In this document: positions 1-64,000 of the stretch, in pieces
How the letters are laid out: each line of letters begins with the position of its first letter
How positions within the stretch are numbered: the stretch's first letter is position 1
Assembly (NCBI RefSeq): GCF_000497125.1
Contig: NC_090597.1
Span: 124,001 to 188,000, forward strand
Length of the DNA stretch: 64,000 nt
Source: Spironucleus salmonicida
Lineage: Eukaryota
Reading direction: 5' to 3'
Position numbers and translations under genes: made by a program
The notes under the pieces: generated by a model
Seen by the model: the letters and a program-made list of their open reading frames with translations, nothing else
Database searches by the model: none
Told to the model about the DNA's origin: nothing

Positions 1-147
1 ATACTAAGAAATACTTTCAACTTTATACTATATTCGCATAAAAGATTAATTGGTCATTAAATAGTCTTCACTTTGTCACTTATATTACAACAGTAGATAA
101 ATGCTCGGCACAAAGTTATTCAGAGAGATGCTTATTTCCTAGGATTT

Positions 148-898
148 TCACTAAACTTCCTATTTCACCTTCCATGTATCGCTTTCTAGTCCACTGCAGC
201 CTCTTTTGACCAATTAGTACTACCTATTTATTAAAATCATCACAATAACAGAAAAACCTACAAGAGCAACTGAGATTACGAATATAATCCCAACGTTAAC
301 TTTTATTTCATAACTGCAGTACCTGATGCAGAATCCTCCAGTTTTGACACTCCAAATAGTTGCTATAACCGTATAAGGTACAGTTCTGCTAAAGATCCAT
401 ACAGTTGTAGCATATGTCGCTAATTATGACTTTGTAATGTTTACAGACCTATCTTTCTCCGAAAATGGAGTAATTCCAGCCATGCAAAGTTACACTATTG
501 AGGCTAGCTAAGTTGAGATCTTTCAACGTAAAGTAGGTCAGGCAAGCAGTATACTCGTTGTAATCGTAGGTGGTACAGTTTCTCTGGCTGTTTTAGCACC
601 TGTACACGGCGATGATGTCGATATCCTTGCAGTACTGGTTAATTTACAGCGTATTATATTCTAGAATAAGATATTTTAGATCACTGACGAACAGGTAGGG
701 GCCGCTGCACTTCAGGTAGATAATCGACAAAGAACATACCGCACAGTTCACCAGCTCACCGCAGGAGAGTTACTGCATTAATCCAGTTTTAACGCACTGG
801 GAGCCCTGACATAGCTGATTTAGGTAGCTTTCATATTTTGCCAGACACGTGCCGTTCTAAATGTATTTTAAGCTATTTTTGGATGAAAAGTAGCCAAT
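148..898 (-). pseudogene. Decayed CRMP fragment, paralog of the 17287/20377 genes
   Basis: Minus strand (code 6) reads IGYFSSKNSLKYIQNGTCLAKYESYLNQLCQGSQCVK..LSCGELVNCAVC..NQYCKD, aligning to QGYFPAKNGEKCIRNGTCLVTQDCGLNQFCQGSKCVK..VSCGELLNCTSC..NQYCKD. Many Cys>Tyr changes; frameshift before the TM segment VGIIFVISVALVGFSVIVMILI; ends TAGTGA at 148-150; no start codon. Confidence 0.75.
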
Positions 899-3215
899 TG
901 GCACATCCTGCCGATGTGGCGCAAAATATAACATAAAGCCAAATTGCGCGGGCTGCGACGGGGAGAGCTGCTGCAGCTGCACGCACGGTTACTTCTTCAC
1001 AGATGGAACGTGCAATATTTGCATCTCAAACTGCCTAATTTGCAGCGGTCCGTTAAATTGCAGCCAGTGCCTAAACGGCTATTTTGAGACACCGGAACGC
1101 TGCCTGCCGTGCGCTGCGAGCATGGAAATCGGCGTAAAATGCCAGTGCGGAAATGCAAAACTAGAGAACTGCGCTGAATGCAATGGGAATTCGTGCGCTA
1201 AGTGCAGGAGCGAATTCAAGCTGATTTCGGGAGGCTGCATTAAGGACCAGTGCTAGAGCGATGCAGACTGTGCAAAACCGGAGTTCTGTGCGGTTAGTCC
1301 CAGTGAGGTGAATTTGTGCAAGGCCTGCGGGAGCATGTGTCAATCCTGCACAGAAAATGAAAATAAGTGCTTAAGCTGCAAGAATGGTATGTTTTTGGAC
1401 TAGAATGTGTGTAAAACGTGTGGCACTAGCATAGCTGCTGGGGTTTAGTGTTAGTGCGGCGATATTCTGGTTGATAATTGCGGCAAATGTGGTGATAATG
1501 TCTGCGAAATCTGCGTCAGCGGGTTCAGATTAGAGGCTGATAAATGCACTTTGTGCTCAGAAGAATAGTAATTAGGACGTTACTGCACGTGCTAAGGCTT
1601 TAGCATAACAAATTGCATCTCCTGTGATGATATTGGGTGCAGCGCGTGCAAGACCCCTTTGACACTTAAGGGGTAGGTATGTCTAGCAGATGAGTGCTTA
1701 ATAGATTCTGAATGTAAAAGAGGGCAGTTTTGTTAAACAAGTAGTATTGTGACTAATGCATGCGTGAATTGTGCGGATAGCTGTGATTAATGTGAAGGTT
1801 CAGCTGAGAACTGCATATCCTGTGGTCCCAACAAGTTTTTAGTTAACGCAGTTTGCATAAATTGCAGCTTTAATTAGGAGCCGGGTGCTGCTTGCAACTG
1901 CGGTTTAATGAAGATTGAAAATTGTGGCTTATGCGGTGATAATGTGTGTAATTCGTGCATAAATGGATACCGTCCAGATAGTAACGCATGTGTTGCCTGC
2001 TCTATAACTCAACCAATAGGCAGTTCCTGCGACTGCCAGGGATAAGGAGTGTAAAACTGTGTTTCGTGTGATTCTACAGGCTGTCGTGCGTGTTTAGGTG
2101 AGTTCAAGCTGATATAAAGAGAGTGCGTCGCCGATGAATGCCAGACTAATGAGGAATGCGTAAAAGGCTAGTTCTGCTAGATCAGCGCAAACTTAGCAAA
2201 CCTGTGCGAGAAGTGCTCAGAAACCTGTGAGACCTGCTAAACTTCAGCAAATAACTGCCTTAGCTGCAAAACTGACAGCTACTTACAAGAGAACCAATGC
2301 TAAACCTGCGCGTTCAGCTAACCGCTAGGAAAGATCTGCACATGCGGCTCTGCAAATGTGGAAAACTGCGGCTAGTGCATGGAAAACATCTGCAAGGCCT
2401 GTATAGAGAACTACAGTCTGCAACGCACCGCCTGCGTACTATGTTAGAATTCCTTACCAATTGGCTCAAGTTGCACGTGTCAGGGGCTGCAGATTCCCAA
2501 TTGCGCAAAATGTAACGACTCCGGCTGCGCTGAGTGCGTACTAGAGTCATAATTGGTCAACGGTGTATGCGTGCAGAACTTGTGCAGCGAGAGCGTAAAG
2601 TGCCCAACGGGGCAGATTTGCGAGATATTACCAGGAAAACCGAATGTCTGCAAGGTGTGAACACCAAATTGTCAATAGTGCAGTATGGTCGGATCCTGCG
2701 ATTTGTGCCAGAGCGATTTCTTTAAAAACGGGGTAGCCTGCACGAGATGCGTAGAGATCAGTAGCGAAGAGTGCAACTGCGCCGGAACAATGATAAAATA
2801 ATGCGCTAGATGCGATAAAGACTAATGCAGTTTATGTGCGATCGGCGCAATCTTCAAGGATGGAGCGTGCGTAAGCTGCTCAGAAATGCAGTTGGGAGGC
2901 GTCTGCATCTGCGGAAAACTCGTAGCAAACTGCGTTTCGTGCGATAGCAACGGCGGCTGTGGTACATGTCTGGATGGATTGAGAAACGTAGATGGGCAGT
3001 GCGTGGACTGTACTAAAAATCCAGAGCTTTGCAAGACAAATTTAGGTACAAATCAGATAATATATATCGTACTTGGCGTTATAGCGGGAGTTTGTTTGAT
3101 CATAGGAATTGTTATTGTAGTTAAGATAGTGAAAAAGCGCAAATCTATTAAAAGTGATGAGTATAATAGCGCTGAGCTACTGACGAGGAATAATTCCAGC
3201 AGCTAGATGTACTGA
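861..3215 (+). pseudogene. CRMP (784 codons) interrupted by one in-frame TGA at 2658-2660
   Basis: ATG 861, dense CxxC/CxC repeats read through TAA/TAG, TM IIYIVLGVIAGVCLIIGIVIVVKIV followed by KKRK, terminal TGA 3213-3215 then GTGA. Codon 2658-2660 is TGA where the duplicate has TGC. Confidence 0.85.
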
Positions 3216-4947
3216 GTGAAGAATTTGCATGGTCGGGTTACTGATACGTAATATTTGAATAATAAAAATAAATGGTCGATTTTAGCAGTAACTATGGAGA
3301 AAATTATAGATTATTGGAGTAGGAGAGATTTAATTAGGTAAATCGACCTACTGGTAGCTAGTAGAAGCAATTTAGTTAAGGTGGTGGAATCATAATTCAA
3401 AGGTATAACAGCGGATACTAGTTCATGATGATTTTGGTGGCTCTTATTATATATGTTTAAGTGAATTTTGGTTAGGACTATATGAAAGTGGGATTTAATT
3501 AAAGGACCACAACAAGCTGGAAAATTCACAAAAATTAATGTCTATAGTTTATTAAGTTAAGTACTATTTAATATCAAAATAAAGCGATTAAACTAGTTAA
3601 TACTTTAAAACAAATTATTGTTGGTAACATCTGAGTTTCACGTACTTTCGGCATGCAACTTGTATATTTAAATATTAAGGTAGCGTCGTAAGTAGTTTAT
3701 TTTATTAGTTAAATCTAAATATACCTTTTACATATAAATTTATTATAAATATCTGTTACTAGTATACCTGTTAATACTTTACATCTGGTACATATTTAAA
3801 TTTTTCATTATTTTAAATTAAAAGTAATATTATATGCATATAATACGTATGAAATGAAACTGTAAACTTAGTGTAATTATATATTGCTTTAGGTAATAAG
3901 AAACTTTTATATTATTCTGGTGTAATTAAAATATTCTAGAAAAGGTATTGACAATAATTTAAGTTGAAAATATCAACTTAATTTTTTATCTTCCGTTATG
4001 ACAATTGATTAGTTTTATTTTATACTGATTTAAATTGGACTAGTGTTAATCTCTATTATATGATTGTATATTTTTCTTATAACTTATTTCATCTTAGTTT
4101 TATAAATATACGAATTTATTTTCAGTATACTATAATATATTCAACTTCAACCCTACATATACACTGTTTTCTTACCACTTAAAATATTTATTAATTCTAA
4201 AAATAAACCTACTATTTACAGGAATTTCTGATTTCCTAATTTTAATTTAATAATTATAACATCAGTATACTTCACTTTATATAAAATCGAATTTTTATGA
4301 AAATGTATTCTAATATAATATTTTATGATTTGTTAATAAATCAAAATTAAACTTAAATTTAGTTGCACCAGTTTCCTATCAAAATAGCATATTATAATAT
4401 ATCTATAAAACTACATTTTAACCTATATCAGGAGCTAAAAATGAATACACATAACTTAAGGAGAATGAAAAGTGATCGTTTAGGTGAAGGCTGTCGTATA
4501 CCTCTCAGTCCGCATTTAAATTGTATGACTGAGGAACAGCCTAGACTAATCTAAATGAGCGATATTCGTTTGGCGTAATGCAATTTGTCAATTTCGGATA
4601 ATTTGAGTTTACCCGAACCTGATTTTGTAGATATATAGACAGTTTTGAATTAAGATTGGTAGTATCAGTGAATTTAATAGTTTGAAGTTGTTTTCGAGTA
4701 ATGATTTAATTTTAGGAAGAAAAGTACTTTTATCTCAAATTTGACGTTGGTTAGAAGTGATTTTAATGGTTAAATACATATATAGATCTAGCTGAGATAA
4801 AATATTACAACTAATATTTCTAGCTACACAAAATTAGACTTTTTACTAAAGCATTTATATTAGTTAAAAGTTGAGGAATTTATACTAATATGTATAATAG
4901 TACTAATATAAGATTTTAAGAAATTCGAACCTGCGCGAGTCGCTAGG

Positions 4948-4984
4948 CCCGTCGCCCCCGCTCCCCCGATTTTCCCCTTCAAAA
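4948..4984 (+). promoter_or_regulatory. C-rich element immediately upstream of the H2A start
   Basis: cccgtcgcccccgctcccccgattttccccttcaaaa-ATG in an otherwise very AT-rich flank. Near-identical at the other two H2A copies, and a similar C-rich run precedes the GC-rich CRMP at 32343. C-rich upstream motifs are reported for Spironucleus. Confidence 0.5.
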
Positions 4985-5344
4985 ATGGCCATTGACAACA
5001 AAGCCAAGTCCAGATCCACCCGTGCCGGTATCATCTTCCCCGTCGGTCGTATCCACAGGCATCTCAAGGAGGGCCGCTACGCCGACCGTATCTCCTCCGA
5101 CGCCCCCGTCTACATGGCCGCCATCCTCGAGTCCGTCATCGACGAGGTGTTCAAGGAAGCCCTCAACCAGAAGGACAAGAAGTCCACCAAGCGTATCACC
5201 CCCAACAACATCGTGAACGCCATCCGCAAGGACAAGGAGCTCAACGAGATCTTCAAGGACGTCGTCATCCGCGACGGCGGTGTCGCCAGACTCGAGGACG
5301 AGAAGAAGCACACCTCCAAGTCCAAGAAGTCCCAGGACCAGTGA
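4985..5344 (+). CDS. H2A: Histone H2A (119 aa), C-terminal SQDQ
   Basis: SRSTRAGIIFPVGRIHRHLK, APVYMAAILE and KRITP motifs; GC-rich codon usage; stop within CAGTGA. Confidence 0.97.
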   Translation: MAIDNKAKSRSTRAGIIFPVGRIHRHLKEGRYADRISSDAPVYMAAILESVIDEVFKEALNQKDKKSTKRITPNNIVNAIRKDKELNEIFKDVVIRDGGVARLEDEKKHTSKSKKSQDQ

Positions 5345-5363
5345 TATATTCTTGTTTACCCTG

Positions 5364-5545
5364 TCACTCCCTCTCGCCCAGGTACTCCGCCACCATGCGA
5401 ATCCCGGCGTCCAGCCGCTGCAGCGCGACGCGCATCCCGAGCTGGTCCGCCGTTCCCAGCACGTCCTTCTCCATGGACGTGAACCGCTGGGCCAGCTGCA
5501 GAATGTCGTGCGCGATGATCGTCACCGGGTCGATCAGTGTGGCCT
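5364..5545 (-). pseudogene. 5'-truncated fragment of the 126-aa hypothetical gene convergent with H2A
   Basis: Matches the 3' part of 30361-30741 and breaks off at the duplication boundary. Confidence 0.85.
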
Positions 5546-6658
5546 ACAAGAATATAATATGCTGCCTAACTATACGTATTTTTCCTCAAACTGAAAGTTT
5601 CCATTATAATAAATAAGTGTTTCATTCTGTTGTTATGTTAATTTTATATGATTAATATGCTTATTACCAAGTAAAGATACTTAATATTTCTTAAGACTAA
5701 AATATCCATATATAATATTTATATAATATATAATATTACTTATATTGTATGATATTCTTGAATCAGAGATGTCAGGATAAAATTTTAAGAATGTTATTTA
5801 TATATTATACCATTAGAGATTATAACAGATGAGTATTATTCTAATTAGCATTTGGAGAATAAAATTAATTAACTGATGTTTTATTTAGTCCATACTAATT
5901 TTAGATGTGTTGGATTTTTTTAAATGGGAAATAAATGCTTTTCAAATATATTATGTTAATTGAATGATACTTTATTATGGATATTTCAAAATTATAATTT
6001 TTATTTTAGCAACAAAATATTAACTTTTAACTATATTATATTTGCTCTACTTTATAAAATAAATAAAACAAACTAAATATATTATTGTAAGCTGTTATAA
6101 TAATTTGTTGTTTTGAGTACTTATATTTAATATAATAATATATATTGCATTCAGACTTTTATCATTCTGTTATAAGCAAAAAATTAAATTTATATAAGTA
6201 TATTAATTTATTTTTATTTTATCTCATAATATGAATAATTTGATTTAATAATACAAATATAAAAGTTTTTTCGGTTTTACATATTGGTAAATATAATAAT
6301 TTATTCTTAACATTGATTTAACTTGCTGAACATATAATAATTATTGATAAATACAATAAGTGTGATACAAATTAATAACGTAATTTTTCATAATCTTATT
6401 AGATACTAGTTATATTTATAGTCTAACCTTTTATTAAATAAAATCATACTATTAAAGCATTTACAAACAACATTTTAAGATTATTATGATGTATTATAAA
6501 ATTTAATATGTAATATTAAGTCTAGTTTTCCTCATACCATAAACAAGTATTTAAAACATACATCTATGTATTAATTTATTTTTCTAGAAACAATGAAACG
6601 AGTAAAGTTAACTATTTTTTACTAATAAAATGTTTTGATAGAAATAATTACACCTAAA

Positions 6659-8421
6659 ATGACAGCTCAATGTAATTCTGATGGAGAAACATCATGCCCA
6701 GAAGCGTTTTACTGTCAATCTAGTGCTTCAGAGTATCCAACTAACTGCATTGCATGTGATGAATCATGTCTTTCATGCTCTGAAGCTGGATCTGATAAAT
6801 GTTCTTCCTGCGTCGCAGGAAAATTCTAAGTGGTGAATCATGTGCATCTTGCAATGATAAATGCTCCAAGTGCTCTGATAATGCGACTACTTGTTAAGGA
6901 TGCTCCAATGGAAATTTCTTAACAGGAACTAGTTGTGTAGCCTGCAAGTCAGGATAAGCAGTAAAATGAACTTATGGAAGTGCTAATAATTGTTCTACAT
7001 GTGATACTGCCAATAAAAAATAATGCGCAACTTGCATAGGAAATTATGATATTTTTGGATCCTCACCTTGTAGTACTTGCAAATCCGGCTATTTCGAAAC
7101 TAACAGTAATCCTAAAACATGTACAGCATGTACCTTTCCTTGTTCTACTTGTGATAGTGCTAGTACCTGCACGTCCTGTGCCAACGGCTACATTCTGGGG
7201 GGAGGCGCCTGCACCGCCTGTACTCCCTCGCAAACTGAGGCCTGCACCTGCGGGTCCACGCCGAACTGCGCGACCTGCGACTCGGACAGCATGGCTAAGT
7301 GTGCCACCTGCGTCAACAATTTTGACCCGGATGGCGCCTCCCCGTGCCAGTCGTGCCTGCCGGGATTTTTCAAGTCCGGGTCGGCCGGTAGCGAGACCTG
7401 CGTGGCATGCGCGGATAGGAACTGCAAGACCTGCTCCGTGAGCAAGGACGCCTGCACGGAATGCAAGGACGGCTATGAGATCACGGATGGCAAATGCGAG
7501 AAGAAATGTACGGTGGATGACAATTCCTGCTCCATGAACCAAGTATGCGACACAATATGCAGGGACTGTACGAGCAACTGCGCGACCTGTGCAGGGATGG
7601 TTAGCACCTGTAGAAGCTGCATCGCAGGATTCGTCTTGTAGGGCTAAGAGTGCCAAGCGTGCCCTGATGGTTGCGCAAACTGCGCGGATAACAAGGACGT
7701 GTGCCAGATCTGCAAAGATAACTTTTTAATCAAGGATGGGGCCTGCGCTGCCTGCAAGGATAACACTACCGAGCAATGCCAGTGTAATGTTGCCGTCCAC
7801 TGCGCGACATGTGATAGCGGCGAAGCCGTAAAATGTGGTACCTGCGTAGCTGGGTACAAGAAGGCGATGGACGACTCCTGCTCCGTGTGCGTCGAGGGAT
7901 ACATAATGATGAAAGCTATCTGCATAAAATGCGAGGCGAAGTGCAAAACCTGTTCTCAGAGTACAGATGTCTGCGATACCTGTGAGGATGGGCACCAGAT
8001 GACCATCAACCAGACCTGCTAGGCAAATTGTAGTGAGCTGACCAATGGTAACGCGTGCGTGAATGGAAGTGCGGCCAACTGCGGCGGGCTCGACCAGATC
8101 ACCGATTGTAAGTGTGGGGCCGCTAGCAACTGCGCCTCCTGCGATAGCTAGAACACCAACAAGTGTGGAGCATGCATGGTTGGGTACAAGCTCGAAAACG
8201 AAGTATGCTCGACCTGCACAGATGATGCCGAGCAGGTTGGCTCGTTGTGCTTCATACGTGGCGAGGCGGAATCTAACAAACTCTCAGGTGGTGCTGTTGC
8301 CGGCATCGTGATCGCGGTCCTGCTAGTTGTAGGTATGCTTGTAGGTGGTATTTTCTGGTATATGAAGAAGTCTAAAGCGGCATCTGCGACTGAAGAGCAG
8401 TCTGCAGGGATGTAGGAGTGA
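6659..8421 (+). pseudogene. CRMP with damaged 5' part and intact 3' part
   Basis: MTAQCNSDGETSCPEAFYC... with a 1-nt frameshift near 6827 and an in-frame TGA at 6967-6969 at an expected Cys. Then open CxxC repeats to TM GAVAGIVIAVLLVVGMLVGGIFWYM, KKSK tail, stop in GAGTGA at 8419-8421. Confidence 0.85.
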
Positions 8422-8858
8422 CAAAAGTTTAATGATGTTGCTAAATATAGGTCGAGAAGGCGATAATGGAAGCTCTGGAAGCAGCTGTAAACTTCCAAGA
8501 CAGACTAAATATAGAAATATTGGGTACTCTCAGTCTGGAATCCACTTATCGGCATGCTAGATCCCATTTTGGAATCTCACAACATTTCACGACCCTCATC
8601 TTTTAGAGTATGACTAGGTGCCCGCTGCGGCATTTCAGCACGATCCCGATCCATTTTCATTTACTTTCCATTTTTCGTTTTATTCCAACCATTCCCCCTT
8701 CCATCCCTCCACCAGGCTTTACAAGATTGCTATATAGCAGGAAGTCCTGTGTATTTTATTCAAAATCGATGGAGCCCACATCATGCCCTCTAGCCATCAG
8801 AACCATATGTTGTGGTCGCATAATACATGCTGAGCCTATGTAGTCTGCTCACTCCTTA
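7149..8858 (+). repeat. Inverted repeat 1, left arm (partner 9440-11093; 581-bp spacer)
   Basis: Reverse complement of 9440-11093 (coordinate sum 18298 over most of the arm). Differences seen: 60-bp indel, G6 versus G10 run, one substitution near 8809. Confidence 0.95.
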
Positions 8859-9439
8859 TACCAGTTATAAAATATCGTTTAATGCGTTCAATAGCTTGTA
8901 TGGTACTCGTATATTAAATTGCTCACTATCCAACCATCATGAACTCAGTTTTCTTAGACTGTGATGTTATACAAATATAAAGTGCCGAAATCAAGACTAT
9001 AATCCGATGATCCATTCTGTATCCAAAATTTAGATAGCATCATACAATTCTACATATAGAACGGGCACCCGATTTGGAACATGCAAAACTATATATTCTG
9101 ATTGGTGCAGCTGCACACAAGTAGTTCTGATGATCAATAAAATTAATAGTAATATAAATAATGCCTTCATATTTATTAATATACTTATATATCAAACTAC
9201 ATCATCTTTTCACTTTGGATGTTCGTATGTTGTCTGGCGAATATTGCATGGTCCAGATTGCTACGTATATAAAGGTGCTCATCCATTATAGAAAATACAT
9301 GGTATATTCTTTGACTAAATCCCAAGAGGTTAATAAGAGCAAGTGTCCTATTTATACTACACACGTGGAAAAGTTACAAAGTCCTGGGTGCCGTCAGACG
9401 TCGTTACATCAAGCTAAAAATTCGGGAGGCAGATATGTG

Positions 9440-11093
9440 TAAGGAGTGAGCAGACTACATAGGCTCAGCATGTATTATGCGACCACAGCATATGGTTCTG
9501 ATGGCTAGAGGGCATGATGTGGGCTCCATCGATTTTGAATAAAATACACAGGACTTCCTGCTATATAGCAATCTTGTAAAGCCTGGTGGAGGGATGGAAG
9601 GGGGAATGGTTGGAATAAAACGAAAAATGGAAAGTAAATGAAAATGGATCGGGATCGTGCTGAAATGCCGCAGCGGGCACCTAGTCATACTCTAAAAGAT
9701 GAGGGTCGTGAAATGTTGTGAGATTCCAAAATGGGATCTAGCATGCCGATAAGTGGATTCCAGACTGAGAGTACCCAATATTTCTATATTTAGTCTGTCT
9801 TGGAAGTTTACAGCTGCTTCCAGAGCTTCCATTATCGCCTTCTCGACCTATATTTAGCAACATCATTAAACTTTTGTCACTCCTACATCCCTGCAGACTG
9901 CTCTTCAGTCGCAGATGCCGCTTTAGACTTCTTCATATACCAGAAAATACCACCTACAAGCATACCTACAACTAGCAGGACCGCGATCACGATGCCGGCA
10001 ACAGCACCACCTGAGAGTTTGTTAGATTCCGCCTCGCCACGTATGAAGCACAACGAGCCAACCTGCTCGGCATCATCTGTGCAGGTCGAGCATACTTCGT
10101 TTTCGAGCTTGTACCCAACCATGCATGCTCCACACTTGTTGGTGTTCTAGCTATCGCAGGAGGCGCAGTTGCTAGCGGCCCCACACTTACAATCGGTGAT
10201 CTGGTCGAGCCCGCCGCAGTTGGCCGCACTTCCATTCACGCACGCGTTACCATTGGTCAGCTCACTACAATTTGCCTAGCAGGTCTGGTTGATGGTCATC
10301 TGGTGCCCATCCTCACAGGTATCGCAGACATCTGTACTCTGAGAACAGGTTTTGCACTTCGCCTCGCATTTTATGCAGATAGCTTTCATCATTATGTATC
10401 CCTCGACGCACACGGAGCAGGAGTCGTCCATCGCCTTCTTGTACCCAGCTACGCAGGTACCACATTTTACGGCTTCGCCGCTATCACATGTCGCGCAGTG
10501 GACGGCAACATTACACTGGCATTGCTCGGTAGTGTTATCCTTGCAGGCAGCGCAGGCCCCATCCTTGATTAAAAAGTTATCTTTGCAGATCTGGCACACG
10601 TCCTTGTTATCCGCGCAGTTTGCGCAACCATCAGGGCACGCTTGGCACTCTTAGCCCTACAAGACGAATCCTGCGATGCAGCTTCTACAGGTGCTAACCA
10701 TCCCTGCACAGGTCGCGCAGTTGCTCGTACAGTCCCTGCATATTGTGTCGCATACTTGGTTCATGGAGCAGGAATTGTCATCCACCGTACATTTCTTCTC
10801 GCATTTGCCATCCGTGATCTCATAGCCGTCCTTGCATTCCGTGCAGGCGTCCTTGCTCACGGAGCAGGTCTTGCAGTTCCTATCCGCGCATGCCACGCAG
10901 GTCTCGCTACCGGCCGACCCGGACTTGAAAAATCCCGGCAGGCACGACTGGCACGGGGAGGCGCCATCCGGGTCAAAATTGTTGACGCAGGTGCAGGCCT
11001 CAGTTTGCGAGGGAGTACAGGCGGTGCAGGCGCCTCCCCCCCCCCAGAATGTAGCCGTTGGCACAGGACGTGCAGGTACTAGCACTATCACAA
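9440..11093 (-). repeat. Inverted repeat 1, right arm
   Basis: Reverse complement of 7149-8858; mirrored ORFs in the track (8176..8415 vs 9883..10122). Confidence 0.95.
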
Positions 11094-11710
11094 ACGCTGC
11101 AGTTTGGTTGGCAGTCAGTACATATTTTGGGATTGCCAGAGCTCTCAAAGAAGCCGACCTTGCATTTAGAGCATTGTGGGGTAGAGTTCAAATCGAAGCC
11201 TCCAAAACAGGCTCCACAAGAATCAATATCACCACCACAAAAGAGACAATTTTTAGCATTATCGCAAACGCACGGAATCGGTTGGTCGCCTGCACAGGTT
11301 TGGCAGACCCCTGCAGCCATGATGTTCCCGTTTGCGCAAATGCCACATTTAGTCAATCCTGAATCGCAGGTGGAGCAGTTTACGGCAGTTCCGCAAGTGC
11401 AATTTTTGGTTGCATCCGCGAAGCACATTGTACATTCATTGCCATTAAGAGCATTTCCACTGACACATTCTGAGCAGTTAGTAGCAGATCCAGAGCACTT
11501 ATCACATTTTTCATTACATTTTACGCAAGAGGTGTTGCTTGAAAAGGTGCCATCTGGGCATGTTAAGCACTTATCTGAATCACCTGCGGAACAGGTGAGG
11601 CAGGAGTCGTGGCATGGAATGCAGTCCGTTGGAAAATTTGTTGCATCGGCGGGACAGTAAGTTTTCTCAGGGCATGAAGTGTCCGCAGCTGCAGCGCATT
11701 GGGACGTCAT
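9877..11710 (-). pseudogene. CRMP with intact 5' part, frameshifted at a G10 run (11036-11045)
   Basis: MTSQCAAAADTSCPEKTYC... open to CANGYILGGG, then out of frame. The downstream frame continues with the same CxxC/TM/tail as 7203-8421 minus 20 codons. Could be a homopolymer sequencing error. Confidence 0.8.
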
Positions 11711-11820
11711 TTGGAGCGTAATGATTCATGACAATTATTCTGATAAAATAAAATAAAATAATAAGTTTTGATGTTTTATTGTTTTTTGAAGATAATTGAT
11801 TTGCGTATTTTTAGTAGTAG

Positions 11821-11842
11821 ATATATATATATATATATATAT
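11821..11842. repeat. (AT)11 microsatellite
   Basis: atatatatatatatatatatat about 110 bp upstream of the 11710 start. Confidence 0.9.
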
Positions 11843-12935
11843 GCGGTAATTTGATTAAAAAAACATAGAATTATTAAAATATGATAACAATATAAAAGTT
11901 ATTAATAATAGAAATGATATGTAAAGTGTAATATGATATTAATTTGATATAAATTATTTTGGATTATAAGTAATAATTTATAATATAAAAATGAAGTTTC
12001 TAGATAAAACAATATTTATAATAAATAGAAATAGTATTATTATATAATTTTATACAAATATTTTGAGATTAAATGTTAAAAATTAAAGAATAAATATTAT
12101 CTGTATCATGAAAATAATAAATATATTCATCTAGATCTATGTGTAATACAAAGATACTAGGGAATCGAATATATATAGTAATGGTATCGATAGTAAGTAA
12201 ATACTGCAGGTTATATATATTCAGTTTAGAGTCCATATTAGCAATACTAGTCATTCATTTTCTTGCTAAGATGATTGTATAGCGAAATTAATTGTAACAA
12301 GATAACAGAAAACGTTGTAATTTAGATAATAATTATGATATATTAATGTATATATAAGTTGAATGAATTCTTTTGGGGAACATAAATTATTAGAATTCTA
12401 CAAACTATTTCATAATATCTAGTTTGCTACCACTATGAAATTTCTTACCAATTCTTATTCTTACATTATATTATACGAAAAAATAGTGATTTAGGTTTAG
12501 AAATATGAACATTATCATGAATTATATATGATTTATATGTATTGAGAAGAGAAATTTATTATAATCTATTAATGTTACGAATAAATTTAGAACTTAGGGA
12601 GATTTTCTGTATTTTTATGTGGATTACTTATCAATCTATTCTAGAAATATAGTCCAAGCCAAATAAATATTTAGATTAACAGCATAAATAACTTTTATTA
12701 AATTTAAAGAAATGCATTATTGTACATCAAAATCTTTCACTTCTAACAATTAAAAGGAAATTGCTTTAAATTGTTCTAGTATAAATTAGATTCTGCAATC
12801 TTCGATTTATCTAAGTATTTCATAGTTCTTTAGAATAGAGAAGTTAAGTAGTCCTCCTAGTCGCAAATATAATATAATTATTGATTATTCTGAAGATGTA
12901 AAATATATTAATTAATTACTAGTGTATATGAATTA

Positions 12936-13781
12936 TCAGTCAGTTCTCAAGTACGGGACAAGTCTGTTTACAATAAAGTCGTCATTATACTTGTAGTCTC
13001 CATGATGTAATTCTGTCTCTTCAAAGAATACTCTGTTCTGTTCGACCATGGATTTTAACCCGAAAGTATCCTATTTATATTCATCACGTTCGTGGTAAAG
13101 TTAAACTTCTGCATCAGTGCCTGCCTTCCATGTACCAAAGAATGCGCTCTACCATGGGGTAATAACCTCATCTGTAGAACCCCCGAACAACACAATTTTG
13201 TCAACAGACATGAAGTTTGCCTTTCTTTGCGGATCATAGTCACGGATATTATCGAGTAAGGGGAGGGATCTCGCCTTCTTAGTGTACGATTTTAATTTGT
13301 ATGGATTTCTCCAGTATTGAGAAGGACCAAGATTTGACTGGGTAAAGCCTTTGTACTACATGTAGAACATAAATCTTTAGACAAATTTAGGCAGATACTA
13401 ACCTTAACACTCAGATTTTACTCCACAAAAGAAACCACCCTGAGGCCCTGAGAGGGAGATGAATCTGACCATTGGGGCCATCTCATGGTTATGCTGCTCT
13501 AACAAAGCTCTCATTAGGTAAGCACCTTAGCTGTGACCAACTCCAATATATCCCCTTGATGTAACATTGTGTTTGGTGATGCATTCTGCAAGAAGATTAA
13601 CCTATTAGGCCACTTCCATAAAAATAGAGTCCCATTCGCCATTTCCGATTTCACAGTTGATTACAGTCGTTTATGGCATCTCTTTTTCTATAACTTATTT
13701 CATATGGGACATATAGTGGGCAGACGAATCAAACCCGTGAATAAGTACTATTGGATACTACGCTAGGAGGATACCAAGCAT
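12936..13781 (-). CDS. Palmitoyl-protein thioesterase (PPT1/PPT2 family alpha/beta hydrolase), 281 aa, paralog A
   Basis: Code 6: MLGILLAQYPIVLIHGFDSSAH..GYIGVGHSQGAYLMRAL..ISLSGPQGG..QYWRNP..DEVITPWQSAFFG..DTFGLK..LHHGD. Ser/Asp/His triad motifs of the PPT family present; no internal TGA. Confidence 0.92.
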
Positions 13782-16700
13782 TTTCTAAATAGTAAATTTT
13801 GTTATTATGTCAGTGGTATCATATTTATTATTAGTAGAGTATAATATTTATACTTAAACTTAAGACTAGGTACAGTATCTGGATAATATATTGTAAAGTA
13901 TGGATAAATTATTTACTTTATTTTGAGAAATATTTTTACAATTTTAACTTTTATCATGAAACTAACGATACATTTACTCAGCATTAGTCTAATGAAATTA
14001 ATAAAATTATATTACTGGCTATATGTTTATTATACTTTACGTTTAAAATTATTTTTGTTAGTATTACCAATGATACATACTCTTCCTGTTATCTTATTTT
14101 TAAGTTGTGTTCTAATATTGTTAATCGGTAGTCTTTTTATTTTATATGTGTTATTGTTAGAATATATTTATTAAACTAAAGCTTAAAATAATAACATTTA
14201 TGTCATTTTATATATTTACATGTTTGCAGATAATTTAATCACAAAATGGTAAAATCCGGAGTAAATTCAACATATTGTCTTATCTTTTATATAACTATTA
14301 AGATATAATTTTGAGTAATAAATATAATCACAATTTATATAGAAAATATAATATAGTCGGATACAATATATAAATTGTATACTTTGCATAATTCTTAAAT
14401 GTATACTACTAGCGTCAGAATTATAAAAGTATTGTCATTTTATTTCACTTGTAAAACAATTAAAAAAACATTTAATTTCGGAAAGAGATATCTTATAGTT
14501 AGTAATAATGTTAATAGAATTTTATCACATTCCGGCCAATAAAATACATTAATTGTAGATTCTGATATATAACATTTATTTTTAATAATATATGCTGCTA
14601 TTATATTCATTGTGATGCACTAACTATTTTATTACGCCAGATTTGAAGGATATATTTAGAAATTATTAGTTAATCATGATAATGTTTTTATATAAGAATA
14701 AAAATATTTACTTAACATAATTCTTACGAGATGATAAATTATTATTTACTAAGATTTTATTTTGTAAATTATTAATTTCACAAAATACTTTCTTATTTGT
14801 AGTGAAAATTTAATATATAATAATTTAAATTAATTATATAATGATTAATATTATTATATGTCCCATGAGCTCATAAAATAATTAACATAATAAATTTTAT
14901 TTAAAATAAAGTTTCTTCTATAGTGTTATAAAATATAGCATAACTCTTAATAAATATTGTATATAATCCAAATAATTTATATTAAACTTAAGTTATTTAT
15001 ATTTTCGAAATTGTATTACCAAGTACATATGGTATACTCTTATTAAATTAGATATGTTTATTCATCGCAGCGCTGAACACAATAAAATGTTAAAGAATTC
15101 TTAGTTTTATATGCACATTTTTGTTTTCTAAATAATTTCACATTTAAGATCAATTTATAATGATAACTACGACAAATTTGAGTATCAATACATTAAAATA
15201 TTAATAATTTATATATAATTTTATAAATTATTAAACTAGTAATGGATAATTGATATTCTGTTAATCCGCTTCTATAATTAGCATCGATTCACTAACTATT
15301 ATTATGTTATGCGAAATATCATAACTCGATATTTTGAAAATTTTCAATTATATTATTATAAAATTTCAATAAACTTTGATTTAATTGCTTGTAAAGTAAA
15401 AATTATAAGATTAACTGCATAAAAACTGTATATTTTTATATGATTAATATTAAGTTTTAGTTTACGAATGGTATTACATAGCCATTAAAGGAAATTGTAA
15501 TTAAAATAGGCTAGAAGTAAATAATATTAATTGAATATAAAATGATACTTATAGATTTACTAGTAAGATGGTTATTAAAAGTAGTAGCTTCATTTATATT
15601 TATTTCTAAATCAATATATATATATATATAATATTTCATTTAAAGTAATGCGATTTTAGTAATATAATTATTATATTTATTACTGGTTGTAATTTAAATT
15701 TAATGTATTATTTATTTAAATTCTGATTATAAATATTCTTAGAGGAATACTTCTGGAAATATTTATAATCTAAGAATACCATACAACTGATAATTAATAA
15801 ACTAAATTAAAGCTATTTCTTACAATTGCATTCACATTTTTATACCAGTTAAATAAGTTTGATAATATTAGTTTTTAATAACAATTTTTCTTAATGATTA
15901 ATATTTTTATTATCAAATTCATGTTTAAGTATTATATAAGAAATATATACTCCATAGTTAATTGGAAAAATTATTATAAAATTAATGATATTCTTAGAAT
16001 TTATGTTTAATGATAAAGAATCACATAATTAGGAATAATTTATTATTAACATATTTTTTGAAAATAAGCATTCATATAATTATTTAATATATAATTAAGA
16101 TTATAAATAAGTTTATTGCAAAAATATTATACTTAAAACAAATTAAAAGATAAAATGTTCTAAAATATTATGATTAATTAGTTTGCATTGCCTAAAGATA
16201 AATTTTTAACGACAAATCCCATAACTATATCAAGTAACTGTACTTATTCGCTGTTAATAATAATTTATTATTTCAAGAATTGATAGGATATATCTGAATA
16301 TTTATTAAACTTTAAATTCACTGCAGCAAAGTTTTAAAGCAGTATTTTTCAATATTTTAATAGCGATCACAAGAATATATGGAGAAAGGAAATATAATTA
16401 TAAATTTGGAAATAGTTTTAACTGTCTTAAGTGTAATATTGTTATAACTATACTAGAATTTTTGTACTTAATAAATATTTCAAATAAGTAAACAAAAATT
16501 AATCAAAATCTACTATCAACCTAGATTAATCTGATAAAATATTATATCTCAAAAATAAGCGTGTACCAACCCATCCTTAATTATAATAAACCAATTTTAA
16601 CTACCTTTCATTATAAATATCGTTTCATATATAAACTTTACCAATAAGTATTCTATCCTTAAAAAATTACCAGCTAGGCCTTCATTTACTAATATTTTTA

Positions 16701-18194
16701 TATAAACCTAAGCAATAACTAAATTTTAACCATAAATTACTAAATTTGCTAAAGTCGTCATTTACCAAATTATTCTTTTTACCTATTACTTATAAAAATT
16801 TATTATTATAAACATATAATATTAAGTATATTTTTGCTACTCGAAAAATTATTTGCTGAATTACGCAGCATTAGTCGAATACTATTGAAGAAAATACTAT
16901 ATTACCTTATGATATGTGTAATAAAGCTAATCTATATAACACCAAAAATAAGGAATTTCCTGCAAGTAGCCGTACCAAGTCTCCGAACTACCTCTAAATT
17001 TTCACAGAATACACTGTGCAGGACACTTACGTAAACCTCCAGAGTAGGCTCTCCTGAGACTTATACAATGATAGAACCGACTTTCCAGGCCCATCGTAGT
17101 TTGCGCACCGTACGCGCATACTAATTACACTTTCTGCAAGGGAATTTGATGCAGTTCGTGCCTTGTTGGCTACCATCCCAAGGGCGGAAAACCATTCAAG
17201 AAGATTATCTATTAAGAGTTTCACAATGACCAGCTCTGCGATTGACCGAAATTGCCTCGGGGATGACCTGAAACTACAAGAACTTCATGATTCAGAAATG
17301 CAGGATCTGTGGCAAAAAGGCTCTAGTAAGCTGCATAGATTGCACGAAAATTCCCGAAGGAAAATTCTGTAACTGCTATCACTCGCGAATTTAGAATTGC
17401 CTAGCCTGTAACTAAATAACTGGCAACTGTTCTAATTGCCTGTAGGGGTATTTTCCAGCCAAAAATGGGGAGAAGTGCATCCGTAACGGAACCTGCCTGG
17501 TAACACAGGACTGCGGTCTGAACCAGTTCTGCTAGGGCTCTAAGTGCGTTAAAGGGGATCTGGCGCACCCGGTCTCCTGCGGCGAGCTGCTGAACTGCAC
17601 GTCCTGCGTTTCGCCGTTCTTCTGCCTGAGGTGCAGCGGCGACTACCACCTCGGGGAGGACCTGAAGTGCCTCACACCTCGCTGTGAGACGCTTGGGCTG
17701 AACCAGTACTGCAAAGACGTCAACGTCCCCGCAGCGTGCCCTGGCCCGTTCGCGTGCAGGTGCCCGAACCAGAGAGACCACTGCGCGACCTGCGATTCCG
17801 ACGGCTGTGCGACCTGCCTGGCTGGGTTCGCACTGAGCAAGCACGGCTGTACGCGGAACGTGTGCACGTCCTCGGCTGACTGCCTCTTCGGCAGCTTCTG
17901 CGCCGAGAAGGGCTGTCAGGGCTGCGAGAGCATCGGTAGCGGCGGGTACTGCAACTGCGGTGCGCTGGTGCAGAACTGCGCGCTCTGCGGCGATGGCGTA
18001 TGCCTGAAGTGCTAGCACGGCTCGTAGCTGACCCAGGGCTACTGCGTGATCACGGACTCATCCGACGGCGCGGTGGACGTGAAGCTGATGATAGAGATTT
18101 CGGTTGCTATCATTATCGTCGTGATCGGCGTCACTCTCATCATCCTGTTCGTGATATTTAAGAAGTACTCGCCTAAGCAAAATGGGTTCGAAAA
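13741..18194 (+). repeat. Inverted repeat 2, left arm, ~4.45 kb (partner 19470-23923)
   Basis: Reverse complement of 19470-23923 with coordinate sum 37664 throughout. Only two mismatches noticed (13822, 13826), although ~3 kb is very AT-rich and apparently non-coding. Confidence 0.95.
16960..17286 (+). pseudogene. Decayed 5' portion of the adjacent CRMP (mirrored at ~20378-20704)
   Basis: Broken Cys repeats with TGA stops and frame changes, e.g. VVCAPYAHTNYTFCKGI*CSSCLVGYHPKG and SGMT*NYKNFM. Confidence 0.5.
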
Positions 18195-18309
18195 AATTGG
18201 CGCATAAGACGAAATAACACCGAGACTAATGGATAATTCGCAGAATAAGTTATTAGAATTTAGTTTGTCCCATAATGATGAAGGTTCTAGCACTCTCGTT
18301 GAATAATGA
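17287..18309 (+). CDS. CRMP, 340 aa from first ATG after the decayed region
   Basis: MIQKCRICGKK.. CxxC repeats, TM LMIEISVAIIIVVIGVTLIILFVIF, tail KKYSPKQNGFEKIGAQDE..STLVEQ*. No in-frame TGA. Confidence 0.75.
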
Positions 18310-19087
18310 TAAACTTATAATTAATATTTATTATATAATTTACTAACTGAGTTTAACACCTAACCTCACTATTATACATACATATTTTAATGTCTAAGTG
18401 CGTCTAAATATTAAATTATAGTTAAATTATATACAATAGTTTATAAAGACTTTATTCATAAGCTGTGTGTATGATTTGTTAATGTATCAGAAAAAAAATG
18501 TTATTAGTTTCGTAAATTTTCCTCAATTAATATAAAATATTATATAATAATATATAAAATATATAATTTACCATTTATTAATTTACAAATTTCACAACAT
18601 ATTATTCCTATGTTATCCAGATTTAGTTGCATAAAATATTAAATATATTTTCTATTAATGTGTAATACATTAATAAATAACGATTCTTAGATTGAATTTT
18701 AACAGCTTGAGTAATTATAACTGCTAAAGAACCAAATTATTCGTTTTTATTTTTATCAGTTCAAAATTAGTATTAATTCAATTAAATAAATTGATATAAT
18801 AAATAAAATAAAATTATTGAAGCATGCATGAAACTTTATTCCATAAATAATATTTTTTTAATAATACAGTCATCACAATCTAGGCTAAGCGCTAATTTCA
18901 TTAGATTTATTCATATAATTAGTTATAATATAGTAAATTATCTATAATAATATTATAGTATATATGAGTTGCTTAATAATTCTTCGTTTAAATATTGAAA
19001 TGGAATTATGAAATAGATTTTTGCTGATTCATATTTTGGTAACCAATTCATTGTGTTTAATTATAATGTGATATTTATTTGAGTCTG

Positions 19088-20377
19088 TCAGCTAATTTTA
19101 AAATACTTTTATTTTTTGTGAAAGTTTCTTCCACGTAACTAGGATTTATGTTGCAATGATTGAAATCTATAATCATTGTAATTCATAATTTTATGATATT
19201 TTAATTAAATTCTATAAAGTTATATTTAATTACTTTGTATCCAGTTGCAATCTATAGATTTAAGAAGTGATTGTTAATAATTATAATAATTTATTGTCTT
19301 TATGAAATATAATTTTCGCCATTAGATAAATAAAACTTACAAACAACCCACCTAGCACTATATTACTAGAGAGCTATAATTATCTTCTTTACTACTCAAG
19401 CTTAAATCTAAAGTTCGCTTGTATTAATTGCACATCATATTATCGGATACGCTAAGTTTGGATTCCATCTTTTCGAACCCATTTTGCTTAGGCGAGTACT
19501 TCTTAAATATCACGAACAGGATGATGAGAGTGACGCCGATCACGACGATAATGATAGCAACCGAAATCTCTATCATCAGCTTCACGTCCACCGCGCCGTC
19601 GGATGAGTCCGTGATCACGCAGTAGCCCTGGGTCAGCTACGAGCCGTGCTAGCACTTCAGGCATACGCCATCGCCGCAGAGCGCGCAGTTCTGCACCAGC
19701 GCACCGCAGTTGCAGTACCCGCCGCTACCGATGCTCTCGCAGCCCTGACAGCCCTTCTCGGCGCAGAAGCTGCCGAAGAGGCAGTCAGCCGAGGACGTGC
19801 ACACGTTCCGCGTACAGCCGTGCTTGCTCAGTGCGAACCCAGCCAGGCAGGTCGCACAGCCGTCGGAATCGCAGGTCGCGCAGTGGTCTCTCTGGTTCGG
19901 GCACCTGCACGCGAACGGGCCAGGGCACGCTGCGGGGACGTTGACGTCTTTGCAGTACTGGTTCAGCCCAAGCGTCTCACAGCGAGGTGTGAGGCACTTC
20001 AGGTCCTCCCCGAGGTGGTAGTCGCCGCTGCACCTCAGGCAGAAGAACGGCGAAACGCAGGACGTGCAGTTCAGCAGCTCGCCGCAGGAGACCGGGTGCG
20101 CCAGATCCCCTTTAACGCACTTAGAGCCCTAGCAGAACTGGTTCAGACCGCAGTCCTGTGTTACCAGGCAGGTTCCGTTACGGATGCACTTCTCCCCATT
20201 TTTGGCTGGAAAATACCCCTACAGGCAATTAGAACAGTTGCCAGTTATTTAGTTACAGGCTAGGCAATTCTAAATTCGCGAGTGATAGCAGTTACAGAAT
20301 TTTCCTTCGGGAATTTTCGTGCAATCTATGCAGCTTACTAGAGCCTTTTTGCCACAGATCCTGCATTTCTGAATCAT
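19088..20377 (-). CDS. CRMP, inverted copy with a different cytoplasmic tail and stop-loss extension (429 aa)
   Basis: Identical to the 17287 gene up to NGFEK, then MESKLSVSDNMMCNQYKRTLDLSLSSKEDNYSSLVIQ. TGC at 19355-19357 where the twin has TGA; next TGA at 19088-19090. Confidence 0.65.
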
Positions 20378-23300
20378 GAAGTTCTTGTAGTTTCAGGTCA
20401 TCCCCGAGGCAATTTCGGTCAATCGCAGAGCTGGTCATTGTGAAACTCTTAATAGATAATCTTCTTGAATGGTTTTCCGCCCTTGGGATGGTAGCCAACA
20501 AGGCACGAACTGCATCAAATTCCCTTGCAGAAAGTGTAATTAGTATGCGCGTACGGTGCGCAAACTACGATGGGCCTGGAAAGTCGGTTCTATCATTGTA
20601 TAAGTCTCAGGAGAGCCTACTCTGGAGGTTTACGTAAGTGTCCTGCACAGTGTATTCTGTGAAAATTTAGAGGTAGTTCGGAGACTTGGTACGGCTACTT
20701 GCAGGAAATTCCTTATTTTTGGTGTTATATAGATTAGCTTTATTACACATATCATAAGGTAATATAGTATTTTCTTCAATAGTATTCGACTAATGCTGCG
20801 TAATTCAGCAAATAATTTTTCGAGTAGCAAAAATATACTTAATATTATATGTTTATAATAATAAATTTTTATAAGTAATAGGTAAAAAGAATAATTTGGT
20901 AAATGACGACTTTAGCAAATTTAGTAATTTATGGTTAAAATTTAGTTATTGCTTAGGTTTATATAAAAATATTAGTAAATGAAGGCCTAGCTGGTAATTT
21001 TTTAAGGATAGAATACTTATTGGTAAAGTTTATATATGAAACGATATTTATAATGAAAGGTAGTTAAAATTGGTTTATTATAATTAAGGATGGGTTGGTA
21101 CACGCTTATTTTTGAGATATAATATTTTATCAGATTAATCTAGGTTGATAGTAGATTTTGATTAATTTTTGTTTACTTATTTGAAATATTTATTAAGTAC
21201 AAAAATTCTAGTATAGTTATAACAATATTACACTTAAGACAGTTAAAACTATTTCCAAATTTATAATTATATTTCCTTTCTCCATATATTCTTGTGATCG
21301 CTATTAAAATATTGAAAAATACTGCTTTAAAACTTTGCTGCAGTGAATTTAAAGTTTAATAAATATTCAGATATATCCTATCAATTCTTGAAATAATAAA
21401 TTATTATTAACAGCGAATAAGTACAGTTACTTGATATAGTTATGGGATTTGTCGTTAAAAATTTATCTTTAGGCAATGCAAACTAATTAATCATAATATT
21501 TTAGAACATTTTATCTTTTAATTTGTTTTAAGTATAATATTTTTGCAATAAACTTATTTATAATCTTAATTATATATTAAATAATTATATGAATGCTTAT
21601 TTTCAAAAAATATGTTAATAATAAATTATTCCTAATTATGTGATTCTTTATCATTAAACATAAATTCTAAGAATATCATTAATTTTATAATAATTTTTCC
21701 AATTAACTATGGAGTATATATTTCTTATATAATACTTAAACATGAATTTGATAATAAAAATATTAATCATTAAGAAAAATTGTTATTAAAAACTAATATT
21801 ATCAAACTTATTTAACTGGTATAAAAATGTGAATGCAATTGTAAGAAATAGCTTTAATTTAGTTTATTAATTATCAGTTGTATGGTATTCTTAGATTATA
21901 AATATTTCCAGAAGTATTCCTCTAAGAATATTTATAATCAGAATTTAAATAAATAATACATTAAATTTAAATTACAACCAGTAATAAATATAATAATTAT
22001 ATTACTAAAATCGCATTACTTTAAATGAAATATTATATATATATATATATTGATTTAGAAATAAATATAAATGAAGCTACTACTTTTAATAACCATCTTA
22101 CTAGTAAATCTATAAGTATCATTTTATATTCAATTAATATTATTTACTTCTAGCCTATTTTAATTACAATTTCCTTTAATGGCTATGTAATACCATTCGT
22201 AAACTAAAACTTAATATTAATCATATAAAAATATACAGTTTTTATGCAGTTAATCTTATAATTTTTACTTTACAAGCAATTAAATCAAAGTTTATTGAAA
22301 TTTTATAATAATATAATTGAAAATTTTCAAAATATCGAGTTATGATATTTCGCATAACATAATAATAGTTAGTGAATCGATGCTAATTATAGAAGCGGAT
22401 TAACAGAATATCAATTATCCATTACTAGTTTAATAATTTATAAAATTATATATAAATTATTAATATTTTAATGTATTGATACTCAAATTTGTCGTAGTTA
22501 TCATTATAAATTGATCTTAAATGTGAAATTATTTAGAAAACAAAAATGTGCATATAAAACTAAGAATTCTTTAACATTTTATTGTGTTCAGCGCTGCGAT
22601 GAATAAACATATCTAATTTAATAAGAGTATACCATATGTACTTGGTAATACAATTTCGAAAATATAAATAACTTAAGTTTAATATAAATTATTTGGATTA
22701 TATACAATATTTATTAAGAGTTATGCTATATTTTATAACACTATAGAAGAAACTTTATTTTAAATAAAATTTATTATGTTAATTATTTTATGAGCTCATG
22801 GGACATATAATAATATTAATCATTATATAATTAATTTAAATTATTATATATTAAATTTTCACTACAAATAAGAAAGTATTTTGTGAAATTAATAATTTAC
22901 AAAATAAAATCTTAGTAAATAATAATTTATCATCTCGTAAGAATTATGTTAAGTAAATATTTTTATTCTTATATAAAAACATTATCATGATTAACTAATA
23001 ATTTCTAAATATATCCTTCAAATCTGGCGTAATAAAATAGTTAGTGCATCACAATGAATATAATAGCAGCATATATTATTAAAAATAAATGTTATATATC
23101 AGAATCTACAATTAATGTATTTTATTGGCCGGAATGTGATAAAATTCTATTAACATTATTACTAACTATAAGATATCTCTTTCCGAAATTAAATGTTTTT
23201 TTAATTGTTTTACAAGTGAAATAAAATGACAATACTTTTATAATTCTGACGCTAGTAGTATACATTTAAGAATTATGCAAAGTATACAATTTATATATTG

Positions 23301-23923
23301 TATCCGACTATATTATATTTTCTATATAAATTGTGATTATATTTATTACTCAAAATTATATCTTAATAGTTATATAAAAGATAAGACAATATGTTGAATT
23401 TACTCCGGATTTTACCATTTTGTGATTAAATTATCTGCAAACATGTAAATATATAAAATGACATAAATGTTATTATTTTAAGCTTTAGTTTAATAAATAT
23501 ATTCTAACAATAACACATATAAAATAAAAAGACTACCGATTAACAATATTAGAACACAACTTAAAAATAAGATAACAGGAAGAGTATGTATCATTGGTAA
23601 TACTAACAAAAATAATTTTAAACGTAAAGTATAATAAACATATAGCCAGTAATATAATTTTATTAATTTCATTAGACTAATGCTGAGTAAATGTATCGTT
23701 AGTTTCATGATAAAAGTTAAAATTGTAAAAATATTTCTCAAAATAAAGTAAATAATTTATCCATACTTTACAATATATTATCCAGATACTGTACCTAGTC
23801 TTAAGTTTAAGTATAAATATTATACTCTACTAATAATTAATGTGATACCACTGACATAATAACAAAATTTACTATTTAGAAAATGCTTGGTATCCTCCTA
23901 GCGTAGTATCCAATAGTACTTAT
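19470..23923 (-). repeat. Inverted repeat 2, right arm
   Basis: Reverse complement of 13741-18194. Confidence 0.95.
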
Positions 23924-24728
23924 CCATGGTTTTTCATCATCCGCATACTATATGTCTTAGATGAAATCTATCATATCACGAGAAATGCCTGATGCGCCAG
24001 TAATCAACTGTGAGATTGGAAATGGTTATTGGACTTCCATATTCATGGATGTCTCTAAGTAGGTTAATCTTCTTGCATAATGTATCATAGACCATAATGT
24101 TAGCGAAAGTGGATATATTGGTGTTGGTCACAGTTAAGGTGCTTACCTAATGAGAACCTTGTTGGAGGAGCACAATCACAAGATGTCCCCAATGATAAGA
24201 TTAATCTCCTTATCAGGGCCGCAGGGTGGCTTTTTCTGTGGAGTAAAATCAAAATGCAAAGGCCAATACCTCAGTTGGTTCTAAAAGAAAATAGTATTCT
24301 GGTTAGAGTATTCAAGATTAGGCCAATATGCTGTTGTTGCTTCTTAGTATTGGAGAAATCCGTATAAATTATAGTCGTATGCAAAATATGCGAAGTCACT
24401 CCCATTAGTTGACAATATCCGTGACTTTGACAATTAGAGAAAAACAAACTTCATGTCCGTTGATAAAATAGTGCTATTTGGTGGACCTACTGATGAGGTT
24501 ATTAGTCCATGGTAAAGTGCTTTCTTTGGAACTTGGAAGGATGGGACTGATGCAGAAGTTGACCTTTATAATGAACGCGAGGAATATAAACAAGATACTT
24601 TTGGTTTAAAATCTATGGTCGAACAGAATAGAGTATTCTTTGAAGAAACAGATTTGCATCATGGAGATTATATAACTGACGAAAATTTCATTGTTACCAG
24701 ACTTGTCCCATATTTAAAAACAAACTGA
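23883..24728 (+). CDS. Palmitoyl-protein thioesterase (PPT1/PPT2 family), 281 aa, paralog B
   Basis: MLGILLAQYPIVLIHGFSSSAYY..GHSQG (24126-24140, Q encoded by TAA)..SGPQGG..QYWRNP..DEVISPWQSAFFG..LHHGD; TGA 24726-24728. Confidence 0.92.
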
Positions 24729-25144
24729 GAATTTATTTATTATTAAAATATAATACTTCTGACAGCTAAATTATTATACAGTAAAAAGTAACCATAGAAT
24801 CGTTAAAAATATCTCACTAACTACATATATTTCCAAATTTGAAAAATCAGCAAATAATTAATTATGAGATTTAATTGCCTAGCTTCAAGGCAGGTTACTA
24901 TCTACAATTTGTATCAAATATCGTTTACAATAGTATAAGTATCATTATATCACGTGCAACAAACTATAAACTATTAAACTCACAGATATCCAAACCAATA
25001 CTAAGAAATACTTTCAACTTTATACTATATTCGCATAAAAGATTAATTGGTCATTAAATAGTCTTCACTTTGTCACTTATATTACAACAGTAGATAAATG
25101 CTCGGCACAAAGTTATTCAGAGAGATGCTTATTTCCTAGGATTT

Positions 25145-25895
25145 TCACTAAACTTCCTATTTCACCTTCCATGTATCGCTTTCTAGTCCACTGTAGCCTC
25201 TTTTGACCAATTAGTACTACCTATTTATTAAAATCATCACAATAACAGAAAAACCTACAAGAGCAACTGAGATTACGAATATAATCCCAACGTTAACTTT
25301 TATTTCATAACTGCAGTACCTGATGCAGAATCCTCCAGTTTTGACACTCCAAATAGTTGCTATAACCGTATAAGGTACAGTTCTGCTAAAGATCCATACA
25401 GTTGTAGCATATGTCGCTAATTATGACTTTGTAATGTTTACAGACCTATCTTTCTCCGAAAATGGAGTAATTCCAGCCATGCAAAGTTACACTATTGAGG
25501 CTAGCTAAGTTGAGATCTTTCAACGTAAAGTAGGTCAGGCAAGCAGTATACTCGTTGTAATCGTAGGTGGTACAGTTTCTCTGGCTGTTTTAGCACCTGT
25601 ACACGGCGATGATGTCGATATCCTTGCAGTACTGGTTAATTTACAGCGTATTATATTCTAGAATAAGATATTTTAGATCACTGACGAACAGGTAGTGGCC
25701 GCTGCACTTCAGGTAGATAATCGACAAAGAACATACCGCACAGTTCACCAGCTCACCGCAGGAGAGTTACTGCATTAATCCAGTTTTAACGCACTGGGAG
25801 CCCTGACATAGCTGATTTAGGTAGCTTTCATATTTTGCCAGACACGTGCCGTTCTAAATGTATTTTAAGCTATTTTTGGATGAAAAGTAGCCAAT
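25145..25895 (-). pseudogene. Decayed CRMP fragment (duplicate of 148-898)
   Basis: Same sequence as 148-898 apart from isolated substitutions. Confidence 0.75.
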
Positions 25896-28212
25896 TGGCA
25901 CATCCTGCCGATGTGGCGCAAAATATAACATAAAGCCAAATTGCGCGGGCTGCGACGGGGAGAGCTGCAGCAGCTGCACGCACGGTTACTTCTTCACAGA
26001 TGGAACGTGCAATATTTGCATCTCAAACTGCCTAATTTGCAGCGGTCCGTTAAATTGCAGCCAGTGCCTAAACGGCTATTTTGAGACACCGGAACGCTGC
26101 CTGCCGTGCGCTGCGAGCATGGAAATCGGCGTAAAATGCCAGTGCGGAAATGCAAAACTAGAGAACTGCGCTGAATGCAATGGGAATTCGTGCGCTAAGT
26201 GCAGGAGCGAATTCAAGCTGATTTCGGGAGGCTGCATTAAGGACCAGTGCTAGAGCGATGCAGACTGTGCAAAACCGGAGTTCTGTGCGGTTAGTCCCAG
26301 TGAGGTGAATTTGTGCAAGGCCTGCGGGAGCATGTGTCAATCCTGCACAGAAAATGAAAATAAGTGCTTAAGCTGCAAGAATGGTATGTTTTTGGACTAG
26401 AATGTGTGTAAAACGTGTGGCACTAGCATAGCTGCTGGGGTTTAGTGTTAGTGCGGCGATATTCTGGTTGATAATTGCGGCAAATGTGGTGATAATGTCT
26501 GCGAAATCTGCGTCAGCGGGTTCAGATTAGAGGCTGATAAATGCACTTTGTGCTCAGAAGAATAGTAATTAGGACGTTACTGCACGTGCTAAGGCTTTAG
26601 CATAACAAATTGCATCTCCTGTGATGATATTGGGTGCAGCGCGTGCAAGACCCCTTTGACACTTAAGGGGTAGGTATGTCTAGCAGATGAGTGCTTAATA
26701 GATTCTGAATGTAAAAGAGGGCAGTTTTGTTAAACAAGTAGTATTGTGACTAATGCATGCGTGAATTGTGCGGATAGCCGTGATTAATGTGCAGGTTCAG
26801 CTGAGAACTGCATATCCTGTGGTCCCAACAAGTTTTTAGTTAACGCAGTTTGCATAAATTGCAGCTTTAATTAGGAGCCGGGTGCTGCTTGCAACTGCGG
26901 TTTAATGAAGATTGAAAATTGTGGCTTATGCGGTGATAATGTGTGTAATTTGTGCATAAATGGATACCGTCCAGATAGTAACGCATGTGTTGCCTGCTCT
27001 ATAACTCAACCAATAGGCAGTTCCTGCGACTGCCAGGGATAAGGAGTGTAAAACTGTGTTTCGTGTGATTCTACAGGCTGTCGTGCGTGTTTAGGTGAGT
27101 TCAAGCTGATATAAAGAGAGTGCGTCGCCGATGAATGCCAGACTAATGAGGAATGCGTAAAAGGCTAGTTCTGCTAGATCAGCGCAAACTTAGCAAACCT
27201 GTGCGAGAAGTGCTCAGAAACCTGTGAGACCTGCTAAACTTCAGCAAATAACTGCCTTAGCTGCAAAACTGACAGCTACTTACAAGAGAACCAATGCTAA
27301 ACCTGCGCGTTCAGCTAACCGCTAGGAAAGATCTGCACATGCGGCTCTGCAAATGTGGAAAACTGCGACTAGTGCATGGAAAACATCTGCAAGGCCTGTA
27401 TAGAGAACTACAGTCTGCAACGCACCGCCTGCGTACTATGTTAGAATTCCTTACCAATTGGCTCAAGTTGCACGTGTCAGGGGCTGCAGATTCCCAATTG
27501 CGCAAAATGTAACGACTCCGGCTGCGCTGAGTGCGTACTAGAGTCATAATTGGTCAACGGTGTATGCGTGCAGAACTTGTGCAGCGAGAGCGTAAAGTGC
27601 CCAACGGGGCAGATTTGCGAGATATTACCAGGAAAACCGAATGTCTGCAAGGTGTGCACACCAAATTGTCAATAGTGCAGTATGGTCGGATCCTGCGATT
27701 TGTGCCAGAGCGATTTCTTTAAAAACGGGGTAGCCTGCACGAGATGCGTAGAGATCAGTAGCGAAGAGTGCAACTGCGCCGGAACAATGATAAAATAATG
27801 CGCTAGATGCGATAAAGACTAATGCAGTTTATGTGCGATCGGCGCAATCTTCAAGGATGGAGCGTGCGTAAGCTGCTCAGAAATGCAGTTGGGAGGCGTC
27901 TGCATCTGCGGAAAACTCGTAGCAAACTGCGTTTCGTGCGATAGCAACGGCGGCTGTGGTACATGTCTGGATGGATTGAGAAACGTAGATGGGCAGTGCG
28001 TGGACTGTACTAAAAATCCAGAGCTTTGCAAGACAAATTTAGGTACAAATCAGATAATATATATCGTACTTGGCGTTATAGCGGGAGTTTGTTTGATCAT
28101 AGGAATTGTTATTGTAGTTAAGATAGTGAAAAAGCGCAAATCTATTAAAAGTGATGAGTATAATAGCGCTGAGCTACTGACGAGGAATAATTCCAGCAGC
28201 TAGATGTACTGA
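25858..28212 (+). CDS. CRMP, 784 aa, intact
   Basis: No in-frame TGA found in code 6; CxxC repeats, C-terminal TM, tail KKRKSIKSDEYNSAELLTRNNSSSQMY*; TGAGTGA at the end. Confidence 0.9.
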
Positions 28213-29981
28213 GTGAAGAATTTGCATGGTCGGGTTACTGATACGTAATATTTGAATAATAAAAATAAATGGTCGATTTTAGCAGTAACTATGGAGAAAA
28301 TTATAGATTATTGGAGTAGGAGAGATTTAATTAGGTAAATCGACCTACTGGTAGCTAGTAGAAGCAATTTAGTTAAGGTGGCGGAATCATAATTCAAAGG
28401 TATAACAGCGGATACTAGTTCATGATGATTTTGGTGGCTCTTATTATATATGTTTAAGTGAATTTTGGTTAGGACTATATGAAAATGGGATTTAATTAAA
28501 GGACCACAACAAGCTGGAAAATTCACAAAAATTAATGTCTATAGTTTATTAAGTTAAGTACTATTTAATATCAAAATAAAGCGATTAAACTAGTTAATAC
28601 TTTAAAACAAATTATTGTTGGTAACATCTGAGTTTCACGTACTTTCGGCATGCAACTTGTATATTTAAATATTAAGGTAGCGTCGTAAGTAGTTTATTTT
28701 ATTAGTTAAATCTAAATATACCTTTTACATATAAATTTATTATAAATATCTGTTACTAGTATACCTGTTAATACTTTACATCTGGTACATATTTAAATTT
28801 TTCATTATTTTAAATTAAAAGTAATATTATATGCATATAATACGTATGAAATGAAACTGTAAACTTAGTGTAATTATATATTGCTTTAGGTAATAAGAAA
28901 CTTTTATATTATTCTGGTGTAATTAAAATATTCTAGAAAAGGTATTGACAATAATTTAAGTTGAAAATATCAACTTAATTTTTTATCTTCCGTTATGACA
29001 ATTGATTAGTTTTATTTTATACTGATTTAAATTGGACTAGTGTTAATCTCTATTATATTATTGTATATTTTTCTTATAACTTATTTCATCTTAGTTTTAT
29101 AAATATACGAATTTATTTTCAGTATACTATAATATATTCAACTTCAACCCTACATATACACTGTTTTCTTACCACTTAAAATATTTATTAATTCTAAAAA
29201 TAAACCTACTATTTACAGGAATTTCTGATTTCCTAATTTTAATTTAATAATTATAACATCAGTATACTTCACTTTATATAAAATCGAATTTTTATGAAAA
29301 TGTATTCTAATATAATATTTTATGATTTGTTAATAAATCAAAATTAAACTTAAATTTAGTTGCACCAGTTTCCTATCAAAATAGCATATTATAATATATC
29401 TATAAAACTACATTTTAACCTATATCAGGAGCTAAAAATGAATACACATAACTTAAGGAGAATGAAAAGTGATCGTTTAGGTGAAGGCTGTCGTATACCT
29501 CTCATCCCACATTTAAATTGTATGACTGAGGAACAGCCTAGACTAATCTAAATGAGCGATATTCGTTTGGCGTAATGCAATTTGTCAATTTCGGATAATT
29601 TGAGTTTACCCGAACCTGATTTTGTAGATATATAGGCAGTTTTGAATTAAGATTGGTAGTATCAGTGAATTTAATAGTTTGAAGTTGTTTTCGAGTAATG
29701 ATTTAATTTTAGGAAGAAAAGTACTTTAATCTCAAATTTGACGTTGGTTAGAAGTGATTTTAATGGTTAAATACATATATAGATCTAGCTGAGATAAAAT
29801 ATTACAACTAATATTTCTAGCTACACAAAATTAAACTTTTTACTAAAGCATTTATATTAGTTAAAAGTTGAGGAATTTATACTAATATGTATAATAGTAC
29901 TAATATAAGATTTTAAGAAATTCGAACCTGCGCGAGTCGCTAGGCCCGGCACCCCCGCTCCCCCGATTTTCCCCTTCAAAA

Positions 29982-30341
29982 ATGGCCATTGACAACAAAG
30001 CCAAGTCCAGATCCACCCGTGCCGGTATCATCTTCCCCGTCGGTCGTATCCACAGGCATCTCAAGGAGGGCCGCTACGCCGACCGTATCTCCTCCGACGC
30101 CCCCGTCTACATGGCCGCCATCCTCGAGTCCGTCATCGACGAGGTGTTCAAGGAAGCCCTCAACCAGAAGGACAAGAAGTCCACCAAGCGTATCACCCCC
30201 AACAACATCGTGAACGCCATCCGCAAGGACAAGGAGCTCAACGAGATCTTCAAGGACGTCGTCATCCGCGACGGCGGTGTCGCCAGACTCGAGGACGAGA
30301 AGAAGCACACCTCCAAGTCCAAGAAGTCCCAGGACCAGTGA
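29982..30341 (+). CDS. H2A: Histone H2A, copy 2
   Basis: Protein identical to 4985-5344. Confidence 0.97.
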   Translation: MAIDNKAKSRSTRAGIIFPVGRIHRHLKEGRYADRISSDAPVYMAAILESVIDEVFKEALNQKDKKSTKRITPNNIVNAIRKDKELNEIFKDVVIRDGGVARLEDEKKHTSKSKKSQDQ

Positions 30342-30360
30342 TATATTCTTGTTTACCCTG

Positions 30361-30741
30361 TCACTCCCTCTCGCCCAGGTACTCCGCCACCATGCGAATC
30401 CCGGCGTCCAGCCGCTGCAGCGCGACGCGCATCCCGAGCTGGTCCGCCGTTCCCAGCACGTCCTTCTCCATGGACGTGAACCGCTGGGCCAGCTGCAGAA
30501 TGTCGTGCGCGATGATCGTCACCGGGTCGATCAGGGTGGCCTGCGACAGCTTCCGCAGCAGGTCGTCTGCCGCCAGCCGCAGCTGGTGCATGGCCGGGAA
30601 GGAGATGATGTGGGTGCTGATTTTCTGCTCGAAGTCGAAGCTGGCAAATTGGGACTGCATACCGATGAGCAGGTTGAGCTTGGAGTTTCTGCTCTCCAGC
30701 ATAGCCTGATAGGCCTCGTCTGCGGCATCTACGCTGCTCAT
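30361..30741 (-). CDS. Hypothetical helical protein, 126 aa, convergent with H2A
   Basis: MSSVDAADEAYQAMLESRNSKLNLL..AEYLGERE*; strong GC3 bias, ATG after aaaat, stop in GAGTGA, 19 bp from the H2A stop. Confidence 0.75.
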   Translation of the reverse strand: MSSVDAADEAYQAMLESRNSKLNLLIGMQSQFASFDFEQKISTHIISFPAMHQLRLAADDLLRKLSQATLIDPVTIIAHDILQLAQRFTSMEKDVLGTADQLGMRVALQRLDAGIRMVAEYLGERE

Positions 30742-31290
30742 ATTTTGCGGGATATGATATGTTAATATAAAGTATTCAGAATGTGTGAAAATTATTTTGT
30801 GCAGATAAATATTATACACCGTATACTAATTAGCTACTCTGGACGGATGCGCAGCCCAGGCTATCCAGCAAGACCTGCAAATCAAGCCTCTCACTACTTT
30901 GCCAGTCGTTTGTGTGCATTGTAGCTAGCTTGAACTGCTTCGCTCTCGCTCCAGAAGCCTTATCTGGCGATGGCTGTCCGCTGCGCCAGACTTGCTGCTG
31001 CAAATTACGCAATTTTAACTAAACAGCTACTGCAATGCAGGATAATCGCAGATGCAAGCTAGAACACCTAGCGATTTGCTAGGCTTGATAGTGAACCTGT
31101 AGCGGGCAAGCTATTTTTTCAAACACGATGGAAGTGGATTATTGGCAAAAATGGTATTACTGTATAGGGGCTAGCTAACTATGAGTGCACGTGAGTTCCT
31201 TATCACTGGAGTGTCATATTTCTTATGCTATTTCGCGATTATGCTAATTATTAATATAAATATTATATTATATAGAGAAATTTTCTTTAC

Positions 31291-32343
31291 TCAGATCTCA
31301 TTCCTCTGCACGAGGGTGAGCTCGGTGTGCATTCTCGGCTTCCTGCTGCGCACGGCGAAGGCCACGACACCGATGACCGCGGTCAGGGCGACGACACCGC
31401 CGAGGACGGCACCGATGGTGGCGGCCTGGGAGGCTCTGTTGGCGGGCGCGACGCACTGGTGGGCCTGGAAGAGGTAGCCGGGTCTGCACGCGGCGCAGTA
31501 GCGCTCGTCGCAGGACAGGCACCCCTCGGGGCAGGCGGCGCACTGGCCGGCGGTGGTCTGGCGGAAGCCGACCTCGCACTCGTTGCAGGAGTCGCCGCTC
31601 TGGACCTTGCAGTTGGCGATGCCGCCGGGGACGACTGGTGGATGCGTGGGAGGGTTCACCGAGCCGCAGGAGCTGGCGTCGGTACAGACCCCGGCTGGGG
31701 TGAGGTAGAAGCCGAGCCCGCAACCGAGGCACTCGGAGGTGCTGCAGATGACGCAGCCCTCGGCGCAGGGGACGCAGAGCCCGTTGGTGAGGGCGTGACC
31801 GGGGTGGCACACGAGGCAGCCGTCGGCGCCCTCGATCTGACAGGAGTTGGGCTTGGGCACGCATACGTTGTCCTGGACGGCGAGGCCTTCCTTGCACACG
31901 ACACACTTCTCCTCGTACTGGTAGTCGCAGTTCTTCACGCCGGCGTAGCAGTTGCCGTTGGTGTTGGAGTAGCCAGGCTTGCAGCTGATGCAGCCCGCGG
32001 GGGTGTTGGTCTCGCAGAAGGCGGGGTTGGTGACGCACGTGTTGCCGGCGTTGGCCATGCCGTCCTTGCACACGACGCACTTCTCCTCGTACTGGAACTC
32101 GCAGTTGGCGACAGCCGCGAAGCAGTTGCCGTCCTGTTCGACGTGGCCGGGCTTGCAGGTGGCGCAGCCGTCGATGCCCTGAACGGAGCAGAGGGCGGGG
32201 TTGGTGACGCACTTGTTGTCGGCGACGGCGAAGCCCTCGCGGCAGTTGATGCAGGTGGCCTCGTACTGGAACGCGCAGTTCTTGATGTTGGGGATGCAGG
32301 TGTTGTTCTCGCGGTGGGTGTTGGTCGGGCAGGTCGCGCTCAT
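31291..32343 (-). CDS. GC-rich CRMP, 350 aa, with internal ~50-aa repeats
   Basis: MSATCPTNTHRENN..; three NC[AED][FY]QYE..C..C..G units; TM IGAVLGGVVALTAVIGVVAFAV then RSRK. No TAA/TAG codons; C-rich leader; TGAGTAAA at the end. Confidence 0.9.
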   Translation of the reverse strand: MSATCPTNTHRENNTCIPNIKNCAFQYEATCINCREGFAVADNKCVTNPALCSVQGIDGCATCKPGHVEQDGNCFAAVANCEFQYEEKCVVCKDGMANAGNTCVTNPAFCETNTPAGCISCKPGYSNTNGNCYAGVKNCDYQYEEKCVVCKEGLAVQDNVCVPKPNSCQIEGADGCLVCHPGHALTNGLCVPCAEGCVICSTSECLGCGLGFYLTPAGVCTDASSCGSVNPPTHPPVVPGGIANCKVQSGDSCNECEVGFRQTTAGQCAACPEGCLSCDERYCAACRPGYLFQAHQCVAPANRASQAATIGAVLGGVVALTAVIGVVAFAVRSRKPRMHTELTLVQRNEI

Positions 32344-32641
32344 TGGTAGTGGAGTGGGCGGGTCGGATCGGGGGTATAATACGGTATTAGGCCGATAATC
32401 TATTTCGGACCAAGCTAGAACACCTAGAACTGGTTGATTATCACCGCATCGTGTATAATCCCCAACGATATCTAAACTGACGAACCGTAACACCTGCTAG
32501 GAACCGCCCTCTCTATAATCTTTACCTCACCGCCTCACTCCGTTTTTATTCCAAATATAATAATTATCACTATTATATATTATAAACATACTTTTCACTC
32601 CTTTTTCAAAATTTGCTAATACTCAAATTTTTGTTTTAAAC

Positions 32642-33154
32642 TCATTTTCGAGCGCTGAAAAATGTTATTCCGCGCGTCACGAGCATGCTCCTGCGCGTTT
32701 GGGCCTCGCGAATTTCGGCCTCTGTCCGGCTCAAAATCGCAGAAAAGTCGCGCTCGCACTGCACCAACTGCGGTAGCAGAAACGCGTTTTAGGGCCGCAC
32801 CGCCTGCTGTGTTTTCGGACGAACGGGTGAACGCACGATCTTTTGATGCTGCGTCGGGGGCCGCGCCGTAAGAAATTTTTCTAATTTTCCTTAATTGCAA
32901 ATTGAATTAGATTTTTCGCTCCTTTGTTGTAAAATATTTTCTTATTTTTTACTGAAAAGTGCTAGTTAATACTTCGTTTTCATGATGAAAGCGAGGTGTT
33001 TCTCATAACAATTTTAAAATATTTTCAGGGAGTCAAATTGTCTGAGCGACGGGAATTGCAGGTCAAAATGCGTTAGATTCGACTTCTGCATGAACAATAT
33101 CGAGGTTGGGGAGGTGATTCTGGGCGGTATATTTGGTAGATTTCGGAGACTCAT
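32642..33154 (-). CDS. Hypothetical protein, 170 aa
   Basis: ATG after aaaa, open in code 6 (MSLRNLPNIPPRITSPTSILF..RGITFFSARK*), covers a local GC-rich island. Confidence 0.5.
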
Positions 33155-34160
33155 TTTTAAGTTTCACTGTATATTATATATAATAATTGTAAATTTGATA
33201 ATTGGAATTAGATTAAAAATGTAATGATAATAATTATATTATTAAGTATATAACTAAATATTAATTTGGATATTAAAAATGTTAATTGATTTAGTGAAAG
33301 TTGAAGTTTTTAAGTACTTGTATATTGGAGAAAAATTCTGATTCATTTTAGCTACTAGAAGTTGGCTTTTAGGAGAAATAAAAACTATTTTTCTAAATTT
33401 TTCATGATAATGTAAGTAGCTGTTGGGCTCGTCTAATTTTAGAAAGTTCTTGCACAGCTACAGTATTTATAATAAAAAACACTTTAATAAAATCAGTGTT
33501 ATATTTCAATAGTAGTACTAAACTCGAAACAATTAGTTTGATATATATTAGAATGAATTAGTATAAAATAAAAAGTAAGGTACATTGTTACCAATTCTTG
33601 CTGTTTATACACCATTAGTTAAGTGCTATTCTGACAATATTATTAATGCAATATATTAAGTAAAAAGGATAATTAATGTAAATCTAGAACTTACAAGTAT
33701 CAAAAAATTTTGATTCGCCAATATGGGGTCAATTATATTATATTTTTACCAAATAAAAATCTAGTTACATCTACAGTTGTAAAAATTATTTGTCTAAATA
33801 TAACCTAGATCCTAATCAAGGTTTTAGATATAACAAAATATTTTACCCCTTAAGGACCTAAATATAAATTAACAGTTACAGTCATATTTATACATAATAA
33901 ATTGCTTAAATTACATTGATTAAAAATTGTGATAATATGGTTTTTACTAATTTTATTGTATAATACAACTAAACTATATTCAAGGCTAATATTTTTATCC
34001 AGCTTATTTTCACTAATTAATATTATAAATGGTTAGCTTATAGTGACAAATTATATATAATCATACAAACTACAATTTGATATTAAAAATATTAAAATTA
34101 ATCCTAACTAGAAAAAAAATATGAATGTATTTTGCAAACTCTGAGTTATCCTCAATTTTT

Positions 34161-34970
34161 ATGATACAGGTACTACGCAAATATAAATTAGACATTTGCA
34201 GATATAAAAATATTAATTATGTGACGATACGTAGAACATATTCATCTACATATAAAAATTTGATATCTCCTGGTTAAATTTAAGCTATATCTGCTTATCG
34301 AAATAATATTCATATTAATATTTCTTAGTCAACTTCTTTTATGATTGAATTATAAAAATCAACTGATATTAAAATGAAAATTTATATATATAACTAAACA
34401 TGCATTCTTATTTCAAAATAGTCGTCGTCCATTCTACAAAAGGATATTAAATTAAACAACCAAATTAATTTAATGTTGATAAATATGTATATTTTTATTT
34501 AAGAAGAACATCAATTCGACAAGCTTTACTGTTTATAGTTAATAAAATCAGATTCTAAAGATATTAAAATTATTTTTACTTTGTTTAATGAATAGGCGCG
34601 AATAAATAGATTCATATTAGAATCTACCAATATACAAAAAACTTGTTTTATTGATAATAATATTGTTCCAAAAGATAGAAACATACAAGTAACAGCAACA
34701 AATAACTATCCATTAATTAAACCATAGAAAGCAACTATTGCCCTTTATCTATATAATTCTTCGAAAGGCTAATATATTTATAGATAATTAAAAGTGGCTA
34801 GTGCTGATTTTTTGATTAATGGGAATATATATTCGGTGCTTACTATCATAGATAAATAATTAATTGAGAATATTAAAAATGATTATAATTATATTTTAAA
34901 AATACCAAAATCTAACGGTGAATTTGGAGATACTATGTACCCATAATTTGAATTCTTAGTAAAACTATGA
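34161..34970 (+). CDS. Hypothetical AT-rich ORF, 269 aa (may be the 3' part of a longer frameshifted gene from ~33400)
   Basis: TGA-free frame ending KIPKSNGEFGDTMYPQFEFLVKL*; no recognised motif. Long ORFs arise more easily when there is a single stop codon. Confidence 0.35.
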
Positions 34971-35317
34971 ATAATCATATTTAATCTTGTAATAATACTT
35001 ATTTCAATAATAATTTGTGATATTTTGGTGGTATAATCATATTTTATACAAATAACAAGACAAATATTAAGAAGGTTAAGCCAAGCGTCAAAATTGATAA
35101 TATATTAATAAATATTTCTATTATTTTCATTGAAAAATATTTAGATTTAAATCCAATCAAAATAATGTCATTTCTTAGATGATTATTAATATTCATATTA
35201 TAAATAATATTTTATGCCAACTTAGTAGGTATCAGATATAATTTATATATTATTAATAATAAAAGAATTTGTATACTTTTTTTGTATATTTTCAAACTTT
35301 CATTTTCCACTTCCTGA

Positions 35318-35839
35318 ATGAACTACGCTAAGAATTCGCAAATGTACTTCTATGGAAATGTTTAGCAGCGGCGCATTGTGCAATTTTTATGCAAACAATA
35401 TTCACTTAAATGTGATTTAAGCCCACCAAGAAACCCAAAACCATTTTTAACAGATTTAGATAAATAAATCTATAATATGACATAAATACTGCAGCATTTA
35501 GCATTAAAAGTTGAATTTAAGGGAGAAATCGATCTTGAAATGATATAAAAAGTAGATTAAATTTCTGTAAAATATTGTAAAGATGAAGATATTTTAGCTG
35601 ATATTAGTAGTTTGTAGTAGTATATTAACTTCGACAAAAAAGTTAATGTATGGGAACTTTATTTAGTATGCATCTTAACGAGATACTTTGAAGAAAACTA
35701 CACAAAAGAAAAAGCTTTAACAGAGCTACCAATCTGTGTTTAACTTTGTGATAAAGTTTTTACTGAAATGGACTAAGCTTAAGATTGCTGGGGTAAAATT
35801 TTGTGGAAAGTAGAGAGGAAAAAACGCGTTAAAGCCTGA
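35318..35839 (+). CDS. 173-aa protein, probable divergent GST-like fold (eEF1-gamma N-terminal-like)
   Basis: MNYAKNSQMYFYGNVQQRRIVQFL..KPFLTDLDKQIYNMTQILQHLA..KVNVWELYLVCILTRYFEE..ELPICVQL..; ends TGAGTGA. The CDS is well supported; the fold is by eye only. Confidence 0.65.
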
Positions 35840-36635
35840 GTGATTTTTATTATTAGTAGAGTAATAAGACTTAAAAAAATTAGCAATGCTAGTTACATAA
35901 TTTTAATTATATATTTAATGAATTTGACTATAAAGATAAATAATCTAATTTATGTTCAATTAAAACAGTAAATAATAATATAAACTATTTGCTTTATTTA
36001 TATTATCGAAATTGCTAAAATATTAATATTAAAAGAACAACATTTAAATTTCTATGGATTGATTAATTCCATTTTTTTATTATTTCAAAATAATATATAA
36101 TAAATAATAAAAATGTTTATTTTAAAAACACCTGCAAACACCAGTTTAATATAAGAAATATGACACTCCAGTGATAAGGAACTCACGTGCACTCATAGTT
36201 AGCTAGCCCCTATACAGTAATACCATTTTTGCCAATAATCCACTTCCATCGTGTTTGAAAAAATAGCTTGCCCGCTACAGGTTCACTATCAAGCCTAGCA
36301 AATCGCTAGGTGTTCTAGCTTGCATCTGCGATTATCCTGCATTGCAGTAGCTGTTTAGTTAAAATTGCGTAATTTGCAGCAGCAAGTCTGGCGCAGCGGA
36401 CAGCCATCGCCAGATAAGGCTTCTGGAGCGAGAGCGAAGCAGTTCAAGCTAGCTACAATGCACACAAACGACTGGCAAAGTAGTGAGAGGCTTGATTTGC
36501 AGGTCTTGCTGGATAGCCTGGGCTGCGCATCCGTCCAGAGTAGCTAATTAGTATACGGTGTATAATATTTATCTGCACAAAATAATTTTCACACATTCTG
36601 AATACTTTATATTAACATATCATATCCCGCAAAAT

Positions 36636-37016
36636 ATGAGCAGCGTAGATGCCGCAGACGAGGCCTATCAGGCTATGCTGGAGAGCAGAAACTCCAAGCT
36701 CAACCTGCTCATCGGTATGCAGTCCCAATTTGCCAGCTTCGACTTCGAGCAGAAAATCAGCACCCACATCATCTCCTTCCCGGCCATGCACCAGCTGCGG
36801 CTGGCGGCAGACGACCTGCTGCGGAAGCTGTCGCAGGCCACCCTGATCGACCCGGTGACGATCATCGCGCACGACATTCTGCAGCTGGCCCAGCGGTTCA
36901 CGTCCATGGAGAAGGACGTGCTGGGAACGGCGGACCAGCTCGGGATGCGCGTCGCGCTGCAGCGGCTGGACGCCGGGATTCGCATGGTGGCGGAGTACCT
37001 GGGCGAGAGGGAGTGA
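36636..37016 (+). CDS. Hypothetical protein, 126 aa (copy of 30361-30741)
   Basis: Identical translation. Confidence 0.75.
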   Translation: MSSVDAADEAYQAMLESRNSKLNLLIGMQSQFASFDFEQKISTHIISFPAMHQLRLAADDLLRKLSQATLIDPVTIIAHDILQLAQRFTSMEKDVLGTADQLGMRVALQRLDAGIRMVAEYLGERE

Positions 37017-37035
37017 CAGGGTAAACAAGAATATA

Positions 37036-37395
37036 TCACTGGTCCTGGGACTTCTTGGACTTGGAGGTGTGCTTCTTCTCGTCCTCGAGTCTGGCGACAC
37101 CGCCGTCGCGGATGACGACGTCCTTGAAGATCTCGTTGAGCTCCTTGTCCTTGCGGATGGCGTTCACGATGTTGTTGGGGGTGATACGCTTGGTGGACTT
37201 CTTGTCCTTCTGGTTGAGGGCTTCCTTGAACACCTCGTCGATGACGGACTCGAGGATGGCGGCCATGTAGACGGGGGCGTCGGAGGAGATACGGTCGGCG
37301 TAGCGGCCCTCCTTGAGATGCCTGTGGATACGACCGACGGGGAAGATGATACCGGCACGGGTGGATCTGGACTTGGCTTTGTTGTCAATGGCCAT
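37036..37395 (-). CDS. H2A: Histone H2A, copy 3
   Basis: Identical translation. Confidence 0.97.
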   Translation of the reverse strand: MAIDNKAKSRSTRAGIIFPVGRIHRHLKEGRYADRISSDAPVYMAAILESVIDEVFKEALNQKDKKSTKRITPNNIVNAIRKDKELNEIFKDVVIRDGGVARLEDEKKHTSKSKKSQDQ

Positions 37396-38249
37396 TTTTG
37401 AAGGGGAAAATCGGGGGAGCGGGGGTGCCGGGCCTAGCGACTCGCGCAGGTTCGAATTTCTTAAAATAAGTAAAATGTACTATTATATGTTAAATTATTA
37501 TAATATAAAAGATTATATCCAAATTAACATTCTGGGAAAAGCGATGTTTTATGTAACCTGATAAAAATTAACATTAGTAAAATTGACATCATTAAATTAT
37601 CCAGAACCTTATACTTAATAATTACTATCATATAACTAAATACTCAAATATGCTAATCATATTGATAAAATATAGGTTAAGAATTGATTTATATAAGCAA
37701 ATAAATCCTAAATAATTTAATACTAATATCTCACTGTAGTAAAAAATAAAATCACTCAAATGATAAATCAAATTCTAAGAATGCAAGAACATCAACAAAC
37801 ACATCTTCAGTTTATGAAAGAACAGATGAGTCTGATATAGAGAAATCACATAAATCAGGTAGAAAATCACAAAATGATATAAATTTGGTTTATTGCAATA
37901 TATTAGTATTTAAACGAGGACTTACTAGTGGTTTGCACATACTAGAGAATTCAACTCTCTTATTACGCACAATTTTACCAAGTTACATTTAGTAGTAGAA
38001 GTATTAGATCTTAATGATACCTTATATATTTAATATAGTATATATAAAAAACTTATTTAAGATAGTTCTGGTAAAATTCATAGTAATTATTTATATGAAA
38101 TAAAATTTATAAAATAATTTCTTTGATTGTATTTAAAATTATTTTATTAAAAAATAGTGATAATAAGAAGATTAATAATTTTTATTAAAAATTTACTTCT
38201 TATACAATTCTTTTATAAAATCATTAATCAAATAAAGTTAACATCATCA

Positions 38250-39617
38250 TCACTCGCCCATGCATGGTTTACCAGTGCCAACTAAACCACTTTTAACGCC
38301 CAAATATCTTAAATAACAACTAAAGTTTCTAATTTCAGCTTAGTTAATATCTTGCTTTCCACTCCAGCTTATTTCTGAAATGGCGCTAGCTCTAGGCCAG
38401 ATTCTTTGATCTAAGTTACCCTCATCGGTGAATTTTCCGTCAAGATATGCGCAATTCTTAGTTGTATTTTGTGCTAAGAAGTCTAAATAAGTATCTTACC
38501 AGTAAATTCGATATTTTCCTGGTGTTGAAAGAGCAAGCTGGAAGTTAAACGAATGGAAAGCATTCGTATTAGTAATCTAAGATGACTCAGCTTCGATTAA
38601 ATCAACTTCTATTTGAGATTCTAAAGCCTCCTAATATTAAATAATTATACTATTTGGAGCAATATTTTTAATAATATCTGTTATATTTTGAATGAAGGCT
38701 TTGTGAAGATCTTTGAAAGTTATTTAATGTTACTATACATATTGATTTATCATAGCATCTTCTTTCCAGCAACTGAATACATTTTCACTATTGCCTATAT
38801 GGAAATATTTCATTAATTCTGGCTGAACAGCTTACACTATCTCAGTTATGACTTCATAAGTGTGAGTGTTAAAAGGATGAAGTAAGAAGTTCTTGGTGCA
38901 ATCAGCTAAGATTTCAGGTTTAGATTTGCTGATAATTTCAGAGGCTTTAAGGAAATCAATCTCAAAATAAATGCTTATACCTAATAAATTTCCATAATTT
39001 ATAATAGATTATAAATCTTTTTTCGAGTGAACATACTTTTTACCCATATAATATGACGAGTTCTTTAATGTTGTCTCCACAGCAACAGCATATTCATTAC
39101 CTAATACTATACCAACAATGTTCATCTTAGCTAATGCGGCGGCAAGAATTTGGCGTTTTATAGCAACTACTGGTAGAAAATGCGTTGCAGAATCGATCTT
39201 AAGGCTTCTAAAGTCCGACTAAGGAGAATCAGTAAGTATTTATTCCTATATGGTGTAAATACCTTACTCATAATACTGATCAATTGGTGCAGAAATAAGT
39301 TGGGCCAGAGTAGAAAGAGCAAGGCTTAGTTTGGATACAGAAGTTATGTCTAATATGATAGACTTTTTTTCAACATTGATAGAATAGTAATCTTCCGAAT
39401 CATGTTGATTATATTTAATATAAAGAACAACCGGAGAGCTATCCTTAGTACATTTTCCTTTAGGGAATATAGCTGGTACGAATTCCTCAAAAACACGAGA
39501 TGCAGTATCAAAATATTTAGTATCAGGGTTAAGAGTGAGAGATGTTATATAATACTAACTAGGCATGAGCACTTATTTTTGTGGTTAAGGTAGGATACAG
39601 AGGGATAAAAGAAGCAT
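38250..39617 (-). CDS. Beta-hexosaminidase-like protein (GH20), 455 aa, degenerate active site
   Basis: Open in code 6: MLLLSLCILPQPQ..TDSPQSDFRSLKIDSATHFLPV..AKMNIV..GISIYFEIDF..YFHIGNSENVFSCWKED..NLDQRIWPRASAISEISWS, matching the GH20 blocks DxPRFxxRGxxxDTSRHYLP, HLGGDEVxxxCW and RLWPRASAVxERLWS. Confidence 0.88.
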
Positions 39618-39951
39618 TTATAGGAAAGTTGATTTTGTAGTTAGCATATAATTTTTATATAATAATACTAAATGATCATTTCATTCTTAAATATTGAAAA
39701 TCACAATAAAGCCTGCTCTTGCATTTAATTTGACTATGGTAATCACAATATAGCTAACCCCCATCATGCAAATATCGAACCACTCCATAAAACACTCATT
39801 TCACCCGTAACTCCTAACTCCTAACCCCAAATTCCAAATTTCCACCCTCCTTCCCCTTCCCCTTCCAAACCAATTTTCTCTCCCCAAATAATCATATTAT
39901 ATCTCTATTATAACAATAATAAATTTTTCTACCACCCTCAATTTTTCACTC

Positions 39952-42294
39952 TCAGAACAGCTAACTGCTGCTCGAACTGATCCTAACCCCAACAACATCC
40001 GTGTCGTAGTCTTTATTAGCCCTCGCTTTGCGCTTTTTGACCGCCCAGATAACGAGTATTACGGCCGCTACGGCCAGCGCCAGCCCCAGAACTGCCCCCA
40101 GGCCGATCCCGACGAGCGCCAGCGTGTTCTGGCACATTCTCGGGTTCTCTGCGCAGTTTACGCACGCCCCCTCCAGCAAAAGCGACCCCTCGGCGCACTC
40201 GGCGCAGGCGGCGCCGTCGCACCTCGCGCAGCCCTCCGCGAGAATGCCGCCGCAATTGCACTTTTCGCTCTAAATTCCGCTGCAGGGCGCGCACGTTTTT
40301 TCTGTCAGGAAGTGGTCGTTTTCGCACGCTTCGCACGCGCTTCCAGAACTGCATTATGCGCAGTTCTGGGGGCACGCCACGCACGCGTTCGCGCTGCTCA
40401 AATTTTACTCGCAAAATGCACCACTTTAGCAAAAAATTTTTTCGCCGCATTCGTCGATAACGCAGTTCCCTTCCAATAATTTTGTCCCGGGGACGCATTT
40501 TCCGCAGCTGGAAGGGCCGCATTCGCTGCAATTCGCGAAATTTTTGCCCTCGCAGGTGCAGGAGGAGCCGATTTCGGCGTTTTCGGAGCAGCTCAGGCAG
40601 CGGTTTTGCGCCAGAAAGTGCCCGTCTGCGCAGGCTGTGCAGGCCCCAGAATCGCAGTTTACGCAGTTCTGGATCAGCGCAGTTGCGCAGGTGCAGGAAA
40701 ATTCAATGCCTGGCTTCGAATCGCAGGGGGCGCAAACTGCGTTACTGAGGAAATTGTTCTGTTTGCAGCTTTTGCAGTTTTTACTCGTTATATCACATGT
40801 TTCACAATTTTCATCACAAATTTGGCACGAATTACCCGTTATATCATTAGTTTCGCAGAATTCTCCGGTTTTGCAGCTGCCAGGCTGGCACATATCGATG
40901 ATACAAGCGCCGTTAGAAAGGCGGTAGTTAGTGATACAAAGGCTGCAGGAACCGGCATCGCAGGCTGCGCAGTTGAGCGTTTTTTGCGCTCCACATTGGC
41001 AGGTGCTTCCTATTGGCAAAGTAGCTTCGCAGGGAACGCACATGTTGTTCTAGTTTGAAAAACCGTTTTCGCAGACTGTGCAGGTCGTTATATCAGTACA
41101 AATTGCACAATTTTCGCTGCATTTCTGGCATTTGTTTGTTTCTGTCGAACTGATATAACAGAATTCGTCTGCTTGGCATTCTGAGCTGTTTTGGCACTGG
41201 TCTGGAACGCAAATAAGATCTATGAGCTTGAATTAGGATTTGCACGTTTTGCAACTTGTTATATCACATTCAATGCAGTTTGTGATCAATTTTGAGTCGC
41301 AAACGCAGCTTTCGCCGATTTTTTGGTCCTCAGAGCAGCGGTTGCAGGTATTTTCTACGAGATAGTAGCCATTCCCGCAGGACACACAAACGTCGTTTGC
41401 GCATTTTCCGCAGTATTATATCAGTTGCGAGCCGCAATTGCACGAGAATCCGCTAATCGACTCGATTTCGCAGACTTTGCAGGTATTCTAATCAAGAAAC
41501 TGCCCTTCCTAACAAGTTGTGCACAAATTCATTTGCACCGAGCACTGCTTACAGTTTTTATCGCAGTCCTTGCACTAGTTGATCTTTGTATCGGAAACGT
41601 CGCAAAATGTCCCTGACAAACAGTCGTTATCGCCCTGGCAGTGGTCTGGCTAGCACGTTCCACCGATCAACTTGTAGAATTTTCTACAGGTTCTACATGT
41701 GTTCTTATCGCAATTGGCGCAGTTGGTAATTTAGTTTTCCTAGCATTAGCATATGCTGCCGATTAGCATATTCTCATTGCACGCAAAGCACCCTTCGTCG
41801 CTGTTGAAATTACCCGTTTTGCAGGTCGTGCAGGTCGCCAAATTTGCGCAGCGATCGCAGTTCCTAGAGCAGTTTACACACGTTTTTTCTGCGGTTAGGA
41901 ACTGGTCGGACAGGCATGATAAGCATACCGTTGAATCAGTGCACGATTAGCAGTTCTAATCGCACTTTTCGCACTGGCGATCCGCGTTCACAAAGTAGCC
42001 GAAGAAGCACTCCGTGCACGTATCCAAGTCCGTGCAACGCACGCAGTTCGCGATGCAGCTCTCGCAGACGCCTTTCTTCAGGAAGTAGTTCCGCGTGCAC
42101 AAAACGCAGTTCTCCTCGTTGCACTCAGCGCAGTTCGGCTTGATAGTGAATTTTTTCCCGCACTGGCAGGACGTGCCGACCGGCTGGTTCGCGTTGCATG
42201 CTAGACATTCCGCCTTCTCCCCGGGGTTCAGTGGGCAGTAGTAGGGCGAACCGCAGCTGTTGGTCGTCTCAGAACAGGATCCGGCTGATCCCAT
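39952..42294 (-). CDS. CRMP, 780 aa, intact; paralog of the 861/25858 genes
   Basis: MGSAGSCSETTNSCGSPYYCP..QPVGTSCQCGKKFTIKPNC..; no in-frame TGA found; TM LALVGIGLGAVLGLALAVAAVILVIWAV, tail KKRKAR..SSSSQLF*. Confidence 0.92.
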
Positions 42295-43111
42295 TAATTT
42301 AAAGGAGCGGGAAGGCAAAATTGCGTTTAAATGAGGTAAAATGGGGCGGAATCGTACAGGTTCACTTAGATGGAAAGAAATAACCAGGTAAATTAGTGAT
42401 AATGTAAGGGTTGGAGCGAGAAATATGGGTAGGTAGAAGATATGTAGAATATAGATGGGAATAATTTAAAAATTTAACTGTATGTTGAAACTGTATGTTG
42501 GGTGGAAGTGGCTAAAAATAATAATTGATGGTATATAAATAGAATTAAAAAAATATTTGCAAATGAAGAGAAATATAAAAGTATAAATTTAGAATTTATC
42601 TATATAATATATTTTTAATGTAAAGTAAAACCAAAAATTATTGGAAAAATGTTTAGTTAGACTCTAAAATAAGGTATAGAGAAATTTATATTTTGTATAT
42701 TTTAAAAACTTTATAATTTACTTTACCATAAGGTAAAATAAAGTATAAAACATCTTTTTCCTGGTTATCTATATTATGATTGGGGTCAAGTGAGTTTTAC
42801 AATTAATTTTGAATCGTTAATGAACTTTAGTGTATTTATTAACTTTCGCTAGCTCAACATCTAAAATGTTTGTTAATGTTTCATTTGATATATTTATTAT
42901 CATTGATTAAATGGTTAGAATTCCTAATTGAGTTGAATATATTGAAATATGTTAAGTTTTTCGATATATTGGAGAATATCAAATAAATATTATAAATATT
43001 ATTTATTTCATTCAAATATTAATTGTCCATATAAAAATAATATTATCAAATATTTGTTTTAACCGTAGAAATTTTTCTAGACTTATGAAATAATAATAAT
43101 ATTATTATTAC

Positions 43112-43579
43112 TCATTCTACATTTTACTATGACTGTTTAAGCTTTAAGATATTTAGTCTCTAGTTTATTAACCAAACCTCTGCATCGGAAACTAACCCCC
43201 AAATATCATCAAGCTTTGTCACATACTCAAGTATGTTTTAATTTTGCTTTTTAATATCCAATTAAAGCTTGTTTAATTGTACTATAGACTATTTATCTGG
43301 GTTGCAAAAACTTTAGCTGATATTGTTGATAGTATTGTAATAATCTGATGAAGAATCGTCATTGGATGTGAGCTACATATTAATCTATGCATCAAGAGAA
43401 GCCATAAATGAATGTTGCGGGATAGTGGAGATATCATGCGACTGATTAGTACCCTTCTTGATCTACTACAAAAATCTAGGAGATCCACAGTTACTTCTAG
43501 CTAAAGGAGTGCTTAGCTTAGATGGTGAGAAAGAGCTAGTTTATATGAGAAGTTTTTTCAATTGGAGACGGGTCTTCAT
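43112..43579 (-). CDS. Hypothetical protein, 155 aa
   Basis: MKTRLQLKKLLIQTSSFSPSKLSTP..KLDDIWGLVSDAEVWL..QNVE*; open in code 6, bounded by very AT-rich flanks. Confidence 0.6.
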
Positions 43580-43947
43580 TATTGAAAAAGTGTTATAATC
43601 ATATATTAATATATATTAATGAAATAATATTTTATTGAATATAAAATTTTCTTCTTAATCCAACCTATATTACTATATTGTGAAACTAATTTATTGCAGT
43701 TTTACTAGAAATTAATCTGACTAAGCATCTGAAACTAGACTTATTCACATACTTTTCATGTTTATAGATCATAATATTTATATGAACAAACATAGAAATT
43801 AAAGAATTCCCAGAAACTACGATCTATATGTACAGTATTCTATTATTATTATCCATTTATTTGCAACAAATCGATCGCTATTATCAACCATTTCAAATAA
43901 TTTACACTTATTATACACTAAATTAGCATATATTTTCCTTCCTAAAA

Positions 43948-46509
43948 ATGAACGATTACCTGCAGCAGAAATTCTTCCCAGAACTCGACCCAAAATCGCT
44001 GAAAGTGCAGCACCAGATCGGCAGGGGCGCATTTTCGCTGGTTTTCTCGGCCTACACGCCAGACTTCCAGCGACGTGCGATAAAGCGAATCCGACTCACC
44101 CGAAACCCTACATCGATCCTGCGCGAAATCGAGTTCCTGCGGGGCTGTGCGAGCCCCCACATCATCCAGCTGCAGCAGGTCGTTTTCAACGATTTTTCGC
44201 TCCAGACGTCGCTAGTTTTTAACAAGTTCGACGGTGACGATTTCAAGGCCCAAATCGGCCGCTACACGCCGGACGACCTGCGGCACTACATTTTTTCGCT
44301 CCTGTCGGCCCTGGCGGTTACGGAGCGCACGCTGACGCACAGGGACGTAAAACCCGGAAATTTCCTCTACTCCAAAACGCTCAAACGCGGCGTCCTGATC
44401 GATTTTGGGTTATCACAGTCAATTTCAGAAACAATTTCATTTTTCACTCCACTTAATCTTGAACCACAAACTCCCTAAAACGCGTTTTTTCCGAATCCGA
44501 CAAACGCGCAAAAGCAGAAACTTCCGAATTTGCCGCAGTCCGGAACGCACGGATACCACGCTCCTGAGACGATTTTACCGCTGCCGCAGTCGCCCAAAAT
44601 CGACATTTTCTCGGCATTTTGCGCAGTTTTGCAAATTGTTTTGGGAAAGAATTCGATTTTTCGCTCCCAAAATTTCCAAAATTTCGACGAAATTCTGGCG
44701 ATTCGGAGCGTTTTTGGGGCGAATCGAATCGCGAAAGTTGGCTGCGGGATCAACCTTTTGGGCACCGCTCCCTGCGGCATTTCGCTCGAGGAGCTCATCT
44801 ACTTCAGCCACCCGGAGTTCCTCGTGGGCTGCGATTTCGAGCTCGTTCGCCTCGTGCGCAAAATGGGCGAATTGAGCGCTAAAAATCGCTTATCTGCGCA
44901 AGAACTGTTAAATGAGTTTTTCAAAAAAGGAGTGAAAAGTCAAATTCAAAATGAATTCTAGTACAATTTCCGGAAATCTGCTATAAGTCAGATTGAGTAC
45001 CATAACGTCAGTCAGCTGCGCAGCGAAGCGATGAAGCAGCGCATGCACGACGTGATCCAGCTGCTGGGCGGTGACGAGGCGGCGCTGGAGCCCTACATGG
45101 TCAGCTTCGAACGGCTCGACTATCGCGCGATCGCGCAGTCCGGCCGCCGCGCAGCCGAGAAACTGCTGCCGCGGCACAGCAAAAATTGGGACAAAAAGTC
45201 GCTTTTCGACTGGCAACTGATCCGCCGAAAACTTGAAGTTCCTAAAGTTTCTCGCGCATTTTTCAGTTTTGGAACGGAAAATTACGAACCACAATTGCAG
45301 AATCTGGAGCGCTACCAGCGGGCGCAGCGCATGACCGCACAGCGCCGGCGCGTGCACAGGGAGGTCGCTGGCGTGAAGGCGCTCTTTGCCGAATATTCGC
45401 ACGTTTTGCGCCAGTGCCGGAAGAGCGCAGAGGGCTGGCGCAGGGCTGTTTTAGATTCAAACTGTTTTAATTCGTATAATAATATATATAAAAATGAAAG
45501 AAAAGAAATAGGAGTGGAAAATCAAAATGAAAGTCAATTTTAAAATCGCTATTCTAAGCGATTGCGCATTCTTCAAATTTTGAAGTACGAGAAAATTTCA
45601 AGTGGATTTTTTGATTTTTCAGTGGCTGAAAATCGCTTAAATCTCTAAAATCAAAACCAGCAGACAACCACAGAAATCGCCCAAATGCTCGTCAAAAACG
45701 CAATTTAGTAGCGCAAGAACTGGCCCATAATCCGCTATTTCAACGAAAAAATAGCCAAAAACTTCCAGGCGCGCGATCTGACGCTCCTGAAAACTGCGCT
45801 AATGGCCCAGGAAACGCTGGAAACGGCCGAAATCGCCCTGCAGCGACAGCTCGAAATTGCAGTTTCTAGCCCGAAATCACACCCTCAGAAACCGATTTCT
45901 ATTAGTTCTCTACAACATATTAGACATCTACCAGTCTCCCTTCCACAGTTTCTTCTCCGTTTCTTCACCACTCCACACCTCTCGCAGCGGCTGAAACAGC
46001 TGCAGTTCAGCGGCTCCGCGGACGTCAAGAACGTCATTCTGGCAGCCAGCTGCGTCCAGTCGTTCCTGGATGCGCACACGCCCCGCAGCCTCGAAATTCA
46101 GAAGATTACGATGATTCCGACGATTTCGAGGACGCGTCACCGGAGCCAATCCAGCAGTCTGAACGTGCCGAAAAGCGGGCAGTTTAACCAGCTATGCGAG
46201 GCCGAAAAGGCCAAAATTAAGCGGCCCCATATATCTGCTTTTTTGGAGCTTGGGGTCGAGCGGGTGGTGCGCGAGGTGGGGGAGCGTGTAGGTGGTGCGG
46301 AGGTCGAATTTTAGGCTATGTGCGGTTAGACAATGCTAGTTAGACGGTTCGAAACGGTGCTAGCAGAGTTGTCTGGGAAGAATAAGTTTGCTGGGGAGAT
46401 GCTCGGAATCATGCAGGATGAGGGCGGGGCGGATTGCTATCAGTTCATTCAGCAGAAAATGAGGGAAAATGCTGTAAGAAGGGCAGTTTTCAAAGGGTAC
46501 GTTAAGTGA
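43948..46509 (+). CDS. CDC7: Cdc7-like Ser/Thr kinase with long C-terminal extension, 853 aa
   Basis: Four track ORFs join in one frame through TAA/TAG. IGRGAFSLVF, AIKRI, HRDVKPGNFLY, GVLIDFGLSQ, insert, SGTHGYHAPE (Cdc7 consensus AGTxGFRAPE), KIDIFS; stop in AAGTGA. Confidence 0.85.
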
Positions 46510-46529
46510 AAACAGTATTTTTATTAGTG

Positions 46530-47968
46530 TGAGTAAGCGCTAAGAAATATCAGCATCAGAATCAAGACGATGCTCGTGGTGAGTAGTTTGCAAGTACATG
46601 TAAAATTAGTTGTTTACATGTAGTAAAGACTAAACATCCAGGAAATTGATTTGTAATGCATTTTTATTAACACTTAAGTTCCTAAAGCATGTCTTGAATT
46701 TTCTTCGCCTGGTAATCAAAAATGATAGAAGATTATATAATAATCATTATATCCTTTCATTTTAGTTGATTTAGAATTAGATGATTAATTTTTTATTTCA
46801 TCTATAATCGTTCCAAATTCTTGAAATGGCCCAAATTTTGGAGTCCACTCAAAACTCATTTTTAATCAAGAACTAGAGTCACCCGCTCTAGAAGCCACTG
46901 ATAAATATATATAAGACCTTTTTAAGACTTTAACCAAGGAGTTACTAAGGATGAGTTCAAATAGTTTAAAATCAAGATTATTATTATGAAAACATCCTCA
47001 GATCTAGCTTTGACCATTATTTTAGGAAAGGCACAGGTTATCATCATTGGGTGTAAAATAATTACTATCCAGAGATTTATTTTTATAAATATTGTCTTGC
47101 TTGATATTTTTAATGAGATTGTGGATAGCAGAGGCATAAAAGGAGCTGATGCTAAATCATATATCAAATCTTGTTATACAAGATAGTGAGAACGTATAAT
47201 AGTAGAAACACTAGCTAGTGGAAGAGGAAAATACTTCCAGTTAAATTTAATGAGCAAGTAGAAGGATAAAAAGGCACATAAACCAGACATTTATAAAGTA
47301 TCCGATGCCTCCGCTTAACGATCCGTAAATATAGTGCAAAAATATTTGTGGATAATAGCCAAAAACTGAATTTATGATCCGCAAAACTATATAAGCCATA
47401 AGTGGGTATAAGAGAGTATGTAAACATTAGCATACATATCCCTAAATCTTACAGTCTAGGTTTACTGGTTAGACTGTGTGGTGATGCATTTACAGGATAC
47501 TGCCATGCAGGGAAATTTTGCAATAAAATAGTAGAACTAATAAATTGTAAGATATATTCAATATATTGTTAAGATCTATAATGATTATTTAACACTCTTA
47601 ACTATAGAGAGTTACTTACTTCATTTGAATCAATAGATTTTGCATATGGCATAAATAAGACTAATTGGAACTATAAGATTCCATAAACATTAGTTTGCAT
47701 ACCAATAATAAGAATAAAATTGTTCTAATATATATTAGTAAAATGTCACAATTTTTGGGTCACAGAATGGAAAGATAAAAATACCAAAGTTGTATGTGTT
47801 GGCCGCACCGAGTATGTTCTTTATTAATTACGATGCTGGTGGAAATTAGTAAGATTGGATGCCACCTGTGAAATAAATATCTAATAACAAAAATGGGAGG
47901 GTTATATAAGTTTACCTTGCATCTTTAAATCCTTTAATGGAACGCAGATTAAGTTTTTGGGCACTCAT
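46530..47968 (-). pseudogene. Probable decayed multi-pass membrane protein
   Basis: ATG 47968 (MSAQKLNLRSIKGF..), then hydrophobic stretches spread over different frames with several TGA (e.g. HYIYGSLSGGIGYFINVWFMCLFILL; ASAPFMPLLS). Family not identified; 3' limit approximate. Confidence 0.3.
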
Positions 47969-48349
47969 TTTTTGTATCTTTTCTATATTTGTTTTGCTAG
48001 CAGTTTTTGTTCTGGTAAAATTAGAATGAAAATTTACATACAACTTATAAAATACTTGGATAAATTAATATTTAGTATTATATATGATTTGCCTATAATA
48101 AAGTACTGATAAATTCATGATACTTTCCCTATATAATAGGAACATATTTCTAAAACTAAAAAACTAATGTGAATGCTTTTGATGTCAGTTTACATGCATG
48201 CTGCAGTAAATGCTAAGGTAAGTTTAATTAGTGTAGATTATGTCATGAAAAGATAAAAAGTAATTAAAGTCAATATAAATAACATAAAATATCAGAGAGA
48301 AAGAAGAAAAATAAAAATAACTTTTTTCTTATAATAGAATATAAAAAGT

Positions 48350-50455
48350 TTAACATGAAATATTATAGTATATATCATAAGTTTTAAATTCTTTGTTGAT
48401 AATTTTTTCTTAAAATAAGTTTTACAGTATGAAGTGTTAACTACACATTTGTATTAAAAGGGTTTATTGCTGTAATACAGAGAGTTTTAACAGTATTTAT
48501 TTTTAATTTTTCCTATAATTATAGATATTTTTATAACAAGTACTACCATGCCAAAGACTGAAGACCTCTTTATTAAAAAAAATCTAATTTAAGCATATTA
48601 AATAAATCACTTCAAATTATTTCTTATTTCTACAGCAACATTGTAAACTTTCTTTTTCATGAACAAAAATGTGCCGACACAAACTACCCCTACAACTATC
48701 ACTACAGCTATTGTGATTCCTGCGATAGCACCACCGCCCAACTTATTTACAACAACTGGAACTGGTCCTGGAACTGGCGGTGGATCCTAAGTTTCAGACA
48801 ACCAGCACATTTTAGCACGCAATTCGTATCCATCATCGCATTCTGCACATTTGCCAGTTGAGTCAAATTTCATATGCGGCAAACAGGTTGCGCACTTGTT
48901 TTTGGTAGGAGTGCAAGACGCACAATTTATAGCATCACCACATTTGCATTCCGAAGTCAGACCGTCACCACACGCCGTTGGAACACCATTTTTGCAGTAA
49001 TTTCCGTTTTAAATATTTTCGCAAATGGCAGTACATTGTCCTTCTACCGTAGTGACAGCTTTTTCAGGGTGACAGAAATAGCAAATTTGGTCTAAAGAGC
49101 AAAATAAGCAAGGTGTAATACAAGGTATAGACATTTATGTAGCTGGTTCACCTAAATATACTTCTATGGGTTGACAACCATCTTCGCTTTTACAGGGTAA
49201 CTCACAAATGCCGGTATTTTGGTTCTTTTCGTAGCCTTCGGAGCACGTAATGCAAGAATTGTTATCTGTACAGGTATCGCAGTTTGAAGGACAGTCGAGA
49301 CATTTATTATTTGATAAAAATGTATTACGCACGCATTTAGAGCATTGATTTCCCGCACATTCTTGGCAGTTGTATATGGGTTTGCTGTCTTCGCAGTAAC
49401 AACTTTAGCCATATACTATATCTTCAGAGCATGTCCAAGCTTCTGTCATTTTCTGAAAATGGAACTTCGAAATATATTAGTAAACTTGATATAAATGATG
49501 GTATGGATTTTAGTTTTTAAATAGCAATAATACTATATTAATTGTAGTAATATATAATTATTAAATCACAGATTTGATATACTTATCTAAAAATAGATTA
49601 TATTAATATAAATGGTTATATTTACAAATACTTAATTATTACAGAAACTTCATAAATTAACCTATATCTATCTAATAAACACTTTCAGGTTAACAGAATT
49701 TTCATTTAATGAATTATCAGTTTATACATAGGTAATATTATTTTTGTAAAATATAATTTTGAGATTCATTTTATAATTATTATACACATATGATAAGATA
49801 CAAACAGATTATAGTTACTTCATTTATTATAATATATTTAGTGAATTATAAATAATGAACCAATTGGATATAGTGATTGAATAATTTCTGATGCTTCATT
49901 ATAAGTATACTCTCATTAATAACAATACTTAATAGAATAGGTTAAAAGATGCAATTTGCTAAAAATTGGTATTAATAGCTAAATTATGTCAATTAGAAAA
50001 ATAAATTAGTTAAGATATAAATTTCATATTTTATCGGAAGTTCAATATGTGTAGAATTAATTTCTCCCTGATTTGAGTTAAATTTTGGATGTAGCTTGCT
50101 TATTCTAATTAGTTTTATACGAATTAAGTAGTTTTTAGCATTAGATTGATTTTTCAGCATTAATTGTATTAATAAATAGTTGAGCCCAAAATAGTTTAGT
50201 ATAACAGACACAAACTAATTACTTAATAGCTCTAAATTATCATATGATATTTCAAAATGTGCATAATTAGTATTTAGTATATTTTATGAGAACAATTAAC
50301 AAATAGCGAAGTTTTAATTAATAGCTGAAACCGTACAACCACATAGTAATAAATAGCATAGAGAGAATCAAAAAGTCCCTGATCGATCTCAGTTTCAAAA
50401 ACCAATTATGAAAAATTTATTTTAACAAAAGCAAAATGTACCCTATTACTTTTCA
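48350..50455 (+). repeat. Diverged direct duplication (partner ~57865-60045) containing a small CRMP and ~1 kb upstream flank
   Basis: Clearly alignable but diverged throughout, except for an identical core 48468-48712 = 58006-58250. Edges approximate. Confidence 0.8.
48607..49449 (-). CDS. Small CRMP, 280 aa
   Basis: MTEAWTCSEDIVYGQSCYCED..; PPPVPGPVPVV linker, TM GGGAIAGITIAVVIVVGVVCVGTFLFM, tail KKKVYNVAVEIRNNLK*; stop in AAGTGA. Confidence 0.88.
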
Positions 50456-52708
50456 TATTTCTCTTGCGCCTTTTAATGCTACAGAAATTTAGATTTTGCA
50501 TAATTTAAAAATTATTTTGTAAAGCTGTTTTATTATAATTAAAAAGTTCATTTCAAAGTGTATTTAGGCTACAGCGGGTCGTGAGAAATATGAGCTCGTA
50601 TGCGATTGTGTTTCAACGGTCTGCAATATGAAAATAATTCAATGGTATGAACTTTCAAATTCAATATGGCGTTTTATGTATTTGAATCATTTTTCATACC
50701 AATAAGTGAAACTCTAATATTAAGAAAATCCTGACGTCGCAATAAATGCTATGCAAATAAATTGAATAAGAACTAAAATAATATAACAAAAATATAATTA
50801 TCAATATTAAAATACGATAGCAGAAACCTAATCTTATACGTTTAATAAAAAATAATCCTAGTTACGATAATACATATTTTCTTAAATAACAAGTAAAATA
50901 AATATAAAATCTAAACTATAAAATAGTATAATAGAATAATAAATCTGTCAAACTCTAAACTCAATCGCAATACATTTAACATATAAATGATAAATATAAT
51001 AAGCAAAACATTAGCAAAGAATATTTAAGATAGAGTAATAAGCCTCCATCAAAAAAAGAGTAAAATGATATTTATCCGTGTCCGAAAGGCTAAATTTCTT
51101 TATGGTTCGTAACAGAATAATGAAATTATGATGTGTTTTTTTGAAACCATAAATGATCTTTTAGCATTTTTTGATTATGACTTAGTTCTTCAGGGTTATA
51201 TCTAAATGTTAAACTGATTATTCTCTTACTAATGGTATATTACATTCACATACTACCAAATAAGTATTAGGTATATTATTGATGTAGTTATAGACGTGTT
51301 AGCTACGGTTGGTCGAATTGCAGGCTTTGTGGTTATATGTTCATCGTCAAGAAAAAACAACGACCACTTTTAATTAATCATATCAAAAGTTCAATAGTTA
51401 AAATATCTAGTTAGTTGATGCTGATTCAACTAAAGTATGGGGAAAAATAAATTATAATAACTTCATTGTATACTTTTATTTTATTCTACCCGGTGTAATA
51501 ATCTTTATCATACTTAGGTTACCAAAAAAGTATAATCAATAATTAGTTTGGTGCTAAATATCAGAAAATGATGCAAATATTATTATTGTGGAGTATTTAC
51601 ACCCGTATAGAACCGCATTAACACGTTTATTTGAATTCAAATTTCTGCTCGCAAGTTCTAATTCTCTTTAACCCATTGAAGTAGCAGGCAGTAACCCGGA
51701 GTTGGGTCAAGAAATGGAGGGTTTGGCAGTATAGTGATGCCGCGGTGATACAGTTACCTGCCATTATGTGGCATTTTATATTAGGCATAACAGTAAATTG
51801 TAGCATTTAGCAATTTTAGGATTCGCGTTTTGGAGCGTGTCTTGTTAATGAGTTGCTTAGATTGTACCAAGTAAACTGATGAAAATTAGCATTTTCATAT
51901 AAGTAGGGCTGTGTATAATCATAAATTCACGGCTAGCAAGGACTTCGAGGTTGTAGGTTTTAAGGGTTATTCGGTAGAGTCAAGAAAAATCAGTTTGCTA
52001 GGTATAGCAGACGTGTGTTGCTGGACGTGGAATACTAGAATATGGGATATTCTAAAATAGGTAAGAGTCTTGCTAGGGTGCTGGCAGGATGGAAGTGGGT
52101 TTGCATTCTATGTGATTGTGCTGGCCATGCACAGGATGGTTTAATGCATTTTGCTTAGTATAAGAATACAATTTACTTAGGGGTCCTGGTAACATTCCTT
52201 AATTCCTAGGAATGATATTCAAAGGTATTCCATTCTATATTAGATATCAGTTAATACTAGAGATACTTCATGCAAATGATAATTTAATATTAATTATATA
52301 TTATATTAAAATAACTTATTTGTTAATTTAGAAGAGAATGAAATCTACCTAATAGTAGAGCTACCTAAAAGGAATAGTATCCATTAAGCAGGGAATATCA
52401 ATAATGAAATTTCATGTCATTTAAAATAATTCAGCAACATAGAAATAATACATATTGCTTAATGGTATTTGCAGTCTCAATATCGTTTTATTAAAGATTC
52501 GTAAACCATTTCTAGCTGAGTTTTGAAATTTTATTTAGAAAAATACCTTTACTTAAGTTAATAGTCAGTAATATCAAATTCAGTCTATATCCAGGATAAT
52601 TTAAATTAATAATGGTAACAATGATAGAATTGATTTCTGAAAAATCAATTAATAAATTTCACATATTTTGAAGACACTAGAATATTAATGTGCAAAATCA
52701 AATAATTT

Positions 52709-54550
52709 TCACTTCTTCGCCTTCTTGATGAAGTAATACGTTAGAACTCCACCGGCACCACCAGCTACCACTAAAACAGCAATCACAATTTTCGTCACCG
52801 TGCCTCCTGAGAGGCTCACATACTCCTTTCTGGTGGAGAAGCAGAAGGCTCCAGTCTGTTCAGCCCCATCATCGCATTTTTAACATTCATCAGATTCAAA
52901 TTTATATCCAGGCAGGCAGGAACCGCACTTTGTGTTATTATGATTACAGATGAGACAGTTCTTCGCATTTGTACACTTGCACTCAGTTGTCTGGACTTTA
53001 TCTCCACATGTAGCAGCCGAATCACCAATGCATGCATTCCCCTCTGCTAATACTGTACCACAATCAGTCTGACATGTTTAGTGAATAGTAATCTGGTGAC
53101 CAACCTAACATGTATCACACACATCAACTCCCTTGGAACAAGTAGCACAAGTATCGTTGCATTTCTCGCAGACAATTCCCATCATCAGATACCCGTCATC
53201 ACAAATCTAGCATGTACCATCATCAGCCTTTTTATATCCAATAATGCAAGTTCCACATTTTGATTTATTAGAAGCCTCACAAGTAGCACAGTTAACTGCT
53301 TCACCGCACGTGCACTTTTCGGAATTCTTTCCATCACACTCAGTGCAGGTTCCGTCTTAGTTAAAAAAGCCGTCCTTGCAAATTTTACAATAATTTTTAT
53401 CACCGTCACAGTTCACGCAGTTGTTGGGACATGATGAACATTTACCTCCATCTAAGATAAAGCTAGACTCGCACGTCAGGCACGTAGCTACAGAGCCCTT
53501 GCACGTTGCGCAGTTTCCGGTGCAATCTTTGCAGATCGTATCGCAGATTTGGTTAGATTTGCATTCAACCCTGCTGGAGCACTGTTTTATGCATTTATTT
53601 TCTAGTATCGAAAAGCCATCTTTGCACACCGTGCAGGTGTCTTTTTTGCCTGGGCAGGTCTTGCAGTTTGCGTCATCGCAGACTACGCACTTTCCACCTT
53701 TGAGAAAAAATCCGTTCGCGCAAGAGGTGCAAACGGAATTCGAAGTACAGTTTATACAGTTAGCAGAGCAAGCTGTGCAAGTATCACTCCCTGCATCGGT
53801 CCCCTTGAAAAATCCTGGCAAGCAGCTTCCGCAAACGCCAGAATTGCTAGCACCGCATGTTGTGCAATTCTCGGCCATGCCGCACTAGCACTGTTAGTTA
53901 AGATTTTCAGCACATGCAGTACAGGTATTGTTGCTCAGACTGTAGTTATTTTTGCAGAGTTCGCAGGTATCTTTACTTGCAGCGCAATTCGAACAATTCG
54001 TAACTGCGCATGGTTAGCAGGCGGTACCCTAGAGTCTAAAACCAGAATTACATTTTTTACAGGTGTTAAGTTATCCGTCGCAGTTATCGCAATTACGAGC
54101 GGTGCAATGTCTGCATGAAGTACCTACAAGCGCATAACCCTTAGAACAGTTCGTACAATTAACTAACGAACCCACACAACTCGTGCAAGCACTAAAGCAG
54201 GTCAAGCAGAATGTATTGCCACAAATCTGGTTGCTGGCGCAGTCGGACTTAGATGTGCAGGGCGTAACGCAAATATCCCCTCTCGGTCGGTCCCCTTCCC
54301 TGCAACTTGTACAGGTATACTGAGAAGTTGCGCAAGTAAGACATGTGGGGTCGCAGTAGTTACAAGTTTTGCGGGTCGTAAGGTACATTCCAGCACGGCA
54401 AGTTTTGCAAATTGTGTTATCAGCAGAGGTACCTGAGCACGTGAGGCATTCATACTTGCATGGTAGGCAATCAGTGCTGGTCGTAGTTGAGTCTGGGCAG
54501 AAACTGTTCCCTGTGCAGTTGTTAGTAGAGCCAGAGCACGTGCCTAGCAT
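52709..54550 (-). CDS. CRMP1-type cysteine-rich membrane protein, 613 aa
   Basis: MLGTCSGSTNNCTGNSFCP..; continuous frame in code 6; TM followed by terminal KKAKK*, the [KR][KR]x[KR][KR] tail described for Spironucleus CRMP1. Confidence 0.92.
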
Positions 54551-55482
54551 TTTAAGTTTTGTGGGTTTCGCTATAATAGTTATATATGAGTATGTGTAGT
54601 ATTGTTAAGATTTTGTTTTTATAATTAACTTATTATAAATTGTATAGTTAAATTTTAATATCCAAATTTAGAATTAATAGCGTGATTTAAATAAGGATAA
54701 ATATAATATATAAAAAGTAATTAATAGATTTTAGAGGATTTTGAAACATATGCTATAATTAATATTTAATACTTTAATATACATTTTACTTTTATTAAAT
54801 TTAGTATTTCTAGTTTGATAAAATAACAATATTTGCATTTTTCATAAAAATATATTTACTTTAATTGGTAATAGGTAGTAGAAATATATTATTAATTAAA
54901 TTAATCAAATTGTTGAAAATTGATAAATCAATTCATTTCTATTTAAAAAACTATATCAATATTAAGGTTACTTAAATATTTTAGTATTTAAGAATCTTAA
55001 AGCTTTAAATACGTTCATGTTGAATAGGATACAATATTGGAAACTGATATTTTATATAATAGTATTGTTTTATATTCTCACCCATTAGTTGAAAATGAAG
55101 ATTATATAAATTTAATGTTTTGAATAGTGTAAACCTATACCCAAAAATTACCTTAAGGCGTGATTATTGTACTAAAAAGAGTATTATACTCATACATGTT
55201 ACGCTAAACCGTCCAATGGTGCTATTTCTATAATCTCAAAATATTAACACAATAGTATAATTAGTAAAGTATATCCTATAAACAACTTAACTTATTATAA
55301 TATATTTTGAAAAAGTTAAGAAAACTTCCCAGATGTCTAGCATTTGACTAGGAACCTACTAGAAGCCTGGATTTGACATTATAACCATTAATTTAAATCT
55401 TATTGTTTGTAACTTAGATATATATTAAAAATAATAATTTAGAAACTGTACATAATGAAATACTAATGTGTAAAAAATACGT

Positions 55483-56190
55483 TCACCTCTTTCCTTTCTT
55501 GATGAAGTACTACGTAAAACAGCCGCCAACACCCCCTACCACCACCAACGCACCTATCACACCTATCACACTCCCCGTAACCGCACCGCCGGAGAGGTCC
55601 CCAGCCTCCTTGCTGGTTACCAAGCAGAAAATTCAAGTTTAGAATAACCATCTTCGTAATTTTCGCATTTTTCAGATTCAAATTTATATCCAGGGAGGCA
55701 GGAAGCACACTTAGTCTTACTATCATTACATGTGAGATAATTTTCAAAACCTGCAAACTTGCACCCCTCTATCTAGATTTCGCCTCCACACGATGCAGCA
55801 GTCAAAGTTCCAACGCACATGACTTGCCCATTTGATTAGCTGCAGAAACCGTGTATTTACCTCCGGGTATGAAATTCCCATTCGCTCAAACACCGTATTT
55901 GCTTATATCAGTAGAATCGCACGTCTAGCAGGTATGCGATGTTCCGGAGGCGCATTTCATGGTGTCTTAGTAAATGCAGGCAGAGCGATTTATAGCGTCC
56001 CGATTCGTTCAGATTTGACAGGAATTTTATGCGGTGCAGTTTAAGCATTTTGCAGAATTTTTGTCTCTCTTTTGCAGGTTGAGCATTATGATATGCAGGC
56101 GAGGCAGGTCGTATTATCAGTTGATACATGCTATGGGTAGAAGAAAGCTTAAGCGCAGGAAATTGTATTTGAAGCATTTTATCAGTTTGA
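55483..56190 (-). pseudogene. Decayed CRMP1-type gene
   Basis: 3' end LSGGAVTGSVIGVIGALVVVGGVGGCFTQYFIKKGKR*; upstream CASCLPGYKFESEKCENY with frameshifts and Cys>Tyr changes. 5' limit approximate. Confidence 0.7.
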
Positions 56191-56612
56191 TATTTTTTGG
56201 ATGTGAAAATGTGAATAGGTTATAAGTTTGAATAATAATGAGAATTGGTGGTATCGTGTTTTTTGGTTATTGAAGTATACGTGCAATAGGTAAGTGAAAA
56301 TAGCGGATGGGAAAAAGTTTGCGATAGGTATGGAAATTGATATTATATAATGTACGTTAATCAATAAAATTTTACATAAACTAGTAGTAGGTACTAGCCA
56401 CTCGCAGGCTCAAGGTTTGGCAAAAAAATAGTTTTAAAATTTTCAAAACCATCAAAACGCCAGGCATTATTATTTACTAATCAATAAATAAATATTAATC
56501 GATTTATTGCTATAAGGCCATCCAGTAATCATTGATTTCCATTAACTTAACCTGCTCATGGATTGGAGCGCAACACACCGTCTCATATACATACAAAAAA
56601 GTAAAAAAAGTT

Positions 56613-57729
56613 TCACATTCCACACCATGTCAACGTTTTGGTTACTATCTAAAATCGATTATCAACCAACTTGATGAGATCTTTTCGTTTATTATTTTTC
56701 AAAACTCTATTAATTAATTCTTATAAATAAATCTTACATACTTTAGATGAAGTTGAATAGTTCTCTTACAGAATCGTATCTAAAATAACCATCGTGTTGT
56801 ACAGTCTGACGTCGACCTATTTCTTGCCTTTAAAACAATACTCTGATAACGCTACAACTTATTCAACCATATCATACAATAGCCTGTCTGTTAATTTTAA
56901 CGAAATATATCTTGCCATTAGTATTTTCCTATAATGTCCAAACTTAGCATTGTTACTATCATCCTCAAACTTTAATAAAACTGATTGCATATTATTAGAA
57001 TTAACTTGACTGAAGTTTAGTTTAATTGGAGGTTCAACATCATAACTTTTTAGAAGTACTTCAGTATTCTTGATAACCTCTTATGAGTAGTCTTCTAAGG
57101 TATCTTATTTTTATAGAACTGATATCGCTTCTTTGTAAGTTGGCTTTGATTCTTGCTCTTTAACTACTGCTTATCTATTCATTTTATTTATAAAAAAAAG
57201 ATTTCTTTAAAAAGATATGTTATAATTATTATTCTTGGACCCTTTTGGATCCGGAAGACATAGCATACCATATTATTAAAGAAAGTATATTTAGTTATTC
57301 AAAAATACAATTCTATTGAATGTTGTTCAATATTTGAAATAGCTTTAACTTCAGATTTAGATAGTAAATATTATACTTATAGTATGATCCAAATTTGCAT
57401 GTTTCTATCTTATTAATTATTATATACTTACTATAGTCTTGATTAGTTTTAAGTACATTAAGGGCATGATAATAAATCTATTGTTCAAGTTGTTAAGGCA
57501 GTACTTCTATTACTTCTTTATCTTTATTAATTAATCTTATTTATTCAACTTTGCTACATACCTTATTACTTACGAATTTATATTTAGGGTTAGCTTTAAT
57601 ATTTATTGATAATGGTTCATTATTTACTATTAGTTCGATGAAGGCTAGCTCATCGATGTTATTTAATTCTTTTAATACTTTTTCATTTAAGAACTTAACT
57701 ATTTTATTACATATTAAAAGATGACTCAT
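56613..57729 (-). CDS. Hypothetical: two overlapping ORFs (57729-57061, 222 aa; 57182-56613, 189 aa), possibly one frameshifted gene
   Basis: Both frames are TGA-free in code 6 (MSHLLICNKIVKFLNEK..; MNRQAVVKEQESKPTYKE..); no motif recognised. Confidence 0.4.
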
Positions 57730-57864
57730 ATAAATTTTAAAAATAAAAAATTCTAATCACTTAACCTATATATCAAAATTTATGAATATTATTGGGTCTG
57801 GTTAAATAATTATATCTAAAAAATAATATTTTTACACTTATAATACAATATAAAAGCATAAACT

Positions 57865-60045
57865 GAAATACTATAGTATATATATCATAATTTTTAATTT
57901 GTTGCAAATAAATTTTTTTTCTAAAAGTATGTCTTAGGGTCCTAAGTGTCAGCTCTATTTTTCCATTTACATTTAATACATAGTTGTTGTATTAAAAGGA
58001 TGTAATGCTGTAATACAGAGAGTTTTAACAGTATTTATTTTTAATTTTTCCTATAATTATAGATATTTTTATAACAAGTACTACCATGCCAAAGACTGAA
58101 GACCTCTTTATTAAAAAAAATCTAATTTAAGCATATTAAATAAATCACTTCAAATTATTTCTTATTTCTACAGCAACATTGTAAACTTTCTTTTTCATGA
58201 ACAAAAATGTGCCGACACAAACTACCCCTACAACTATCACTACAGCTATTATTATTCCTGTGATAGCACCACCACCCAACGTATTTATAACTGGTGGATC
58301 AGAGTTTTCAGACAACCAGCACATTTGACTACGTAATTTGTATCCATCCTCGCATTTTGCACATTTGCCACTTGAGTCAAATTTCCAATGCGGCAAACAC
58401 ATTTAGCACTTGTCCTAGGTTTGATTACAAGAAGCACAATTTGAAGCTTTCCCACATTTGCACTCTGATGTCAGACCTTCACCACAAGCCGTTGGAACAC
58501 CATCTTTGCAGTAATTTCCGTTTTAAATATTTTAGCATTTCTTAGTGCATTATCCTTCTACCGTAATGATAGATATATCAGGATTGCAGAAATGGCAAGT
58601 TGTACCTGAAGAGCACTTCACACAATTTTCAATGCAAGATTAACAAATTTATGTAGCTGGATTACAAAAACCTTATCCGATGTTCAGACAACCATCTGAA
58701 TTTTCACAGGATTACTCACAATTGCCTGTCTATGGGTGCTTTTTGTAGCCATTGGAGCACGTAATACAAGAATTCCTGTTTTCACATATATCGCAGTCTA
58801 AAGGACAGTATTCACATTTGTTATTTTATAAAAATGTTTAAGGCATGCATTTAGAGCACTGTTTCCCCTTACATTCTTGGCAGTTGTATATGGGTGTATT
58901 GGCTTCACAGTAACAACCTTAACCAAAAAACATACCTTCAGAGCATGGCTTACAATTTACGGTTCTTGAGTCTTCTGCAGGGCAGAAATGTCCAGCCTTG
59001 CAGGTGAAGACTTTATTTGAGCATGTACCAGTTTCTGTCATTTTCTGAAAATAGAACTTTGAAATATATTATAATAAACTTGATCTAAATGATGGTATGG
59101 ATTTTAGTTTTTAAGCAGCAATAATATTATATTAATTATAGTAATATATAATTATTAAATCACAAATTTGAGATACTCATGCAAAAATAGATTATATTAA
59201 TATAAATGGTTATATTTAAATATTAAATTATTACTGAAACTTGATAAATTAGCATATATCTATCTAATAAACCCTTTCAGTTTAGCAGAGTTACTATTTA
59301 ATGAATTGTTAGTTTATATATAATTCATGTTAACTTTAGTAAACATAATTTGTGGATTCATTTTGTAATTATTATATCCATACTGTAATTTAAAAATTTG
59401 TTATACTTATTTTATTATTATAATATGTTTTGATTAATTCTAAATAATGAAACAATTGGATATATGTTGATTGAATAATTTCTAACGCAATTATACTGTC
59501 ATTCAATAACAATACTTAGTAGAATGAGTTAAAGATGCAATTTTCCAGCAATTTAATAAATAGCTAGATTATATCCATTAAGAAAAAATAAATTAGTTAA
59601 AATATAAATTTCATACTTTATCAGAAATTCAATGAGCATAAAATTTATTTCTCGCTGATTTGCGTTACATCTGGATGTAACTTGCTTATTCCAATGAATT
59701 TTATACGAATAAACTAGGCTTTGGGGTTACATTGAATTTTCAGCATCTATTGTATTAATATATAATTGAGCACAAAATAGTCTAGTATAAATGACACAAA
59801 ATAATTGCATAATACCTTTAAATTATCATATACTATTTTAAAATTTGCGTAATTAGTATTTAGTATATTTTATGAAAACAATTAGCAAATAGCTATAAGT
59901 TTTAATTAATAGCTGCTATCCTACAACAATATAGTAGGAAATCGAACAGAGAGAAGCAAAAAGGTGATAATCAATTTTAGTCTCAAAAACCAATTATGAA
60001 CAATTTATGTTAACAAAACATAAAAGCTCGCACATTACTTTTCAT
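57865..60045 (+). repeat. Diverged direct duplication, second copy
   Basis: Alignable to ~48350-50455. Confidence 0.8.
58145..59041 (-). CDS. Small CRMP, 298 aa
   Basis: MTETGTCSNKVFTCKAGHFCPAED..; same tail as the 48607 gene (KKKVYNVAVEIRNNLK*); no in-frame TGA. Confidence 0.9.
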
Positions 60046-60443
60046 TTGACCCATTCACAAGGAACCATTTTCATTGTTATAGAGAATGATGCTACCTGTT
60101 TATAAGTATCTATAGTTACTGTGTATGTTAAAAAATCTTCAATAATTAATAAAAATATACAGTATCTTAATTAGGTGAATCGAATTTCTAAGTTACAGTA
60201 AATTCATTTGGCGATAGAAAAGCATTTAAAGTATACTAAAAACGGAATGTTAAAATCTATATTATTTTATATAATTAATCAAATATTTTTATAAACCAAA
60301 ATGAAGAGGATCATTCAGATATAGAATTATAGTAAGAACTTAGACATATTTACAAGTGAATATAAGAGCAATAATATTGGATAAGTTTGATTATATTTAT
60401 CCATCAAAGGTAAATGATTTATTATTATTAATTTGTTAAATGA

Positions 60444-63400
60444 ATAATAAATCTAACTCAAGTCATTATAATATAAGTATTGACTTTAAATAATATATAA
60501 TTATTTATTGATAAAAATATAGACAATATTAGTATTGCTATATTCATTAAAATTTATGTCACTGAAGTAAAAATTGTTTAGATAAATCAAATTAGTATGG
60601 TGTATTTTTGTAATTCTTATCATGAAATACCAAACAATAATAATAGTTTTTAATATTAATATTATAAAAAGAAATTATATCGCACACCAGATGAAAAATA
60701 TAAGACTAAACATAATATAGTTAATTACGAATTTCAAAAATGTTTATATTGTAAAACCATTCATAATTTTAAAACGAAATGTTTATAGTAATTAAATAAT
60801 GAAATATTTTATTTTAAAGAATGCTAATTACAAATATAATAAAAATCAAACTTAACTTGGGACATAGAAAGCTTGGTTGATAACATTTCAGAAGTATTAC
60901 AAGATAAATATTCACTGTAACATTTACCATTTTTGGTAACATGGAATATACTTGTATATGACAAAAAATAAAAATCATATAAATGAGCATAATATATTTA
61001 TGCTATTAATCTTAGATTAAAAGAGCCAGGTAATTATTTATTATTAACATCAATAATGAAAATAGGCCAACAGTGCAATATTTTATAAGTACATAGCAAC
61101 AATAACCTACTAAATTTGAAAATAAGCGATATAGAATTTAAAAATTCTTTTGCAATTATACCAGCACCATTAGCAAAATTAAATAAATATCTATCTTTAA
61201 ATCTTGCAATTGGGAAACAACTGTAATCATACATATTTCAAACTAAAGAGTTACTTGCGATATATATTTAAAATGGACGTAAATTCAAAATAATAAAAGA
61301 ATTAATAGATAAAAATATACTTCAGCCAAAACATTTAAAGAACTTATCAAATGATGAATTTAATTAATACGTAATTGCCTATATAGATATTAATTTTATT
61401 GATTAGTATATAAATTATTGTATTCAAGATAGCTTTATTTTGAGCAAAGCAGTCGATAAATAAAATACCATTTTAGTTCAAGAATAAGGTGTAAATATTA
61501 TTAATTATTTAAATGGACCATCAATGGCGATGAATATATTTATAAATTTCGCTAATACTGATATTTAAAGTGGATATTATTATTAAAAACATAATAAATC
61601 ATATATGAGCATCGATTATCACAATTAATTAAATCATATAAATAACGAAATATTGAAATGGTGTTTAAATTATTAAATATAAATTTTAAGAAAATATCAA
61701 ATGCTTTGATCGATTAAAAATTTGATGGAACGAGATATAATATTGACAAAGTATTTACTGCGGATAACAAGAAATACGATCTGGAATTATACAGAATATT
61801 TGATCACGAACTAAAAGAATTACCTGAAATTGATAAATATTACAAATTATAATGAAATGTAAAATAATCTCACGACAAAAAATTAGATTTATTAGACATA
61901 ATGTAGTTTAATGCCTTCGAAAATATGTTCCATGTAACAGATATTGATTTTATCAAATTTTAAAAAGTCAACAATATATAATTTGCAATACCTAAAAAAT
62001 TCAACATTACTAATAGATCAATTTTAGCTGCCTGAAGAACTGAATGTTTGACACATTACAAGGAAATAAATAAAATCATACATATAATCTACATAATTTA
62101 GTTTATATCTCTATACTAATTTTGAATGTTATTCAGAGATTTACCTTTAAGAGATTTAGCTGTTGGAAGTCTATCTGGCAACACTGTTTATATTTCACAG
62201 CATCATAAGCAATCTAAGATTTCTTAGTATAAATTTAAAATGAATTTTAATATATAGACAACTTAATTAGATATGTACAGTTAATTAAATATGTTGAAAT
62301 ATAAATGCAATAAAAATTTACAGCTGAAGAAAAATTATAATTCTTCTAATAGGTAGTCACAATTATCAAAGAATAATTGAAATCAAATATTAAATGATAC
62401 CAATTTAAAAATTAACATATCCCGTTTTAGGAAGTATTATTTGCAGTAAATTATTATTCCTTCTTTGCAGATCATACTCGAAATAGAAATATTTGGCGAA
62501 ATATACGAAACACATACTTACTAAACTACAAGGTTTAACGAAAAAAATTATAAAGGTGTTTTTTTATAAAATCATAGATGTTTAGCAAAACATTAAATTC
62601 AGATTAAGCTGATTACACAAATGAATACTTTTTAGAATAATTAACAGAAGATTGTAACTTTGATTATAAATATGTTGACGGAATAGCTTACATAAAATAA
62701 AAATATTATCTGGAGTTTATAGAAATCAAATTACATTAAGTGATAAAGACGTTTTATAAATTATTATTAAATACAACTTATGGCAAAATAGAATAGAACG
62801 TTATAAGACCATCAGTATCATTTGATAGAGGTGATTTTGCATTTAATAAATATGATGAATAATTGCACAAAGATTGCAAGATATAAATAATTGGTTAAAA
62901 CATGTTTAAGAATAATTATAGTTACGAAGAATAATTATAGCAAGCACAAATATCTTAATCAAACACATCTTTCGCAGGAAAAATTAATTCTGTCGCAAGA
63001 ACAATGTTGTATACTTTAATCTGCTTTGTAGTAGCAAATTACCATTCATTAGCTCGTAAAGCAGCAGAGGTGAGTTTCAGAAAAACTATCACAATTTTAT
63101 CATTAGGTTTTCGCAAACAATAAAATCACGACACCTTTATCAAAACTCAATTAGCTGTTTTATAAAATACTCAATTGAAACTTACTACCAGTAAATTATT
63201 GTGAACTATATCATTCATAGTTGATACCAAAAGTATCATCTGCTAAATCAAGAATAGAAATGCTATCAAGTCTGATCAAAGAGCAAAATGTTGTTTAAGT
63301 TATGCTATGTAAAGCCAAAAAAAGATGAAATAAAAAATAAATACAAGTATGTTTTAACGGTTAATGAGGTGTCCAAACTAATTACTCACAATGATATAAC

Positions 63401-63590
63401 AGTAAATTTAGAAGTGGGACAATAATATAATTAACCGTTTAATGCTGTCAGTGGTTGAGCCAGTATATTTGGTAAACTTGGTTCCGTAGTAGAGCCAATC
63501 GCAAGGCAGTTAGCATACTTGTAGAATGTTAGTTATAAACTAATAAATTCTGTAATCTTATACTCTTTTAAAAATAGTAATTATTGAAAA
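60444..63590 (+). mobile_element. Decayed protein-primed family B DNA polymerase (Polinton/Maverick-, virus- or linear-plasmid-type relic)
   Basis: In order (code 6): CLYCKTIHNFKTKC (60741), ExoI-like TWDIES (60855-60872), ExoII-like YIYAIN, IEFKNSFAIIPAPLAKL (~61131), ExoIII YCIQD (61416-61430), RSILAA*RTE (62015-62044), motif A-like QFISLYQF*M..LP (62099), motif B YKLLLNTTYGK (62755-62787), SFAGKINSVARTML (62968), motif C-like IIHS/DTKSII (63210-63240). Multiple TGA and frameshifts; limits approximate. Confidence 0.8.
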
Positions 63591-64000
63591 ATCTTTATCT
63601 CATTGGTGACTAGAGTTTTTGTGCCCTTATTACATCTGGTTGAAGCGTTGTTTGGAAAACCATTTAATTTATATAATATGAGCAGGAACAGATTCATTTT
63701 GTGGAGATTATGACATGCCTGGTGGAAGCATATTTTGGGGAAGTTCCCTTTTATTAAGACAATAAATGATGGAAGACAAAGATAAATAAAATATAATTAA
63801 GGTTGCAAATTAAAATTAATCTATTATTGAATATGTTGATAGGATATATTAAAAATAAACTTTAACTGTAAAAAAACGATTCAAATTTATGTTTAAATTA
63901 TAATAATTAGACACAGCAGATGTATTAAATTTTTATAATATAAAATTAATTTTTATAGTCTGAGTAATAATTATAATAATTTATTTGATACTGATAGAAT

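Follow-up and report, generated by a model that had tools for sequence, protein, structure and literature searches.

A long inverted repeat of Spironucleus salmonicida with nearly identical arms between old thioesterase paralogues, a probable case of arm-to-arm overwriting

Results

Genes and composition of the locus

We analysed a stretch of 64,000 nucleotides (the window), whose proteins, read under code 6 (TAA/TAG=Gln), match Spironucleus salmonicida. A repeat finder reported two pairs of inverted arms, 13393-18197/19467-24271 (4805 nt, 98% identical) and 12925-13330/24334-24739 (406 nt, 78%), which have a common coordinate sum of 37664. At the outer ends stand two genes for palmitoyl-protein thioesterases, PPT-a on the minus strand (12936-13781, start context AAAatg) and PPT-b on the plus strand (23883-24728), each encoding 281 residues. 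Both match Pfam PF02089 above the curated cut-off and over profile positions 1-254 of 254 (E 1.2e-55 for PPT-a and 7.2e-53 for PPT-b). The two proteins are 75% identical, and both keep GHSQG, which we take to be the nucleophile motif of palmitoyl-protein thioesterase.

Further inward, two genes of the cysteine-rich membrane protein 2 type, CRMP-a (17287-18309, plus strand, 340 aa) and CRMP-b (19088-20377, minus strand, 429 aa), lie tail to tail with a unique spacer between them. Their translations contain many CXXC motifs and a hydrophobic stretch followed by FKKYSPKQ, without KKXKK, and thus agree with the definition of CRMP-2 in passages of Xu et al. 2014 (PMC3916229), which asks for at least three CXXC/CXC motifs and a transmembrane segment at the C-terminus, with KKXKK absent. 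In their source, the closest paralogues carry the name cysteine-rich membrane protein 2. Both genes are 5'-truncated versions of a full-length paralogue; homology of CRMP-a to the full-length 430-aa paralogues begins at residue 97-101 of the latter. Most of the coding part is a GC-rich multi-copy core (17315-18194, plus strand, 56.9% GC) common to at least four other genes of this chromosome, and third-position GC of the open reading frame over 17287-18194 reaches 75.5%.

Residues 1-303 of CRMP-b equal those of CRMP-a, after which the tails part. Tail a (18195-18309, plus strand) has 37 cytoplasmic codons and a TGA stop and differs by 3-4 amino acids from its counterparts in P0010 and P0014, two full-length paralogues. 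In tail b (19355-19469, minus strand) TGC replaces the stop, so that 89 more codons are read, a feature absent from the first-pass annotation. The two tails match at 57/115 nt, whereas shuffled tails match at 32.4 +/- 4.7 nt and 0/10,000 shuffles reach 57, which bears out the earlier claim that they are strongly diverged but aligned over 37 residues; about 10/37 residues are shared when counted by eye from the translations. A search for the b-type tail found it in no protein outside its own cluster (CRMP-b and P0017).

The rest of each arm is mostly AT-rich. Between PPT-a and the CRMP region, 3168 nt of intergenic DNA (13782-16949) have 19.0% GC and hold no tRNA, Rfam or Pfam match, and the adjoining, moderately GC-rich 16950-17286 shows no codon-phase GC signal and three open reading frames without a Pfam match above cut-off. 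The unique spacer (18310-19354), whose right part (19088-19354) is read through by CRMP-b, has 19.2% GC, and unique DNA to the left of PPT-a has 21.5%; both are close to the arm interior. The whole window contains no tRNA; within 11000-26000 there are no Rfam matches and only four tandem repeats, all short and AT-rich.

Identity profile of the arms

We compared the arms gaplessly, pairing each position x with 37664-x. The left arm of the identical tract (13741-18194, 4454 nt) and the right arm (19470-23923), its reverse complement, differ at 2/4454 bases and have no indels; the near identity previously read from the letters, AT-rich part included, is confirmed. Mismatches number zero over 13827-18194 (4368 nt), and extending back to 13741 adds two, at 13822 and 13826. 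The unique stretch between the 4454-nt arms measures 1275 nt (18195-19469), making this a long inverted repeat with a short spacer.

Boundary alignments place abrupt ends of the tract at 13740/13741 and 18194/18195; the drop in identity, from 100% to about 75%, is a step with no gradient. Both ends fall inside genes, at codon 14 of the thioesterase (13741) and at the junction of transmembrane segment and tail of CRMP2 (18194). The outer left flank (12925-13740) retains gapless, diverged homology to 23924-24739; it is about 75-78% identical, with differences mostly at third codon positions. Identity per 100 nt is 56-87% across 12900-13799 and at background level (24-40%) further left; 18200-18299 is 49% identical to its mirror. 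Diverged homology beyond the arms was said to continue in exact register, and indeed we count no indels, although 'exact register' here says no more than that 805 nt of conserved coding DNA and the 115-nt tail lack them. Within the arms such register is an automatic result of copying.

Age of the flanks

Only the first 41 nt of PPT-a (13741-13781) lie within the identical tract. The two 846-nt genes differ at 209/846 nt (56/27/126 by codon position), the first difference falling at nt 42, just as the first-pass annotation had described them: alike over 41 nt and diverged thereafter. Synonymous divergence (dS) is 1.39 for the whole pair and 1.68 for codons 15-281, with dN of 0.16-0.17 and dN/dS of about 0.1. 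Set beside arms with 2/4454 differences, these values show the flanks to be old, and the arms to be much more alike than a duplication of that age would permit. Selection cannot explain this likeness, as 71% of the tract is non-coding DNA of 19% GC.

In a tree of ten thioesterase proteins, PPT-a and its near-identical twin P0012 are sister to PPT-b (support 99/98), all three inside a 100/100 S. salmonicida clade. By this tree the nearest paralogue of either thioesterase of the locus is the other one. Read variants at 13461 and 13485 in PPT-a were considered as conversion patches from PPT-b and rejected, since only one of the two matches the PPT-b letter; both have the look of ordinary variation or of bases from the twin copy.

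Other repeats of the window

Two further palindromes are present. Palindrome P2 (7305-8861/9437-10993) has 2 mismatches in 1557 nt and palindrome P3 (29910-31226/36151-37467) has 0 in 1317 nt, and gapped alignment shows their outer flanks to be diverged, at about 74% and 69% identity respectively. The region also includes a direct repeat of 24,997 bp with 20 mismatches in 5545 nt. The surroundings are a CRMP-rich, tandemly duplicated region of a S. salmonicida chromosome, in which the inverted repeat is real. According to passages of Xu et al. 2022 (PMC9509377), 19.2% of the genome consists of duplications no shorter than 2 kb with identity of 95% or more, the duplicated regions average 44.7% GC, and gene conversion is proposed to widen the surface-protein repertoire.

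Support from short reads

Passages of the same paper describe an assembly from 161x PacBio reads with a read-length figure of 14.6 kbp, Illumina reads serving for base correction. We compared short-read contigs with the window over 12000-19700, a range that ends before the junction of PPT-b and the right arm. In two DNA runs a flank contig ends at 13770 and an arm contig starts at 13741; the 30-nt overlap is presumably k-1 at a branch of the k-mer graph, where one shared arm has two continuations. Another DNA contig ends at 18194, and one crosses the spacer (18267-19499). Contigs cover the whole left arm and show no differences over 13827-17314 except a variant at 15576 in one of two DNA runs. 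The contig over 13822 and 13826 has the right-arm letters. Raw contig depth across 13741 (16 vs 30.4 in run X1, 290/356 vs 574 in X4) is not taken as a measure of copy number or expression.

Because contigs branch exactly at 13741 and 18194, the arms are no long-read artefact at the base level. The long-range order of flank, arm, spacer, arm and flank is that of the assembly. The short-read runs may be the same as the polishing data; they would then be an independent check on structure, though not on base calls, and a few true arm differences could have been lost.

No run is on record as RNA, but X5-X8 are guessed to be. Contigs of the runs guessed to be RNA cover PPT-a over 12935-13772 and 12955-13796 and carry the variants of a full-length CRMP paralogue; in X5 and X6 no contig covers the AT-rich interior.

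A twin locus on the same chromosome

A related arrangement on this chromosome is known to us from protein sequences and consecutive accession numbers. Over 293 shared ectodomain residues (CRMP-a 11-303), differences number zero within the window pair and zero within the twin pair P0017/P0014, while the two pairs differ from each other at three sites at the protein level (K21R, I35T and G235S). Variants are therefore common to both copies of one pair and not to the other pair, a concerted pattern seen in protein sequence. The tails group otherwise, a with P0014 and b with P0017, and their arrangement at the twin locus is apparently flipped. Pair-specific ectodomains together with apparently flipped tails suggest conversion plus an inversion of the spacer.

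A gene of the PPT-a type and a CRMP sharing the truncated N-terminus are neighbours in two places (the window and KAH0575818/819), and PPT-b is linked to such a CRMP once. This linkage suggests that the donor was probably the PPT-a side; the right-arm letters at 13822 and 13826 fit such a donor only if the left arm mutated later. At the twin locus the AT-rich arm appears to lie on one side only, and the right side of our locus may earlier have held a full-length CRMP2 gene. The first-pass annotation described a symmetric 11.8-kb palindrome (12936+24728): its coordinates are correct, but the old structure need not have been symmetric, as the twin locus suggests a full-length CRMP2 on the right. 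Twin-locus genes could have unnumbered pseudogenes between them, a caution for both the direction of copying and the inversion.

Discussion

We observe how identity runs along the arms, how old the flanks are, that the thioesterases are sisters, and where short-read contigs branch. From this we infer a mechanism: the locus is probably an old pair of inverted paralogues, in which homology-templated copying recently overwrote one arm with the sequence of the other. The proposal of an ancient inverted duplication recently overwritten arm-to-arm thus stands, since old flanks, sister thioesterases and a tract with 2/4454 differences all agree with it. Near-perfect cores between diverged flanks in P2 and P3 count in its favour as well. 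The starting point would be two old inverted units, tail to tail, each a thioesterase gene divergent from a CRMP2 gene. A recent non-reciprocal event, either a long gene-conversion tract or break-induced or synthesis-dependent repair, would then have overwritten 4454 bp of one arm. Copying would have started or stopped in the GC-rich CRMP2 core, at the junction of transmembrane segment and tail (18194), crossed the 5' end of the truncated CRMP as well as 3.2 kb of intergenic, AT-rich DNA, and had its other end in codon 14 of the thioesterase (13741). Against such copying it would count that a tract end in about 75-80% identical sequence is an unusual resolution site for homologous repair.

The outcome would be two old, selectively maintained thioesterases that have their promoter and first 14 codons in common, alongside two truncated CRMP2 copies that have the same ectodomain but separate old tails. 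The sharing that the annotation had pointed to, of one promoter and N-terminus by two enzymes and of one ectodomain by two tails, is there, but its functional reading for tails and ectodomain is weakened, because both CRMP copies are 5'-truncated and tail b has no stop.

Steady-state concerted evolution, in which arms have converted each other frequently since the old duplication and tracts rarely reach the flanks, is an unlikely alternative, although three palindromes with perfect or near-perfect cores in one window and the internal identity of P0014/P0017 over the shared ectodomain speak for it. Its difficulty is the composition of the tract: the 71% at 19.0% GC resembles the unique spacer and the unique DNA on the left, not the 44.7% average of duplicated regions in passages of PMC9509377 or the 56.9% of the CRMP core. 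Outside its core, the arm does not carry the GC enrichment of recurrent, GC-biased conversion, and one recent long event is favoured over steady homogenisation. The boundary, a step and not a gradient, and the seemingly one-sided AT-rich arm of the twin locus point the same way.

Less likely still is a new inverted duplication with no old palindrome behind it, in which a fold-back or template-switch copy of the left arm was joined to an unrelated PPT paralogue and a foreign CRMP tail. Exact symmetry would follow automatically from any copying, and the region is rich in recent rearrangements such as the 24,997-bp direct repeat. Diverged homologous flanks at both ends nevertheless make a fresh fold-back duplication unlikely. 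Both joints fall within homologous DNA and keep frame and register; PPT-b, the paralogue closest to PPT-a, is already mirror-oriented; and tail b is homologous to tail a and otherwise found at the twin locus only. Two independent chance joints of this kind are improbable.

We hold it equally doubtful that a recombination device is at work, with the palindrome as one of its states, re-assorting promoters, N-termini, ectodomains and tails through spacer flips and conversion, with truncated CRMP-a and CRMP-b as donor cassettes. If true, the device would re-assort between silent truncated and full-length CRMP2 copies, giving recombinational surface-protein variation. S. salmonicida is reported, in passages of PMC3916229, to be without Dicer, Argonaute and RdRP.

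Least credible of all is an artefact in which arms truly diverged, or one of them chimeric, were made identical by polishing with multi-mapping reads: Illumina correction was used (passages of PMC9509377) and repeat polishing can erase a few true differences, but contigs cover the left arm almost without variants and branch precisely at both tract ends, two arm differences outlived polishing, and a 4.45-kb arm is short against the 14.6-kbp read-length figure.

Overwriting of an old inverted pair would make the locus a clear but not unprecedented example of gene copies correcting each other, of a type to which the inverted vsp pairs of Giardia and the palindromes of sex chromosomes belong. Giardia intestinalis has 14 identical inverted vsp pairs (passages of Adam et al. 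2010, PMC2996952) and G. muris seven (passages of PMC7641422). These too are cysteine-rich surface-protein genes of a diplomonad, inverted around a unique spacer with an abrupt end of identity; they are tail-to-tail or head-to-head, as CRMP-a and CRMP-b are tail to tail. In the Giardia passages, however, the ORFs are wholly identical, divergence sets in 139-729 bp outside them, 2-4 kb separate them, and the authors put the pairs down to duplication alone. Whole-ORF identity is absent here, CRMP-a and CRMP-b being alike at 1-303 only; instead identity ends within genes at both ends, covers the promoter and first 14 codons of an unrelated gene, and is bordered by old homologous flanks. Taken together, these features require that an older pair was overwritten.

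Sex-chromosome palindromes whose arms are held alike by conversion between them, such as the human Y palindrome P6 (PMC3723533), likewise carry genes in inverted arms around a short unique spacer, with arm identity above 99.9%, multi-kilobase conversion tracts and rare spacer inversions. The likeness to Y-chromosome palindromes drawn at first pass holds for arm-to-arm overwriting and is less apt for ongoing homogenisation, the AT-rich tract looking more like one event. The arms of sex-chromosome palindromes measure tens to hundreds of kb and convert recurrently with GC bias; here a 4.45-kb, mostly AT-rich tract favours a single event.

The closest setting is the duplicated GC-rich regions around CRMP genes in passages of Xu et al. 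2022 (PMC9509377), in the same organism and the same gene families. Those passages give genome-wide statistics and mention neither palindromes, in-gene tract ends nor this locus, and 'inverted' occurs zero times in the main text. Judged from titles and the beginnings of abstracts, we found no work on palindromes in Spironucleus; searches found none on S. salmonicida cysteine-rich membrane proteins and inversion, and on gene conversion in this species the 2022 genome note alone was relevant among the parts of the literature seen, and in a general way. New here are the CRMP truncation with the full-length variants in runs guessed to be RNA, the conversion and inversion suggested by the twin locus, and the reading of the AT-rich tract as a single event.

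For the study of non-reciprocal copying between inverted paralogues in a diplomonad, the locus brings unusually clean controls of its own: old coding flanks at both ends, an interior that is AT-rich and non-coding, and a twin locus, recently duplicated, that is in another state. The AT-rich interior also bears on the idea that GC-rich islands arise by biased conversion, for GC is low in the tract that was apparently copied once and high in the core that is shared repeatedly. Such copying can join the promoter and start of one gene to an old paralogue and can exchange ectodomains between differing tails, a route to the mosaic CRMP repertoire so far inferred statistically in genome papers.

A palindrome with near-identical arms and diverged flanks in register

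The inverted arms of the main palindrome, 13741-18194 and 19470-23923, keep one coordinate sum (37664) in the repeat finder, and we compared them without gaps by pairing x with 37664-x. No mismatch occurs in 13827-18194, and counting back to 13741 adds two (13822 and 13826). Outside the arms identity falls abruptly, in steps, to 56-87% per 100 nt in the outer flank (out to ~12925) and to 49% in the inner flank. This profile bears out the first-pass annotation, every element of which holds and which had described near-identical arms with diverged flanks in register.

The outer flanks are the bodies of two palmitoyl-protein thioesterase genes, PPT-a on the left (12936-13781, minus strand) and PPT-b on the right (23883-24728, plus strand). 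Under the standard code both frames are broken by in-frame TAA and TAG codons. Under NCBI table 6, in which TAA and TAG encode Gln, both give 281 residues and match Pfam PF02089 over their full length (E 1.2e-55 and 7.2e-53), and their best database matches are Spironucleus salmonicida proteins named palmitoyl-protein thioesterase, encoded on contigs of 1.67-1.92 Mb. The inner flanks are the cytoplasmic tails of CRMP-a (17287-18309, plus strand) and CRMP-b (19088-20377, minus strand), which match S. salmonicida proteins named cysteine-rich membrane protein 2 (hereafter CRMP2). These matches mark the window as nuclear DNA of this diplomonad. Intergenic DNA in the window has ~18-25% GC, and the genes embedded there are GC-rich.

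As had been claimed, the thioesterases are identical over their first 41 nt, are both 846 nt long and lie symmetrically about the same sum. The first difference is at nt 42; in all 209 of 846 nt differ, distributed 56/27/126 over codon positions, with 71 amino-acid differences. Nei-Gojobori estimates under code 6 give dS 1.39 (1.68 with the first 14 codons left out) and dN 0.16-0.17, against two mismatches in the arms; both thioesterases are under purifying selection. The CRMP tails (18195-18309 and 19355-19469) agree at 57 of 115 nt, a value reached by none of 10,000 shuffles (32.4 +/- 4.7), showing that they are homologous though strongly diverged, also as proposed. The TGA stop of tail a is TGC in tail b, and CRMP-b reads through for 89 codons into the AT-rich spacer (19088-19357, minus strand), which is easy because TGA is the only stop in this code. 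The same stop loss is seen in P0017, a CRMP encoded elsewhere on the contig.

Old flanks and a probable recent overwriting of one arm

Ten thioesterases were placed in a maximum-likelihood tree, where PPT-a, together with the near-identical protein P0012, is sister to PPT-b (support 99/98), and both are nested in an S. salmonicida clade (100/100) with three paralogues from other chromosomes. The mirror-image PPT-a and PPT-b are therefore each other's closest old relatives. Selection cannot explain the identity of the arms, because 3168 nt of the tract are non-coding (19.0% GC) and 100% identical between arms, beside near-saturated synonymous divergence. A simple fresh duplication is ruled out by the homologous, in-frame sequence flanking both ends. 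The reading that fits is non-reciprocal, homology-templated copying, by which one arm would have been overwritten by the other. The earlier proposal of an old inverted pair recently overwritten arm-to-arm is supported, with qualifications, by the old sister thioesterases, the identical AT-rich non-coding tract and the homology of the flanks at both ends.

Short-read contigs at the arm boundaries

We aligned contigs from two DNA runs and two runs guessed to be RNA to 12000-19700. In both DNA runs the contig of the PPT-a flank ends at 13770 and the next begins at 13741; another contig covers 17315-18194, ending there, and one (18267-19499) crosses the spacer and enters the right arm by 30 nt. 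Ends 30 nt beyond a divergence point are the expected behaviour of a k-mer graph in which one sequence has two continuations. Within 13827-17314 the DNA contigs differ at a single site, 15576, in one run; their bases at 13822 and 13826 match the right arm. The published assembly is reported to combine 161x PacBio RS II, with a read-length figure of 14.6 kbp, and subsequent Illumina-based correction (PMC9509377); the 4.45-kb arm is well inside that figure. Structure was judged here from the assembly and short-read contigs, and our short reads are possibly the polishing reads themselves.

A twin locus, apparently flipped tails and truncated CRMP genes

Three proteins from consecutive accessions on the same contig form a twin locus: KAH0575818 (P0012; PPT-a with S84N), KAH0575819 (P0017; a truncated CRMP carrying tail b) and KAH0575820 (P0014; a full-length CRMP2 carrying an a-type tail). 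S84N equals the read variant 13531 C>T. At this position (PPT-a codon 84) contigs of runs X1, X4 and X5 have T for C, and X6 has the window letter. The T makes GHSQG into GHNQG, as in P0012, which would then be without its presumed nucleophile serine.

Over 293 shared ectodomain residues P0014 equals P0017 and CRMP-a equals CRMP-b, the pairs differing at 3 sites, while the tails group CRMP-a with P0014 and CRMP-b with P0017. This split, ectodomains by locus and tails by type, is the classical signature of concerted evolution. The PPT-a-type gene adjoins the tail-a gene in the window and, by accession order, the tail-b gene in the twin; on that order the tails appear flipped between loci. The simplest account is that crossing-over between the inverted cores inverted the tails and spacer in one locus, although unnumbered pseudogenes may lie between the accessions.

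P0010, a 430-residue protein encoded outside the window by two copies on the same chromosome (KAH0575804 and KAH0575812), resembles CRMP-a and CRMP-b only from its residue 97, and their first 10 residues, MIQKCRICGK, stand in for ~100 N-terminal residues. Both window genes are truncated. A loose contig end at 17315, found in all four runs, translates in our reading to the P0010 stretch just N-terminal of the shared part. RNA-guess contigs over the core bear P0010 variants at 17404 (A40S), 17470 (E62Q, through TAA), 17696 (G137E) and 17989 (G235S). The window-type junction has its own contig in each RNA-guess run (471 nt in X5, 405 nt in X6), beginning at 16874 or 16918 and ending at 17344 or 17322.

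From those starts the contigs reach over 16950-17286 (mirror 20378-20714), a 337-nt segment with 45% GC that lies upstream of where the truncated CRMP begins. Neither codon-phase signal nor Pfam match is seen in it, and it may be an older gene's relic or an unusually long leader.

Number of events and donor side

GC is 56.9% in the multi-copy CRMP core (17315-18194) and 75.5% at third positions of the CRMP ORF to 18194; the AT-rich 71% of the tract equals the unique spacer and flanks in GC. Duplicated regions of S. salmonicida are reported to average 44.7% GC (PMC9509377). If conversion is truly GC-biased, the AT-rich part was seldom converted, which favours a long tract copied recently in a single event, or at most a handful of them, superimposed on frequent exchange confined to the core. 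A PPT-a-type gene is linked to a truncated CRMP in both loci and PPT-b in one; these counts point to the PPT-a side as probable donor, with which the contig letters at 13822 and 13826 agree only if the left arm mutated afterwards.

Further palindromes within a young tandem array

Two further palindromes in the window behave like the main one. The first, P2 (7305-8861 and 9437-10993), has 2 mismatches in 1557 nt and consists of tail-to-tail VSP-like (PF03302) genes with N-terminal parts only ~74% alike; its right copy, where a run of G carries a 4-nt indel and there is another deletion, is probably frame-shifted. The second, P3 (29910-31226 and 36151-37467), has no mismatch in 1317 nt and an outer flank ~69% alike. 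It bears histone H2A-like genes (one at 29982-30341, 119 aa, PF00125 E 6e-12), and its arms agree with each other at all three sites that differ from the tandem copy 4913-5545.

Furthermore, 1-5545 and 24998-30542 form a direct repeat (period 24,997 bp) whose copies align gaplessly with 20 mismatches; because the repeat begins at base 1, it probably continues left of the window. The large CRMP gene of this segment has a paralogue, KAH0575813, immediately after KAH0575812. The palindrome is located within a young tandem array, for which accession order suggests ~8 genes per unit. The 430-aa CRMP2 genes are KAH0575804, KAH0575812 and KAH0575820, and KAH0575813 is the paralogue of the 784-aa CRMP.

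Of the large CRMP2 copies (861-2660 vs 25858-28212), the right is 784 aa long and has Cys at the codon that is TGA in the left copy (2658-2660), which ends there at 599 aa. The 599-aa product is missing from the protein collection and may be annotated as a pseudogene. A decayed CRMP2-like relic on the minus strand (323-895 and 25320-25892), at the window start and right of PPT-b, is 38% identical to P0010 residues 144-340, with Tyr now at many cysteine positions. In the right part of the window, 48313-50456 and 57819-60045 form a ~2.2-kb direct repeat of 77% identity, ~9.5 kb apart. On another chromosome the thioesterases KAH0577065 and KAH0577074 (P0003 and P0018), 9 genes apart, differ at only 2 of 281 residues, which suggests that a comparable recent duplication took place there too.

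Relation to known systems

Inverted identical vsp pairs with abrupt divergence points are reported from Giardia intestinalis (14; PMC2996952) and G. muris (7; PMC7641422), and the palindrome studied here shares such points; those of G. intestinalis were put down to duplication by their authors (PMC2996952). For human Y palindromes, conversion between the arms is described, in tracts of several kilobases, along with infrequent inversions (PMC3723533). The S. salmonicida genome note proposes gene conversion in general terms (PMC9509377), and our literature searches found no paper that describes, for Spironucleus, either palindromes or CRMP genes in inverted pairs. The locus is a well-controlled further example of an already known phenomenon, not a new one.

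What the first reader, a model, noticed from the sequence alone, without database searches (positions are those of the whole stretch)
60444..63590. Hidden fossil of a protein-primed DNA polymerase B (Polinton/virus-like) in a diplomonad surface-antigen region
Seen: 3 kb that look empty in the ORF track translate in code 6 to the ordered motif set WDIES, FKNSF..P..L..L, YCIQD, R....*RTE, SLY..*M....LP, KLLLNTTYGK, INSVAR and S/DTKS. Established: KxxxNSxYGK, GGRTE, IT..AR and F.DS...P..L..L are hallmarks of protein-primed PolB of Polintons/Mavericks, adenoviruses and linear plasmids, whereas cellular replicases typically lack this combination. Mavericks are well known in Trichomonas. Inference: an endogenised self-synthesising element or DNA virus, now dead because the catalytic Asp of motifs A and C are eroded. 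Many TAA/TAG codons lie in otherwise continuous frames, suggesting it used the host code and so replicated in a hexamitid. I do not know whether this family is described.
Basis: partly seen in the sequence, partly recalled or inferred. Interest (0 to 1): 0.85.

Follow-up and report, generated by a model that had tools for sequence, protein, structure and literature searches.

The report
Dead virus-type DNA polymerase gene fragment
This stretch is the badly decayed, truncated remains of a DNA polymerase gene of the kind carried by Maverick/Polinton virus-like elements, lodged in a chromosome of the fish parasite Spironucleus salmonicida; it is real but non-functional, and it belongs to a kind of element already known.

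Summary
The core observation holds. [quoted passage not shown] Read with code 6 it matches Spironucleus salmonicida proteins at E=6e-23, 5e-18 and 5e-48. Those proteins match PF03175 proteins. A profile of six non-Spironucleus relatives picks only this region among 1020 six-frame segments of the window (E=1e-5).

The eighth, "S/DTKS", does not: that DNA lies beside or within a [FeFe]-hydrogenase pseudogene fragment (63191-63569).

The relic has 7 frame changes and 7 in-frame TGA codons, and is cut at both ends. The family carries the VSR-nuclease insertion said to mark group I Mavericks (PMC10328495). One relative's contig also holds an rve integrase. No integrase, capsid gene or terminal repeat is visible in the window.

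TAA/TAG codons in the relic sit at conserved Gln positions 25:6 over CAA/CAG, while His and Pro controls show 1:19. So the gene was once read in the host's code.

Polinton-type pPolBs are already in print for Giardia. Verdict: real and ordinary, a new member of a known kind.

The parts
60064..60201 (+). Left-most detectable piece (codon phase: start mod 3 = 1). It is the remnant of the Cys-box of the N-terminal Cys/His domain that precedes the exonuclease in this pPolB family.
   Evidence: tblastn with P0007 residues 167-212: 33% identity, collinear with the next two pieces, set E=7e-41. The same P0007 region aligns to the metagenome pPolB profile (hhalign prob 95.4%, E=1.9e-8).
60239..60580 (+). 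N-terminal domain continued (His-box region), phase 2. In-frame TGA at 60302, 60509 and 60563.
   Evidence: P0007 226-340, 32% identity. TGA positions.
60576..61601 (+). Cys-rich (zinc-finger-like) stretch and the 3'-5' exonuclease domain, phase 0.
- Exo I, WDIES: 60858-60872.
- Exo II remnant: 60999-61046. The Asn is kept; the Asp is lost.
- F-K-N-S-F..P..L..L block: from 61137.
- Exo III, YCIQD: 61416-61430.
- In-frame TGA at 60984.
- About 40 residues between Exo I and Exo II are missing relative to P0007.
   Evidence: tblastn with P0007 340-564, P0003 11-122 (E=2e-17) and P0001 5-117 (53% identity). P0005 is 34% identical and itself matches PF03175 at E=7.9e-6. Non-Spironucleus HMM hit at E=1.1e-5.
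61607..62245 (+). Linker with the VSR-endonuclease-like insertion (about 61733-61822); the GGRxE-type motif (RTE 62036-62044, preceded by TGA 62033); and motif A (62099-62125). In motif A the Asp position is a TAG (Gln) codon, and a TGA sits at 62123. Phase 2. A further TGA lies at 61853.
   Evidence: P0001 112-292 at 45% identity and P0013 1-200 at 45% identity. The A3 profile hits Vsr endonucleases 1vsr/1odg/1cw0 at E about 3e-3 over these columns.
62251..62557 (+). Palm/TPR1-side region read in three phases: 62251-62343 (phase 1), 62343-62498 (phase 0) and 62465-62557 (phase 2). The phase-0 piece is the remnant of the LPP..L..PVL...LCRTC block. About 25-36 residues are deleted between the last two pieces.
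   Evidence: P0015 194-245 at 56% identity, P0014 269-318 at 50%, P0015 271-301 at 48%. Non-Spironucleus proteins P0019 and P0016 hit 62382-62492 directly (E=0.002 and 0.034). HMM E=0.013.
62563..63030 (+). Fingers/palm region, phase 1, with no TGA. Motif B (KLLLNTTYGK) at 62758-62787. I-N-S-V-A-R block at 62983-63000. This is the last detectable pPolB sequence.
   Evidence: P0015 304-410 at 61% identity; P0013 338-492. In the tree this piece groups with P0013/14/15 at 100/100 support.
57819..60045 (.). Left neighbour, not part of the relic. This block holds a Cys-rich membrane protein gene (58148-59041, -). It is duplicated from 48313-50456 at 79-82% identity and ends 19 bp before the relic begins.
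   Evidence: Self-blastn. The protein is exactly in the collection.
63191..63569 (+). Right neighbour, not part of the relic. This is a frameshifted, 5'-truncated fragment of an [FeFe]-hydrogenase gene.
   Evidence: Pfam PF02906 Fe_hyd_lg_C: E=6.1e-8, 33 bits against a cut-off of 22.1, for 63191-63328. A second piece at 63321-63569 scores E=0.043.

Best explanation
[quoted passage not shown] It belongs to a multi-copy Spironucleus salmonicida gene family whose nearest outside relatives are Maverick/Polinton-type pPolBs carrying a VSR-nuclease insertion.

The living ancestor probably encoded a polymerase of about 1,300 residues, laid out in this order: N-terminal Cys/His domain, zinc-finger-like stretch, 3'-5' exonuclease, VSR-like nuclease insert, then polymerase palm and fingers. 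By analogy with phi29, adenovirus and Polinton enzymes, it would have copied a linear element starting from a protein primer.

The gene was translated in the diplomonad code (TAA/TAG = Gln), so the element lived in this host lineage for a long time. This copy then decayed to spacer composition (18-28% GC). It lost its 5' end at a segmental-duplication boundary and its 3' end (motif C, thumb) next to a hydrogenase gene fragment. It has no function now.

Shown: homology, family, lesions, boundaries, codon evidence. Inferred: protein priming, the Maverick nature of the parent element, and the order of events.
For: 1. Homology of the relic to S. salmonicida proteins.
- P0001 E=6.3e-23, P0002 4.6e-18; P0013 E=4.6e-48.
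- Under tblastn code 6 the pieces are collinear over 60064-63030.

2. Those proteins are pPolBs.
- All 4 non-Spironucleus hits of P0013 (of 7 hits in all) carry PF03175. I re-scanned them: E=6e-22, 6e-55, 4e-17, 1e-30.
- P0007 against the 35-row profile A3: hhalign prob 95.4%, E=1.9e-8.
- Profile A3 hits phi29 polymerase 1xhx at E=5e-6.
- The five best Foldseek hits of the P0013 model are all phi29 polymerase (E=4e-4 to 1e-3).

3. Direct test without Spironucleus sequences: HMM E=1.1e-5. The top five of 1020 window segments all lie in the relic.

4. Maverick link.
- VSR hits at E about 3e-3. A passage in PMC10328495 states that a ~140-aa VSR insertion distinguishes group I Mavericks.
- Relative L010 has the pPolB plus an rve integrase (E=1.7e-12) and a weak Adeno_IVa2 match (E=0.005) on one contig.

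5. Pseudogene state: 7 frame changes, 7 in-frame TGA in 985 path codons, two internal deletions. No motif C.

6. Host code.
- At 46 positions where all aligned paralogs have Gln, the relic has TAA/TAG 25 times, CAA/CAG 6 times and another codon 15 times.
- At His and Pro positions the T-first versus C-first counts are 1 and 19. Fisher p=6e-8.

7. Multi-copy family: named S. salmonicida members lie on contigs of 1,673,122 and 1,732,135 bp, plus several older gene models. In trees of 32 rows each, the relic branches separately inside a 100/100 Spironucleus clade.
Against: - Pfam does not detect the relic (0 of 5 pieces at E<=1). It also fails on paralogs P0013, P0014, P0015, P0007, P0011, P0001 and P0002.
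- PDB phmmer and PHROGs with the relic give nothing relevant.
- The P0013 model is poor (mean pLDDT 52). TM-scores to phi29 are only 0.25, so TPR1/TPR2 could not be judged.
- No integrase, capsid, ATPase or protease signal in 54839-57819 or 63030-64000. No convincing terminal inverted repeats: the 21 pairs found are short, AT-rich and 70-90% complementary.
- IMG/VR holds no confirmed relative (0 of 9 pattern hits, twice).
- The metagenome relatives were fetched with a pattern that requires the LCRTC block. That set is therefore biased and contains no named reference Mavericks.
- The Spironucleus clade sits on a very long branch, 1.7-3.6 changes per column.
- The neighbourhoods of the other S. 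salmonicida copies could not be read.
- Read-level confirmation of the indels was not obtained. Read laying did not complete.
Confidence: 0.78

Rival explanations
1. The parent was not an integrase-bearing Maverick/Polinton. It was another pPolB carrier, such as a Polinton-like or adintovirus-like virus or a linear plasmid, and a piece of it was captured by chance in the chromosome.
For: Nothing but polymerase sequence survives here. No integrase or capsid signal appears in the flanks and no terminal repeats. Both ends are truncated.
Against: The VSR insertion is described as a mark of group I Mavericks (PMC10328495 passage). A relative sits on a contig with an rve integrase. No relative was confirmed among 2.9 million viral contigs. 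The family is multi-copy in the host genome.
Confidence: 0.12
2. The family is a set of host-kept, Polinton-derived polymerase genes without the rest of the element, as reported for Entamoeba histolytica. The window holds a dead paralog of such a gene.
For: Passages in PMC3511435 report four Polinton-type family B2 polymerases in E. histolytica with no integrase, protease or ATPase found. S. salmonicida members are annotated as proteins, one named 'DNA-directed DNA polymerase' by UniRef. Adaptation to the host code fits long residence.
Against: - The annotated members are fragments of 248-668 residues against 1,100-1,500 for full-length relatives.
- Adjacent gene models split one polymerase: SS50377_16877/16878 and 26222/26223.
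- P0013 lacks the motif A Asp and has a degraded motif B.
- Several divergent lineages coexist: P0013 against P0015 is 56% identical, and the relic is separate. This looks like repeated proliferation and decay.
Confidence: 0.08
3. Chance motifs in AT-rich spacer DNA that is open under code 6.
For: TGA depletion by itself is unremarkable. Other AT-rich windows show 1-5 TGA in their best frame. Standard libraries are silent.
Against: E-values of 1e-18 to 1e-48 against a library of billions of proteins. Collinear matches over 3 kb. The rest of the window serves as a control and gives nothing.
Confidence: 0.01

Closest known systems
Group I Maverick/Polinton protein-primed PolB with a VSR-endonuclease insertion (Kapitonov & Jurka 2006, as cited in a passage of PMC10328495). 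Also the VSR-bearing pPolB2 subgroup of a marine nematode and molluscs (passages of PMC10748475).
   Same: Exo I-III and Pol A/B motif order, with a VSR-like insert between the exonuclease and polymerase parts. Relatives carry PF03175, and one has an rve integrase beside it.
   Different: Only 21-26% identity to the 32 non-Spironucleus rows of alignment A3, and a very long branch. Read in code 6. No integrase, capsid genes or terminal repeats were seen for the Spironucleus copies. Assignment to pPolB1/pPolB2 or group I/II was not tested with named references.
Polinton-type pPolBs of other anaerobic protists: Giardia intestinalis (legend of Fig. 6 in PMC4642659; passage in PMC3511435), Entamoeba histolytica/invadens (PMC3511435), and Trichomonas vaginalis and Tritrichomonas foetus (PMC10748475 passage: 388 and 259 copies).
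   Same: Endogenous pPolB genes of Maverick type in parasitic protists, including another diplomonad. E. histolytica likewise shows polymerases without the rest of the element.
   Different: I saw no sequence from those organisms, so relatedness is untested. Giardia uses the standard code (recalled). Here TAA/TAG encode Gln.
S. salmonicida paralogs: SS50377_16877/16878, 11834, 11845/11846, 26222/26223, 25155, and UniRef V6LEG1 'DNA-directed DNA polymerase'.
   Same: Same family and same clade (100/100 support). Identity is 33-61% over the aligned pieces.
   Different: The window copy is not among the family members that my searches returned. It is far more decayed, is truncated at both ends, and forms its own branch.
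Bacteriophage phi29 DNA polymerase (PDB 1xhx, 2pzs).
   Same: It is the only polymerase hit of the family profile in the PDB (E=5e-6) and gives the top five fold matches.
   Different: About 12% identity. phi29 lacks the N-terminal Cys/His domain, the zinc-finger-like stretch and the VSR insert.

Membership tests
[quoted passage not shown] | Significant profile match to the family. | tested here: inconclusive
   Pfam itself finds no hit for the relic at E<=1. Indirect and custom tests are positive. P0005 is 34% identical to the relic and scores 25.4 bits against a cut-off of 25.8. P0013 leads to four PF03175 proteins. A custom HMM of six PF03175-type proteins hits the relic at E=1.1e-5.
[quoted passage not shown] | Exonuclease motifs Exo I (DxE), Exo II (Nx2-3[FY]D) and Exo III (Yx3D) in order. 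| tested here: met
   Exo I (WDIES, 60858-60872) and Exo III (YCIQD, 61416-61430) are intact. Exo II keeps its Asn but has lost its Asp; paralog P0007 has AHNAAAYD. The order is as in the 35-row alignment.
[quoted passage not shown] | Polymerase motifs A (DxxSLYP), B (KxxxNSxYG) and C (YxDTDS). | tested here: not met
   Motif A is present, but its Asp position is a TAG (Gln) codon and a TGA follows (62099-62125). Motif B is recognisable (62758-62787). Motif C is not detectable; paralog P0013 has YGDTDS. This failure fits a pseudogene rather than a different family.
[quoted passage not shown] | TPR1 and TPR2 insertions specific to protein-primed enzymes; use of a terminal protein. | tested here: inconclusive
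   The AlphaFold2 model of P0013 has mean pLDDT 52. Foldseek ranks phi29 polymerase first (prob 0.98-1.00) but with TM 0.25. Priming itself is not testable with these tools.
Maverick/Polinton element | pPolB together with a retroviral-type (rve) integrase. | tested here: not met
   No rve signal in six-frame Pfam scans of 54839-57819 and 63030-64000. The window ends at 64000, and the relic is truncated by unrelated DNA on both sides. The relative L010 does have rve.
Maverick/Polinton element | Double jelly-roll major capsid protein, penton protein, packaging ATPase and adenain-like protease. | tested here: not met
   None is seen in the window flanks by Pfam. Such divergent genes could escape Pfam, as the polymerase itself does.
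Maverick/Polinton element | Terminal inverted repeats and a 5-6 bp target duplication. | tested here: not met
   In 54000-64000 only short, AT-rich inverted pairs of 20-37 nt and 70-90% complementarity were found. The ends of the element are not preserved.
Group I (VSR-bearing) Maverick pPolB | A ~140-aa VSR-endonuclease-like insertion between the exonuclease and polymerase parts (definition from the PMC10328495 passage). | tested here: met
   Profile A3 hits 1vsr, 1odg and 1cw0 at E=2.7e-3 to 3.6e-3 over profile positions 696-773. P0013 and the relic (about 61733-61822) align in those columns. The E-values are modest, and the Spironucleus version is shorter and degenerate.

The most novel reading that the evidence does not exclude
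Spironucleus salmonicida carries its own lineage of VSR-bearing (vertebrate-type, group I) Mavericks that was recoded to TAA/TAG = Gln. The lineage may have been acquired long ago from a fish host or a co-habiting animal. The younger copies may still belong to complete, perhaps still mobile, virus-like elements. The window copy would then be the oldest visible trace of that invasion.
Probability: 0.15. Interest if true: 0.6.

Novelty: new member of a known kind. Interest (0 to 1): 0.3.

Why it matters
The fragment itself does nothing. Its value is as a marker in three ways.

- It shows that a Maverick-type polymerase family has lived in the Spironucleus lineage long enough to adopt the host's variant genetic code, and to leave copies of very different ages.
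- Standard profile libraries miss the whole family. Repeat and virus surveys of diplomonads therefore probably under-count such elements.
- The VSR insertion links the family to the Maverick group said to include the vertebrate elements, and this parasite lives in fish. That makes host-to-parasite transfer a testable question.

Polinton-type polymerases are already reported from Giardia, Entamoeba and Trichomonas, so this extends a known pattern rather than opening a new one.

Tried and rejected
**Searches with the relic that gave nothing relevant**
- Pfam on five relic pieces: no polymerase family at E<=1.
- PDB phmmer on both halves: only unrelated hits with E>=0.019.
- PHROGs: nothing relevant.
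- The search for homologous proteins for the C half among longer proteins: 0 of 4549 candidates.
- Two of the six hits were dropped as spurious: P0004 (a repeat protein) and P0006 (ankyrin repeats).

**Collection scans**
- IMG/VR, twice: 9 pattern hits, 0 confirmed each time.

**Motif C and the thumb**
- A C-terminal profile against six frames of 62900-64000 found nothing.

**A possible second relic at 49659-49832 (-)**
- P0002 scores E=0.016 in the whole window and 0.001 in a 4-kb subset. A second weak piece is not collinear, so I treat this as chance.

**An OTU-like protease reading of the N-terminal Cys/His domain**
- This was a resemblance recalled from memory. Pfam gives no such hit at E<=1, so it is left as unknown.

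**Flank scans**
- Pfam finds nothing in 54839-57819.

**Sequencing runs**
- The look-up of sequencing runs: no RNA holder is listed. Four DNA runs of one study hold 96-100% of the sampled words, but three of those runs may be the source of this DNA.
- Read laying did not complete. Neither the indels nor transcription were checked.

**Structure**
- The model of P0013 is of low confidence.

**Literature**
- Only one paper each pairs Spironucleus with Polinton or with Maverick. I read the Polinton one (PMC12198294) and its two mentions are unrelated to each other. I saw the Maverick one (PMC3111441) only in the search listing.
- Two papers pair diplomonad with Polinton (one occurrence of each term; search listing only).
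- A term search of the S. salmonicida genome paper (PMC3916229) gives 0 occurrences of 'DNA polymerase', 'virus' and 'transpos'.
- The Hexamita genome paper (PMC11787283) has 0 occurrences of Maverick or Polinton.
- Supplementary tables were closed, in particular tables S2/S3 of PMC10748475, which list genomes with integrase-linked pPolBs. They might name S. salmonicida.
Full report
**What is there**

Under code 6 it contains long stop-free stretches.

Standard tools gave no support at first:
- Pfam found no polymerase family in any of five relic pieces at E<=1.
- phmmer against the PDB returned only unrelated weak hits.
- PHROGs gave nothing relevant.
- TGA depletion in the chosen frames (3 against 13-14, and 3 against 8-16) is not unusual for AT-rich parts of this window.

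An exhaustive HMMER search with the N half changed the picture. It returned six hits:
- P0001 (E=6.3e-23), P0002 (4.6e-18), P0003 (2.8e-8) and P0005 (2.0e-4) look real.
- P0004 and P0006 are repeat proteins, and I discard them.

P0001 and P0002 are Spironucleus salmonicida hypothetical proteins with several near-identical siblings. P0005 scores 25.4 bits on PF03175 against a cut-off of 25.8.

The C half matches one protein among 4515 candidates: P0013, a 668-residue S. salmonicida protein that UniRef names 'DNA-directed DNA polymerase' (E=4.6e-48, 39% identity).

**Host**

Seven window ORFs translated with code 6 are in the protein collection letter for letter, on a contig of 1,877,751 bp. A paralog on that contig is named Palmitoyl-protein thioesterase [Spironucleus salmonicida].

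The window is full of Cys-rich membrane protein genes with short basic tails, several of which hit the Giardia VSP family. This matches the CRMP description in passages of PMC3916229. It is also riddled with segmental duplications.

**Is the family a protein-primed PolB?**

Pfam is blind to the Spironucleus proteins themselves. Other evidence is consistent:
- P0013 finds seven proteins. The four that are not from Spironucleus all carry PF03175. I confirmed this: E=6e-22, 6e-55, 4e-17 and 1e-30.
- A metagenome scan returned 105 confirmed relatives of 112 pattern hits, of which 80 loci were kept.
- Alignment A3 has 35 rows: P0013-P0019 plus 28 of the 42 long ORFs found in those loci. As a profile it hits phi29 DNA polymerase at E=5e-6. 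It also hits three Vsr endonuclease entries at about 3e-3, over the stretch between the exonuclease and polymerase parts.
- P0007, the N-terminal Spironucleus protein, aligns to that profile with probability 95.4% (E=1.9e-8). The match covers a Cys/His N-terminal domain, a Cys-rich stretch, Exo I and Exo II.
- The AlphaFold2 model of P0013 is poor (mean pLDDT 52). Even so, its five best PDB matches are all phi29 polymerase (E=4e-4 to 1e-3, TM about 0.25). Archaeal PolBs follow at E>0.3.
- As a direct test free of Spironucleus sequences, an HMM of six full-length relatives was scored against 1020 overlapping six-frame segments of the whole window. The five best hits all lie in the relic, in collinear order (E=1.1e-5, 5.8e-4, 0.013, 0.017, 0.67). 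Everything else has E>1.

**Anatomy and lesions**

tblastn under code 6 maps the homology to 60064-63030. The path changes phase seven times: 1, 2, 0, 2, 1, 0, 2, 1. It contains seven in-frame TGA codons, at 60302, 60509, 60563, 60984, 61853, 62033 and 62123. It also contains 60 TAA/TAG codons among 985 codons.

Relative to the paralogs, two stretches are missing:
- about 40 residues between Exo I and Exo II;
- about 25-36 residues after the LCRTC block.

In motif A the catalytic Asp position is a TAG (Gln) codon, read directly from the sequence.

The eighth motif, 'S/DTKS', is not supported. A profile of the C-terminal part (motif C, KxY, thumb) finds nothing in 62900-64000.

Boundaries:
- On the right, 63191-63569 is a frameshifted fragment of an [FeFe]-hydrogenase gene (PF02906, E=6.1e-8, above the curated cut-off).
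- On the left, a block that duplicates 48313-50456 at 79-82% identity ends at 60045, 19 bp before the first detectable polymerase residue.

The relic is therefore cut at both ends, and no other element gene adjoins it. Pfam scans of 54839-57819 and 63030-64000 in six frames show no integrase, capsid, ATPase or protease. No credible terminal repeats are present.

**Which kind of element?**

- The VSR-like insert is informative. A passage of PMC10328495 states that group I Mavericks, which include the vertebrate elements, differ from group II by a ~140-aa VSR-like insertion, citing Kapitonov and Jurka 2006.
- Passages of PMC10748475 describe a VSR domain in one pPolB2 subgroup of a marine nematode and molluscs.
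- One relative's contig (L010) has, beside its 1212-residue PF03175 polymerase, an rve integrase (E=1.7e-12) and a weak Adeno_IVa2-type match (E=0.005). That is the Maverick gene set.
- Trees of two contiguous relic pieces were built, with 32 rows each. The rows were those of A3 that fill at least 60% of the piece, plus the relic. The relic falls inside a 100/100 Spironucleus clade as its own branch. That clade is separated from the metagenome sequences by 1.7-3.6 changes per column. The second tree is the quick version only.
- No named reference Mavericks were available, so placement within published groups is untested.
- IMG/VR holds no confirmed relative.

**Host code**

Among 838 aligned path codons, 53 are TAA/TAG, and 30 of those face Gln in at least one paralog.

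| Paralog residue at position | Positions | Relic C-first codon | Relic T-first codon | Other |
|---|---|---|---|---|
| Gln (all aligned paralogs) | 46 | 6 (CAA/CAG) | 25 (TAA/TAG) | 15 |
| His | 17 | 10 | 0 | 7 |
| Pro | 16 | 9 | 1 | 6 |

The His and Pro rows serve as a control for C-to-T decay at the first codon base. Such decay is rare there, so it cannot explain the Gln result (Fisher p=6e-8). The TAA/TAG codons were therefore Gln codons of the working gene.

Host genes in the window use TAA/TAG for 12-76% of their Gln codons. The element thus evolved for a long time in a host with this code.

**Prior knowledge**

In the library searched:
- No paper in the searches links Spironucleus, Hexamita or diplomonads substantively with Polintons or Mavericks. 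Of the four co-occurrence papers I opened only PMC12198294; the others I saw as search listings.
- By term search, the S. salmonicida genome paper does not mention DNA polymerases, viruses or transposons.
- The Hexamita paper reports 29 DNA transposons in S. salmonicida by RepeatMasker, without classes (passage).
- However, the legend of Fig. 6 of PMC4642659 lists Giardia intestinalis among the protein-primed polymerases in its tree.
- Passages of PMC3511435 speak of Polinton-Maverick polymerases of Giardia and Trichomonas, and of solitary ones in Entamoeba histolytica.
- PMC10748475 reports hundreds of copies in parabasalids.
- PMC10120064 notes capsid genes in Streblomastix, which shares this genetic code.

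Supplementary tables were closed, and they might list S. salmonicida.

**Verdict**

This is a real, dead fragment of a Maverick-type protein-primed polymerase gene. It belongs to an under-annotated S. salmonicida family that standard profiles miss. It is a new member of a known kind.

Two points go beyond the routine: the evidence of adaptation to the host code, and the VSR link to the Maverick group that includes vertebrate elements. Interest is modest.

Noticed in passing
window 63191-63569 (+): A frameshifted, 5'-truncated fragment of an [FeFe]-hydrogenase large-subunit gene (PF02906: E=6.1e-8 for 63191-63328, and 0.043 for 63321-63569 in another frame). It sits directly right of the polymerase relic.
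   Followed up: partly
window 1-5545 / 24998-30542; 7305-8861 / 10993-9437; 12925-18197 / 24739-19467; 29890-31226 / 37487-36151; 48313-50456 / 57819-60045: The window is a patchwork of direct and inverted segmental duplications at 79-99.9% identity. They carry Cys-rich membrane protein genes and a palmitoyl-protein thioesterase gene.
   Followed up: partly
P0007 residues about 164-330; window 60064-60580: The S. salmonicida polymerases and the metagenome Maverick-type polymerases share an N-terminal domain with a conserved Cys box and a His box, ahead of the zinc-finger-like stretch (hhalign). Pfam gives it no name. It resembles a cysteine protease only by recollection, which was not tested.
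   Followed up: partly
S. salmonicida proteins P0001/P0011 (SS50377_16877/16878) and P0007/P0015 (SS50377_26222/26223): Adjacent gene models each hold a different part of one polymerase. P0013 lacks the motif A Asp and has a degraded motif B. The 'younger' copies therefore also look broken, or split by annotation.
   Followed up: no
P0019 (457 aa, 2529-bp contig): A PF03175 polymerase with the Maverick-type LCRTC block is labelled 'MAG: DNA polymerase [Lactococcus garvieae]' by its source. It is probably a eukaryotic element's contig binned into a bacterial genome. This is inference.
   Followed up: no
window 30001-32700: A GC-rich island (57% GC in 30001-32000) with long overlapping ORFs on both strands. 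One has a low-complexity Gly/Ala/Asp/Val-rich translation with no Pfam hit.
   Followed up: no
window 49659-49832 (-): A weak match to the Exo I-II region of P0002 (31% over 58 residues; E=0.016 in the window, 0.001 in a 4-kb subset). It lies inside the older duplicated block. A second weak piece is not collinear, so this is probably chance.
   Followed up: partly
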